Positions 1 to 53,737 of a stretch of 53,737 bases of DNA are shown piece by piece. The notes below the pieces were generated by a model. That model saw only the letters and a list, made by a program, of their open reading frames with translations, was not told the origin of the DNA and did no database searches. The DNA comes from Anaerolineales bacterium (GTDB taxonomy: Bacteria > Chloroflexota > Anaerolineae > Anaerolineales > UBA11858): NCBI GenBank assembly GCA_021108255.1, contig JAIORG010000230.1:1-53737 (forward strand), given 5' to 3'. Within the stretch, counting starts at the first letter, position 1. Every line of letters starts with the position of its first letter. Position numbers and translations under genes: made by a program.

Positions 1-2
1 GG

Positions 3-143
3 GTGGATGTGGATGAAAACCAGGGAGAAGCGATCTTTAATATGGTTTTGGGCGTAAAGAATGTAATGGAACTGCAGCGCACTTTGGATTTACTAGAAAG
101 AATTAATAATGTATATGAAGCCAGGCGAGTACGAAGTATTTAG
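3..143 (+). CDS. 3' end of a probable RelA/SpoT (p)ppGpp synthetase/hydrolase (C-terminal ACT domain), truncated by the window edge
   Basis: Manual translation from nt 3: VDVDENQGEAIFNMVLGVKNVMELQRTLDLLERINNVYEARRVRSI*. It resembles the RelA/SpoT ACT-domain ending (V..L..L..L..I..V..A.R). Only 46 aa are visible. Confidence 0.6.
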   Translation: MDVDENQGEAIFNMVLGVKNVMELQRTLDLLERINNVYEARRVRSI

Positions 144-208
144 TTTCAGTTAATACCACTAAATCAAAACGGATAAGAAAAATCCTTTAGCTAGTAATTA
201 ACAAAGGA

Positions 209-2698
209 TCAAGCGCAAAGAATTTCAAGGATCGCCAGCGTTTCCATTTTTCCACCATATCCTTTTTCGCCTCCGGGACCGACACAGGAGGGGCAGCCTT
301 CCCGGCAAGGGCAAACACGGACAAGTTCAAAAGCTGTATCTAGAAGCTCTTTTTCTCTGTCGTAGAGGTTCTTGCTGAAACCGATGCCTGCAGGAATTTG
401 CTCATGAAGCAAGACAACAGGTCTTCCATCACCGAGCGGAGAATTACAATCAGTGTGAACGCCGAGATCTCCTGGATCGCACATTAAAAACAGGGGTGAC
501 AGGCTGTGCAGAGCATAGCCAAGGCCCCTTAAGCCGCTGTTTACACGGACTACTGCTTCTGCACGGTTGTGACAGCGGAAACACAGGGTGACTAGATTGT
601 CGATTTGATTGGCTTCTTCAAATGACGAAAAGCTGCGCAGGGGTTTTTTGTGGTGAATATGCAGGGGAACGATATCTCCACTTTTGCCGCATATTTGACA
701 GGTGTTTTTGTCGCGGCGAAGGATAATTTCCCTCAGGCTTGGCCAGTTGGGTCCATACTCATTGGGACTGCTGGTCCATAACTTAACTTTTCTTAAAGCG
801 GTTTCTGTTTCACTGGATAGAGTGATCCAGAAACCGGTTGTTTTTAAGGACGTGGATGGCAGATCAAGACTTTCCCGGCCGATAACTTCATACTGTGACC
901 ATCTAATTTTCTTGTATCCCGAAACCTGAGTTGTTACAGTGATTTCCCCAAGAAACTTGTCTGCAGTACCTAAACAGCTTTTTTCCAGCAACTTATCAAC
1001 AGCAAAAGAAGTTTGACGTTCTGGCTCTGTAAAATAGACAGGGGTACTTGGGGAAAGGCTGGCAATATTAGTTTCAAGGTTAAGGCTGTCGACATGGAAA
1101 ATATCACCTTGGTGCAGATAGATAGCTCCTGGGTGAACCATCCAGTAAGCGCTGTCTCTATCAACAACTCCCAGGACGTTGATTTCACCAGCTGAACTGA
1201 TGAGTTTAAGGGTTACTTGTTGATTAGTAGTTGTGCGAAGAGAAAAACCTGCGGCGGGATAAGAATCTTTCATCCAGAAATACTTGTTTTGCGAATGATG
1301 CAGAGTGCCGGATTGCTGCAGGAAATCCAATAGCTCCATAGTTTGGGTATGACTGAAATTACCATAATAATCACTGTCTTCGAAGGGGATTTCGTAGGCT
1401 GAACATTTTATGTGATTTAGAGCAATTAGGAGATTGTCCGGATCAATCAAAGCAGATTCGGGATTCGAGTTGAAGAGATATTCGGGATAAAGAGCTAAGT
1501 ATTGATCCAGGGGATTAGAGGACGCTACCAAGATAGAGAGTGATGGATTATCAGCACGGCCAGATCGTCCAGCTTGCTGCCAGGCTCCTGCAATAGAACC
1601 TGGATATCCTGCAATAATCACTGCGTCCAGACCGCCAATGTCAATCCCTAATTCAAGCGCGGTTGTTGCTGCGACGGCTCTGACCTGACCCGAACGAAGC
1701 CCAGCTTCGATTTCACGCCTTTGCAGAGGAAGATATCCACTACGGTAAGCGCGAATGAAGTCAGGCGGAATAGAACATTTTTCGCGCAATTTTGTAAGCA
1801 TAAATTCAACAGATTTTCTAGAGCGGCCAAATAGTATGGTTTGATAACCAGCGTTAATTATTTCTGAGGCCAAACGGACGCTCTCGCGCTGCATGCCTGC
1901 TCTTAAGCCAAGGATTTCATCAATTACGGGAGGATTAAAAATAAGGAAATGTTTTTCCCCCCGAGAAGAATAGTCCTTGTTTATGAGTTGGACTTTCTCC
2001 TCGATCAAGGTTTTGGCGTGAGCAAGAGGGTTTCCGATAGTAGCGGAAGTAAGAAGGAATTGAGGTGAGGAGCCATAATGGTTTGCTACACGCTTTAAGC
2101 GTCTGATGACATTAGCAACATGAGAACCAAATACACCGCGATAAGTATGCATTTCATCCAAGACAACATATTGAAGCCTGGAAAAGAAATCTTCCCAATG
2201 AGTGTGATAAGGCAATATTCCAAGATGGAGCATGTCAGGGTTGCTAATGATGATTTGAGATGAACTGCGGATAACAGCACGTTGACTTGAAGGAGTGTCG
2301 CCGTCGTATGCAGCAGCTGTGACCGCAGAAAACGCGTTTAGAGCACCAAGTTGATCGTGAGCCAGGGCTTTAGTGGGATAGAGGAACAAAGCCCGATAGG
2401 AGTCGTTTTCAAGCAAGTTATGAAGGACTGGCAGTGTATAAGAAAGGGTCTTTCCGCTGGCCGTTCCGGTGACAAGAGCAAAATTGTTTCCTGACTGGAT
2501 CTCCTGCCAGGCTTGATACTGATGTAAATAGAGGGAACGAATATCCTGCGATAAAAGGTGAGATTTTAATCGCTGGTCAAGATTTAGAGGAAAATCAACA
2601 TATACTGGATCGCGTTTTGGGAACACCTGCCAGGCAGAAATATTTGGAGCGATTGAAGAGTCTGATTTCCAAAGGGACAGAAATGAAGTGAGGGACAT
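209..2698 (-). CDS. MrfA/YprA/Hrq1-family DEAH-box helicase with DUF1998 Zn-binding C-terminus and an inserted HNH endonuclease domain
   Basis: LYLHQ Q-motif, GTASGKT Walker A, YPTKALAHDQ, NPDMLH, DEMH, SATIGNP, LELGIDIG, QQAGRSGR. DUF1998 cysteines LMCDPGD and CPCREGCPSC. HNH segment CQIC..HIHH..N..LCFRCH. Confidence 0.9.
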   Translation of the reverse strand: MSLTSFLSLWKSDSSIAPNISAWQVFPKRDPVYVDFPLNLDQRLKSHLLSQDIRSLYLHQYQAWQEIQSGNNFALVTGTASGKTLSYTLPVLHNLLENDSYRALFLYPTKALAHDQLGALNAFSAVTAAAYDGDTPSSQRAVIRSSSQIIISNPDMLHLGILPYHTHWEDFFSRLQYVVLDEMHTYRGVFGSHVANVIRRLKRVANHYGSSPQFLLTSATIGNPLAHAKTLIEEKVQLINKDYSSRGEKHFLIFNPPVIDEILGLRAGMQRESVRLASEIINAGYQTILFGRSRKSVEFMLTKLREKCSIPPDFIRAYRSGYLPLQRREIEAGLRSGQVRAVAATTALELGIDIGGLDAVIIAGYPGSIAGAWQQAGRSGRADNPSLSILVASSNPLDQYLALYPEYLFNSNPESALIDPDNLLIALNHIKCSAYEIPFEDSDYYGNFSHTQTMELLDFLQQSGTLHHSQNKYFWMKDSYPAAGFSLRTTTNQQVTLKLISSAGEINVLGVVDRDSAYWMVHPGAIYLHQGDIFHVDSLNLETNIASLSPSTPVYFTEPERQTSFAVDKLLEKSCLGTADKFLGEITVTTQVSGYKKIRWSQYEVIGRESLDLPSTSLKTTGFWITLSSETETALRKVKLWTSSPNEYGPNWPSLREIILRRDKNTCQICGKSGDIVPLHIHHKKPLRSFSSFEEANQIDNLVTLCFRCHNRAEAVVRVNSGLRGLGYALHSLSPLFLMCDPGDLGVHTDCNSPLGDGRPVVLLHEQIPAGIGFSKNLYDREKELLDTAFELVRVCPCREGCPSCVGPGGEKGYGGKMETLAILEILCA

Positions 2699-2827
2699 TG
2701 GATAATTTGGGTTGTTAGTTTGTTACTGTCCGAAGATAATGAATGATTAGGAAAAAACTGGAATAATAAAACCCAACTGATTGTACAAAGTTTTTCAGGT
2801 ATGCTTTTTGCGGATGACGGTTTTTAA

Positions 2828-4648
2828 CTATTTGTCTGTTGTTACCAGGGAGGGTGAGCCGTATTCAAGCGCCAAATCCTGTCTGAATTGTTGAGTATAA
2901 AGACGATAATAAAGACCCTTTAATTTTAGAAGTTCCTCGTGTGATCCCATCTCCGCAATGCCGCCATCTTTGATAAAAAGAATTCTGTCAGCTTGTCTAA
3001 TTGTAGATAACCGGTGCGCGATAACAAAACTAGTGCGATTGGACATTAGATTTTCCATGCCATGTTGAATGCGTTCTTCTGTGATGGTATCAACAGAGCT
3101 GGTAGCTTCATCCATGATGAAGATGTCAGGTTTGCGCAAAACTGCCCGTGAAAGGCTGACCAGTTGTTTTTGACCAACTGAAAGAAGATTTCCGCCCTCG
3201 CCAACTTCTTCCTGGTAGCCTTTTTCAAGATTGGTAATGAAATCGTGAGCACCAGAAAGTTTAGCTGCGCTGATGATCTCTTCAGAAGTCGATTCGAGAT
3301 TGCCGTAGCGGATGTTGTCTTCGATAGAGCCAGAAAACAAATGAGGTGTTTGAAGAACAATGCCGATTTTTGATTGAATTGCATGAAGCGAAAAATCAGT
3401 ATAATCTTCATTGTTTATCAAGATTTTTCCTCCGCGAGGTTCAAAAAAGCGGCAGAGCAAGTTAACTATAGTTGATTTCCCTCCGCCTGTTGGACCTACA
3501 AGGGCAATTGTCTCCCCAGGGGAAATGCGCAAATTAAAGTCCTCCAGGACAATATCGTCATCTTCGTAAGAAAAACAGACATGATCGAAAATTATTTCAC
3601 CCTGTAATGTGTCCACGGAAATGGCATCGGGTTTGTTAATAATATCAGGTTCGGAATCGAGTAAGGAAAAGATTCTTTCTGCAGAGGCGATTGAACGCTG
3701 CATTTCTGCATAAACTCTGGCAAGATCTTGTATGGGCCAAATCATAAAGGTGATATAAGAAATGAAGGCCTGGATTCCGCCAATAGTAATCCCGCCAATT
3801 TCTGCCTGCAGACCTCCATACCAGACAACGCTTCCGAGAGCGAAAGAGCTGATGATCATTACCGCTGGTAGAAAGAGAGCTGATAACCAGGCAGCCCTGT
3901 ATCCTGCCCGATACATTTCATCAGTTAATTCTCCAAATTCGGCCATGTTCTGGACTTCGCGACTGAAGGCTTTTGTAACGCGTACGCCAGTGATATTTTC
4001 ATTATATGAGCCAGTAATCTTGGAATTGATTTTTCTGACCTGGCGATACTCAACGATAATTTTTTTCTTGAATTGCGCTGCAACAACGATCAAAACAGGG
4101 ATAATCGCAATTACGAATAAGCCGAGGCGCCAGTTGATAGTGATCATGAAATAGGTTGCAGTGATGATGTTTAAGGAACCCCAGACAATGTCCAGGAATC
4201 CCCAGGTAACGAGTTGGGCAACCCTTTCGGAGTCAGATGATACCCGGGACATGATCCAGCCCACTGGAGTTTTGTTGTAGTAAGAAAGGGATAGGTGCTG
4301 CAGGTGATTGAACATTTTCTTGCGTAAATCGTACTGAACTCGCTCACCAAGAATTCCTGCAAAATAGATAAAACCAAATACAGAAGCAGCTTGAATAACG
4401 ATTAACGATCCATAATGGAGTAGTATTTCCCTGAGGACGATTATATTTCCTGGGCCAATACCTTCATCAATTATTCTCTTGCTCAAGTAAGTAAAATAAG
4501 AATCCAGTACTGATACGATTGCGATAGTGACTACAAACCCTAAAACCCAGAGGCCATATGGTTTAACCAGGATAAGTATTCGCTGGACAACTTTGCCAGA
4601 AAATGTGCCGGTAAATTCTTCTTCTTCAAAGTGATGTATATCAGTCAT
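2828..4648 (-). CDS. ABC exporter, fused TMD-NBD half-transporter (subunit with consensus Walker B)
   Basis: Hydrophobic N-terminal half, GPTGGGKST, LSVGQKQ, IMDEATS, IAHRL. Confidence 0.93.
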   Translation of the reverse strand: MTDIHHFEEEEFTGTFSGKVVQRILILVKPYGLWVLGFVVTIAIVSVLDSYFTYLSKRIIDEGIGPGNIIVLREILLHYGSLIVIQAASVFGFIYFAGILGERVQYDLRKKMFNHLQHLSLSYYNKTPVGWIMSRVSSDSERVAQLVTWGFLDIVWGSLNIITATYFMITINWRLGLFVIAIIPVLIVVAAQFKKKIIVEYRQVRKINSKITGSYNENITGVRVTKAFSREVQNMAEFGELTDEMYRAGYRAAWLSALFLPAVMIISSFALGSVVWYGGLQAEIGGITIGGIQAFISYITFMIWPIQDLARVYAEMQRSIASAERIFSLLDSEPDIINKPDAISVDTLQGEIIFDHVCFSYEDDDIVLEDFNLRISPGETIALVGPTGGGKSTIVNLLCRFFEPRGGKILINNEDYTDFSLHAIQSKIGIVLQTPHLFSGSIEDNIRYGNLESTSEEIISAAKLSGAHDFITNLEKGYQEEVGEGGNLLSVGQKQLVSLSRAVLRKPDIFIMDEATSSVDTITEERIQHGMENLMSNRTSFVIAHRLSTIRQADRILFIKDGGIAEMGSHEELLKLKGLYYRLYTQQFRQDLALEYGSPSLVTTDK

Positions 4649-4660
4649 GTTGGTTTCTTG

Positions 4661-6469
4661 TCAGGTCAGGCCGAGCTCTTGTTGAAGAGCCTGGTCAATT
4701 TTTGTTTGAATTTCGAATATTTCTTTATATTTTCCTGGTTGCTTGATGAGAACAGCATGGGTGCCCTGTTGAATTATTTTTCCATTATCAAGAACCAATA
4801 TTAGATCAGATTGCATCAAGCTTTGAATGCGATGTGCAATAATAAAGGTTGTTCGGCCAATCATTAAATGATCCAAAGCTTGATGAATTTCGGCTTCTGT
4901 TTCAACATCTACTGAAGAAGTAGCGTCGTCGAGAACGAGAATTTTTGGATTCTTGAGCAGTGTTCTAGCGATAGCTATCCTTTGTTTCTGTCCGCCTGAT
5001 AATGTGACGCCTTTTTCACCAACCATGGTATCGTAACCTTTTGGGAAACCCAGGATGACATCATGGATGGCAGCAGCTTTGCTAGCGGTAATAAGTTCTT
5101 CTTCAGAGACCTCGCGATCAACGCCATAAGAAATATTCTCACGAATAGAGCGGCTGAACAAAAACGGTTCTTGTTCTACTAAGCCGATCTGTTTGCGAAG
5201 AAAGGAACGCGGATAACGCTTCAAATCGATGCCGTCAAGGGTTAGTAAACCGCTGGTGTAGTCATAAAAACGCGGAAGTAAATTGATTAGAGTGGATTTG
5301 CCTGATCCGGGTCCGCCAAGGAGCGCAATCATTTGTCCAGGCTTGCAGGTAAAACTAATTTTATCCAGGACAATTGGATTATCCTCGTAGGAGAAGGAAA
5401 CATTCTGGAAAACAAACTCCCCATTAAAGGTATCGGATTGAGGTTTGTGGTCTCCTGCCGATAATGGCTCCCTTTGCTCTTTAATTACCTCGATGATTCT
5501 GCCGTATGAGACAAGTCCGGTAGACATCTGAACGATCAGACGGCCCAGGTTGCGAATTGGCCAGATAATCCAGATAATCATGCCGGCGTAAGCTAGATAA
5601 GTGCCAATTGAAATCTCACCACTGATAGCCATCGTAGCGCCAAGATAATATCCGAATATCATTTGGGCGCCGGTGAGGATATCAGAAAACGGCCAGAAGA
5701 GAGCGTGCATGGTAAAGAATTTACGCCCCTTATGGAATTTTTTTGTATTCTCGGTGTCAAATTTTTCTATTTCGAATTGCTGGCGGGCAAAAGCTTTTAC
5801 GACTCTAACGCCGGTTAGGTTTTCTTGCAGCGTATTGGATAAAACAGCTTCTTGATCCTGGTAATCTTCGTAGGCAGCAGAAACTTTCCTGAAAAAGATC
5901 AGGGATAAGACAACAGTAAGGGGCACAACAATTATTGACATTAACGCCAATCGAACATTTAGAGAGAGAAGTACACCCAGGTTTACTATGAAAAGAAGCA
6001 ATATACGACCAAGTCCTATAGCCCGATCTGCAAAAAATAAGCGAACTGCATCCACGTCTGAAGTAGAGCGCTGGATTAAGTCACCGGTTTTTGTTTTATC
6101 GTGGTAGGAAAATGATAAACGCTGAATGTGATCAAAGAGAAAATTACGTAATCTTCTAGTAATTCCCTCAGAGGTTTTTGCGGCCAACCTGCCGCTGATA
6201 TAGGTAAAAACACCTTGAAAAGCGGCAAGGACAAAAAACGAGACAGCAATCCAGGGGATATACTTACCGATATCATCATCGCTGACAAGCGCGTCTACAA
6301 ATTGCCCCAGAATGAGATAAGTGCCGGAGCGGAACGCTGCCGCAAAGCCAAGGCAGAGAGCTGCAAACAAGTAAATTCGTTTGTAGCCGCTCATTAAATT
6401 CCAGAGAGACTTGAGCTTGTTCTCTGATATTGTTGACCTGATGTCAAACGGTGCTGAATTAGTAGACAT
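4661..6469 (-). CDS. ABC exporter, fused TMD-NBD half-transporter (subunit with degenerate Walker B)
   Basis: TM helices, GGPGSGKST, LSGGQKQR, VLDDATS, IAHRI. Lies 12 nt from its partner gene. Confidence 0.93.
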   Translation of the reverse strand: MSTNSAPFDIRSTISENKLKSLWNLMSGYKRIYLFAALCLGFAAAFRSGTYLILGQFVDALVSDDDIGKYIPWIAVSFFVLAAFQGVFTYISGRLAAKTSEGITRRLRNFLFDHIQRLSFSYHDKTKTGDLIQRSTSDVDAVRLFFADRAIGLGRILLLFIVNLGVLLSLNVRLALMSIIVVPLTVVLSLIFFRKVSAAYEDYQDQEAVLSNTLQENLTGVRVVKAFARQQFEIEKFDTENTKKFHKGRKFFTMHALFWPFSDILTGAQMIFGYYLGATMAISGEISIGTYLAYAGMIIWIIWPIRNLGRLIVQMSTGLVSYGRIIEVIKEQREPLSAGDHKPQSDTFNGEFVFQNVSFSYEDNPIVLDKISFTCKPGQMIALLGGPGSGKSTLINLLPRFYDYTSGLLTLDGIDLKRYPRSFLRKQIGLVEQEPFLFSRSIRENISYGVDREVSEEELITASKAAAIHDVILGFPKGYDTMVGEKGVTLSGGQKQRIAIARTLLKNPKILVLDDATSSVDVETEAEIHQALDHLMIGRTTFIIAHRIQSLMQSDLILVLDNGKIIQQGTHAVLIKQPGKYKEIFEIQTKIDQALQQELGLT

Positions 6470-6477
6470 ATGAAAAA

Positions 6478-7131
6478 TTATTTAATCCTACTGTCTGTTT
6501 CTAAAACCAAAGAAATTTGATTTGAGTTGTCGATAAGCGGCTGTATTTTCCCGCTGGATAATTCTTTAATTGCTTCTTGTAATTCGTCATAAGAGTTAAC
6601 AGAAATTGTATAAACGAGCTTTACTTTATCAGTAAAAGATTCTGTAACTATTTTTCCCTGATGTTTAAGAATAGCCCTATCGATCATTTCGTAGAGAGAA
6701 TATGGGCATTCCAAGGATACATAATGCACCAGGGTCTTTTTTGCTTTTGGCACAGAAGCTATGATCTCTCGAGCTGAATCACTATAGGCTTTAACTAAAC
6801 CTCCGGTGCCTAGCTTTGTCCCTCCGAAATAACGGGTAATTACCAGGACAGTATCGCCTAATCCACTGCCTTTCAGTACGGATAACGCGGGACGGCCAGC
6901 GGTACCGGAAGGTTCACCATTGTCGCTGGAATGAGCAATCATCGAAGAGCCATGGCCGATAATAAAGGCCGGTACGTTGTGGGTTGCGTCAGAATACTTA
7001 TTGTTTATCTGTGTAATAAAATCTTTTGCTTCTTCAACCGAGAACGCAGGAGATATTGTAGCAATAAAACGCGAATTTGCCACCATGAATTCAAGGGAAT
7101 AGCGCGAGGCGGGTACGAAATAACTTTCCAT
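6478..7131 (-). CDS. yigZ: YigZ/IMPACT family protein
   Basis: SRFIA, DATHNVPAF, SDNGEPSGTAG, TRYFGGTKLGTGGLVKAY. Confidence 0.92.
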   Translation of the reverse strand: MESYFVPASRYSLEFMVANSRFIATISPAFSVEEAKDFITQINNKYSDATHNVPAFIIGHGSSMIAHSSDNGEPSGTAGRPALSVLKGSGLGDTVLVITRYFGGTKLGTGGLVKAYSDSAREIIASVPKAKKTLVHYVSLECPYSLYEMIDRAILKHQGKIVTESFTDKVKLVYTISVNSYDELQEAIKELSSGKIQPLIDNSNQISLVLETDSRIK

Positions 7132-7291
7132 AGGTTACAGTTAAAGGCATATAGAATGAATAACTATTGTACATCAGGCAGTAGATGATGAAAAGATAGA
7201 AGCGAGTGAGGGTGCAAAAATGAGGCAAATGTTTAGAATTTGCCATTACAAGAGAAATGAAAAAATTTCATGACCTGAAAAGTTAGAAAAG

Positions 7292-7600
7292 TCAGGTGGA
7301 GTGCCTGGGTTTCTTAATGTGCCAGATTACTTTTCCGAGAATATCAGCGGAAGCAATAGGACCTATTTTGCTGCTGTCAACACTAAGCGGATGGCTTCCT
7401 GTGACATGAATCTGCTGCAGATCGGAATTTGCCCAGTGTACCTCTTTTATCATCAAGCCATACGAAGGATGAGTAAAGACTACTATATCGCCCTCGCTGA
7501 TTGATCCAAATAGAAAGATGTATTTTCTAATGAGTACATAATCGCCGGGGAAAAAAAGAGGTGACAGGCTTTCGCCTGTCACCTTGATGATTTTGAGCAT
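7292..7600 (-). CDS. sodX: Nickel superoxide dismutase maturation protease (S26 peptidase)
   Basis: VTGESLSP (Ser), GDIVV, MIKEV (Lys), SVDS, ILGKV. Start overlaps the sodN stop (TAATG). Confidence 0.85.
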   Translation of the reverse strand: MLKIIKVTGESLSPLFFPGDYVLIRKYIFLFGSISEGDIVVFTHPSYGLMIKEVHWANSDLQQIHVTGSHPLSVDSSKIGPIASADILGKVIWHIKKPRHST

Positions 7601-8100
7601 TAAAGATCAGGGTAAACCATTTCCAGACCTGGGGCGTAAGGAGCTTTTGCCTTTTTGGTCTTTATGTTTTTAGTCGCCCAAAATATTTCAGCAAATTGGT
7701 TTATGGCATCAACAAATGCTACTCCATCGTCGCGATTGCATGTTTGCCGACTCTTGGAGCCTAGCTGCATAATCTTATGAACCAGCCCAGTAAGTTCTGG
7801 GAATTTTTCAAGATGAGTATCTTTTATGTAATCACCCCAAATTACACGGATTTCGTGTTTTGCTTTTTCTGCGTGTTCTTCCTTGACGGTTATGTAACGA
7901 GAGAGAGTATTGTGGTACTCTAATCTACCTTTTTCCTCACCTTGTTCAAGGGAAATCATCAGATCCATCATACGGACAACAGTGAGAGCGTTAATTTGAG
8001 CAGGGGAGGGATCGTAAATGCCGCAGGGAACATCACAATGGGCTTTGGCTTCGAAGAATGAGAGATATTTGTCAACGGATTGGACAAATTTGTAAAACAT
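7600..8100 (-). CDS. sodN: Nickel superoxide dismutase precursor
   Basis: 20-aa leader followed by the nickel-hook HCDVPCGIYDP; IWGDY; AAGGAG RBS upstream; adjacent sodX. Confidence 0.96.
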   Translation of the reverse strand: MFYKFVQSVDKYLSFFEAKAHCDVPCGIYDPSPAQINALTVVRMMDLMISLEQGEEKGRLEYHNTLSRYITVKEEHAEKAKHEIRVIWGDYIKDTHLEKFPELTGLVHKIMQLGSKSRQTCNRDDGVAFVDAINQFAEIFWATKNIKTKKAKAPYAPGLEMVYPDL

Positions 8101-8203
8101 GAGAAACTCCTTTAAATATTTAGTTCACTCTAAAGAATTTTACCCTGAGAATAGAAACCAATTTGTAATTATTTTATTATAAATATATGCATGAGCATAA
8201 CGG

Positions 8204-8953
8204 TCAGTGAACCTCACCCTCGACTTGGCCTTCAACAAGAGAATCCCAAGGATAATCTTCAGTACCCAGGGCAGCTTCCCTGACGGATGGATTATCCGCA
8301 AGAAAACCCCGGTAACTATCCGGAAGTTGAGCTGCAATTGCTTTCATCAGCTCTAATCCGATTTGGTCAAGCTGTTTTCTACGTTCTCTCCCCCGGCCAG
8401 TTGTAGTGAATGGGCCGACCGGCTTACCTATTTTTACTATTGTTGGCGGCCTCTTCCCGAGTTTGATGGGAAAGATTGAATTTAAGCCATAAATACCCAG
8501 GGGAAGAACTTTAGCTCCTGTTTGAGAAGCCAGATAGGCTGCACCTGGGCGGGCAGGGCGGAGAACTTCAGCCCAACTACCTCCTTCGGGCATGATTCCC
8601 AGAACTCCGTTTTGGTTCAGGATTTCTTCAGCTGCTCTCAATGCAAAGCGAGAGCCAGTTCCTCGGAAAACAGGATAGTATCCCCAAATCTGAGGAATGA
8701 ATTGAACCAGTTTGGGAGCATGAGGAAATTCTGCCCCACCGACAAATTCGATCGAGTAGGGCAGTGAGCTTAGCAATGCGACCGGATCAATAAAACTAAA
8801 ATGATTTGCGATTACAAGAAGGGGGCCAGAAGAAGGTAGGTTCTCTGAGCCTTCAATGCGGAAATCACTGACTAAAGATAAGGCAGCTTTCGCTAACTTT
8901 TTGAGCAAGCCGCGGATGATTAAACGGCGGGGATATTTTATCGACTGGTTCAT
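8204..8953 (-). CDS. 1-acyl-sn-glycerol-3-phosphate acyltransferase family (PlsC-like)
   Basis: NHFSFID (HX4D motif), MPEGG, GAAYLA. Confidence 0.88.
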   Translation of the reverse strand: MNQSIKYPRRLIIRGLLKKLAKAALSLVSDFRIEGSENLPSSGPLLVIANHFSFIDPVALLSSLPYSIEFVGGAEFPHAPKLVQFIPQIWGYYPVFRGTGSRFALRAAEEILNQNGVLGIMPEGGSWAEVLRPARPGAAYLASQTGAKVLPLGIYGLNSIFPIKLGKRPPTIVKIGKPVGPFTTTGRGRERRKQLDQIGLELMKAIAAQLPDSYRGFLADNPSVREAALGTEDYPWDSLVEGQVEGEVH

Positions 8954-10257
8954 GATTCAATATATTCTTTTGTCGGGTCATTAACACCAAGAAGGATGAA
9001 AAGACCTGCGAGCAAAAAGATAATGATTGATCCAATGGCTACTCTTTGTCCGAGCTGTTCAGCCGCGAGCGCAAGATAACCCTGTTTTTGGAAGTAAATT
9101 GCTGCTTCGTAGGCCAGGAAACCGTAAACAGTTGGTCCAATAAATGAAGATGTCCTACCGGTAACAGCGAATAAGCCATAAAATTCTGCACTTCTTCCTT
9201 CGGGGGCAAAATATCCTACCAGAGTTCTGCTTACTGACTGGACTCCGGTAAGAGCAAGACCAGCCAATGCACCAATAATAAAAAATTGGGTTAAGTTCTG
9301 GGCAAACAACATGCCCAGGACTACGCCGATCATCATCAAGATTGAGTATATTAGAGAGCGTTTATAACCAAACTTAACGCCGGCAATTCCAGCGACGTAA
9401 GCACCAATTACGCTGGTTGCCTGAACGATAATCATGAAGATGATAAGTTGAGTCTGGGTCATGCCAAATAATACTGCACCAATGATGGCAGCGAAGTTTA
9501 AAGCCATCAAAATCCCGTCGTTGTATACTAAGAAAGCAATAATGAAGCGTAAGAAATCCTTGTAATCGCCAAGCGTTTTTAAAGTTTCGATTAATCTGTT
9601 AAAAGCGACAGAGAAAACATTTTCGCCATCGGGAAGATTTGCAGGAACGGCTTTTTCCTTTATCCAAAGGAATGCAGGCAAAGCTGCAACCGCAAAATAA
9701 ATTGAGGTAAAGACCAGAGAGAGTCGAACAACGAGTGTGCCGCCTACGATAACAATTATGGGCAGAAGAATTAATAAGGCGAGAATTCCACCTAATGAAC
9801 CAATTGCCCAGCCATTGCCGGATACTCGACCCATGTCCTCCGGTTCGGCAATCTCGGGAAGAAGTGAGTTATAAAACACCTGTCCGGATCTGTAGCCAAT
9901 CTCAGCAATAATAAAAAAGAGCATACCAAAAAGTACGTCACCTTTTTCAACAAAGAACAACAAGCCAGTGAAAACCCAAGTAATGGCTGAAAAGATGAAG
10001 AGAAATTTCTTTTTTGATGCAGAAAAGTCAGCGATTGCACCTAGAATAGGTGAAATTAACGCCACGGCCAACATGGCAACGCCAACTGCAATTCCCCAAT
10101 AGCGCGATCCTTCAGCGCCACCTACGACCGTGCCTTTAAAATATGCAGAGTAAACCGCAAGCAGAATGACAGCAGCGTAAGCTGAATTGCCAAAATCGTA
10201 TAGATACCAGGCAAGGTGTTCTCTATTGGTGGATTTGAGTTTTGATAACATAGACAT
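8950..10257 (-). CDS. MFS transporter (UMF1/ATG22-like)
   Basis: AWYLYDFGNSAY, FYNSLLPEIA, about 12 hydrophobic segments. Overlaps the acyltransferase start by 4 nt. Confidence 0.88.
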   Translation of the reverse strand: MSMLSKLKSTNREHLAWYLYDFGNSAYAAVILLAVYSAYFKGTVVGGAEGSRYWGIAVGVAMLAVALISPILGAIADFSASKKKFLFIFSAITWVFTGLLFFVEKGDVLFGMLFFIIAEIGYRSGQVFYNSLLPEIAEPEDMGRVSGNGWAIGSLGGILALLILLPIIVIVGGTLVVRLSLVFTSIYFAVAALPAFLWIKEKAVPANLPDGENVFSVAFNRLIETLKTLGDYKDFLRFIIAFLVYNDGILMALNFAAIIGAVLFGMTQTQLIIFMIIVQATSVIGAYVAGIAGVKFGYKRSLIYSILMMIGVVLGMLFAQNLTQFFIIGALAGLALTGVQSVSRTLVGYFAPEGRSAEFYGLFAVTGRTSSFIGPTVYGFLAYEAAIYFQKQGYLALAAEQLGQRVAIGSIIIFLLAGLFILLGVNDPTKEYIES

Positions 10258-10391
10258 CGATGCTCCTCAATATAGTAGGAATAATAAAAATTGGAGACCT
10301 AAATTCAATCAAAAAATAGGCTAGCTTGAATATTAATGTCGTCCACAGGTTACAAAGGTTTGATAATAATAACAAAAATCAATTACAACCG

Positions 10392-11513
10392 TTACAAATC
10401 TAAATCGTAAACTCGATGCGTTTTGGTCCATTTCATGGTGAAGTGGCTCGATTCTCCCAGGCTGGCTATATTATCTTCCCGGGTTTGAACGGTTTCAACA
10501 AAATCGAAGTTAAATTCATGAAAGGTTTTTTCTAATTCTGTATAGATGACAGCTGTTGAGCCAAGCCCGTGGTACTCCGGAACAATTCCAATGCCGTTGG
10601 TGTCCATATACTTGGTAGTTTTAAATTCGCGCCAGATATGGAACCAACCAAGCGGGAAAAGCCTGCCGTTTGTTTTTTGCAAACCCCTGCAAATATTAGG
10701 GTAGCTGAAAAGAAAACCGATAATTTTGTCATCTTTATAAACCAATTTAATTAATCGGGGGTCAGCAATTGATAACATTCGTTTTGCAATAAGTGTGATT
10801 TCGTCTTCTGTGATCGGGCTGAATCCCTCTGAACCTGAAAATGCAGAATTGTAAACAAGACGCAGTTCAGGCGCGATTGAAAGGAGTTCTTTTTTGGAAT
10901 TAAATTTCCTTACCCAGAAACCGCTGCGTTTCTTAACTTTTTCGGCAACTCGCTTGACCTTTTCAGAAAGACCGATAGTTGTATCCAGATAACCAGAATA
11001 GTAATCAAACATTTTTTGAAAACCTGCTCGCTTTACCAGGTTGTCATAATAAGGAAAATTATAGGATATGCCTATTGCGGGAATTTGATCAAAACCTTCA
11101 ACTAACAAGCCAATTCCATCTCCTTGAAGGAGTCCTTTTGGTCCATAAACGCGATCGTGCCCTCGTTCTCTGGCCCAGTTGAAAACTGCTCCAAAGAGCG
11201 CATTGGACACTTCTCGATCATCTATTGAATCAAAAAAATAAAAAAATGCAGTATTGCACTGATTGGTTTTGTTGAAGCGACTGTTGGAAATTGCACTTAT
11301 TCTTCCCAGCGTTTTTCCATTGTTCTCAGCGATAAAAAAATCCGCAGAAGAATGTTGGTAAAACGGATAGGAGGTCCTGTCCATAAGGTAACGGGTATCT
11401 GAGCGCATTTGTGGGACCCAGAAATGATTATTTCTGTATAGATCAAAAGGAAGCTGAATGAATTTTTTGATATCAGATTTATTTTCAGTATTAATTAAGC
11501 GAACATTCATCAA
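10392..11513 (-). CDS. GNAT-fold N-acetyltransferase-like protein (YghO-like)
   Basis: FIQLPFDLY..WVP, GRISA, YNFPYY, GRLFPLGW, GIVPEYHGLG acetyl-CoA loop. Confidence 0.7.
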   Translation of the reverse strand: MMNVRLINTENKSDIKKFIQLPFDLYRNNHFWVPQMRSDTRYLMDRTSYPFYQHSSADFFIAENNGKTLGRISAISNSRFNKTNQCNTAFFYFFDSIDDREVSNALFGAVFNWARERGHDRVYGPKGLLQGDGIGLLVEGFDQIPAIGISYNFPYYDNLVKRAGFQKMFDYYSGYLDTTIGLSEKVKRVAEKVKKRSGFWVRKFNSKKELLSIAPELRLVYNSAFSGSEGFSPITEDEITLIAKRMLSIADPRLIKLVYKDDKIIGFLFSYPNICRGLQKTNGRLFPLGWFHIWREFKTTKYMDTNGIGIVPEYHGLGSTAVIYTELEKTFHEFNFDFVETVQTREDNIASLGESSHFTMKWTKTHRVYDLDL

Positions 11514-11976
11514 GATTCTCCATGCTCCCGGAGCACAATAAAAAGATTATACCGTGAGGTGAATGAAAATGAGCAGGGGATTGGAAAAGCAAAGAGTAAC
11601 TTGAAAATTGTTGAGCAAAATCGGACAACAAGGTATATGTTGATTCAGGGCAGTTCGCTAGTAGAACGTTACGATAAAGAATAAATCAATTAGATTGAGA
11701 ATTTAATCCACATAATACCTGGTACTTTAATCTGGATAATATTAAGATTGCGCATAGACAAAATAGTAAACATATATATAATTAAAAATATAATTAAGCA
11801 TAGAATTATCAAAAAAAACATTGAGAAGAGAATAATTACCAGAAAAAATTTATATAGCTGTTCTTAATGGGCACTAAATTTGATAGGTAATTATATGGTA
11901 AACTGAAAATGAAGCCATTAGAAGCAGGTGTTTGATTAATTGAGCGGAACCTGATCAGGCCAGAGGAGTCAGTAGG

Positions 11977-12354
11977 ATGAAATATCATATCTTGATCATT
12001 GACGATAACGAGAAAACACTGGAAGTGCTAAAGCTTTCTTTAGAAAGGGCAGGCTTTAGAGTAACAACAGCTGAATCGTGGGAAACTGTCGAAGATAAAA
12101 TCAAGATAGGATATAGGGTAAAAGATCCTTTTGACCTGATTGTTTTGGACTTGATGATTCCGGAAAGATCTGGATTTGAGATCTTGCGTTCACTTCATGT
12201 TGTTCTGGTTCCAATGCCTCCTGTAATTGTATTAAGTGCAATTACCGATATAAAAAAGAAAGTAGAGGCACGAGATTTAGGAGTAGCAAAATACCTTACC
12301 AAACCTACGACTCCAGACAGATTAGTCAAAGCTATAAGGGATGTGTTGATTTAA
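11977..12354 (+). CDS. Single-domain response regulator receiver
   Basis: ILIIDD, LDLMIP (phospho-Asp), LSA, YLTKP. GAGGAG RBS upstream. Confidence 0.9.
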   Translation: MKYHILIIDDNEKTLEVLKLSLERAGFRVTTAESWETVEDKIKIGYRVKDPFDLIVLDLMIPERSGFEILRSLHVVLVPMPPVIVLSAITDIKKKVEARDLGVAKYLTKPTTPDRLVKAIRDVLI

Positions 12355-12358
12355 AAAT

Positions 12359-13097
12359 TTATTGGCTGTTGTTATTTAGCAAATAGTCAATAGTGGGGGA
12401 AATAAGAATTTATTCGGTGTTCTGAAAAATGGCGAAGACGGACAGAATAGGTGCCTCTGGAATACCGGGCAAGGGGAGAATACGGGTGTTTGAACTTGCT
12501 AGAGATTATCCTATGTAGCTGAGACTGCTCTTGTTTTTTTCAATCAACGAATTTACTTCAGTTTGCGAAGGCGTAATCAGCGCCGATGTAGTGAGTGTTA
12601 ATTCTCCAAAAAGAAAAACTTCAAAAAATAGGCGAAGAGGATGGGTATCGTAATAAACCCACAATTAAATTGGTCAGGATAGTCCACTTTGAGGAAATAA
12701 AGACCAATCTTGGGTTTTCCCAACAAAGATAGATTGGAGATCGGATACTGATAGAGAAGATAAATTGTTGTTTGGTGACACGATAACAACAATTTTTTCT
12801 GATTCGATAACAATAAATGTAATGCCGTCCGTATTTAAAGCTGGGCGCAGAACAGGATTTCACTGCCAGATTAAGAGGTTGAATTAAGCTGGATCAGGAT
12901 ATGGGTCCGGGTAAATGTTTGTTTGTAAGGATACCCCCGGTAATGTCCTGGCAAAATGAAGAATGGCAGGAGTAAACTGGTCGTCTAAATATGCTGAAAG
13001 GCCGAACAGGAATGGACTGGGTGTCACAGGTAAAGGGAGAACATAAACAAAAACAAAGATAAACGAGAGAAGGGAAAGGAAAAAATATTTATTTCAT
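12359..13097 (-). pseudogene. Pseudogene of a PBP2/PstS-like substrate-binding protein
   Basis: One frame reads ...IVVIVSPNNNLSSLSVSDLQSIFVGKTQDWS..., matching the PstS-like V..N.V..LT..L..IF.G....W pattern, over about 244 codons. It contains six internal stops, and the ATG is one base out of frame with a hydrophobic N-terminus. Confidence 0.75.
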
Positions 13098-13107
13098 TGA
13101 TGAAAGG

Positions 13108-15065
<1,958 letters not shown>

Positions 15066-15112
15066 TTATATAGGTTTTAAGTATTGTGATGGAGGATGAT
15101 AAAAACCCGTCG

Positions 15113-15121
15113 TGTTATAAT
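15113..15121 (+). promoter_or_regulatory. Extended -10 promoter (TGtTATAAT) for the aminotransferase operon
   Basis: TGTTATAAT about 64 nt before the ATG at 15185, which has an AAGGAG RBS. Divergent from the tgt promoter. Confidence 0.55.
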
Positions 15122-15184
15122 AATCCACGTTCTATGGAAAAAAAATAGTTTAAGGGGATAAGAGATAATACAAAGGAGCAGTTA

Positions 15185-16504
15185 ATGGAACGCTTGAATG
15201 TACCAGGTCCAAAAGCAAAACAGATCGTCGCGGAAGATAGTAAATTTATTTCAAATTCCTATCCTAGAGCCTACCCTTTTGTGATGGATCACGGAAAAGG
15301 AACAGAGGTTTGGGATGTAGATGGGAATCGGTATCTGGATTTCGCTGCCGGAATAGCTGTCACGGGAACCGGGCACAGCCACCCTGAAGTAGTAAAGGCG
15401 ATAAAAGATCAGGCAGATAAATTTCTACATATATCTTCGGATTTTTATCATCCAATTTGGGTGGAACTTGCAAAAAGACTTGATAGCATATCACCATTCG
15501 AAGAAGAGGCTGCCTCCTTTATGACTAATTCTGGCACCGAAAGTGTTGAAGCTGCAATTAAACTCGCTAGATTTCATACTGGTCGATCTCAATTTATCGG
15601 TTTCCTTGGAGGATTTCACGGACGAACTTATGGGTCCCTGGCTTTTACTGCTAGCAAACCTGTTTATCGACACGGTTTCTTTCCCTTGATGAATGGGGTA
15701 GTTCATGCGCCTTATCCTGATCCATACAGGCAAATTCTTAACTCAAAAGAAGGTGAACCTTATGGGGAGACTGTTGTTCGTTATATTGAGGAGCAGTTAA
15801 TCGGAAGAGTTGTTCCGGCTGACGATATAGCCGGAATATTAATTGAACCAATTCAAGGAGAGGGGGGATATATTGTGCCGGCAGAAGGATTTTTCCCTGC
15901 GCTTCGAAAGCTGTGTGATAAATATGGAATTATGCTGATAGCCGATGAAGTTCAATCCGGCATGGGGAGGACAGGGAAATGGTGGGCGATTGAGCATTTT
16001 GATGTAATACCAGATATTATAACCACGGCAAAAGGAATTGCATCGGGTATTCCTTTGGGAGCAATCATTGCTAAAAAGAGTGTTATGACCTGGCCAAAAG
16101 GAGCTCACGGTAATACCTATGGTGGAAATCCTGTCGCTTCTGCTGCAGCGATTGCAACTATCGATTTAATAGAACGGGAGTATTTGCAGAACGCGACAGA
16201 TATGGGTCAATACATGATGGGCGCGCTGGAAGAGATTAAATCCAGTCACGACAGTATTGGTGAAGTGAGAGGAATTGGATTAATGCTTGGTGTTGATTTT
16301 GTAAAAGATAAAACTTCAAGAAAGCCTGATGCTGAAATCAGGGACCAGGTTGAGAGACTCTCGTTTGAGTATGGATTAGTTACGCTTGGTTGTGGCAAGA
16401 GCACAATCCGCTTTGCTCCTCCATTGTCTATAACCAAAGGGGAAATAGACGAAGGTCTGCAGATATTTAACCACGTGATTGGATTGGCAGAACGAGGAGA
16501 TTAA
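15185..16504 (+). CDS. Class-III PLP aminotransferase (acetylornithine/4-aminobutyrate aminotransferase family)
   Basis: WDVDGNRYLDF, NSGTESVEAA, FHGRT, EPIQGEGG, ADEVQSGMGRTG, TAKG (PLP Lys). Confidence 0.92.
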   Translation: MERLNVPGPKAKQIVAEDSKFISNSYPRAYPFVMDHGKGTEVWDVDGNRYLDFAAGIAVTGTGHSHPEVVKAIKDQADKFLHISSDFYHPIWVELAKRLDSISPFEEEAASFMTNSGTESVEAAIKLARFHTGRSQFIGFLGGFHGRTYGSLAFTASKPVYRHGFFPLMNGVVHAPYPDPYRQILNSKEGEPYGETVVRYIEEQLIGRVVPADDIAGILIEPIQGEGGYIVPAEGFFPALRKLCDKYGIMLIADEVQSGMGRTGKWWAIEHFDVIPDIITTAKGIASGIPLGAIIAKKSVMTWPKGAHGNTYGGNPVASAAAIATIDLIEREYLQNATDMGQYMMGALEEIKSSHDSIGEVRGIGLMLGVDFVKDKTSRKPDAEIRDQVERLSFEYGLVTLGCGKSTIRFAPPLSITKGEIDEGLQIFNHVIGLAERGD

Positions 16505-16540
16505 TATCTACTGTTCAAACCGAGAGCAATAAATAAATTA

Positions 16541-18127
16541 ATGCTACCTGATCACAGAATCCGACAGAGAGATTATCTGCTTGAAATTACCCGCAGCCTT
16601 ACTCAGGAATTAAATCTTGATAAGCTGCTTCAGCGAATTTTAGAATTAGCTGCTGAAATGCTTGCGGGGAAGGCAGGACTGATCGCCTTGAGAGAAGAAC
16701 AAGGCGGTTGGGATATAGGTGCGTCTTATGGAATTCAACCAAAATTTTTACAATATGTAAAACCTGTACTGGCTGAGGTTCCGGAAAACGACGAACAAGC
16801 TGGGTTAGAACTGCCAGAAGTAAACAGGCTGCTTCAGCTGTTGACAAAACGGGCAAGTATGAATTTGTTAACCGGCGTGGGGTTGCCGCTAATATCAGAA
16901 AAACGAGTTATCGGACTGATTTTCATTTTCAGAGGTTATCAAGGGTCGTTCTCTCAAAATGACAGGGCGATATTGCAAAGTTTTGCAGATCAAGCAGCCA
17001 TAGCCGTAATAAATGCACAGTTATACTCCCAGGTTTCTCGCGAAAAAAGCAGGTTGAGCGCATTTTTAGATTACGCTGCAGACGGAATCGTAATAATGTC
17101 GGCTGATCATAAAATAGAAAAATGCAACCAGGCGTTTGCTAGGATTTTACGGAAGGATGTCGGTGACATTGAAGGAAAGGAACACAACCAAATAATCAAT
17201 TGGGGATCACGTCAGCATGGCCTGACACTTGAAGAAGCTGAATTGAATGGATGGCCGCTGACAGCAAAAGCGATTTTGTATGTGGAAGGCGACTTGAAAC
17301 GACCTACAGGAGAAATGGTTCCCGTAGGTATAACTTATGCGCCTTTGCTATCTGGTGAAGGGCATCTGATTAACATAATTGGATCAGTGAGAGATATAAC
17401 AAACTTCCGGGAAGCAGATGAAATTAAAAGCGTATTTGTGTCTGTTATAAGCCATGAACTAAAGACACCCGTTGCCTTAATTAAGGGTTATGTTGGGACC
17501 CTAAGGAGAAAAGATGTTTCCTGGGATAGCGAAATTGTGCAGGATAGCCTGGAGGTAATTGAAGAAGAAACTGATCGGCTAACAGAATTAATAGAAAATT
17601 TATTGGATGCATCCCGCTTACAGGCTGGAAGTTTCAGTTTAAATTTAGCTGAAATTAAAATAGATCAAATGGCAGCTGAAATGGCGGAAAGATTCCAAAC
17701 CCAAACAAATCAACATAAAATAAAAGTTCAGTTCCCGGAAGAATTTCCAGTTATAGTTGGAGATAAGAAGAGGTTAGAACAAGTATTTTTTAATTTGCTT
17801 TCCAATTCTATTAAGTATTCACCTGAAGGTGGTGAAATATTAATCAGTGGACAAATCAGGTCGGAGCAAATAATAATCTGTGTTCAGGACCAAGGAATAG
17901 GTATCTCGCAAGAAGACGTACCTCATATATTTGACAGATTTTACAGGGCCATTGAAGCAGCAAAGAACACTCAAGGAGCAGGGTTAGGCTTGTATTTAAG
18001 CAGAGCAATCATTGAAGCGCACAATGGACGCATGTGGGTCGAGACGCGACCCGATTCAGGGGCGCGGTTATGTTTTTCTCTACTGAGGGAAAAACAATTT
18101 ACAGAAAAATTAATTGATAAAGAATAA
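16541..18127 (+). CDS. Soluble GAF-PAS sensor histidine kinase
   Basis: GAF ending FADQAAIAV, PAS (DGIVI...SVRDIT), SHELKTP, NLLSNSIKYS, DQGIG, GAGLGL. Confidence 0.92.
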   Translation: MLPDHRIRQRDYLLEITRSLTQELNLDKLLQRILELAAEMLAGKAGLIALREEQGGWDIGASYGIQPKFLQYVKPVLAEVPENDEQAGLELPEVNRLLQLLTKRASMNLLTGVGLPLISEKRVIGLIFIFRGYQGSFSQNDRAILQSFADQAAIAVINAQLYSQVSREKSRLSAFLDYAADGIVIMSADHKIEKCNQAFARILRKDVGDIEGKEHNQIINWGSRQHGLTLEEAELNGWPLTAKAILYVEGDLKRPTGEMVPVGITYAPLLSGEGHLINIIGSVRDITNFREADEIKSVFVSVISHELKTPVALIKGYVGTLRRKDVSWDSEIVQDSLEVIEEETDRLTELIENLLDASRLQAGSFSLNLAEIKIDQMAAEMAERFQTQTNQHKIKVQFPEEFPVIVGDKKRLEQVFFNLLSNSIKYSPEGGEILISGQIRSEQIIICVQDQGIGISQEDVPHIFDRFYRAIEAAKNTQGAGLGLYLSRAIIEAHNGRMWVETRPDSGARLCFSLLREKQFTEKLIDKE

Positions 18128-18149
18128 AACATACAAATAAGAAGGTAGA

Positions 18150-19535
18150 GTGGTTATGCCAAAAATTCAAACAAGTTGTCCAAATTGTCAACAACCCATT
18201 GTCGCTGAAATCCAGCAGGTTATAGACGGAGGAAGAAATCCTCAACAGAAGGAATTAATCCTGTCCGGAGGATTGAACTTAGCTCAATGCCAGGCGTGTG
18301 GATTTCAAGGACAGCTTCCAGTGCCTATGGTTTACCATGACGCGGAAAAGGAGATTCTTTTCACATTCTCACCACCAGATATTGGAAAAACCATGGAAGA
18401 AAAAGAGGGTGCATTGGCTCCTTTGCTGAAAAAAATAATTGATAAACTTGAACCAGAAAAGAGAAAAGGATATTTATTTCAACCAAAAGATATGTTAACA
18501 ATGAACAGCTTAATAAAAAGCATACTTTTAGAAGATGGCGTTACAGAAGAGATGATAGAAAGCCAACAGGAAAAAGTAAATTTACTAGACTCTCTATTTG
18601 CTCAAGAAGGAAAAGAATTAACAGAGACGATCAAAAATAATAATGACCGAATAGACAGAGAATTTTTTGCGCTGTTCGCTGAGATAGCTCAACGAATTAT
18701 AAGCAGTCAAGACGAAAAAGCAATAGAAAAAATACAGGCCATCCAAGAAATATTAATGATCGAAACTGATGTTGGAAAAGAAATCATGGCCGAAACGCAG
18801 GAGATACAAGCCGCCAGCAAATCCCTGGAAGATTTGGGGAAAAATCTTACCAGATCATCCCTGTTGGAGTTGGTAATTAACGCGCCGACGGATGAACGAG
18901 TGAGGGCATTGACAAGTTTAGTGAGACCTGCGATGGACTATGAATTTTTTCAGATGTTTACAGAAAGGATCGAAAAATCAGCAGAAGAAATAAGAAGCAA
19001 CTTGGTCGAAAAAAGAAACTTAATGCTGAAGTTAACTCAGGAAATTGATCAACAAATGTATGAAAGAACAAATGCAGCAAAAGAAATAATCAATTCCATA
19101 ATTGAAGAGGAATCACCGGAAGAAGCTCTGATAAAAATAATTGATCAAATTGATCAATTATTTGTTCAGACCCTGTCTGCGGAGTTGGAATTAGCTATAA
19201 AGGAAAAACAAACTGAGCGTAAGGACAAATTGGGCAATTTGCTGCAAAAAATTCAAGAACTTACGACTCCTCCTGAATTAAAAATAATTGACCAGTTGTT
19301 ATCCGCTGCTGACAAGGGTGAATTAGAAAACCTTTTAGAGGAGATGAAAGAACAAATCAGCCCTCAATTTGTTGATTACATGACATCAATTATCAGTAAT
19401 TTTGAAGAGCAAATCAATGCTGCCGATGGTGATAACCAAGAAGAAATGAAGGAAACATTAATTAGGCTCAAGACAGTTTATAACGCCGTGATTCGCAGAT
19501 CGATGAAAATTAAAATTGATGAGAATAAGAACTAG
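18150..19535 (+). CDS. CpXC-domain protein with long helical C-terminus
   Basis: N-terminal CPNC ... CQAC, YHDAEKE, followed by an acidic helical region. Confidence 0.75.
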   Translation: MVMPKIQTSCPNCQQPIVAEIQQVIDGGRNPQQKELILSGGLNLAQCQACGFQGQLPVPMVYHDAEKEILFTFSPPDIGKTMEEKEGALAPLLKKIIDKLEPEKRKGYLFQPKDMLTMNSLIKSILLEDGVTEEMIESQQEKVNLLDSLFAQEGKELTETIKNNNDRIDREFFALFAEIAQRIISSQDEKAIEKIQAIQEILMIETDVGKEIMAETQEIQAASKSLEDLGKNLTRSSLLELVINAPTDERVRALTSLVRPAMDYEFFQMFTERIEKSAEEIRSNLVEKRNLMLKLTQEIDQQMYERTNAAKEIINSIIEEESPEEALIKIIDQIDQLFVQTLSAELELAIKEKQTERKDKLGNLLQKIQELTTPPELKIIDQLLSAADKGELENLLEEMKEQISPQFVDYMTSIISNFEEQINAADGDNQEEMKETLIRLKTVYNAVIRRSMKIKIDENKN

Positions 19536-19579
19536 ATTTTAATCTAAGGAAGGAAATTTTTACTGAGGGAGATATACGT

Positions 19580-20272
19580 CTAGTCAGTAGATCCGCTGGA
19601 ACTGATTGGCGGATTGTCCAGGCGGTAGCCCTGACCTCTGACTGTTATTATGTAATTGTGATGACTGTCAAGCTCAGAAATTCGCTCTCTTAAACGCCTA
19701 ACCAGGGCATCAAGAGCCTGATCAGTAACTCCGACAGATTCTTGAGAACCCCAAACGGAATTAATAATTTCTGATCTTGAGATAACCCTGCCGGTGGAAT
19801 CTAGCAGGAGTAATAACAATTTAAATTGCAATAAAGAAAGGGGAGGATCCAGCTCGCGGTTTAAAATCCAGGTTCTATGCGAGTCTTTTTCAAGACGGAT
19901 TCGTCTGAAATAGGAGATGACAGAAGATTCAAAATCGCCGGGCGCAAGAGGCACAGTTGCATCTTGCCCGAGGAAGACAAATTCTTGTGCAAGAGCGATT
20001 TGGATGACATCCCCGTCTTCTAGATTTGTGAGCTCTGCAACAGGTTTTCCATTATGGAAAGTGCCATTTTTACTGGAAAGGTCCTCTAAGACAGGGCCAT
20101 GCGGAGAAATAAATATACGAGCGTGTTTTCTGGAAACTTGTTGGTTGGGGATCATAATTTCACAAGCACCTGTGCGTCCAATAATTATTTCACCGGAAAT
20201 GGACCAGCGGTAACCGTTTAATGAACCACCTTGACCTACAAGAACTGGCTGAGATTGGATAAGATCTTTCAT
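19580..20272 (-). CDS. FHA domain + OmpR-type winged-helix DNA-binding protein
   Basis: IGR, SRKH, SKNGT (FHA residues); LSLLQFKLL, VRRLRERI, ITVRGQGYRL (Trans_reg_C). Confidence 0.9.
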   Translation of the reverse strand: MKDLIQSQPVLVGQGGSLNGYRWSISGEIIIGRTGACEIMIPNQQVSRKHARIFISPHGPVLEDLSSKNGTFHNGKPVAELTNLEDGDVIQIALAQEFVFLGQDATVPLAPGDFESSVISYFRRIRLEKDSHRTWILNRELDPPLSLLQFKLLLLLLDSTGRVISRSEIINSVWGSQESVGVTDQALDALVRRLRERISELDSHHNYIITVRGQGYRLDNPPISSSGSTD

Positions 20273-20361
20273 AATGGAATTTTGTAAGTTGTGATAAGAG
20301 AGCTTCGTTTAGATTATAATTCAATTATGAAAGAAGAGAAAATAATATTCACTAATAAAAA

Positions 20362-21351
20362 ATGAATAACAATCACAAAAAGAACGAAATAATTAAGGAA
20401 CGTTATAAAATCAAAGAGAATATCGGGCAAGGAGGAATGGGATGTGTCTACCTTGCAGAAGATCTTCGCTTAACGGGCAGATTGTGCGCATTAAAAGCAG
20501 TTAATTATGATCGAGACTTATCTGACGAGGTAATAAAACAGACCCGGGAACAATTTAGAAGAGAAGCGAATGTGCTGGCTAGACTTGATCATCCTAACCT
20601 GCCAAAAGTTTCTGATTTCTTTTCTGACGACGATAGAGATTACTTGGTGATGGATTATGTTCCAGGGAGAGATCTAAGGGAATTGATGCTTGAAGAAAAG
20701 AAAAAAGGAGTTTATTTAACAGAACGAATTGTATTAAACTGGGCAAGTCAAATTTCTGATGCACTCATTTACTTACATAGCCAATCTCCAATTATTCTCC
20801 ACCGTGATATTAAACCAAGTAATATTAAACTTACACCAAACGGCATTATAAAGTTAGTAGATTTTGGGTTGGTTAAGATTCTGATCTCAGGAGAGAAAAC
20901 GATAACCGTCGTGCAAGGGCACGGGTCTGCATACTATACTCCGTTGGAACAGTACGGAGGAGATACAGGACACACAGATCCAAGAAGTGATGTTTATTCT
21001 TTCGCAGCGACACTTTGCCATCTATTGACGAATAAAGCCCCTTCCGAGGCAAGGCAAAGATTTCTTGAACCAACCAAGGAACTTGACATAAGGGAATTTA
21101 ATAAAAACATAAGCCCAAGAACTGAAAGGGCAATAAAACTAGCGATGAAGGTTCACCCCGATGAGAGAATTCAGAGCGTTACTGAGTTTAAGGAAGCGCT
21201 TCTAGGGGATTGGAATCCAAGCCAAAATCCAAAAGCTGCGCTTCCGGCACCAAGTCTGAAGGATTTCGTCAAAGCTTCAGAAGAGCAAAAGCTCGCCTGG
21301 GTGGCTATGCTTCTGTTGGTGATAAGTATTTTTACAACACTAATGAGATAA
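20362..21351 (+). CDS. Hanks-type Ser/Thr protein kinase with C-terminal membrane anchor
   Basis: GQGGMG, ALK, HRDIKPSN, DFG, PLEQ, SDVYS; hydrophobic C-terminus. Confidence 0.94.
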   Translation: MNNNHKKNEIIKERYKIKENIGQGGMGCVYLAEDLRLTGRLCALKAVNYDRDLSDEVIKQTREQFRREANVLARLDHPNLPKVSDFFSDDDRDYLVMDYVPGRDLRELMLEEKKKGVYLTERIVLNWASQISDALIYLHSQSPIILHRDIKPSNIKLTPNGIIKLVDFGLVKILISGEKTITVVQGHGSAYYTPLEQYGGDTGHTDPRSDVYSFAATLCHLLTNKAPSEARQRFLEPTKELDIREFNKNISPRTERAIKLAMKVHPDERIQSVTEFKEALLGDWNPSQNPKAALPAPSLKDFVKASEEQKLAWVAMLLLVISIFTTLMR

Positions 21352-21354
21352 ACT

Positions 21355-24138
21355 TCAAGAAGAATAAAATCGTTGATAAAGGTAAGCTAACAACCAACCA
21401 AACAAAGATCCGATAAATACAGATAGTCCGATGCTCAGGGAGGAAGTATTAGTTGGCATTAGCAGGGACGCACCCGGTAAATCTAGCATCAAATAGTTAT
21501 AAACAAACAATCCTGAGATAAAAGAAGAAAATCCCCATTTTATTCCCCAGCGGACGATGCCAAGCATTGCGCCTGCCTGATAGGCTATCAGGGAAATCGT
21601 GACGATTATAACCAGCGAAATCATCCATAAGTGCCAGGAAGGCGTATCAATTAAGGGCGTGTCTGGCTGAGATGGTTCATCAGTTAAAAGTGGGAGTTCA
21701 GTGGGGGTCTGTGTAGGTTCAAGGATGACGGTTGCTGTAGTAGGGATTGTTGCGTTCTCGGTATTATTACCGAGAACATTAATCTCTACTGAGTGAGATT
21801 TCGCAAGGGAACTTTCTGCATGGATGGTAATGTTGTGACCGGTTTGAATCAGATAGCTGATTGCAGCTGATCCTTCTGTTGTAGTAACTTGAGGAAGGGA
21901 TGAGGTTTCGCCTTGGGAAGTGACGAAAAAAGTTAAAGGAGTTCCGTCTGGAACGGGATTGGCATTATGATCAAGGATTATTCCGGCGTGAAGCTCAATG
22001 AGATCCCCTACATGATAAATCGGAGATGCTGGAGTTGGAAGGGATGGTTCCAGCGTCGCTGTTAGCCCGGGGTTATCTCCGACATACAATGGAAAAATCC
22101 TGGTTGGATCAGGCGAAGTTGCTGATATCAAATCATAATTAATGCCTGGCACTGAGACCGGAAGCTTTCCAGTTATAGATGGGAATTCATTAAATAGAAT
22201 CCTTGCAGCAACATCAACCGAAGCAGGAAGTTTGTTATACAAACCAAAAAAGGCGGTGATCTTGGAGATGTTGGTGGCATCCAAATAATATGGAGCGCCA
22301 AGAGCAAAGACAACTAAGTTTTTATCCCGTAGCAGATCTTGGCGTTCAGCCAGGAGTCTAGTGAGAGCGAGAGAGTAAAGCCGTTCTTCGCGAACGCCAA
22401 GTGTTGTAACGATGATCCAGTCTGCATTATAAAGAGTGATGACCATCTCTTCCATTTCATCAGGAAAGTCAAGTAGGGTCGTCAATTCTTTAAATGAATA
22501 GGAAGTAATATTTGCGCGAACGAGCTGCCGACCGGAAAACGGACCATAAAGCCTGATAATTGCATCTTCTAGGGATTTTGTCCCTAGAGTAGGCAATTCA
22601 GGACAATCTTTGCAGATGGTTGCATGTTCAGTGTCGGAAAGAATTACAACCCGATCAGAAGACGTGGGAGGATTCTGAAGGACAGTAGTAAGTTCTGTGA
22701 TGGCAGGATTTATTAATGTTGCACTTTGCCTGGCGACGATTTCTGCAACGTCGCCTTTGCCAATGGATGATAAGTTGTTTTGGGACGTAAGAACTGAAGA
22801 GATATCAAAATTTGCGTAGATACCAAATTTTAGGGAAAGAATTCTAAGAACAGATTCGTCAACTCTGTTGGCAAAGTCCTGATCCTCATTGTATTTCTGG
22901 GCAAAAAAATCTAAAGTGGTAATTATTTCATGAAGGGGAATAGGTTTGTTTTCATCGCCAAAGTTACCAAGATATAAGATGTCATTGCCGGCGATAAAAG
23001 CATCAACAGATACCCGTCTGATGTTAAAAGATTCACCTGTGGGATCATATAATTTTTGCAGAGCTTGGCTGCCAAGATTGTCGCTGATGATTAAACCACC
23101 CGATTCTCGCCAAGCACCAAAAGGTTCCAGGTTCATTAGAAGCTCAAAGGCTTGTGGGTCTAGGCTAATTGGCCGCGTAGTTGAACGTATATTTCCCTGC
23201 AACCCCTGATAACGGATGTGGGAATTGAGAAGAGCGTCGACGGCAGATTCTGGAGAGGCCGCATTACCTGTAACAGAAAAGAAAGGTGCTAAATCTATTT
23301 GCTTTAGCTGTTCAAGAGATTTTCTAACAGTTGCAACCTCTTCTTCCGGTAAACGATCTGAGCTCCCTAATCCTGGGAAATATTTTCCGACAACAGCAAT
23401 TTGATCAAGGCTGCCTTTGTGCAATCCGCGTATATAGGCCTGTCCCAGTTTTCCAACCCAATAAGGATCTCCTCCAAAGGATCGGACACCTAAATCGCTT
23501 TGACCAGGAGACGGATCAGAAATAACATCCAGAGAGGGACCAAAAAGCATGTTAATGCCCAAGAATGAAAGTTCCCTTCCGACTTGCTCGCCAACGAGTT
23601 CTGCAAGATTCGGGTCCCATGTAGCGCCCAATGACATTTGGCTGGGAATGGGACTTAGTCCAAAGAGAATCTCAGAGTAGTCAGAGCGATTGCCTTCTTG
23701 AGAAAGACCGATAAACAAAGGGATATATGCTGGAGGTTGATTTTCAGGCGGAAGCGTATCCTCAATAGATCGATGCGAGTCATCATATTCCAGGAGTTGA
23801 AGATTGTTAACCAGCCCCCAGCAATCCTGGGGCATTTTATTTGGGTTTAAAAAATTATCATTGTCGCGATCTAAGATGACGCCGCCAATATGATAATTTG
23901 CGATCAGGTCGTAGATGGGCGATGCAGCGCTGGTGTCATTTCCGTTAAATGTAATTAAAAAGAGCTGACCTACTTTTTCTGCAGGAGTAAGAGATGCCAA
24001 TAAAATTTCTGCCTTGCTGAGAGATGTTTCTAAGGAGCTAGACGCGTGCGGAAAACCAAGAGGAGAAACAGAGGCGAAAAGGATGCTAGATAGCAAAAGG
24101 GTAAATAAGCTTTGATGAAGAAACTTGCGTATATTCAT
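21355..24138 (-). CDS. Secreted, C-terminally membrane-anchored GH3 (beta-N-acetylhexosaminidase-like) protein
   Basis: Signal peptide, EKVGQLF, SQEG, GINMLFGP, VRSFG, KYFPGLG, ISDNL, AGND, GKLPV, Pro/Thr-rich linker, about 3 C-terminal TM helices. Confidence 0.8.
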   Translation of the reverse strand: MNIRKFLHQSLFTLLLSSILFASVSPLGFPHASSSLETSLSKAEILLASLTPAEKVGQLFLITFNGNDTSAASPIYDLIANYHIGGVILDRDNDNFLNPNKMPQDCWGLVNNLQLLEYDDSHRSIEDTLPPENQPPAYIPLFIGLSQEGNRSDYSEILFGLSPIPSQMSLGATWDPNLAELVGEQVGRELSFLGINMLFGPSLDVISDPSPGQSDLGVRSFGGDPYWVGKLGQAYIRGLHKGSLDQIAVVGKYFPGLGSSDRLPEEEVATVRKSLEQLKQIDLAPFFSVTGNAASPESAVDALLNSHIRYQGLQGNIRSTTRPISLDPQAFELLMNLEPFGAWRESGGLIISDNLGSQALQKLYDPTGESFNIRRVSVDAFIAGNDILYLGNFGDENKPIPLHEIITTLDFFAQKYNEDQDFANRVDESVLRILSLKFGIYANFDISSVLTSQNNLSSIGKGDVAEIVARQSATLINPAITELTTVLQNPPTSSDRVVILSDTEHATICKDCPELPTLGTKSLEDAIIRLYGPFSGRQLVRANITSYSFKELTTLLDFPDEMEEMVITLYNADWIIVTTLGVREERLYSLALTRLLAERQDLLRDKNLVVFALGAPYYLDATNISKITAFFGLYNKLPASVDVAARILFNEFPSITGKLPVSVPGINYDLISATSPDPTRIFPLYVGDNPGLTATLEPSLPTPASPIYHVGDLIELHAGIILDHNANPVPDGTPLTFFVTSQGETSSLPQVTTTEGSAAISYLIQTGHNITIHAESSLAKSHSVEINVLGNNTENATIPTTATVILEPTQTPTELPLLTDEPSQPDTPLIDTPSWHLWMISLVIIVTISLIAYQAGAMLGIVRWGIKWGFSSFISGLFVYNYLMLDLPGASLLMPTNTSSLSIGLSVFIGSLFGWLLAYLYQRFYSS

Positions 24139-24201
24139 AAATTGATTATTTTTTGTTTATTGATTAAGTAAATTATAAAGTAAAAATACGACCATTTGTA
24201 T

Positions 24202-24966
24202 TCATAGTCTTGTGGGATTTTCATGAATAATTCGCCTGGCAAGCGCCGGGTCATCTGTAAAGAAACCATCTACTCCGAGATTAAGGGCAGTACGAATATC
24301 TCGGGGATGATTCAGCGTGTAAGAAAATACCAATTTTCCCTTAGATTGGAAAGATTTTATCCTTCTTGCGTTGAGATATGAAAAGGGCAGGTGGACAGTT
24401 TGGTACTCAAAGGGATGTAAGGAAAAATTTCTGAAAAACTCAATTGACAAAGAACTATGAAGCAGCAATCCCTTTTGTACATCTCGTAGAAGCTTTTCGA
24501 TTTTAAATAATGCATATGGATTAAAGGACGAAATGAGTATTTGGCCTGCTAGTCCGCTGTTCTCAATAAGTGGAGCAACCATAGCAGGCAGGTCATCAAA
24601 AGGGGTAGAGGTGTTTTTTAGTTCAATGTTATAAAAAGTGGATGCACCAAATCTTGAAAATACTTCCTCAAGCGTTGGTATTTTTTCGTCTGGGAAGCCT
24701 GGACCGTAGGAATTTCCGGCATTTAATGTTTTGAGGACATCCAAACTATGGTGCCTTACCCAGCCTGAGCTATCTGTGGTTCTATCAAGTGTGGAATCAT
24801 GCATTACGATTACTGACTTGTCTGAAGATAGCTGCACGTCAAATTCAATAGCATCCGAACCCTGGTCTAGTGCCAGTTGAAAGGCAGAAAAGGTGTTTTC
24901 CGGAGCATACTTGCTGGCACCCCGGTGAGCAATTATTACAGGACTGGGAAATAAATCTAACATCAA
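24202..24966 (-). CDS. Glycerophosphodiester phosphodiesterase
   Basis: IAHRGAS, PENT, IEFDVQ, MHDSTLDRTT, NIELK, FTDDP. Confidence 0.93.
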   Translation of the reverse strand: MMLDLFPSPVIIAHRGASKYAPENTFSAFQLALDQGSDAIEFDVQLSSDKSVIVMHDSTLDRTTDSSGWVRHHSLDVLKTLNAGNSYGPGFPDEKIPTLEEVFSRFGASTFYNIELKNTSTPFDDLPAMVAPLIENSGLAGQILISSFNPYALFKIEKLLRDVQKGLLLHSSLSIEFFRNFSLHPFEYQTVHLPFSYLNARRIKSFQSKGKLVFSYTLNHPRDIRTALNLGVDGFFTDDPALARRIIHENPTRL

Positions 24967-24983
24967 ATCAAAAGGAAATAATA

Positions 24984-26333
24984 TTAAAGATCCACAAAAA
25001 ATGCGTCAGCTGCCTGATCAATTAATTCGCGAGTCATTTCAGGCTTACAGCCGAGGAATTTTGATATATCAAGGATCTGATTGCAGATCTCTTTGGGGTG
25101 CGAACCCCTCAGATTGCGGTTTGGTTTAATGTACCAATTTTTAATAAGATAGGCAAGAATTTCTTCATTGAAGGGAATTTCCGCGGATTCGGCAACTGAA
25201 ATAAAGATGGATCTATATTCGTCAAAAGAAGGATCACCGACTCGAATTTTATGTCGTAACCGGCGCAAAAAAGCTTCGTCAACGAGATCTTTTGGAGGAA
25301 GGTTGGTTGAAAAAACAATCAACTCATTAAATGGAACTTCTACTTTTCGACCGGTATGAAGTGTCAGGTAATCAATCTGATTTTCGAGGGGTATTATCCA
25401 GCGGTTTAACAAATCAGTAGGACGTACCTGTTGTCTGCCAAAGTCATCTACGAGTAGTAAACCGCCAGCAGCCTTTACCTGGAAGGGGGCTTCGTAAAAT
25501 TTAGTGACAGGGTTAAAGACAAGGTCCAGGTCAGTCAAGGTCAATTCACCGCCTACAATAATAAAAGGCCTTTTGATTCGCACCCAACGAGGATCACGGC
25601 GCATGCCTGTTTTTAAAGTACCTGTGCCAGCCTCGGACACCGGTTTTTCAGGGATGATCTCATGGTTTACTGAATCGTATAATTTAACGACTTGCCCTTC
25701 AATATATAGCGCGTAAGGGATATACATACTCTCACGTAAGATCATTGAGCCGATTGCCCTGGCTATACTTGTTTTTCCGTTTCCAGGAGGTCCATAAATA
25801 AATACAGATGTACCGGAGTTGATAGCTGGCCCGACACGATTTATGATGTACTCTGAAAGAGTAAGTTCTGACAGGTACGATCTTAAGGCTCGGGGAGAGA
25901 CATTGAGCTTGCCTAGACTCTGTCTTCGTATCGCGCTGTTGTAATCAGCAAGGGTGACGGGAGCGGGACCAGCGTATTGACTGCGATCCATAGCTTCCCG
26001 GGCGCGGTTAATTCCTGCCTGGGTAATTCCATATTGATAGGAACCTTCACCAAGGCCCATTGTAGAAGCCTTCACTTCTATGAACTTCTCTCTCTTTAAT
26101 GATTCAGCAATTTTATCTACCAGGGAGGTGTAGGGTAAACAAATTTTTTCGGCCAGTTCATAACCGGTAAGATAGCCCTGGAAATAGAGAATTTTTAAAG
26201 CTAAATCTTGCAGCCAGAGTTTAGATAATCCAGTATCACTGATCTGGACAATTGGGGGAGGACCAAATGGTTTTGTGCCTGTGTGTTGAAATTCTGCTTC
26301 CTGATTGCCAAATTGTGTTTTGGGAGGATTCAT
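24984..26333 (-). CDS. AAA+ ATPase of unknown function
   Basis: GPPGNGKT, LLVDDFGRQ, FSTN, AFLRRL (Arg finger); N-terminal wHTH-like segment. Confidence 0.8.
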   Translation of the reverse strand: MNPPKTQFGNQEAEFQHTGTKPFGPPPIVQISDTGLSKLWLQDLALKILYFQGYLTGYELAEKICLPYTSLVDKIAESLKREKFIEVKASTMGLGEGSYQYGITQAGINRAREAMDRSQYAGPAPVTLADYNSAIRRQSLGKLNVSPRALRSYLSELTLSEYIINRVGPAINSGTSVFIYGPPGNGKTSIARAIGSMILRESMYIPYALYIEGQVVKLYDSVNHEIIPEKPVSEAGTGTLKTGMRRDPRWVRIKRPFIIVGGELTLTDLDLVFNPVTKFYEAPFQVKAAGGLLLVDDFGRQQVRPTDLLNRWIIPLENQIDYLTLHTGRKVEVPFNELIVFSTNLPPKDLVDEAFLRRLRHKIRVGDPSFDEYRSIFISVAESAEIPFNEEILAYLIKNWYIKPNRNLRGSHPKEICNQILDISKFLGCKPEMTRELIDQAADAFFVDL

Positions 26334-26451
26334 GGGGTAACTCCGGTATGCGGATATATGATTTCAAATACAGTATAATTAGCTAAAATTAACCATCCAA
26401 ATTATAGCATGCCTTAGGCAAGCTTGGTTAGATAATACCAAAGAGGTAAAC

Positions 26452-27135
26452 ATGAAACTATCTGTTATTATCCCAATTTACAACGAAAAGGATACCCTTG
26501 AGGAGATAATTTCTAGGGTTCAGGCTACGGGAATACCAGATGAACTTGTTCTAATTGATGATGGGTCAATTGACGGAACTGTAGATATTGTCAAAAAATT
26601 TGAAGGAAAGGAAGGATTTAAAGTAAGACTGCTTCAGAAAAACCAGGGTAAAGGCGCAGCTGTACGCAGTGGATTAAATATAGCGACTGGAGATGTTTTA
26701 TTAATCCAAGATGCAGATCTTGAGTACGATCCCCGAGATTACCCCGCTTTGCTAAAGCCGATTGAGGAAGGTTTAGCAGATGTGGTATATGGATCAAGGT
26801 TTTTGGGTGGTTCAAGAAGAGTGACCATGTTCTGGCATATGGTCGCAAATAAATTATTAACACTATTTACAAATATATTATATAACACCATACTAACTGA
26901 CATGGAGACCGGGTATAAAGTGTTTAAAAGGGAAGTGGTTAAGGATATGCCTCTTCATGCAAAGCGGTTTGAATTCGAACCTGAATTTACAGCAAAAATA
27001 CTCAAAAGAGATTATCGAATATTTGAAGTTCCAATTACTTTTAATCCAAGGGATTATGAAGAAGGAAAGAAAATTGGACTTAAAGATGCATTTGAAGCTA
27101 TTTGGGCTTTAATTAAGTATAGATTTGTAGACTGA
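26452..27135 (+). CDS. GT2 glycosyltransferase (polyprenol-phosphate glycosyltransferase-like)
   Basis: SVIIPIYNE, DDGSIDGT, NQGKGAA, QDADLEY, GSRF. Confidence 0.92.
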   Translation: MKLSVIIPIYNEKDTLEEIISRVQATGIPDELVLIDDGSIDGTVDIVKKFEGKEGFKVRLLQKNQGKGAAVRSGLNIATGDVLLIQDADLEYDPRDYPALLKPIEEGLADVVYGSRFLGGSRRVTMFWHMVANKLLTLFTNILYNTILTDMETGYKVFKREVVKDMPLHAKRFEFEPEFTAKILKRDYRIFEVPITFNPRDYEEGKKIGLKDAFEAIWALIKYRFVD

Positions 27136-27143
27136 GGTGAGAA

Positions 27144-28829
27144 TCAAGCGGATTTGAGGTCAAGGATTTTTAGTTGAAAAGTTTCAATGCCTCGGAATTC
27201 ATTTAGATCGAATTTGTAAACAGCGTCAAATCGGGGGGGCATGGATTCAGCAAGGTGCCCAAGACCGAAACCAATAGCATCCAGGGAGTAGTCTCCGTCG
27301 GTGACCATCATTTTAAGATGGGTTTTATCCTGTCCGATTACTTTTATCTTAATGGATGAGAGATTTTTTGTAAGAAATACTGCTTCAGGATTTTGGCAAC
27401 CTGTAGGTTCAAGATTTTCAAGTTCTGAATACAATTCGGTATTAAGCTGATCAAGGGAGACTTCAGCGTCAACGGTAATTGAGGGCTGGATTTCAAGGCT
27501 GGCAAGTTGTTCTTTTGCAAAGGTCATCATCCGCTTATTAAAATCAGCAAGATTGTTGTTGGAAATTGTAAACCCGGCAGCAAGCGAATGGCCTCCATAA
27601 CGGACCAATAAATCTTTGCATTGATCGAGGGCGGAGATGATATTAAATTCAGGGATACTACGACAAGAGGCAGTTGTAAGTTCGGGGCCGATATTCCCAA
27701 CAATTGAGGGTAAGTAGTATTTTCTTGTTAGAGATCCTGCTGCGATTCCTGCAACTCCTAGATGAAAATCTGGATCTAAAGCAATGAGAATAGAAGGGAG
27801 CTGATCGTCCATAGTAGCCAGGATATCTGCCTGCTTTTCGAGCTTTTTGCTGAGCTTTTTTCTTTTAAAATTTTGGATTTCTAAAATTTGTGCAAGTTTT
27901 CCGCATTTTGCTAAATCTGAAGAAAGAAGCAAATCGAGAGGAATATCAGCAGAACCTAGTCGACCAGAAGCATTCAAGCGGGGTCCTATTTGGAAGCTTA
28001 TATCAGAAGAGCGAATATTTTTTGAAACTAAATTGGCTGCACCGAGGAGTGAGGAAATTCCCTGGCGGCGGGAGGTGTTGAGAGACCCAAGTCCCTTGCG
28101 AACAAGGTATCTATTCTCGCCAATTAGAGGTACAACATCGGCAATTGAACCAATAGCAACCAAATCAAGATAATCCGCAGGAACAATTTCAGGAAAAAGA
28201 TTACTAAGAGCGGAAATTAATTTATAGGCGACACCGACGCCAGCAAGATTTTTACCAGGATAGGAGTCGGACGGTAGTTTGGGGTTCAGGATAGCCGCTG
28301 CGAGAGGAAGGGTATCTTCCGGTGTGTGATGATCAGTAATAATCACCTTCATTCCTAATGAGTTAGCGTATTTAACCTCTTCTACTGATCGAATGCCATT
28401 ATCAACAGTAATGACTAATTTAACTCCCCGGTCAAACAAAGAGGACAAAGCTGGTTTGTTAAGTCCATAACCTTCAGTGAGCCTGTCGGGAATGTAAGGG
28501 AAAACTTTATCGGTTATCTTCAATAAGGCCAACACCAATAATGCAGTACTAGTAATTCCATCAGCATCATAATCTCCGAAAACAGCGATAGACTCGCGAT
28601 TTTGGATGGAATCCTGGATTATTTTAATGGCATTTTCTGTGTGAAGAAGTTGTTGTGAAAAGTACCAATCCGGCTCTTTCGGCAGAAGGAAGGTTTTGGC
28701 ATCTTCCTCTGTGAAAAAATTGCGCTGAAATAATACAGAGCGGAAAGCAGATGAAAAACTTGCAAGTTCACGATCGATATTGATTGGTATTGGTTTGGGT
28801 TCAATCCAATCAAAAAGAGGTAGGGTCAT
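27144..28829 (-). CDS. recJ: Single-stranded DNA exonuclease RecJ (short form)
   Basis: GDYDADG, TVDNG, ITDHH, PRLNASGRL, YGGH, OB-fold tail. Confidence 0.93.
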   Translation of the reverse strand: MTLPLFDWIEPKPIPINIDRELASFSSAFRSVLFQRNFFTEEDAKTFLLPKEPDWYFSQQLLHTENAIKIIQDSIQNRESIAVFGDYDADGITSTALLVLALLKITDKVFPYIPDRLTEGYGLNKPALSSLFDRGVKLVITVDNGIRSVEEVKYANSLGMKVIITDHHTPEDTLPLAAAILNPKLPSDSYPGKNLAGVGVAYKLISALSNLFPEIVPADYLDLVAIGSIADVVPLIGENRYLVRKGLGSLNTSRRQGISSLLGAANLVSKNIRSSDISFQIGPRLNASGRLGSADIPLDLLLSSDLAKCGKLAQILEIQNFKRKKLSKKLEKQADILATMDDQLPSILIALDPDFHLGVAGIAAGSLTRKYYLPSIVGNIGPELTTASCRSIPEFNIISALDQCKDLLVRYGGHSLAAGFTISNNNLADFNKRMMTFAKEQLASLEIQPSITVDAEVSLDQLNTELYSELENLEPTGCQNPEAVFLTKNLSSIKIKVIGQDKTHLKMMVTDGDYSLDAIGFGLGHLAESMPPRFDAVYKFDLNEFRGIETFQLKILDLKSA

Positions 28830-28886
28830 CTAGGATAATTCCCGGTCTGGAGATGGTTGATAACAGGGCAATAAAATTACGGCAGA

Positions 28887-29825
28887 TTAACTAGCTGCGA
28901 TTTCACGAGATAATACTAAGGCCCCCATTAATCCGGAATCGTCGCCAAGCGCAGCTGGCAGTATTTGTAATTCGTCAAGATAAACATCTGAGATAACAGA
29001 TTCGGAGACAGATTTTCGGATAGGGTCAAAAAGAAGATCCCCGGCCATTGAAACACCACCGCCAATGATTATTAAGGAGGTATTAAAAATATGGAGAAGA
29101 TCTGCTATTGACAGGCCAATATACTTGCCAGCGCGTTCGTAAGCAGCGATGGCAAGTTCGTGACCTGTTTCTGCAGCGTCGCTGATATGTTTTGCTGTAA
29201 GTTCTCCTTCTGGAAAATGGTCAAGAAGGTCATCGTCTTCCAATCGAGATTTTACCCAGCGCACGATCGAAGGACCAGAAGCGATGGCTTCCAGGTGTCC
29301 TTCTTTTCCGCAGGAGCAGGTTGGGCCTTGTGGAATAACAGACATGTGCCCAACTTCCCCCGCAAAACCTGCATTGCCGGTTAAAAGTTTATTGTCAATG
29401 ATGATGCCGCCTCCAATTCCCGTGCTGATTGTGAGATAAATTAAATTGCTGTATCCTTGGCCTGCTCCAAATGACCACTCGCCATAAGCAGCTAAATTAG
29501 CGTCGTTGTTAATTGCCGAGGGTAGGTCAAAAGTTGAATGAAGAAATTCTTGAAGAGGAAAATAGCGCCACTCAGGAATATTTGGAGGTTCAACTACTAT
29601 GCCGTTCAGCGGGTCAAGGGGACCGGGGCACGCTGCAGCTATTGATTTAACATCGTAGTCTTCAGGCCAAACAGACTCGATCAGGTTGATGAGCCTGTCT
29701 TCTATAGGCATTCCCTCAGACCTGGTAGGAATTTGGTTGTAGTGAATTGGCTCATTACTTTTTGTAGTATAGGACCCAGCCCTCATTCGGGAAGCTCCTA
29801 TGTCAACAGCAATAGTGGAGTTCAT
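28887..29825 (-). CDS. ROK-family sugar kinase (glucokinase-like)
   Basis: VDIGAS, NDANLAAYGE, ISTGIGGG, GEVGH, CSCGKEGHLE. Confidence 0.9.
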   Translation of the reverse strand: MNSTIAVDIGASRMRAGSYTTKSNEPIHYNQIPTRSEGMPIEDRLINLIESVWPEDYDVKSIAAACPGPLDPLNGIVVEPPNIPEWRYFPLQEFLHSTFDLPSAINNDANLAAYGEWSFGAGQGYSNLIYLTISTGIGGGIIIDNKLLTGNAGFAGEVGHMSVIPQGPTCSCGKEGHLEAIASGPSIVRWVKSRLEDDDLLDHFPEGELTAKHISDAAETGHELAIAAYERAGKYIGLSIADLLHIFNTSLIIIGGGVSMAGDLLFDPIRKSVSESVISDVYLDELQILPAALGDDSGLMGALVLSREIAAS

Positions 29826-29994
29826 AATTAAAAGTATAGCACAGGAGAATACTATTTGATGGAAAAAGACAAATATACTTAATTTGTAATTTAATACATG
29901 TAAAATGTGAATAAGTAACTTGAATATCAGTGTTGACGGATTCCTTTTCGCTTGCTATGATTCAAGCGCTGGAATAGAACATGAACAAAAAATT

Positions 29995-31305
29995 ATGGAT
30001 AAATTAAAAGAAAAGATAACAGGATTGCTAAGATGGCTTCAGCCAGGATTGGGCATAAAGCGATGGATTCTAGCAATATTGTTGGGAACAACAATAATAG
30101 CGCTAGGGTTGGCTGTATTTATTATTGATTTATACAGGAGAACCCCTGATACATGGTGGCTGCCTTTAATTTCCTTTGCATCACTGAGGGATTTGCCGAG
30201 ATTGGTGCGGGTAATAGTATTTGAAGCGCTGGGTATGGGAATTATTATTTGGGGGATAATCGGGTTAAATAAATCACTACTGGGCCCATTTTTAAGACCC
30301 GGACATAAAATAGTTGACAGATTAGAAAAACATCAAAGCCGGAAACATGGACCAAAAATTGTTGCAATTGGAGGAGGTCATGGATTAGCGACTTTACTGC
30401 GAGGTTTGAAAACGGTCTCCCATAATATATACGCTGTTGTAACTGTTGCTGATGATGGCGGTTCATCAGGAAGATTAAGGGAAAGTCTGGGGATATTGCC
30501 TCCTGGAGATGTGAGAAATTGTTTGGCAGCACTTTCTGACGATGAGGATTTATTGGCTCAATTATTTCAGTACAGATTCGCCAATGACGATAAAAGTTTA
30601 AAAGGACATTCATTCGGTAATTTATTTATAAGTTCAATGGCAGAGGTAACTGGAAGTTTTGAGCAGGCAATTGCCGAATCGGGAAGAGTTCTAGCTGTAT
30701 CAGGAAGAGTCCTTCCGGCTACCCTTGAAAACGTACAGTTGGTAGCTGATATCCTGGAACCTGAGAGCAAAAAGATTATCCGGGTGGTAGGGGAAAGCAA
30801 AGTGACTGAGACTGAGGGAATCATCCGGCGAGTAATGCTCGAACCAAATAACCCCGCTGCTTATCCTGAAGTAATTCAATCTGTGCTATCGGCCGATCTA
30901 ATCGTGATTGGTCCAGGGAGTTTATATACTAGCATTTTACCCAATTTGCTTGTCAGGGATATCACTTCAGCAATAAGAGCAAGTCAGGCTTTAAAGATAT
31001 TTGTCTGCAATGTGGCTACCCAGGTGGGGGAGACCGAAGGATTCTCTTGCGGTGATCACTTACGAGTTATTGAAGATCATGTCGGTAGCAATATATTTGA
31101 TATTGTCGTGGCGAATAATATAAAACCAGGTGAATTTCATCAGAACGTTGAAGGAGTAGAAACGGAAGATGAATTAAGTATGAAATACAATGTTTACACG
31201 TCAGATTTAATTGACATTGAACATCCCTGGAGGCATGAACCAGATAAAATAACCCAAGTATTAATGGATCTTCTAAGAGAGAGGACAGGCCCATTAACAA
31301 TGTAA
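29995..31305 (+). CDS. yvcK: YvcK/GlmR-family protein with N-terminal TM helices
   Basis: GGGHGL, ADDGGSSG, PPGDVRNCL, GHSFGNL, GPGSLYTS. The ATG at 29995 is preferred over the TTG at 29920. Confidence 0.88.
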   Translation: MDKLKEKITGLLRWLQPGLGIKRWILAILLGTTIIALGLAVFIIDLYRRTPDTWWLPLISFASLRDLPRLVRVIVFEALGMGIIIWGIIGLNKSLLGPFLRPGHKIVDRLEKHQSRKHGPKIVAIGGGHGLATLLRGLKTVSHNIYAVVTVADDGGSSGRLRESLGILPPGDVRNCLAALSDDEDLLAQLFQYRFANDDKSLKGHSFGNLFISSMAEVTGSFEQAIAESGRVLAVSGRVLPATLENVQLVADILEPESKKIIRVVGESKVTETEGIIRRVMLEPNNPAAYPEVIQSVLSADLIVIGPGSLYTSILPNLLVRDITSAIRASQALKIFVCNVATQVGETEGFSCGDHLRVIEDHVGSNIFDIVVANNIKPGEFHQNVEGVETEDELSMKYNVYTSDLIDIEHPWRHEPDKITQVLMDLLRERTGPLTM

Positions 31306-31308
31306 TAT

Positions 31309-31337
31309 TTGAAAGGAAAATGAATGTGAAGTATAAT
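31309..31337 (+). promoter_or_regulatory. Sigma70-type promoter of gap
   Basis: TTGAAA-N17-TATAAT followed by a GGAGG RBS. Confidence 0.7.
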
Positions 31338-31369
31338 GTGAAAATTGGCACAATTATCGGAGGAAATGA

Positions 31370-32389
31370 ATGAAAACAAAAATCGGGATTAATGGATTTG
31401 GAAGAATTGGCCGGCAAGTATTAAAAGCTATCAAAAAATATCATGGCGATCAATTTGACGTAGTGGCTATTAATGATTTATATGCTCCTGAAGATAATGC
31501 GAGATTGTTTAAATACGATTCGAATTACGGAGTTTATCAGGGAAGTGTAGAAGTAAAAGATGGAAATCTAGTTGTCGACGGAGATGTTATTCAGGTTCTT
31601 GCTGAGAGAGACCCTGGAAAACTTCCCTGGAAAAAACTTGGTGTAGACATAGTAATTGAATCAACAGGAGTGTTCAAAGACACCAGTAAATCTCCAGGAC
31701 CTCAATCTCATATTGAAGCTGGCGCACAAAAGGTAATAATATCCGCTCCAGCTAAGGGTGAGGATTTAACTGTTGTTATTGGCGTTAACGATGAGTTATA
31801 CGATACAGAAATTCACCACATTATATCTAACGCTTCTTGCACTACAAACTGCCTGGCGCCTCCAGTCAAAGTATTGCACGATAAATTTGGAATTGTGAAA
31901 GGATTGATGACTACAATTCACTCATACACAACTACCCAAAGAATATTGGACCTGGCGCATAGTGATCCCAGGAGGGCAAGAGCTGCTGCCCTGAATATAA
32001 TCCCTGCCACAACCGGCGCTGCTACGGCTCTGTCAAAAGTTATCCCCGAAATGAAAGGGAAATTCGATGGGTTTGCATTACGGGTACCGACTCCAACTGT
32101 ATCTATTGTAGATATGGTGATAGAACTTGAAAAAGAAGTTAGCATAGATGAGGTTAACAGTGTTCTAAAAGAGGCATCTGAGGGTTCACTTAAAGGTATT
32201 ATGGGGTATACCGAAGAACTTCTGGTATCAATGGATTACAAGGGGAATCCATTGTCTTCAATTATTGATTCTGATCTTACAAAAGTTCTAGGTGGGAACA
32301 TGGTAAAAGTAGTTTCTTGGTACGACAACGAATGGGGTTATTCCTCGAGAACGGTTGACATGGCGGCATTAATTGCAAAAACTCTGTAA
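31370..32389 (+). CDS. gap: Glyceraldehyde-3-phosphate dehydrogenase type I
   Basis: [32 protein letters not shown]. Confidence 0.98.
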
Positions 32390-32400
32390 AACATAATATA

Positions 32401-32435
32401 AAAAACGCCCCTTGGTGTATTCGAGGGGCGTTTTT
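32401..32435 (+). terminator. Intrinsic terminator / stabilising hairpin between gap and pgk
   Basis: AAAAACGCCCCTTG-gtgtatt-CGAGGGGCGTTTTT inverted repeat with a U-tract. Confidence 0.75.
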
Positions 32436-32451
32436 AATTTGAGAGAGAATT

Positions 32452-33627
32452 ATGTTTCAAAAGAAAACAATAAAAGATATTGATCTAAATGAAAAAAAAG
32501 TATTTGTGAGAGTAGATTTTAATGTGCCATTGAAAAACGGAAAAGTTGTGGATGATACCAGGATAAAGGCTGCGATTCCAACAATTCAATATTTGTTGAA
32601 TTGTAATGCTGCTGTAATACTGGCGTCCCATCTTGGTCGACCTGGCGGAGAACCAAAAGAGGAGTTTTCATTAAAACCGGTTGCAGATTATTTTGAACAT
32701 TTGATAGATGCAAGAGTGTTATTTGTTAACGATTGCATGGGTGCAATGGTTGAAGAGGCTGCCAAAAATCTGCAAAATGGAGAAATCTTAATCTTAGAAA
32801 ACACACGTTTCCATCCGGAAGAAGAGGCGAATGATCCTCTAATGGGAGCGAAATTAGCTAGCTTAGCCGATGTGTTTGTGAACGACGCCTTTGGAACTGC
32901 ACATCGAGCACATGCTTCCAATGTAGGTATTGCGAAACACATACCAGCGGTTTCGGGGTTACTTCTCGAAAGGGAAATTAATTACCTGGGAAACACAATT
33001 TCTGATCCAGAAAAACCATTTATTGCAATCCTTGGCGGAGCAAAAGTAAGTGGGAAGATTAACGTAATAGATAATCTAGCCGGAAAAGTAGACTATTTCC
33101 TTATTGGTGGAGGAATGGCTAATACTTTCTTTGCTGCGCAAGGTTACAAAATGGGCGATTCGCTAGTTGAAGAAGAATCTTTGGGAATAGCAAAAGAAAT
33201 TTTGAAAGGAACCGGAAAAAAATTATTACTACCGATAGATGTCGTAATTTCAGACGAGTTCAGCGCATCGGCGAATAACAAAACAATCCCGATTGGTGAT
33301 ATTCCTGAAAGTTGGAGCATCATGGATTTGGGACCATTGTCGCTGAATAAATTCGGGAAGATTATCAGAGACAGTAAAACAATTGTCTGGAATGGGCCTA
33401 TGGGAGTATTTGAATTTCCGGCATTCGCGAAGGGAACATTTTCTATGGCAAAAATTGTCGCAGAAAGCAATGCTGTGACAATCGTGGGGGGAGGGGATTC
33501 TGCAGCAGCTTTAAAAGAATCTGGATTAAGCGACAAAATTACCCACATCTCTACCGGCGGAGGAGCCTCTCTGAAAATGCTGGAAGGATCTCTTCTTCCT
33601 GGATTGGAAGCGCTTAACGATAAATGA
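32452..33627 (+). CDS. pgk: Phosphoglycerate kinase
   Basis: RVDFNVP, SHLGRP, LENTRF, NDAFGTAHRAH, HISTGGGASL. Confidence 0.98.
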   Translation: MFQKKTIKDIDLNEKKVFVRVDFNVPLKNGKVVDDTRIKAAIPTIQYLLNCNAAVILASHLGRPGGEPKEEFSLKPVADYFEHLIDARVLFVNDCMGAMVEEAAKNLQNGEILILENTRFHPEEEANDPLMGAKLASLADVFVNDAFGTAHRAHASNVGIAKHIPAVSGLLLEREINYLGNTISDPEKPFIAILGGAKVSGKINVIDNLAGKVDYFLIGGGMANTFFAAQGYKMGDSLVEEESLGIAKEILKGTGKKLLLPIDVVISDEFSASANNKTIPIGDIPESWSIMDLGPLSLNKFGKIIRDSKTIVWNGPMGVFEFPAFAKGTFSMAKIVAESNAVTIVGGGDSAAALKESGLSDKITHISTGGGASLKMLEGSLLPGLEALNDK

Positions 33628-33754
33628 AAATTGCAGCTGCATTTATTTTGAGAGATTGATGGAATCAGATTAAACGAAATTTAGAATTGTATTAAAAACT
33701 CTCGTTTTCGACAACAAACCCATAAAAAAATCAAAAGTTAGTGAGCAGTTGATT

Positions 33755-34981
33755 TTAACTGGCCGATTTGCGTTTAAGGCGGAATAAACGGTGATCAAGA
33801 GCTGCCCTGAGACTATCTGACTGGATGGATGAGGGAGTGACAGACAGAGAGTCTACGGCAGATAAAGTCCAATGAATAGCTTCTTGATAGTCATTTAGTT
33901 TATGTTCGTAATACATCGCCAACTCAATATGAGCTTGAAGCACATCATGAGACGCAATTGTTTCCCAAAGCGGTACTGCCTGCAAAAAATCGCCTTCTTT
34001 TTTATACAAAGATGCGAGTTTTGACATGGCTGTAATGTGTAAATTATCTGGTAGATCAATATTATTTACAGCGTGAAACAAAACGGATTGTGCAGACTGG
34101 GTACGGCCATGCTGGGAAAGATAAACTCCAATTGAAACTAGGTCATCAAATGATTGGTATTCCGCAGTAAGGGGAAATGAAAGACGGTTTGTAATGTAAT
34201 TCAAGAGGGTTATCAGGGAAATTACGTCTACCTCGTTATGATAAAAAACTGAGGAAAGAGGCGTTGGGTCGCCATTTTGAAGATAATCAAAATAATGCGA
34301 AGCAACTTTCCATCCGGGGACATCAAGCGAGGACCTTGTTACTCCGAGCAAATGATGTTCAATATCTCCCAGGGAGCAAGAAGAAAGGTGGGATTTCCAG
34401 AGCCGGCGAGCAATGTGAAGAAGATCTATGTGGAAAACATCAGCAAATGGAGGCGGCCATCCGTGGAATTTGTACCTGGTTTTCAGCCTGGGTAAATCAA
34501 AGGATTTACCGTTATAGGAAATTATCACTTTTGCGGACGAGCAAAAATCTTCCAGAGCGGCTAGCTGCGCAAGCTCATTTGCAGGGTCATGGAGAAAGAA
34601 TTGCGCAAAATTAAAACCTTCATTTGTAAATTTTGCTGCCCCGATCAAGAAAACGTAGGCACCGGCGCCTCCTGATAAACCAGTGGTTTCTGTATCGATA
34701 AATAGAAACTGGTCAAATGGAATCGATGAGATCCCTGAAAGAGATGGAATTTCGTCAAAAATTTCAAGGTTTAAAACCTGAAAAAGCCTTAGGTCGCCAT
34801 GAATAAAGTCCGGGGGGAAGGTTTTTCTGATAACAAAACAGTCACCTTTGGATGTGCTTTCCCAGCAGCCGTCTAATTCAACTGTAAGGCTAAGCGTGGG
34901 ATCGGACTTGACAGGAGCGCTGATTTTATCGGCGCCAATTTGAACGCCCAAAGACTTTAACTTTTCAGTTAGTGAAGTCAT
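33755..34981 (-). CDS. MrfB/YprB-like DEDDh exonuclease (RNase H-like) with C-terminal TPR-like helices
   Basis: FIDTETTGL, YNGKSFDLP, HIDLLH, YHNEVDV; C-terminal helical repeats (LASLYKK..AVPLW, ELAMYYEH). Confidence 0.85.
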   Translation of the reverse strand: MTSLTEKLKSLGVQIGADKISAPVKSDPTLSLTVELDGCWESTSKGDCFVIRKTFPPDFIHGDLRLFQVLNLEIFDEIPSLSGISSIPFDQFLFIDTETTGLSGGAGAYVFLIGAAKFTNEGFNFAQFFLHDPANELAQLAALEDFCSSAKVIISYNGKSFDLPRLKTRYKFHGWPPPFADVFHIDLLHIARRLWKSHLSSCSLGDIEHHLLGVTRSSLDVPGWKVASHYFDYLQNGDPTPLSSVFYHNEVDVISLITLLNYITNRLSFPLTAEYQSFDDLVSIGVYLSQHGRTQSAQSVLFHAVNNIDLPDNLHITAMSKLASLYKKEGDFLQAVPLWETIASHDVLQAHIELAMYYEHKLNDYQEAIHWTLSAVDSLSVTPSSIQSDSLRAALDHRLFRLKRKSAS

Positions 34982-35013
34982 GGTGCAATTTTACTATAGG
35001 GATAAGAGAAAAT

Positions 35014-36165
35014 TTACTTCTGAAGCAAAGCCGTCTTCATTCTTTCCAGCCCGGTGCAAAGTCTTTCTTTTGGACAGCCAAAATTGAGTCTAACGAAGGA
35101 GCTGTATTTCTCGCCAAACCAGAGGCCTTCGTTTAGAGCCACGCGGGCCTGATCGATAAAAAACTTAGAAGGATTTTCAAGTCCTGTCTCTTTGCAATCA
35201 AGCCAACCCAGATAGGTGCTTTCGGGTTTGCTCATTTGCACGCCTGGAAGCTCGGCTTGAACAAAATCAAACAGCAGGTTGCGATTAGCCTCCAAGTAGG
35301 ATAAAAGCTCATCAAGCCAATCCGCTCCGTTTTCGAAGGCTGCGCGCAAAGCAATTTCTCCTAGAAGATTTACCCCACCCACAGACCTATTCATAGTTTG
35401 GACAAATTGATCTCTAAGTAAGGGATTGGTAATTACAGCGGCTGATGTTTTCAGGCCAGCGATATTGAAAGTTTTACTAGCTGACAGCAAAGTTATTGTA
35501 ATAGCGGAAATATCTTTGGAAAGCGAAGCGATGGGGATGTGTTTCGTTTCTGTGAAGACCAGATCGCTGTGAATTTCATCTGAGCAAATTATTACATTGT
35601 GCTTGAGGCAAGCTTCGGCCATGCCTTTAAGTTCCAATTTTGAGAAGGTTCTACCTGTGGGATTTTGTGGATTGCATAACATGAAAATCCTGGTTTCAGG
35701 GGTTAAAGAAGATTGGAAATAATCTTTGTTAACTTTATAAGAACCATTAGAGTTTTGCGATAAAGGGGAGATTATTAAATTTGTGTTTGAGTTATTAGCT
35801 ACATGGAAAAAAGGGTGGTAAGCGGGGGTTTGAATCAATAAGGAATCCCCGGGATTTGAATAAGCTTTTGCAGTGACGTTAAATCCTTGGACGACGCCAG
35901 GGATGAGAATAATATCATCGGTATTTATCTTCCAGTTGTGACGTTTGAGGAGCCATTGCTGAATTGCCTGCTTGGTTGTATCCTGAATTATTGGGTAACC
36001 GAATATTCCGTGATTGATCCTCTCTTGGAGAGAGGAAACTACTGCAGGAGGCGAGAGAAAGTCAGTATCTGCAACCCAGAGAGGCAAAATATCATCCTCG
36101 TACAAATTCCATTTGATACTATCGGATTCGCGCCTGTTAATTAGCTGATCAAAATTATATTTCAT
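35014..36165 (-). CDS. PatB/MalY-family PLP-dependent C-S lyase
   Basis: FDQLINRRESDSIKW, LWVADTDF, CNPQNPTGR, SDEIHSD, SASKTFNIAGL, FVRLNFGCP. Confidence 0.92.
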   Translation of the reverse strand: MKYNFDQLINRRESDSIKWNLYEDDILPLWVADTDFLSPPAVVSSLQERINHGIFGYPIIQDTTKQAIQQWLLKRHNWKINTDDIILIPGVVQGFNVTAKAYSNPGDSLLIQTPAYHPFFHVANNSNTNLIISPLSQNSNGSYKVNKDYFQSSLTPETRIFMLCNPQNPTGRTFSKLELKGMAEACLKHNVIICSDEIHSDLVFTETKHIPIASLSKDISAITITLLSASKTFNIAGLKTSAAVITNPLLRDQFVQTMNRSVGGVNLLGEIALRAAFENGADWLDELLSYLEANRNLLFDFVQAELPGVQMSKPESTYLGWLDCKETGLENPSKFFIDQARVALNEGLWFGEKYSSFVRLNFGCPKERLCTGLERMKTALLQK

Positions 36166-38471
36166 AACAAGTATTCTTTTTTGGCATGTTTATAATAATA
36201 ACGATAAGATGATATTTCGTGAAGAAGAAGATTAAATTTATAGTCAATTGCAGCGAATCCTGGAAGGGGAGAGCCTCCGCCTGAAATAATTTGATTAGAT
36301 TTCAGATGGGAAAGATCATGATCTCCATGTTCATGGAGCCAGGTTATACCCAGTTCGATAAGCGCTGGAGTTTGCCCAATGCTTTGGGCAAAGAGAACAG
36401 GATCGTATGGTTTTCCGGTATCTCTTAGATGTTTAAGAAGCCCCAATATGGCTTGCAAAACTGATCTGTTGGTTTGGGGCATTGGATCTTCCGCAAAGAG
36501 AAAGACTGATTTGGGAGAAACAGAATCTAAAACATTTTTCAGGACTGAGGGGCTCGGTGGGGTTGTCCAGATAATTAGAGTTGGAGATTTAACGAGATCT
36601 TCCCTCGGTAGGCAATTTATACCTGATGGAGTATTGCATTCCGCCCAGATAATTGATGATGGATTTTCGATTACCAGTCGACCTAATTCAGTAAGAGGAT
36701 CGGTTTGTTTTCGGAAATCAAGTATTTTGATTTCCTTTGAATCCTTAAGGAGAATTGGAGTGTCTTTAGAATTACGAAAGTGCTGGAGGGTTAACTGGGG
36801 CTGGGATTTGCGATTGTAATTTGAAAGAACTAATGAGTAAGCAATATCGAAAACACTTTCAGGAAGATCAATGCCGACGCTGTTCCACCACAGGACATCT
36901 TGCTTGGTTCCGGCACTGTCTTCTAAGGTTAATTTCCTGTGATTCCGGTCTTTGCCAATGATTTTGTCAGTTATGAGTTTAACTCCGCGAGAAGCAAACA
37001 ATAATTTGGGATTACCTGAGCCAAAGGGAGAAAGCCGGTGGAAATCATTAATAAAATCAATGGATATTGATTGAAAAGGAAGCAATGTGTCAATTTGTAC
37101 TTGTGGAGAAGGGAGAGATTCGCCAACGATACCCTTGAAATTATGAGCAATTGTTCTTCGAAATTCTGACACTCTATCGGAATGGAGTTTGACGCCTGCA
37201 GCCATGGGATGTCCACCGTGGTTAATTAGAATGTCGCTGGCGCTAGCGATCAGGTCTGAAATTGGCACACCGGGTATAGAGCGCGCGGAACCGCGGGCGT
37301 TGTCTCCTTCTTCAGTAAGCATGATTACAGGTTTATGGAAACGATCAACCAGGCGGCTGGCAACAATGCCTATCACTCCAGGATTCCAGTTTGGAGGGCC
37401 CAGAAGTACGAGAATTGGATAATCCTCAACGAGGTCAGGATTGGTTTCTACTTTAGCAATAGCATCTTGAAAGATAACTTCTGTAAGCTCGCGTCTTTTG
37501 AGATTGAGATTTTCAAGTTCTGCAGCCAGGTTTGCTGCATGAGATTGGTCGTTGGTGGTGAAAAAATCAACACATGAGTTTGCGTCAGCAAGACGGCCGA
37601 GAGCATTCAACCGGGGACCGATGACGAAACCGATTTGATCTTCACTTATAGAAGCTCCATCCAGCTTTGCGTTAATGTAGAGCTGCCGTAACCCCAATCT
37701 GGATGTATTGCGAAGGATTGGTAAGCCGCGCTGGAGAAGATAACGAGTATCACCGTAAAGAGGGGCAACATCAGCGACTATACCAAGAGCGACAAGATCT
37801 AATAGATGGTCAACATTTTTGCCGTAAAGATTATAAAGGTGCTCGATAAGCTTAAACGCTACTCCAACTCCTGGAAGGGTTGATAAAGGATGTTCAGAAG
37901 GAAGCATATTAGGATTGATTATTGCATATGCATTTGGTAGAACCTGGGGAAGTTGGTGGTGGTCAGTGATTATGACGTCGATGCCTTGGTTTCGAGCATG
38001 CTCAATTGGTTCAAAAGCATCAATGCCTGTGTCACAGGTCAAGATTAATGAAGGTCGGAAAATTTCAATTTGAGAAGATAAAGAAGAAGTAGACATGCCA
38101 TGCGATTCTCTTGCGCGATTAGGGATGTAGTGGTGAACATCCCCCCCCAAATCGCGGAGAGCAGACACAAGAAGAGAAGTAGATGTTTGTCCATCAACAT
38201 CAAAATCTCCCCAAACCAGGATTATTTCATTTAGGGAGAGGGCAGATTCGAGACGTTCCGCGGCAAGTTTTAGGCCTGGCAGTTGGGCAGCTGGAGTGGG
38301 TTGGAAAAAATCAGGGTCAAGAAACCCTTGGGCTGATTTAGTTGAGGTTAATCCACGGCGGAACAAGGCCTGGGAGACGACTGAGGAATAACCCAATGTA
38401 GACTGAAAGCTAGAAGGAATATCAAGTAATTCAGGGAAAACCCATGTAATTGCAGAATTGCGCATAGGCAT
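36162..38471 (-). CDS. recJ: Single-stranded DNA exonuclease RecJ (long form with about 200-aa C-terminal extension)
   Basis: GDFDVDG, TCDTG, ITDHH, PRLNALGRL, GSARS, HGGH. Confidence 0.92.
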   Translation of the reverse strand: MPMRNSAITWVFPELLDIPSSFQSTLGYSSVVSQALFRRGLTSTKSAQGFLDPDFFQPTPAAQLPGLKLAAERLESALSLNEIILVWGDFDVDGQTSTSLLVSALRDLGGDVHHYIPNRARESHGMSTSSLSSQIEIFRPSLILTCDTGIDAFEPIEHARNQGIDVIITDHHQLPQVLPNAYAIINPNMLPSEHPLSTLPGVGVAFKLIEHLYNLYGKNVDHLLDLVALGIVADVAPLYGDTRYLLQRGLPILRNTSRLGLRQLYINAKLDGASISEDQIGFVIGPRLNALGRLADANSCVDFFTTNDQSHAANLAAELENLNLKRRELTEVIFQDAIAKVETNPDLVEDYPILVLLGPPNWNPGVIGIVASRLVDRFHKPVIMLTEEGDNARGSARSIPGVPISDLIASASDILINHGGHPMAAGVKLHSDRVSEFRRTIAHNFKGIVGESLPSPQVQIDTLLPFQSISIDFINDFHRLSPFGSGNPKLLFASRGVKLITDKIIGKDRNHRKLTLEDSAGTKQDVLWWNSVGIDLPESVFDIAYSLVLSNYNRKSQPQLTLQHFRNSKDTPILLKDSKEIKILDFRKQTDPLTELGRLVIENPSSIIWAECNTPSGINCLPREDLVKSPTLIIWTTPPSPSVLKNVLDSVSPKSVFLFAEDPMPQTNRSVLQAILGLLKHLRDTGKPYDPVLFAQSIGQTPALIELGITWLHEHGDHDLSHLKSNQIISGGGSPLPGFAAIDYKFNLLLHEISSYRYYYKHAKKEYLL

Positions 38472-38489
38472 TATATCATACCTTGTTAA

Positions 38490-39326
38490 TTAATATTCTA
38501 TTTCACTAACCTGGTCAATATCAAATTGAACATTCTTTAGATCCTCGTGTTCAATTGATGGTGATTTTTCAAATGATCCTGCTGAAGTGCCTCGATTGCA
38601 AAGGGATCTAAAAACACAATATTGACAAACAGCGTTATCGTCAGTTAATTGAAATTCGACATCTTCGGAAATATAGGTATTAATTTTACCTATAATTTGT
38701 TCTAAATCAATCTTGACTTCAGCGTTCTTGTCTTTTGAATAGGGGAAGATTTCTTTGTGTTCTGAAGCTAGTGGATACCAATAATGCATCTCAATACAAG
38801 CAGGAGATATGGGAGTTTCAGGAAATAAATCATTTACTGTCTGACTAAAAATGTAGGGATACAAATGAGTTTGAAGCTTTTTGTCTAATGTTGAGCGGGA
38901 AGGTTTCTTTGAGGCAGTTTTCCAATCGATTATTAAATATTTCTCTGAATTGATTTCAACTACAAGATCGTATTTCGCAATAAGTTTGTGAGTGAGGAGC
39001 GAAATACTAAGCAGGGGTTCAGGGAAAAAACGATATTTGAGCAACGATTTACCATACGGTAAGAATTTATCCCACATAGCCTGCAAATCAGGGTCGGATA
39101 AAGAATTTTCAATCAAAACAGGATCAATTCCTGAAAAGAATTGCTGGCAAATCAAATGGAATCTATTGCCAAGCAATGTTGATATTTCAAATTTGCCAAT
39201 GGGTTCTGAATAAGCTGCGGGCAGAGATAAGCCTTCAATAACTTTTAATTGGAAACGACGCGGACAATCCAAAAAGTCCTGCAAGTTGCTCTGATTTAGC
39301 TGTAAGGATTGATTAGGTTTTGACAT
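38490..39326 (-). CDS. Stand-alone PD-(D/E)XK RecB-family nuclease with four-Cys Fe-S staple (AddB/AdnB nuclease-like)
   Basis: CPRRF (Cys21), GNRFH, KYDL, IIDWKT, QTHLY, CQYCVFRSLC. Confidence 0.88.
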   Translation of the reverse strand: MSKPNQSLQLNQSNLQDFLDCPRRFQLKVIEGLSLPAAYSEPIGKFEISTLLGNRFHLICQQFFSGIDPVLIENSLSDPDLQAMWDKFLPYGKSLLKYRFFPEPLLSISLLTHKLIAKYDLVVEINSEKYLIIDWKTASKKPSRSTLDKKLQTHLYPYIFSQTVNDLFPETPISPACIEMHYWYPLASEHKEIFPYSKDKNAEVKIDLEQIIGKINTYISEDVEFQLTDDNAVCQYCVFRSLCNRGTSAGSFEKSPSIEHEDLKNVQFDIDQVSEIEY

Positions 39327-39329
39327 GCG

Positions 39330-41585
39330 TTATCCTGGACCTGAAGAAGATGGATCTGGTTTATTTTTGAGATAGTCAGATAAAGCTTGAAAAGGCACAG
39401 AGGGAGTAGTTTTTCCCGATCGCCCATTATTCCAGGTAATAACCAACTCCTCTCTTGCTCTAGTAATCGATACGTAAAACAATCTTAAGCGTTCTCGAGC
39501 ATAATCCAATCTTGATTGTTTCGTCCCTTCGCTTTCAATATATTTAGCAGAAGATTCGTCTACTAAAGAAGTTAGTTGTGCCAACGCTTCGGCTGGCAAA
39601 TTCAAATGATCGCGGATAAACCAACGTTCAGATATAAAAATATCATCAGGGAGATTTGAAGGAAAATTGTAATTATTTGCTGATATTAAATAAACCCTGT
39701 CCCATTCAAGCCCCTTGGATTTATGAGCTGTAGTTATGACTACTTTTCCTTTATGATCATCGGGATTAAATTGGTTCTCCTCGCTGATCGAGAAGAAGCG
39801 TCTTTCATTTCTGGCCAAAGACTTGAGTTCATCCAGTAACGCTGGTAATTCCCAGTCGGGATGTTGAGTGGCAAGCTGTTTTTGAAAAGCAGCTATTTTA
39901 TGAGAAATAGAAAGCTCTTCTGAAGTATGAAAAAGGTCTCCTGAAAGGGTAAGGATAAGCTGATCAATGGGAAGAAGAGCTGCCTTGTGCCATTTGATAA
40001 TGATATCCTTGAAATCAAATAGGGTTGAAAGCAAATCAGGATCTCCGGAATCTAATGTAGCCATCCAATCCTCAGAGGGACTTGGAGAAAGGAAAAGCTC
40101 AGGTTTTTGTATTGTATTTAATAATTCTGAAACAGATTCAACCTTGGACCAAGCATCCGAATTAGATTGCAAGTCCCTTTTCCAAACCCGATAAACAGCA
40201 GATAACTTCTTGGAAGAACTTGGATCAATCAAATAGGACAGGATAATTACCAGGGATCCGGTAGTTTTTCTGGTAGAGAGGGTAGTATTTAAATACTCAA
40301 CGGGCTCAATTTTATGTTTATTCCTCAAATATGAAGCAATTTTTTTACCCCTATCATTCCGGGGAGAAAGAACTGCGACTGTCTGCTGGGGATGATTTTT
40401 CAACCAGGAGGAAACGGAATCTGCAATTACCTGGATTTCTTTTTCGGGTGTAAGCTCCTTATCAAAGAAGTGAATCTGACCTGACTGATACTTGGGATTT
40501 GGCTGCAGGTCATCAGGTGGCGTTGGAACAATTTTGTTAGGATAAAGAGCATCGCAGATCAGAGATTGGGGGTGATATTTGTTTGTCCAATCAACGAGGT
40601 AGTTTGCAAGGTCAATGATTGCTTCAGTACTTCGACCTGAATTGGGGAGAACGTGATTCTGGTCAGAAATCTCAATAAATTTCAGAAGCAATTTTGGATC
40701 TGCGGTTGTGAAAGATTCATAGATAGCCTGATTCGGATCACCAACCCGGACCCAATTTTGAGAATCTTTGGGGCCGGCAAGCAAAGATAATATTCTTTGC
40801 TGCATTAAGCTGCTGTCTTGGGCTTCGTCCTCAAGGATAAACGGCCAATTCGACTGGAGACGATTAAGCAGCGACAAATCTAATTTCAGAATATTATAAG
40901 CATGATTAATGAGATCGTCAAAATCAACAGCACCTCTGTATTCGAGATTTCGCTGGTAAACTTTGTAAATTTCTAAACCCATTTCAGCTAAATGCAAATT
41001 ATTTTTTGTGGATTTAATTTGGAGAAGTAAAGAATCGGGCGACAGTTGATGATTCTTGGCTGTGCGAATAAATTGATTTGCTATTTGCAATAATAAATCA
41101 GGGATTTGTTTTTTATATAATGACGTTTTTTTCTTTTCGTTGAGGTCGGGAATCAGATACGGATCTATTCCACCGGGATATTTCCTCAACCAATCATAAA
41201 CCGCGTCAACTCTGATTCGATCCGCTTCCCTTTCGTCAATTATCTGAAATTTAGAATCAAGGCCAACAAGATCTGGTCGTTCTTTAACGATATCGTGGGC
41301 AAGTCCATGAAGGGTACGGACTCGATATCCCAGAGAAGGAAGGAGACCCATGTCCTGCAAAAATGAACTAATTCTAAGAGAAAAATTGTCAACAGCTGAG
41401 TTGACCAGAGTAACAATAAGGACTTCCTGGTCGGCGGACAATAAACCACTATTGATTAATTCAGCCGCGAGTAAGGACAATGTCCAGGTTTTACCACTGC
41501 CGGGTACAGCTGAGACACCCATAGTCCCACCGCGATAAGCGAGAATTTTCTTTTGAGCAGGGCGAGGAGAATAGTAATTAGTCAT
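39330..41585 (-). CDS. UvrD/PcrA-like SF1 helicase with intact motifs
   Basis: AVPGSGKT, TLHGLA, DFDDL, DEAQD, VGDPNQAIY, SGRS, TAHKSKGLEWD, LFYVSITRA. Confidence 0.92.
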   Translation of the reverse strand: MTNYYSPRPAQKKILAYRGGTMGVSAVPGSGKTWTLSLLAAELINSGLLSADQEVLIVTLVNSAVDNFSLRISSFLQDMGLLPSLGYRVRTLHGLAHDIVKERPDLVGLDSKFQIIDEREADRIRVDAVYDWLRKYPGGIDPYLIPDLNEKKKTSLYKKQIPDLLLQIANQFIRTAKNHQLSPDSLLLQIKSTKNNLHLAEMGLEIYKVYQRNLEYRGAVDFDDLINHAYNILKLDLSLLNRLQSNWPFILEDEAQDSSLMQQRILSLLAGPKDSQNWVRVGDPNQAIYESFTTADPKLLLKFIEISDQNHVLPNSGRSTEAIIDLANYLVDWTNKYHPQSLICDALYPNKIVPTPPDDLQPNPKYQSGQIHFFDKELTPEKEIQVIADSVSSWLKNHPQQTVAVLSPRNDRGKKIASYLRNKHKIEPVEYLNTTLSTRKTTGSLVIILSYLIDPSSSKKLSAVYRVWKRDLQSNSDAWSKVESVSELLNTIQKPELFLSPSPSEDWMATLDSGDPDLLSTLFDFKDIIIKWHKAALLPIDQLILTLSGDLFHTSEELSISHKIAAFQKQLATQHPDWELPALLDELKSLARNERRFFSISEENQFNPDDHKGKVVITTAHKSKGLEWDRVYLISANNYNFPSNLPDDIFISERWFIRDHLNLPAEALAQLTSLVDESSAKYIESEGTKQSRLDYARERLRLFYVSITRAREELVITWNNGRSGKTTPSVPFQALSDYLKNKPDPSSSGPG

Positions 41586-41588
41586 CTG

Positions 41589-43703
41589 TCATGCCTGATC
41601 TTGCTCAGACGAGCGAATTAAAATTTGGATCTTGTTGAGGGATTTAATCAACAATCCTTTTTGTTCAAACCCGCGTTCATCTGTATTAGTCAAACAAAAA
41701 AATATGCCTTTTCTGCAGCGGCGGATAAGGCCAGATGATAATCGATTTAGGCTTTCATGATTAAGGGCAAATTCTTCAGTATCTCTCCAGGGCAGTCCGA
41801 TTTCCCAATCTCTGTTGAGGACATGAGGGTTGGTAAGGGGCTGAAAAATTCTTTCGTACCATCCGCGGGATCCGACGTCTAGCCAAAATTGGTAATCAGC
41901 GGGTGTGTTGCTGAGCAAAAAAGTATACGCGGGAGTTAGATACACTGATTTTTTAGGTCTATGAGACCAGGATCTGGGGTGCTGGTTTGCAAGTACGCCG
42001 GCTTTAACCATGCGGTAATATTCAGATCCAAGTTGAAGGTTGGAAAAGCCAAGGACTTCTCCTGCTGAAAGACGGAATTTACGGATTGAATCAATAGTTT
42101 GTTCAGAAATTTGACCCTTATCAAAATCATTATGAAATCCATATCCAGGTTGAGATAAAAGCTCACCAAATATTCTGATCTGAAAGTGATCTAGAGGTTG
42201 AGGAGGTTGGTTACTGTAATCACGCAGCCAGTTTACAAGAGATTGGTAGCGGTTGCCGGCAGAAAAGGTGATGCGCTCCTGAAGCCCAGAGGGAAAATTT
42301 TCAAAATCAGCTAAACGGCCTTCTTTGCTGAATGTTTGAAAGCAATGTTTTGCTAATAAGTAAGATCTCGTAAGATCAAAGTTTTCCATAAATTGCATAA
42401 AAGCAAAGGCAAGTTCATGTATTGTGGGTTGAATTTCCCAATCGGGATGCGCCAATGCAGAGAGAGTAAGCAAGCAGTGCGCAACTGGTTCATCACGCAG
42501 TGCGCGGGAAGGTCGATGAGAAGTTGATTCTATCTGTTGTTTAGCCAGTTCTGATGATAACAAAAATCTCAATGAATCGCTAAGGAAAGGAGCCAGAACA
42601 ACAATTTCATCCGGGGAAGTGCCGTCTTCTATGAGTTCCTTGATCTTGCTTGCAACCCAGGTGACCATCTGGGGATAGTAAGGATGGAAGTTTACTGAGA
42701 CCGCATCTGCGAGTTCCGGTTCCAAATTTTCAATTATAAGTGGTTTAGATTCCAGGGAGGAAGACAAGAAAGAGTTGAATTGAGATAGAGACGGAGACAT
42801 AGTATAAGATTGAGTCAATTCTATTTTGTTGGTGCAGAAATCTGCCAGTTTCATTCCTCCGGAAGGAGATGCTCCTAGAAAATTCCTGTAACCGGCAGAG
42901 AGGTCGTAGATTATCAAAGAAGAGTCAAGGGAGGGCAGCATATCCTTGATGAAATCGTGAGCAACAGGAACGTCTTCTTCTACATTGTCATAGATCAAGT
43001 GTTTGAACTGTTTTTTGAAATGCTCTTTTATCTTCTGGTGGGGGATAAGATAATTGACGTACAGTTCTATCTGTAAGGAATAATCCAATAAATTGTGTTG
43101 ATAGCAATACTCCCTGAAAAGCGCTGCAGCATTTTGTGCGTCTTGGAAAATGCCTAGCTGGGCCGGATCTCCAATCCATGATGATTGAAGACGTTCTGAG
43201 ATTTCAGTATGCGGAAATCCGTGAATAGCTGCTTTGTTGAGGTTATCTAAAATTTGACTAAAAAGACGGTTTCGCTGGATGGTAACGGATGAAAAATAGC
43301 CCCCATCAACAACCAGCGGAGTGATTAATTGGGACATGAAGTACAAGGTAGATTCGAGGGTGAGGAAAGTTGGGAGCTTATCTGGATCAAATAGCCCTGT
43401 TTCGGATGATATCAGCGGCCAATAAAGTTCGATAGTCCTCCGTGCAAGCCCACCGAAAGTGGCTATAACAGGTAAACTGCCTCCTTGAAACGCGATAGAG
43501 TTGATGGAGTCCTGGTATAGCGAAGAAAGAGTTCTTTGCGGAAAAAGTAGCAATATCTTGTTCCCCGGAATACCGTTTTCAACCAGGAAGTTCAAACGCG
43601 CTACTCCCGCGGTGGATTTTCCTGTACCGGCAGGACCGGAGAGAAATAATGAACTACCAGGGTCTGATTCAATTATCTTGATTTGATTTCTAGATAAATT
43701 CAT
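41589..43703 (-). CDS. Degenerate UvrD-like (SF1) helicase-fold protein
   Basis: GPAGTGKST and ATFGGLA are present, but motif II is YDNVEED, motif III is YDLSAGYRNFLGA, motif IV lacks Arg and motif VI is LIRRCR. Confidence 0.78.
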   Translation of the reverse strand: MNLSRNQIKIIESDPGSSLFLSGPAGTGKSTAGVARLNFLVENGIPGNKILLLFPQRTLSSLYQDSINSIAFQGGSLPVIATFGGLARRTIELYWPLISSETGLFDPDKLPTFLTLESTLYFMSQLITPLVVDGGYFSSVTIQRNRLFSQILDNLNKAAIHGFPHTEISERLQSSWIGDPAQLGIFQDAQNAAALFREYCYQHNLLDYSLQIELYVNYLIPHQKIKEHFKKQFKHLIYDNVEEDVPVAHDFIKDMLPSLDSSLIIYDLSAGYRNFLGASPSGGMKLADFCTNKIELTQSYTMSPSLSQFNSFLSSSLESKPLIIENLEPELADAVSVNFHPYYPQMVTWVASKIKELIEDGTSPDEIVVLAPFLSDSLRFLLSSELAKQQIESTSHRPSRALRDEPVAHCLLTLSALAHPDWEIQPTIHELAFAFMQFMENFDLTRSYLLAKHCFQTFSKEGRLADFENFPSGLQERITFSAGNRYQSLVNWLRDYSNQPPQPLDHFQIRIFGELLSQPGYGFHNDFDKGQISEQTIDSIRKFRLSAGEVLGFSNLQLGSEYYRMVKAGVLANQHPRSWSHRPKKSVYLTPAYTFLLSNTPADYQFWLDVGSRGWYERIFQPLTNPHVLNRDWEIGLPWRDTEEFALNHESLNRLSSGLIRRCRKGIFFCLTNTDERGFEQKGLLIKSLNKIQILIRSSEQDQA

Positions 43704-43706
43704 AAT

Positions 43707-46700
43707 CTATTCTAAAGCAGAACCTGGGTATTTGGAGATCTCAGTATTGAACAAGTCCAGATTGCAGGCAGACAATTTTAATGAAAGAACCATAAAATTC
43801 TTCAGTTCACGAATTTCCAAAGCGAGACCCTGTTTGCCGTGTGTTGATGGATCGCTGTTTGCTTGGCTATTGATATAAAGAATTCCAAGAGTTAAATCAA
43901 GTAGAAACTCAAAGGACTCTTGATTGAACCACGTAATTCCTTCGTGGTCATGAATTTCTAAAAAAGCTAGGATATCCTGGTTAGAAAACCAGATTGATGT
44001 TATATCGCTGGGAGATAAGGCAATATTAGTTAAACGGGATGAGAGAGAAGTAATTATTTTTGAGTTTGATATAAATGAAGTATGCTCTGAAGGCGCAAAT
44101 ACGAAATTTGTATAAGGTTGAGTTGAAGAGAGACGAAAAATGTCCAGGAGCAATGATCGGGGAATAAGTTCAATAAGTTCAGAAAAGATTACCCAGAACA
44201 GGAGAGTATACAGGACATGGTTGCCCTCATTATTCTTAATGACTTTGTATTCATAACAATTGTTAAGCGACGTTAGTTTTGAAGAAATCAGTTCTTGATA
44301 ATCTGTTGGGAAGTCACTTGCTTCTGGGTGAAGCCGGGCGAGAATAGAAGCGAAAGAGGACAGGCTTTGCGAAAAACGATCTTCTAAATCAAGCGGATCT
44401 TCGCCACTCCGTTCATTGTTTTGAGCGACAGAAGACGAAATGGTTGGTAAATACCCTGATATACAAATTGAAACCAGTTCGTCCAGTGCCTTTAGAAGAG
44501 GCGAAAGTCTGGTTTCAAGAAGCTTTTCCTGGAGATCAGGGGAACCATTACCTTGAAGAGATGAGTTAAGGAGAGAGAAATCGCCACTCGGGTCAGCAAC
44601 TTCCTTAAAATCAATGAAAACTTGATATTGATATGCGCCTAAATCAATCCTTAACCCATTTTTGCGGAAGTCAGCAGATGAGCGGATATACTCCAAGCCA
44701 GAGATGTGCTCACGAAACAAAATAAAGCTGGCATCTGAATTTAGTAATCCTAAGTTTTCCGACAACGATCTGGATTCGCCATTAATTTCCGTTGAGCGGG
44801 AAATAACTCCGTGAGTTGAGGACCACTTATTGTGATAGAGAATTAATGCCGATTCTCCACGTGCTTGGTTGGAGTGAGCAAAAACATCCTGATTTACTGT
44901 GCCGTTATCTAATACGAAATCGTACAAAACAAAATTTTCCGCTTCTGCAAACAAGTACCTTTTGTGGAGTAGAGGAAAAACTTCATGGCGGTGGCGGTCA
45001 ATAAGGTTTTGATTGGGCTGCTCGTTGTAATACGCTCGTTGGTACTCCATGCCATATTTTTCTGAATAGCCTTCAATTTGACCGTGGCCAAACATAGGCA
45101 AGCCGGGGAGAGTAGCCATCATAATGCATACACCAAAATATTTCCCATCTGATCCAAATTGTGAAATAGCGGTATCTTCATCCGGATTGCTCATGAAATT
45201 TACATAACGCTTTAGAATTTCAGGATCAAATTCTAAAGTCTTTTTGATGAGATTTCTATAATCAGCATTGTCTTCGTTGCGGAACATATGCATAAATGCG
45301 CTGTTGTATACCCTGTGCATGCCCAGCGTCCTGACAAAATATCCCTCCATCATCCAGAAAGCTTCGGCTAGCAAAAGAGTACCAGGTGCTTCGGACGCAA
45401 CCCGATCTACCACTTCACGCCAGAATTCATCAGTCATGATTTGATCAAATTGAGATTTAGTCAATCCGAAGTCTGTTCTTGTAGGGATGGCGCCGCCTGT
45501 TCCAGGTTCAGGAAACCATAACCTTTGGAAATGTTTTTTTGCAAGGGTCATCGCAGCGTCAAAACGAATAATTGGAAAATTGCGAGCTACATGCAGGACG
45601 GTCTGAATAACAGCTTCACGCACTTCCTGCTGAAGGAAATCCAGTTGAGCTGTGTCGTTCCAGGGAAGAGAAGTCCCGTCATTGCCGTGGTAAATATACA
45701 TTGAACTACCATCGAGGTTATCGACTCTTTTGAAAACAATGGAAGCGTCGCTCTTATCAAAATAATGATCTTCAAGGAAAATACCTACTTGAGCATCGTC
45801 GGATAAGTCGGGACCATTAAAGGAATAAGAAGGAAAAGGAGGCTGATCCAGACCTAAAAAACGCTCAGGATGCTCTATTACCCATTTTGACGAGATACCC
45901 ATATGGTTTGGAACCATATCAGCTGCGAGGCGAATATTGAAAGATTGAGCGCGGGAGGATAAATTATTAAAAGCGGATTCACCTCCAAGAGTATCAGCAA
46001 TCGCGTAATCGAAAATAGAGTACGCCGAAGGAACAGCGTCAGGGTTGCCGCACATCTGCTTGATTTTTTGAGAGGCAGGGCTTCGTTGCCAAATACCAAT
46101 TAACCACAACCCCGTGATTCCCCATTGGGATAAAGTTTCCAGTTCCTGATCTGGAATTTGGTCAAGACGGTGAATTTCACTGTGGTACTTTTTAGAGAGC
46201 TGGTCCATCCAGACAAAAGTGTTTTTTGCTAGAAGGATCACATTTGGCATCCAGTCAAGATCTTTGCTGAAGTGGACTGTGTCTGAATCAGTAATATAGG
46301 AAGCAAGCGTAAAATTAAACTGGCTTCCGGTTTTATCAGGTCCAATCCAGGAAGGTTTATGTTCTTCATTAATTCGATCAAGGGCACGGAGGAGATCGTT
46401 TAATATATCCTCTCCAAGAAGCGTGCTCCAATTCTGGCGTATATAGTCAAGTTGATCATGAATGGAATTGGGGTGCGCAGTAGAGGGGGCTCTGAGTAAA
46501 TCTAAAAGGGATGCGTCGCCAATGGTATGTCCTGATTGACTAGAGAAAGAGTCTTCGATAACAGACAAGAAAGGCATGTAAAGTGGAGCTGTTCGAAATT
46601 CAGGAGAGGTAAAAACACCATCGTTTTCCCTGATCGCAGGGTTAGCATCAGCCAGGAAGGTCAATAATATTGATTTATACAAGGAATGACGCTTAGAAGC

Positions 46701-47093
46701 GTTCTTTGAAGGTGCTAGTAAGTAATCAGAAGCAGCAGATTGGTCCAGATATACACTGGAAGTGGGAAAAGAATCCAAAAAGGAAGTGACAATTTCGTCA
46801 CAACCGGTGGAACTTAGACGAGACACAAGTATCTTGTCTAAGTCGGAAAGAGAGGAGGGAGAATAATCTTGCAGATAGGACTCGATTATTTTGAGGAAAA
46901 CTTTTCCGATCAGGCCAACGGCGGAAACCTCACTTGCAGAAAAAGGGGAAGGCGAATCCTGGAATTTAGAAACAAAAATCCTGGAATTAATAATCGAGGG
47001 ATAATTAAAACCAGGAGATAAATTTAGCCGAGAGAGAACATGCGAGGTTAGGGGATGAGATATGTGTTCCCGTGCGGGCAATTGAATAGGCAT
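43707..47093 (-). CDS. Large GH13 alpha-amylase-family glycoside hydrolase
   Basis: DMVPNH, WNDTAQLD, IRFDAAM (nucleophile), LAEAFW (acid/base), NPDED, LPGLPM; long N- and C-terminal extensions. Confidence 0.88.
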   Translation of the reverse strand: MPIQLPAREHISHPLTSHVLSRLNLSPGFNYPSIINSRIFVSKFQDSPSPFSASEVSAVGLIGKVFLKIIESYLQDYSPSSLSDLDKILVSRLSSTGCDEIVTSFLDSFPTSSVYLDQSAASDYLLAPSKNASKRHSLYKSILLTFLADANPAIRENDGVFTSPEFRTAPLYMPFLSVIEDSFSSQSGHTIGDASLLDLLRAPSTAHPNSIHDQLDYIRQNWSTLLGEDILNDLLRALDRINEEHKPSWIGPDKTGSQFNFTLASYITDSDTVHFSKDLDWMPNVILLAKNTFVWMDQLSKKYHSEIHRLDQIPDQELETLSQWGITGLWLIGIWQRSPASQKIKQMCGNPDAVPSAYSIFDYAIADTLGGESAFNNLSSRAQSFNIRLAADMVPNHMGISSKWVIEHPERFLGLDQPPFPSYSFNGPDLSDDAQVGIFLEDHYFDKSDASIVFKRVDNLDGSSMYIYHGNDGTSLPWNDTAQLDFLQQEVREAVIQTVLHVARNFPIIRFDAAMTLAKKHFQRLWFPEPGTGGAIPTRTDFGLTKSQFDQIMTDEFWREVVDRVASEAPGTLLLAEAFWMMEGYFVRTLGMHRVYNSAFMHMFRNEDNADYRNLIKKTLEFDPEILKRYVNFMSNPDEDTAISQFGSDGKYFGVCIMMATLPGLPMFGHGQIEGYSEKYGMEYQRAYYNEQPNQNLIDRHRHEVFPLLHKRYLFAEAENFVLYDFVLDNGTVNQDVFAHSNQARGESALILYHNKWSSTHGVISRSTEINGESRSLSENLGLLNSDASFILFREHISGLEYIRSSADFRKNGLRIDLGAYQYQVFIDFKEVADPSGDFSLLNSSLQGNGSPDLQEKLLETRLSPLLKALDELVSICISGYLPTISSSVAQNNERSGEDPLDLEDRFSQSLSSFASILARLHPEASDFPTDYQELISSKLTSLNNCYEYKVIKNNEGNHVLYTLLFWVIFSELIELIPRSLLLDIFRLSSTQPYTNFVFAPSEHTSFISNSKIITSLSSRLTNIALSPSDITSIWFSNQDILAFLEIHDHEGITWFNQESFEFLLDLTLGILYINSQANSDPSTHGKQGLALEIRELKNFMVLSLKLSACNLDLFNTEISKYPGSALE

Positions 47094-47190
47094 GAGTTAG
47101 TTACTATGAATTTTTAATCGTTTGCAGGCCAATTTGATAAACAATAGATAATAAATATTAAATTGCGTGTAGGCAATAACCCTCTTTTAC

Positions 47191-47957
47191 TTATAACTCC
47201 AAGTTCCTTAATGCAAATTCCTTCATTTCCGAAACCTCTTTTAGCTTTTTCATCGTTATATCTTCAAATATATTAGATTGAACAACCTTTATAAAATTTC
47301 CCTTTATCAATTCTAGCAGGGCAAGAAATGAAATCACTACATCCAGGCGAGTAAAGTCATTACCCAACAAATCACGGAAGGTCAATTCTTCAGTATCCTT
47401 AAATCGTTCAGAAATTTGAGTAATTTTATCTTTTATTGTGATTTTCGGTCTTTCTACTATGACACTTATAGATTTCTTGTCAATTTCTTTCTGGAATATA
47501 TTGGTTGCCAGCTCAAAAAGATCGCTAATGCCAAAGCCATCAAGATCCAGTTGATCTTTAACTTCCAATTGGGGGGAGGAGAGACGAATAAAGGTCTGAT
47601 AGCCAGCAGATCAGCTATTTCCTTATATCGTTTATAAGCAATTAACTGGCGTGCTAATTCATTCCCGATATCAATTTCTTCTTCTCTGCCTGAAGTCTGG
47701 GTAGGAAGCAGCGCTTCAGATTTAATTTGAATAAGTTTTGCTGCAATAACTAAAAACGCTGAGATTTCATCTGGGGGCATATCCTGCAATTTCTCTAAAT
47801 GTTTCAGGTACTGATCTGTCACTTGAGCAAGAGAAAGTGTAGTGATATCTAACTCTGCGCCTTCAATTAATTGAAGCAATAAATCAAGAGGTCCTTGATA
47901 AACGGGTGTGTTAATCTTGTAGGTATTTACCTGATCGGTAGAGAATTTCAAGTCCAT
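47191..47957 (-). pseudogene. scpA: Segregation/condensation protein A split by a frameshift (true lesion or assembly error)
   Basis: The N-terminal part has YQGPLDLLLQLI, FLVIAAKLIQIKS and LIAYKRYKE. The C-terminal part is in another frame and has SFLALLELIK..VVQ..IFEDI. The frames switch near nt 47595. Confidence 0.8.
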
Positions 47958-48156
47958 AACAACCATTATACTCGACATCCTCAAATGAAGGTTTGTTTAC
48001 GGGACAATAGTCAATCCGTGACAACCCGTTGATTAGAAAATTGTTAATTATGCGGATAAACTATGACATAATGGGTTCTATGTGATAAAAATAGGTAAAG
48101 TTTAAAAATATCAATCTCAGTTATTTTTCTGATAGCTGGGAATTACAGGAGTGAAT

Positions 48157-48504
48157 ATGTTTGACGAACCGATAAATGTAACTGATGAAGCTTTTGAGAA
48201 AACTATTGTAGAATCAGACCTGCCAGTTATAGTCGATTTTTGGGCTCCCTGGTGCGGTCCCTGTAAAATGGTTGCACCAACTCTGGAAAAGATAGCTAAA
48301 GAATATACAGGAAAGGTAATCGTTGCCAAAGTTAACACCGACGATCATTCAGAATGGGCAAACAAATTTGGTGTTCAGGGGATTCCCACCATGCTATTTA
48401 TGTCTGAGGGAAAAGTCGTTCATCAACAGGTAGGTGCCTTACCCGAACCCATGCTGCGAACAATTTTAGATCAATTTTTAGAAGTAATTAATGAAGCGGA
48501 ATAG
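48157..48504 (+). CDS. trxA: Thioredoxin
   Basis: DFWAPWCGPCK, GIPT. The AGGAG RBS favours the ATG at 48157. Confidence 0.96.
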   Translation: MFDEPINVTDEAFEKTIVESDLPVIVDFWAPWCGPCKMVAPTLEKIAKEYTGKVIVAKVNTDDHSEWANKFGVQGIPTMLFMSEGKVVHQQVGALPEPMLRTILDQFLEVINEAE

Positions 48505-48519
48505 TTAGGATAACTCTTC

Positions 48520-48553
48520 AAAATAAAAACTCCCTTTCGGGAGTTTTTATTTT
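48520..48553. terminator. Bidirectional intrinsic terminator between convergent trxA and histidine kinase genes
   Basis: Perfect 15-bp inverted repeat AAAATAAAAACTCCC-TTTC-GGGAGTTTTTATTTT. Confidence 0.85.
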
Positions 48554-48566
48554 AAGTTGGGTTTTC

Positions 48567-49328
48567 TCATCCATCAATTGGTAAAACTATCTCAAAAGTA
48601 TTGCCATCATCCCTGACACTCAGTTTGATATTTCCCCCTAAAAATTGAGCCGTCCGTCTGGCTACCGCTAAACCCAGCCCCATACCCTCGTAACGCCGGG
48701 TTAAATAATTCTCCAATTGTCTAAAATCCTCAAAAATAACTTCTCTTTTAGTTTCCGGAATAGGTATTGTCCAATCATGGACGGTAATTGACAAGTGATC
48801 ATCCTGGATTTTTCCCACTACAACCACCTTACCATCATCCATCGAGAATTTTGCGGCATTAGATAGCAAATTCCTGAATAAAATGATCAAGCTTTCCCCA
48901 TCATACTGCAGCTCCCTCACATCATCCGGAAAATCCACAACGAGATTAATATTTTTCTTTTGAAGATTAGGCTTTAACAAATCATAAGTCTGCAAAAAGG
49001 CATCCCCAACAGGGATTGGATCTAAAAACGTAATCTCTTTCCCCAACTGAAGCCGCGTAAAATCAGTTAACTCTTGAACAATCCGCATTAAGTTACTTGT
49101 GTTTTCTTCTACAAGTGCAAAATATTCTTTTGCTTTAATTGGGTTTTCTTCCAACTCTTCCATCCCCAGGGCCAGATAACCGGCCAACAAATTCATAGGA
49201 GTTCTGAGTTCATGGCTCACGAGTGCGATAAATGTGTTTTTTAATTCATCCAGTTCCCTGATCTTGTCGGATACTTCCTGGATTTCAGAGTCAACTGTTG
49301 AGTTAATTTCTTTTTCTTTGTTTTCCAT
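48567..49328 (-). CDS. Sensor-less histidine kinase core (HisKA + HATPase)
   Basis: SHELRTP, NLLSNAAKF, IFEDF, GMGLGL. The G1 box reads VHDWTIPI. Confidence 0.85.
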   Translation of the reverse strand: MENKEKEINSTVDSEIQEVSDKIRELDELKNTFIALVSHELRTPMNLLAGYLALGMEELEENPIKAKEYFALVEENTSNLMRIVQELTDFTRLQLGKEITFLDPIPVGDAFLQTYDLLKPNLQKKNINLVVDFPDDVRELQYDGESLIILFRNLLSNAAKFSMDDGKVVVVGKIQDDHLSITVHDWTIPIPETKREVIFEDFRQLENYLTRRYEGMGLGLAVARRTAQFLGGNIKLSVRDDGNTFEIVLPIDG

Positions 49329-49350
49329 ACTCTTTTGTGGTTTTACTGCT

Positions 49351-49698
49351 TTACTGTAAGGAATCCAACACTATATTTAAGACTTGCTGCGGGTTTAATT
49401 CATCAGTCTGGATAAATAAATCAGCATGGTTCCGGGCATGTTCCAATCGAGCCACTTGCTTTTCAAAAATTTCCCTTTTCCAGGAAGTTCCTGTCCGCCT
49501 TATAGAGATTTCAAATGAAACATCAAGATAAATCAGGAAATCCGGATTGCTCAATTGCTTCCACATGTCGCTCACATAAGAATGCTCTTGAGCTATATGC
49601 CGGACATGATAGTTCTTCGACCTTAGAGCATCCACCAGAGTGGATTTGCCCGATGCACAAGGACCTACAACGCCAATAATTGATTTGTCAGGGGTCAT
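49351..49698 (-). CDS. Small P-loop NTPase (nucleotide-kinase-like fold), function unknown
   Basis: VVGPCASGKST, PDFLIYLDVS, HADLFIQTD. Confidence 0.75.
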   Translation of the reverse strand: MTPDKSIIGVVGPCASGKSTLVDALRSKNYHVRHIAQEHSYVSDMWKQLSNPDFLIYLDVSFEISIRRTGTSWKREIFEKQVARLEHARNHADLFIQTDELNPQQVLNIVLDSLQ

Positions 49699-50411
49699 TT
49701 TCCCAGCGAGTTGATTGGCAGTTGAACCGACATACGGCGTATCATATCATTACCGTCTGGTGTTACTCTTAAAACTATAATACTGATATCGTCACGTGGT
49801 CGCCCCCGATCAAGCTTAAGGGCATGATTGATTAAGGAATCTGCGATTTTGCTTGGAGAAGGATTTTCGTCTTCCAATTCTACTTTTACACAGGTGGTGA
49901 CATCCATAGAATCACCAAAATATGAACCAGCATGTACAAGGCCATCTGTGAAAGCCACAACAGTTATTCCCGCTTCTAGAGGAATTTCAGAAATACTGGG
50001 TCTGGTATCCCGTCTCAATCCCACTACATCAGATTCTTCCGAGAGCAGTTTAATCTTGTTCCCATAAGCAATAACCAGGGGAGCAGGGTTATTCCGGGTA
50101 ATCACAAGAGTTCCAGTTTGTAAGTCAGCAGAAAGAATATTCAATGTGGCAGAAACCCGTCCTCCACGTTCAGTAAAAAGTGCATCAGATGCTGCTCTGG
50201 CTGCTGCGCCATCCCGAATCCCATCGGCCAGGAGCTGGATCACTTTTCTCACTACAAGACTTGAAACCCATTTGGCGCCTTTGCCCGAACTCTGCCCGTC
50301 TGCTAAAACAACCGACATTCCGCCATTAGGTCTTTCAATTACTTCAGCAGTATCACCGCTCGAAGAGGTGGCGTATTTTTTTATCTTTGAAATCGCGATT
50401 TGGACTTCCAT
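49695..50411 (-). CDS. PP2C/SpoIIE-like phosphatase domain protein
   Basis: SGD, LADGQSSG, FTDG, RDDISI metal-binding aspartates. Confidence 0.85.
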   Translation of the reverse strand: MEVQIAISKIKKYATSSSGDTAEVIERPNGGMSVVLADGQSSGKGAKWVSSLVVRKVIQLLADGIRDGAAARAASDALFTERGGRVSATLNILSADLQTGTLVITRNNPAPLVIAYGNKIKLLSEESDVVGLRRDTRPSISEIPLEAGITVVAFTDGLVHAGSYFGDSMDVTTCVKVELEDENPSPSKIADSLINHALKLDRGRPRDDISIIVLRVTPDGNDMIRRMSVQLPINSLGK

Positions 50412-50524
50412 GATTAAATTTTACTTTATCATTCAATAATTGAAAAGCCATGATTCCCAGCTTAAACTTCGTTCTCACGGTTGAGATCCAGGGCAGGGCT
50501 ATCCTTAAAGAAAACCTGCTGCTT

Positions 50525-51892
50525 CTAGATATATTGCTGAATCAAGGGAAGAAATATGCTGGCAAGGCTTAAGAAAATCAAGAAACCTATGATATCTGTA
50601 ATCGCAGTAACCACCACTGATGAAGCAAGAGCCGGATCCTGACCAACAAATTCAAGTAGCAACGGCGCAAGTGTCCCCACTATACTTGCTACAAGCATAT
50701 TTCCACATAACGCAAGACCCAGAACAAGGCCAAGGTAAGGATTTGATTGCCAGAAACCGACACCTATCCCGACAATTATACCAATCACAGATCCCAATAT
50801 TAAACCTACTGCAATCTGGCGGATTAATATCGGCCAGACTCTTTTAGGCTCTACCTTACCAAGCGCCAAGGACCGGACAATCATGGCGACGTTCTGGCTG
50901 GCGGCATTCCCACCCTGAGCCGCAACAACAGATTGGAAAAAAGCCAACACTGCCACTTTAACAAAAAGATCTCCAAAATTGCTAATCACCCAGGATCCAA
51001 TCAAAGCTGTAACCGTGTTTAAAAGCAGCCAGGGTAAACGGCCTTTTAGCTGTTGGAATATTTTACTTTCCGGTTCCAGGGCAGAATCTGAAACGCTTGC
51101 CAGTCGATAAATGTCCTCTGTTGTCTCTTCGGCCAGCACATCCAGGATATCATCATGAGAAATTACACCCACCAGGTGCCCTTTTTTATTTAATACCGGC
51201 AGGGCAGACAAGTCATAGTGTTTCATCACTCTGGCTGCTTCTTCCTGGTCCTCCATCGCCTGGACATTAACAACATGAATATTCATTATTTCTTTAATTT
51301 CCTGATCCGGCTCCGCACAAATCAGCTCTCTTAATCCCGTTACACCCAGTAATTGTTTTTCATCATCAACTACAAAAAGATAATACGGGATATCTGTTTC
51401 CAACCCAGATGATCTTAAGTACTGAATGGCAGTTTCTGCAGTATCACCAGGATCAAGTACCAAGAAATCAGTTGTCATTCTGCCGCCAGCTGTTTCGTCA
51501 TCGTAAAGAAGCAGGGGCAGAACCTCTTCCGGTTCCTCCATTAAAGATATTGTCTTTTGTACTTCCTGCCCGGATAGATCTCCCAACAGATCAGCCGCCT
51601 CATCCGGATCCATATCATCAATAATATCTGCCAGGAAGGGCAGGGGTAAATTCCTGGCTGCAGTCAAGGTTTGCTGATCATCCAATTCATCGAAGATATC
51701 CGCAATTTCAGGGATTTCCAATTTTTGGATTAACTCTTTCTGTTTGTCCGGTTTTAGTTCATTAAATACCTTCGCCTGGTCCGCCGGATGTAACGACCGA
51801 ATGAGTTCTATAGCAACGTTATAGTCTCCCTTCTCCAGGGATTCTTCGAGGGTCAGCAAAACTGCTGGATCGGTATGTTCGTATTTGTTCAT
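50525..51892 (-). CDS. mgtE: Magnesium transporter MgtE
   Basis: HPAD, ETAGGRMT, CBS pair, RLPWL, GGNAASQ, DPALAS, TDIIG. Confidence 0.95.
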   Translation of the reverse strand: MNKYEHTDPAVLLTLEESLEKGDYNVAIELIRSLHPADQAKVFNELKPDKQKELIQKLEIPEIADIFDELDDQQTLTAARNLPLPFLADIIDDMDPDEAADLLGDLSGQEVQKTISLMEEPEEVLPLLLYDDETAGGRMTTDFLVLDPGDTAETAIQYLRSSGLETDIPYYLFVVDDEKQLLGVTGLRELICAEPDQEIKEIMNIHVVNVQAMEDQEEAARVMKHYDLSALPVLNKKGHLVGVISHDDILDVLAEETTEDIYRLASVSDSALEPESKIFQQLKGRLPWLLLNTVTALIGSWVISNFGDLFVKVAVLAFFQSVVAAQGGNAASQNVAMIVRSLALGKVEPKRVWPILIRQIAVGLILGSVIGIIVGIGVGFWQSNPYLGLVLGLALCGNMLVASIVGTLAPLLLEFVGQDPALASSVVVTAITDIIGFLIFLSLASIFLPLIQQYI

Positions 51893-51915
51893 TGTTTCAG
51901 TTCCCTCATTATGTT

Positions 51916-51953
51916 AAAACCTGGCAGAACTATATCTATAGAATCTGCCAGGT
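51916..51953 (-). terminator. Hairpin with short U-tract between the NIL gene and mgtE
   Basis: ACCTGGCAGA-N15-TCTGCCAGGT followed by TTT on the minus strand. Confidence 0.55.
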
Positions 51954-51982
51954 AAACACACATATTTTCGCAGATACTTAAG

Positions 51983-52210
51983 CTAATTTGACAAGAGTAT
52001 TACCTCTATGCCTTGATCTCTGAGCCATGAGAAAGAGGACTCAATTTCTGCTGTTTTCCCAGAAATCTGGATATCCATCCATCCCTGTTCTGCTGTGACG
52101 TTCGCTCGTAGTATATTCACAGTAAAAGAATACTGCCGCAATAAACGATTGATAATCGGCTCATCATGTAAATTTGGAGGAAAGACCAAGCGGACTGATT
52201 GACTGCTCAT
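51983..52210 (-). CDS. Stand-alone NIL-domain protein
   Basis: RLVFP...EPII...VNILRANV...GW...G.EV; strong AGGAGG RBS; TGtTAAAAT promoter at 52236-52244. Confidence 0.85.
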   Translation of the reverse strand: MSSQSVRLVFPPNLHDEPIINRLLRQYSFTVNILRANVTAEQGWMDIQISGKTAEIESSFSWLRDQGIEVILLSN

Positions 52211-52319
52211 ATTGCCTCCTATCTCCTGAATTTACATTTTAACACGAAAAACAGATTCTCTACCCCTATGAAATAACAAAAAGAATCGACTTCAAGAGAA
52301 GATTATTTAACTGATTAAT

Positions 52320-53354
52320 CTAGTTGGATTCACTTGCCAGTTGCCCGCAACCTGCTTGTATATCAATCCCCCGGCGTAAACGGATGGTACAGGAAATGCC
52401 CGAATCAGTCAGAATTTTCTTGAATTTAAGCGCTTTTTCCTCTTCTGCTGGTTTCCCGCCATAATGAGAGACAGGATTCAGCTGAATTATATTGACATGA
52501 GCCAACATATCACCTACCAGATTGGACAATTTCCGAGCCTGTTCCTCGGTGTCGTTCACCCCATCAATCAACGCCCATTCAAATGTAATCCGGCGGTTAG
52601 TTTTTTGAATGTACTGGCGGCAAACTGCTATCAACTCAGTGAGTGGATACTTGCGATTTATCGGTACAATTGATGATCGCAGCAGGTCATCAGCGGCATG
52701 TAAAGAGATCGCCAAATTGATCTGTGTATTATCTTTCATGAACCGTCTTATTTCAGGAATAAGTCCAACGGTTGAAATAGTAAAACGTCTTGTGCCCATT
52801 CCAAATCCCCTGGGGTCATTCAAGATTCTCACAGCTTTCATGACTGGTTGGTAGTTATGAAACGGTTCTCCCATGCCCATGAATACTACATTTGTCAGTC
52901 TTTTCCCGTTTTGACCAAGGTCTGCAGCTGCTTTTACGACCTGCTCAATAATCTCTCCCGGGGATAAATTCCGGATAAAACCCATATTTCCCGTTGCACA
53001 AAATTTACAACCCATGCCGCATCCAACCTGGCTGGATATACATACTGTATTTCGATCTGTGTACCCCATGAGCACAGTTTCAATTGCAGCATTGTCTTCT
53101 AAACGGTAAAGGATTTTCCGTGTAGATCCATCATTGGATTGCAGGTCTTTTTCAGGGTTCAATACCCCGAAAATATATTTCTGGTCCAATTTTTTCCGCA
53201 AAGAAAGAGAAAGAGTAGTAAATTCTTCGGGATTGTTCCAGAATTTCTGGAATATTCCTTGCCAGATTTGTTGTGTCCGATATGCCGGTTCATCCCAGCT
53301 CCGGATAACTTTACTCAGTTCTTCATAATCCAGGTCAAACAGATTAGATCTCAT
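52320..53354 (-). CDS. rlmN: Dual-specificity RNA methyltransferase RlmN (radical SAM)
   Basis: CISSQVGCGMGCKFC, MGMGEP, SLHA, DIQAGCGQL. Confidence 0.96.
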   Translation of the reverse strand: MRSNLFDLDYEELSKVIRSWDEPAYRTQQIWQGIFQKFWNNPEEFTTLSLSLRKKLDQKYIFGVLNPEKDLQSNDGSTRKILYRLEDNAAIETVLMGYTDRNTVCISSQVGCGMGCKFCATGNMGFIRNLSPGEIIEQVVKAAADLGQNGKRLTNVVFMGMGEPFHNYQPVMKAVRILNDPRGFGMGTRRFTISTVGLIPEIRRFMKDNTQINLAISLHAADDLLRSSIVPINRKYPLTELIAVCRQYIQKTNRRITFEWALIDGVNDTEEQARKLSNLVGDMLAHVNIIQLNPVSHYGGKPAEEEKALKFKKILTDSGISCTIRLRRGIDIQAGCGQLASESN

Positions 53355-53737
53355 GGGCGATCACTTTTTCAATAATCTCCAGGGCATTATCAGCTATCAA
53401 ATCAGGTGGGGGTTTCCAAGCTTCAGCGGTGGATCTATCAGTTACTCCAGAGAGAACCAGGCCAGATCGCATTCCTATATTTTGTGCACCGGCAATATCG
53501 GTATCCAGCCTGTCACCAATCATTATAGCTTCAGCGGGCAAACAATCTGCTCGCTGTAAAGCCAGATTATATAGGTATGCTTTTGGCTTTCCAATTATTT
53601 CCGCTGAAGTTCCGGATGCAGTTTCTATTGCTTTTATGATAACGCCGGCGCCCGGTGCAATCCCCTCAGGGGTAGGTATTGTGATGTCTGGATTAGTTCC
53701 AAGAAAAGGTACACCTTGAAGAATCAACCTCGCTGCT
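53344..53737 (-). CDS. HAD-IIA (NagD-like) hydrolase, 5'-truncated by the window edge
   Basis: GTNPD, IGKP, MIGDRLDTDI, VLSGVT. Confidence 0.9.
   Translation of the reverse strand, partial: AARLILQGVPFLGTNPDITIPTPEGIAPGAGVIIKAIETASGTSAEIIGKPKAYLYNLALQRADCLPAEAIMIGDRLDTDIAGAQNIGMRSGLVLSGVTDRSTAEAWKPPPDLIADNALEIIEKVIAHEI

Follow-up and report, generated by a model that had tools for sequence, protein, structure and literature searches.

Four consecutive genes on a contig of an Anaerolineales bacterium (assembly GCA_021108255.1, contig JAIORG010000230.1) raise the question of whether a DNA-end-processing machine of the AddAB/AdnAB type may exist as separate proteins. The window (i.e., the whole stretch of 53,737 nucleotides that was analysed) had first been read, from sequence alone, as encoding a three-subunit system of motor, dead scaffold and unfused nuclease, coupled to RecJ. 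The ORF coordinates agree with that reading in placing four consecutive genes on the minus strand, with gaps of 3, 3 and 18 nt in order. The features of interest are as follows:

41589-43703, minus strand: degenerate UvrD-fold subunit, 704 aa (ORF, translation, Pfam)
39330-41585, minus strand: intact SF1A UvrD-type helicase, 751 aa, the predicted motor (ORF, translation, Pfam)
38490-39326, minus strand: free-standing PD-(D/E)XK nuclease of Cas4/AddB type, 278 aa (ORF, translation, Pfam)
36162-38471, minus strand: long RecJ paralogue, 769 aa (ORF, Pfam, NCBIfam)
36165-36779, minus strand: C-terminal extension of the long RecJ, ~205 aa, following the RecJ core
27144-28829: canonical RecJ, 561 aa, 8 kb from the cassette RecJ
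43707-47093: alpha-amylase-domain gene, 1128 aa, 3 nt upstream of the 704-aa gene

The genes are real and separate, as had been claimed; the unit, however, comprises four genes rather than three subunits with a coupled RecJ. On balance, and with modest confidence, we read the four proteins as one unit for processing DNA ends, resembling a split AddAB or AdnAB and equipped with a RecJ of its own. The next gene after that for RecJ encodes an aminotransferase, the two overlapping by 4 nt, and housekeeping genes flank the cassette in the source genome. The alpha-amylase-domain gene was considered as part of the module and rejected because it is missing in the closest relative (locus L041). Scans of positions 33000-48500 gave 28 promoter sites (32.3 expected) and 14 terminators (13.8 expected) and were thus uninformative.

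An intact helicase and a conserved helicase look-alike

The 751-aa protein carries the Pfam domains UvrD-helicase (151.5 bits) and UvrD_C (89 bits) and no PDDEXK_1. Its motifs can be read in the translation (GSGKT, LEDEAQD, ITRAREE) and every helicase motif is invariant across 23 orthologues, which bears out its description as a UvrD helicase with all motifs intact. Profile searches of the PDB matched it to PcrA (1.8e-46), AddA (3.7e-29), AdnB (5.4e-27) and RecB (1.7e-15), and direct profile alignment (hhalign) to AddA gave 8.6e-46; on the NCBIfam model addA_Gpos it scored 81.4 bits (cut-off 707.65). GajB models also matched it in a generic way, with up to 143 bits; no match to GajA was found among six neighbouring proteins, so the GajA-GajB pairing of Gabija is absent here.

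In the 704-aa protein, Pfam detected only a weak match to the N-terminal part of UvrD-helicase (23.6 bits) and no nuclease domain, so that neither helicase-like chain bears a fused nuclease, as had been noted. Its translation contains the Walker A motif GPAGTGKS and, at motif II, IYDNVEED. Walker A is indeed retained, with G23, G28 and K29 invariant in 34 orthologues. The DN noted earlier in motif II is also present; it is not erosion, because N240, E242 and E243 are invariant in the same 34 sequences, the family having an invariant DNxEE where active helicases have DExQD. Profile alignment with the active helicase showed motifs Ia, IV and V to be gone, motif III to be kept in part, the Q-motif Gln to be retained and a motif-VI-like Arg (R662) to be invariant; of motifs III, IV and VI, all described earlier as eroded, it is thus motif IV that has been lost. 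Rather than a dead scaffold, the subunit is a conserved ATP-binding variant.

The AlphaFold model of this subunit (pLDDT 90.4, pTM 0.87) has domain 2A at the end, and its order of secondary structures accommodates 1A/1B/2A/2B and no further domain. Searched with Foldseek, it ranked UvrD first by E-value (3.8e-23), with the best TM-scores for AdnB (0.66) and AddB (0.61). The family profile aligned with the entire helicase-like part of AddB with an E-value of 2.1e-16 over 591 columns, and the active helicase profile aligned with AddB at 4e-18. The resemblance between this subunit and AddB is therefore not specific, since the active helicase fits AddB equally well and Foldseek puts UvrD first. 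Single-sequence searches of the PDB with this protein or the nuclease returned nothing useful, and profile searches were thus required. One long hit (P0266, 1419 aa) matched the C-terminal half of the degenerate subunit only; its ~1000 N-terminal residues matched none of the three cassette profiles.

A free nuclease and a second, longer RecJ

The 278-aa protein matches PDDEXK_1 with 82.7 bits (cut-off 22). Its translation shows D120, D134-W-K136 and Q152..Y156 together with cysteines in a 1+3 pattern (C21, then C234/C237/C243), and C21, C234, C237, C243, D120, D134, W135, K136 and Q152 are invariant in 25 orthologues. The proposal of a free RecB-family nuclease with D..DxK, QxxxY and 1+3 Cys thus stands, and the protein is truly unfused, being a separate ORF at every locus examined. 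A search of longer proteins with the nuclease and its alignment, at a threshold of E<=1e-5, found no fused helicase-nuclease relatives of the kind that would point to descent from AddAB/AdnAB, a negative result of little weight. Across the aligned orthologues (25 to 34), identities reach down to 21-25%.

Profile alignment of the nuclease spanned 223 columns with the AddB nuclease domain (3.4e-12, cysteines aligned) and 119 columns with the AddA nuclease (3.9e-7), and in the PDB its best profile match was the AdnB nuclease domain (2.3e-5), with ACE1 at 2.7e-4. It scored 25.3 bits on the Cas4 equivalog TIGR00372 (cut-off 65), and no Cas proteins were found among the proteins scanned around it. 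RecJ had been suggested as a replacement for the second (5'-strand) nuclease; judged by its sequence, the free nuclease is itself of the AddB/AdnA/Cas4 type, whose members are described as 5'-strand cutters. It ends in an acidic C-terminal tail with an aromatic final residue, a feature kept across phyla.

The fourth protein exceeds the cut-off of the NCBIfam recJ model TIGR00644 (477.6 bits; cut-off 396.9) and contains DHH, DHHA1 and RecJ_OB. The earlier identification of this gene as a long RecJ was correct (769 aa compared with 561 aa for the canonical protein), and its distribution, described below, marks it as a dedicated paralogue of the cassette.

Distribution and gene order

We examined 301 Chloroflexota genomes and defined carriers as those with the 704-aa degenerate subunit. 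There were 34 carriers, the source genome included: all 27 sampled genomes of the same order, in which the gene is single-copy, 4 of the 6 others of the same class and 2 of another class. The nuclease was found in 33 of the 34 (not in G031), as was the helicase at E<=1e-30 (not in G055), which was detected in 0 of the 267 other genomes. All three genes occurred together in 32/34 carriers, and at orthologue thresholds none of them was found outside carriers in this sample; the co-occurrence suggested by the sequence-only reading is thus borne out. The long RecJ was present in 24 of the 33 other carriers searched, not found in the remaining 9 and absent from both non-carriers of the same class, while its C-terminal extension occurred in 23 of the 301 genomes, all of them carriers. 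As kin are not independent, this co-occurrence rests on few independent lineages, namely Anaerolineae, a second Chloroflexota class, Bacillota-type loci and one plasmid.

Gene order was compared across 50 loci in which the degenerate-subunit gene is followed by 7.5 kb or more of sequence. The helicase lay downstream in 47 (directly adjacent in 29); the nuclease was present in 35 (straight after the helicase in 26), with RecJ as well in 24. RecJ adjoined the nuclease in 23 of the 50, and in three genomes (G175, G226 and G094) it sat beside the nuclease while both helicase genes lay elsewhere. Since dozens of loci repeat it, the four-gene arrangement is far beyond chance.

Gene order also bears on whether there is a stable machine at all. 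The four proteins might act in turn, as in a RecF-type pathway, with the nuclease and the degenerate helicase as independent accessories, a reading we regard as quite improbable. Scattered genes are unusual for obligate subunits, and the cassette genes are dispersed around the chromosome in family f2 (19 genomes) and, if orthologous, in Synechococcus elongatus; the helicase profile, moreover, is nearer to PcrA/UvrD/Rep than to AddA or AdnB. A Deinococcus study reportedly has UvrD unwinding DNA and RecJ degrading the 5' strand. The abstract of PMC2806897, on Deinococcus, names the RecFOR pathway and ESDSA. Sequential action nevertheless fits poorly with the tight junctions (3-nt gaps here, direct adjacency in the majority of loci), with the shift of the four genes as a block between phyla, and with a degenerate helicase that always accompanies one helicase paralogue. 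Its universal retention, invariant Walker A and constant helicase companion are hard to explain without partnership.

Relation to AddAB, AdnAB and solo Cas4

AddAB (Bacillus subtilis type; PDB 3U44/3U4Q, 4CEH-4CEJ), like the cassette, combines an active SF1A motor with a UvrD-fold chain in which motif I is the sole NTP site. The AddAB paper describes AddB as a UvrD-like four-subdomain fold with only motif I left as a true NTP site, and notes that the motif III loop is retained in AdnA (PMC3321194). The 704-aa subunit likewise has an inactivated helicase fold with motif I, although part of motif III and the motif-VI Arg remain. The 1+3 Cys pattern of the cassette nuclease is that of the iron-sulfur staple in AddAB, and the order of addB-addA (degenerate subunit, then motor) is also alike. 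By contrast, AddA and AddB have fused nucleases: in the cassette the Fe-S-type nuclease is not attached to the C-terminus of the degenerate subunit, as in AddB, but encoded two genes downstream as the only PD-(D/E)XK enzyme, and the 751-aa helicase lacks the C-terminal RecB-type nuclease that AddA carries on the same chain. Unlike AddAB, the cassette includes a dedicated long RecJ. The 704-aa protein has neither ADDB_N (PF21445) nor a match to the NCBIfam addB models, unlike the genome's own AddB (78.5 bits on ADDB_N), and all cassette scores on AddA/AddB NCBIfam models are far under their cut-offs.

AdnAB of mycobacteria (PDB 6PPJ, 6PPR, 6PPU, 7SJR, 9NP6) also has two UvrD-like chains, and AdnB provides both the best superposition of the 704-aa model and the best PDB profile match of the nuclease. 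The partly kept motif III and the motif-VI Arg of the 704-aa subunit are a further point of likeness. Each Adn chain, however, combines a motor with a C-terminal RecB-like nuclease, and AdnAB has no RecJ, whereas the cassette chains are unfused and RecJ is present. Solo Cas4/ACE1 enzymes (PDB 4IC1, 9IAB, 9IAC) share with the cassette nuclease their size class, 1+3 Cys and the D..DxK, QxxxY core; the cassette nuclease differs in falling below the Cas4 equivalog cut-off, in having no CRISPR or Argonaute partner nearby and in an acidic tail conserved within its own family.

Hudaiberdiev et al. (2017, PMC5704561) reported unfused uvrD and Cas4-like genes in a predicted operon of several bacteria, mostly Clostridiales, which lacked defence context and was possibly involved in DNA repair; they also found solo-Cas4 to be monophyletic in many Chloroflexi. 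This operon is probably the same cassette, viewed from the nuclease side. The main text of that paper contains no occurrence of RecJ, and its passages on these genes name no degenerate helicase, four-gene unit or mechanism. We did not find the cassette described as one machine in the literature; what is new here is the second, longer RecJ, the confinement of the trio to carriers, the cross-phylum cassette and the carriers without AddB.

The presence of canonical AddAB in all carriers, which had been named as an outcome against the reading, does not hold. AddB was not found in 22 of the 34 carriers, and 21 of the 34 have no ORF >900 aa with a PDDEXK_1 domain, but canonical AddAB is present in the source genome and 11 other carriers. 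Because the source genome has a canonical addB-addA pair, the cassette is no AddAB replacement there. Pairwise BLASTP of the cassette proteins against this AddA and AddB gave motif-level similarity only, and a recent AddAB duplicate was ruled out on that ground. The degenerate motifs and small gaps could also hint at frameshifts, i.e., at remnants of a decayed AddAB/AdnAB operon or an assembly artefact splitting a fused gene. We give this practically no credence: the ORFs recur as separate genes, their catalytic and Cys residues invariant, in 25 to 34 orthologues and in other phyla, which already contradicts it, as do the intact AddAB elsewhere in the source genome and the merely motif-level similarity to it.

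The cassette in other phyla and on a plasmid

All four genes also stand together on the Salinibacter ruber plasmid pSR56 (38% identity to the 704-aa protein) and in 9 of 11 Bacillota-type metagenome loci with room for it (~5 distinct lineages), in each case as the trio followed by RecJ. Named members of the family occur in Clostridiales, Negativicutes and Natroniella. Plasmid pSR56 (56.5 kb) is rich in defence genes, with type I restriction-modification, toxin-antitoxin pairs, a DUF262 gene, and a GIY-YIG nuclease accompanied by a methyltransferase and by a large DEAD-box protein.

In cyanobacteria, ESM Atlas places 688-aa clusters beside the 704-aa protein (score 0.98, 221/256 features). The cluster names of 20 representative proteins included Bacillota and Thermoflexales and no cyanobacterial name, so the cyanobacterial link rests on this lead and one paper. 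Taton et al. (2023, PMC10653904) reported that losing uvrD, recJcy, cas4 or Synpcc7942_0992 each improved RSF1010 transfer or maintenance in Synechococcus elongatus, and that the same four losses benefit natural transformation. These PCC 7942 genes (uvrD, 2515; recJcy; cas4, 2273; Synpcc7942_0992, COG0210) resemble the cassette in protein kind and size (755, 775, 255 and 665 aa, compared with 751, 769, 278 and 704 aa; the 775-aa entry is annotated as RecJ-like). PcrA and another RecJ exist alongside this UvrD and RecJ, which are thus additional paralogues, and the genes lie scattered, like those of family f2. According to the authors, 0992 contains a PD-(D/E)XK-like domain; the 704-aa protein has none. 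They also link the genes to Argonaute, whereas Piwi-domain genes were detected in 2 of 34 carriers with a profile of limited sensitivity (also silent in the S. elongatus control). A role as pAgo helper in Chloroflexota was rejected on that count, within the sensitivity of the profile.

These observations bear on a reading with the same mechanism in another role, which we hold to be rather unlikely: the cassette would chiefly keep out foreign DNA, be it plasmid, transforming or linear phage DNA, degrading it like exonuclease V and possibly supplying guides to Argonaute where present. It would suit the defence-rich surroundings on pSR56, the AbiEii and HepT genes flanking the Bacillota-type locus L133, the cyanobacterial Atlas clusters and the plasmid transfer or maintenance gained by S. 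elongatus mutants in size-matched, possibly orthologous genes. Defence systems are usually patchy, yet the cassette's marker gene is universal and single-copy among the sampled members of its order; PADLOC gave only generic GajB and Cas4 matches in the cassette region, with no system partner; the phage collection held no record with the degenerate subunit; and Piwi is rare in carriers, given the profile's limited sensitivity. Housekeeping neighbours, from which a repair role had been argued, surround the cassette here and at 4 of 5 distinct Bacillota-type loci; on the other side stand pSR56 and, if its genes are orthologous, the cyanobacterial screen, which points to an anti-plasmid effect.

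A proposed mechanism

Under the split-module reading that we favour, the 751-aa helicase would act as 3'-to-5' motor, with its Walker-A-only look-alike as an AddB/AdnA-like ATP-binding partner. AddB binds ATP and barely hydrolyses it, and the degenerate subunit may behave alike. The four proteins would assemble, with the nuclease perhaps tethered by its acidic, SSB-tail-like C-terminus instead of by fusion. The substrate is presumably a double-strand end. Degradation of the unwound strands would fall to the free Fe-S-type nuclease and the long RecJ, which together would remove the 5' strand and expose a 3' tail to RecA. In the cell, such a module could serve break repair, destruction of incoming linear or plasmid DNA, or both, as RecBCD does.

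Implications

In textbook accounts, bacterial break repair begins with RecBCD, AddAB or AdnAB. Many lineages, most of the sampled Anaerolineales carriers included, show none of these, and if our reading is true, a conserved four-protein module in pieces would fill this gap. Motor, scaffold and nucleases would then need no fusion, and the cassette would offer a natural system in which to dissect the contribution of each part. Tentatively, and with some doubt, we extend this to a fourth bacterial family of helicase-nuclease end-processors after RecBCD, AddAB and AdnAB, made of four separate proteins (a motor, an ATP-binding pseudo-helicase, a free Fe-S nuclease on an SSB-like tail, and a RecJ of its own), which might be chiefly responsible for end resection and for degrading foreign DNA in Anaerolineae, many Bacillota and cyanobacteria without RecBCD; the S. 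elongatus uvrD, recJcy, cas4 and 0992 mutants would then be its first genetic phenotype. If those genes are orthologous, the module would also limit plasmid uptake and natural transformation, which would make it relevant to cyanobacterial engineering and connect end resection with protection from foreign DNA.

A compact four-gene cassette

ORF calling in the window returned the same four consecutive minus-strand genes that the sequence-only reading had described, tightly packed with gaps of 3, 3 and 18 nt between successive ORFs, and the motifs listed in that reading were present in the translations of the cassette proteins. Names of close homologues point to an uncultured organism of the order Anaerolineales (Chloroflexota).

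Cassette genes and related features (window position, strand, description)
41589-43703, minus: degenerate UvrD-fold subunit, 704 aa; ORF with a weak UvrD N-terminal match (Pfam, NCBIfam)
39330-41585, minus: helicase, 751 aa; ORF, full UvrD helicase, no nuclease domain (Pfam, NCBIfam)
38490-39326, minus: nuclease, 278 aa; ORF, PDDEXK_1 (Pfam)
36162-38471, minus: long RecJ, 769 aa; ORF exceeding the curated RecJ cut-off (NCBIfam)
43707-47093, minus: alpha-amylase-domain protein, 1128 aa; ends 3 nt upstream of the first cassette gene
27144-28829, minus: canonical RecJ, 561 aa; TIGR00644, 516 bits

The cassette RecJ gene and the aminotransferase gene that follows it share 4 nt. The alpha-amylase-domain gene keeps its position in related loci carrying the degenerate-subunit gene (L042-L046), and is probably unrelated to the cassette because it is missing from the closest relative (L041). 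Two genes downstream of RecJ (33755-34981, minus) lies a gene whose 408-aa product combines an exonuclease-like RNase_H_2 domain (PF13482) with TPR; its position is kept in the six closest relatives (L041-L046) and not in more distant ones.

The degenerate subunit is a conserved variant

The 704-aa protein had been taken for an eroded, ‘dead’ helicase subunit, a view corrected by the comparison of 34 orthologues: none of them differs at G23, G28 and K29 of Walker A, nor at N240, E242 and E243, which belong to a ‘DNxEE’ motif standing in place of DExQD. This motif recurs in Bacillota-type and plasmid copies (VDNLEE, ADNVEE). Profile alignment to the active helicase showed that motifs Ia, IV and V are missing, that motif III is half kept and that a motif-VI-like Arg is retained (R662, invariant in the 34 orthologues). 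Because Walker A, DNxEE and the motif-VI Arg are conserved, the subunit is, judging by its sequence, a conserved ATP-binding variant and not a product of random decay.

Its AlphaFold model is confident (pLDDT 90.4, pTM 0.87), with a strand and helix order matching the 1A/1B/2A/2B layout and no extra domain. Foldseek gave the top E-value to UvrD (3.8e-23) and the best global superpositions to AdnB (TM 0.66) and AddB (0.61). With hhalign the entire subunit also matched the helicase-like region of AddB (E 2.1e-16, 591 columns); this likeness is generic, since the active helicase profile matched AddB equally well (E 4e-18). The AddAB structure paper describes AddB as having four UvrD-like subdomains in which only motif I survives and forms a genuine NTP site, which stabilises Chi complexes (PMC3321194). 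The degenerate subunit fits this description.

An intact motor and a free Fe-S-type nuclease

Every SF1 motif of the 751-aa helicase is invariant across 23 orthologues, and in a PDB profile search its nearest matches were PcrA/UvrD/Rep, followed by AddA, AdnB and RecB.

In the nuclease, C21, C234, C237, C243, D120, D134-W-K136 and Q152 are invariant across 25 orthologues. HMM-HMM comparison (hhalign) aligned it with the AddB Fe-S nuclease domain over 223 columns, cysteines included (3.4e-12), and with the AddA nuclease over a 119-column core only (3.9e-7); the best PDB profile matches were the AdnB nuclease domain, then ACE1 (an Argonaute-associated Cas4-family enzyme) and Cas4. The sequence-only reading had RecJ replacing the 5′-strand nuclease and the free nuclease taking the other strand. 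This division of labour may still hold but finds no support in the AddB/Cas4-type likenesses of the nuclease. Published accounts, that of the AddAB structure among them (PMC3321194), ascribe 5′-strand cutting to its nearest relatives, those of AddB/AdnA/Cas4 type.

The extreme C-terminus of the nuclease (window 38490-38520) is an acidic stretch with a terminal aromatic residue, conserved across phyla (..EIEY here; ..EIEF, ..ILPY and ..EIPY elsewhere, including loci L116, L127, L129, L134 and L141). It resembles the C-termini of two SSB proteins of the same genome (..DEYPF, ..DDIPF), and by analogy may be a docking peptide. The genome encodes three SSB paralogues (C17, C63 and C13), and the C63 copy is without the acidic C-terminal tail.

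The cassette RecJ is a dedicated paralogue

The genome has two RecJ genes, both in the window and only 8 kb apart. The 769-aa cassette protein carries a C-terminal extension of ~205 aa. The short RecJ was present in all 35 genomes examined; the long form was found in 24 of the 33 other carriers (i.e., genomes with the degenerate subunit) and in neither of two non-carriers of the class. Searched for alone, the extension turned up in 23 of the 301 sampled Chloroflexota genomes, every one a carrier. The cassette RecJ is a dedicated paralogue.

Co-occurrence and synteny in Chloroflexota

All co-occurrence counts come from one 301-genome Chloroflexota sample, and reflect few independent events because the carriers are kin. 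Strong matches to the degenerate subunit were found in 34 of the 301 genomes (own genome included; one weak match inside a 1221-aa ORF was left out), covering all 27 sampled members of the order, four of six other genomes of the class and two genomes of another class. The nuclease was detected in all of the 34 carriers but G031, hence in 33 (outside the carriers a single weak match, interrupted by a stop, was left out). At E<=1e-30 the helicase was likewise detected in 33 of 34, the exception being G055, and nowhere else among the 301.

In 50 genome_contigs loci the sequence continued for 7.5 kb or more beyond the end of the degenerate-subunit gene. Of these, the helicase lay downstream on the same strand in 47 (directly adjacent in 29), the nuclease was present in 35 (right behind the helicase in 26) and RecJ was also present in 24; in three, helicase, nuclease and RecJ were all missing from that downstream stretch. 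In family f2 (19 genomes) the cassette genes are dispersed over the chromosome but all retained, and the nuclease and long RecJ are often still neighbours. In eight f2 genomes (G043, G112, G157, G193, G218, G258, G274 and G282) the helicase match falls in 2-3 pieces within one open frame of ~780-816 aa, a pattern suggesting that the motor has gained lineage-specific insertions.

The degenerate-subunit gene (46% identity) was also found on a 2.2-kb contig filed as an Arcobacter MAG (L067; DYJN01000151.1, 2188 bases), a label that most likely reflects a binning error rather than transfer.

Carriers with and without canonical AddAB

On another contig, the genome encodes addB (1063 aa, ADDB_N and PDDEXK_1) and addA (1152 aa), whose products share only motif-level similarity with the cassette proteins. 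AddB was present in 12 of the 34 carriers and an ORF of >900 aa with PDDEXK_1 in 13; about two thirds of carriers thus lacked, as far as these queries can detect, a helicase-nuclease fusion of RecB, AddA/B or AdnA/B type.

The cassette in other phyla and on a plasmid

Among 1.84 billion representative proteins, a profile search picked out 645 members of the degenerate-subunit family at E<=1e-30, with named ones from, among others, Clostridiales, Negativicutes and Natroniella acetigena; a search of a phage collection gave no match to the subunit. Using Bacillota-type degenerate-subunit proteins we retrieved metagenome contigs, in which the order degenerate subunit, helicase, nuclease, long RecJ was complete at nine loci (~5 distinct lineages); the first gene stood alone in two, and two were too short to tell. 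Neighbours were mostly housekeeping genes (PPDK, GuaA, Hsp33, SpoIID, MurJ), with toxin-antitoxin genes flanking the cassette in one locus.

A complete cassette also lies on Salinibacter ruber M8 plasmid pSR56 (L116/L117). The rest of this plasmid encodes type I restriction-modification, SocA and BrnTA toxin-antitoxin pairs, DUF262, dinB, a thermonuclease and a 1313-aa DEAD-box protein alongside a GIY-YIG nuclease and a methyltransferase; pSR56 is largely made up of defence and DNA-transaction genes. The four-gene block has been transferred across phyla.

Precedents, mechanism and role

We found no paper describing the four genes as one machine in a searched literature with few subscription journals. 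Hudaiberdiev et al. 2017 (PMC5704561) report unfused uvrD and Cas4-like operons, mostly in Clostridiales and possibly repair-related; RecJ appears nowhere in the main text of that paper, and the degenerate helicase is absent from its relevant passages.

These data establish the parts of the cassette, their conservation and their linkage. As to mechanism, the UvrD-type helicase would translocate 3′-to-5′ from a DNA end, with the degenerate subunit binding ATP and perhaps serving as partner or strand guide, like AddB or AdnA; the Fe-S nuclease would nick the displaced 5′ strand, and the long RecJ would digest that same strand 5′-to-3′, leaving a 3′ tail.

A lead on function comes from Synechococcus elongatus, where RB-TnSeq data link loss of ago, cas4, uvrD, recJcy, rpoD2 or Synpcc7942_0992 to better RSF1010 transfer or maintenance, and, according to that paper, these losses also favoured natural transformation (PMC10653904). 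In the searched literature the name RecJcy occurs in just two papers, one of which applies it to a cyanobacterial RecJ copy of low similarity (PMC5101192). In the annotation sheet of the S. elongatus study, uvrD (755 aa), a RecJ-like gene (775 aa), cas4 (255 aa, COG2887) and Synpcc7942_0992 (665 aa, COG0210) have product sizes that mirror those of the cassette (PMC10653904). The ESM Atlas places 688-aa cyanobacterial clusters beside the 704-aa protein. Sizes and Atlas placement make these genes candidate counterparts of the cassette.

Order-wide single-copy presence and the housekeeping genes nearby favour a core function in DNA maintenance, and the pSR56 setting favours one directed at foreign DNA; by analogy with RecBCD, the two roles can be compatible.
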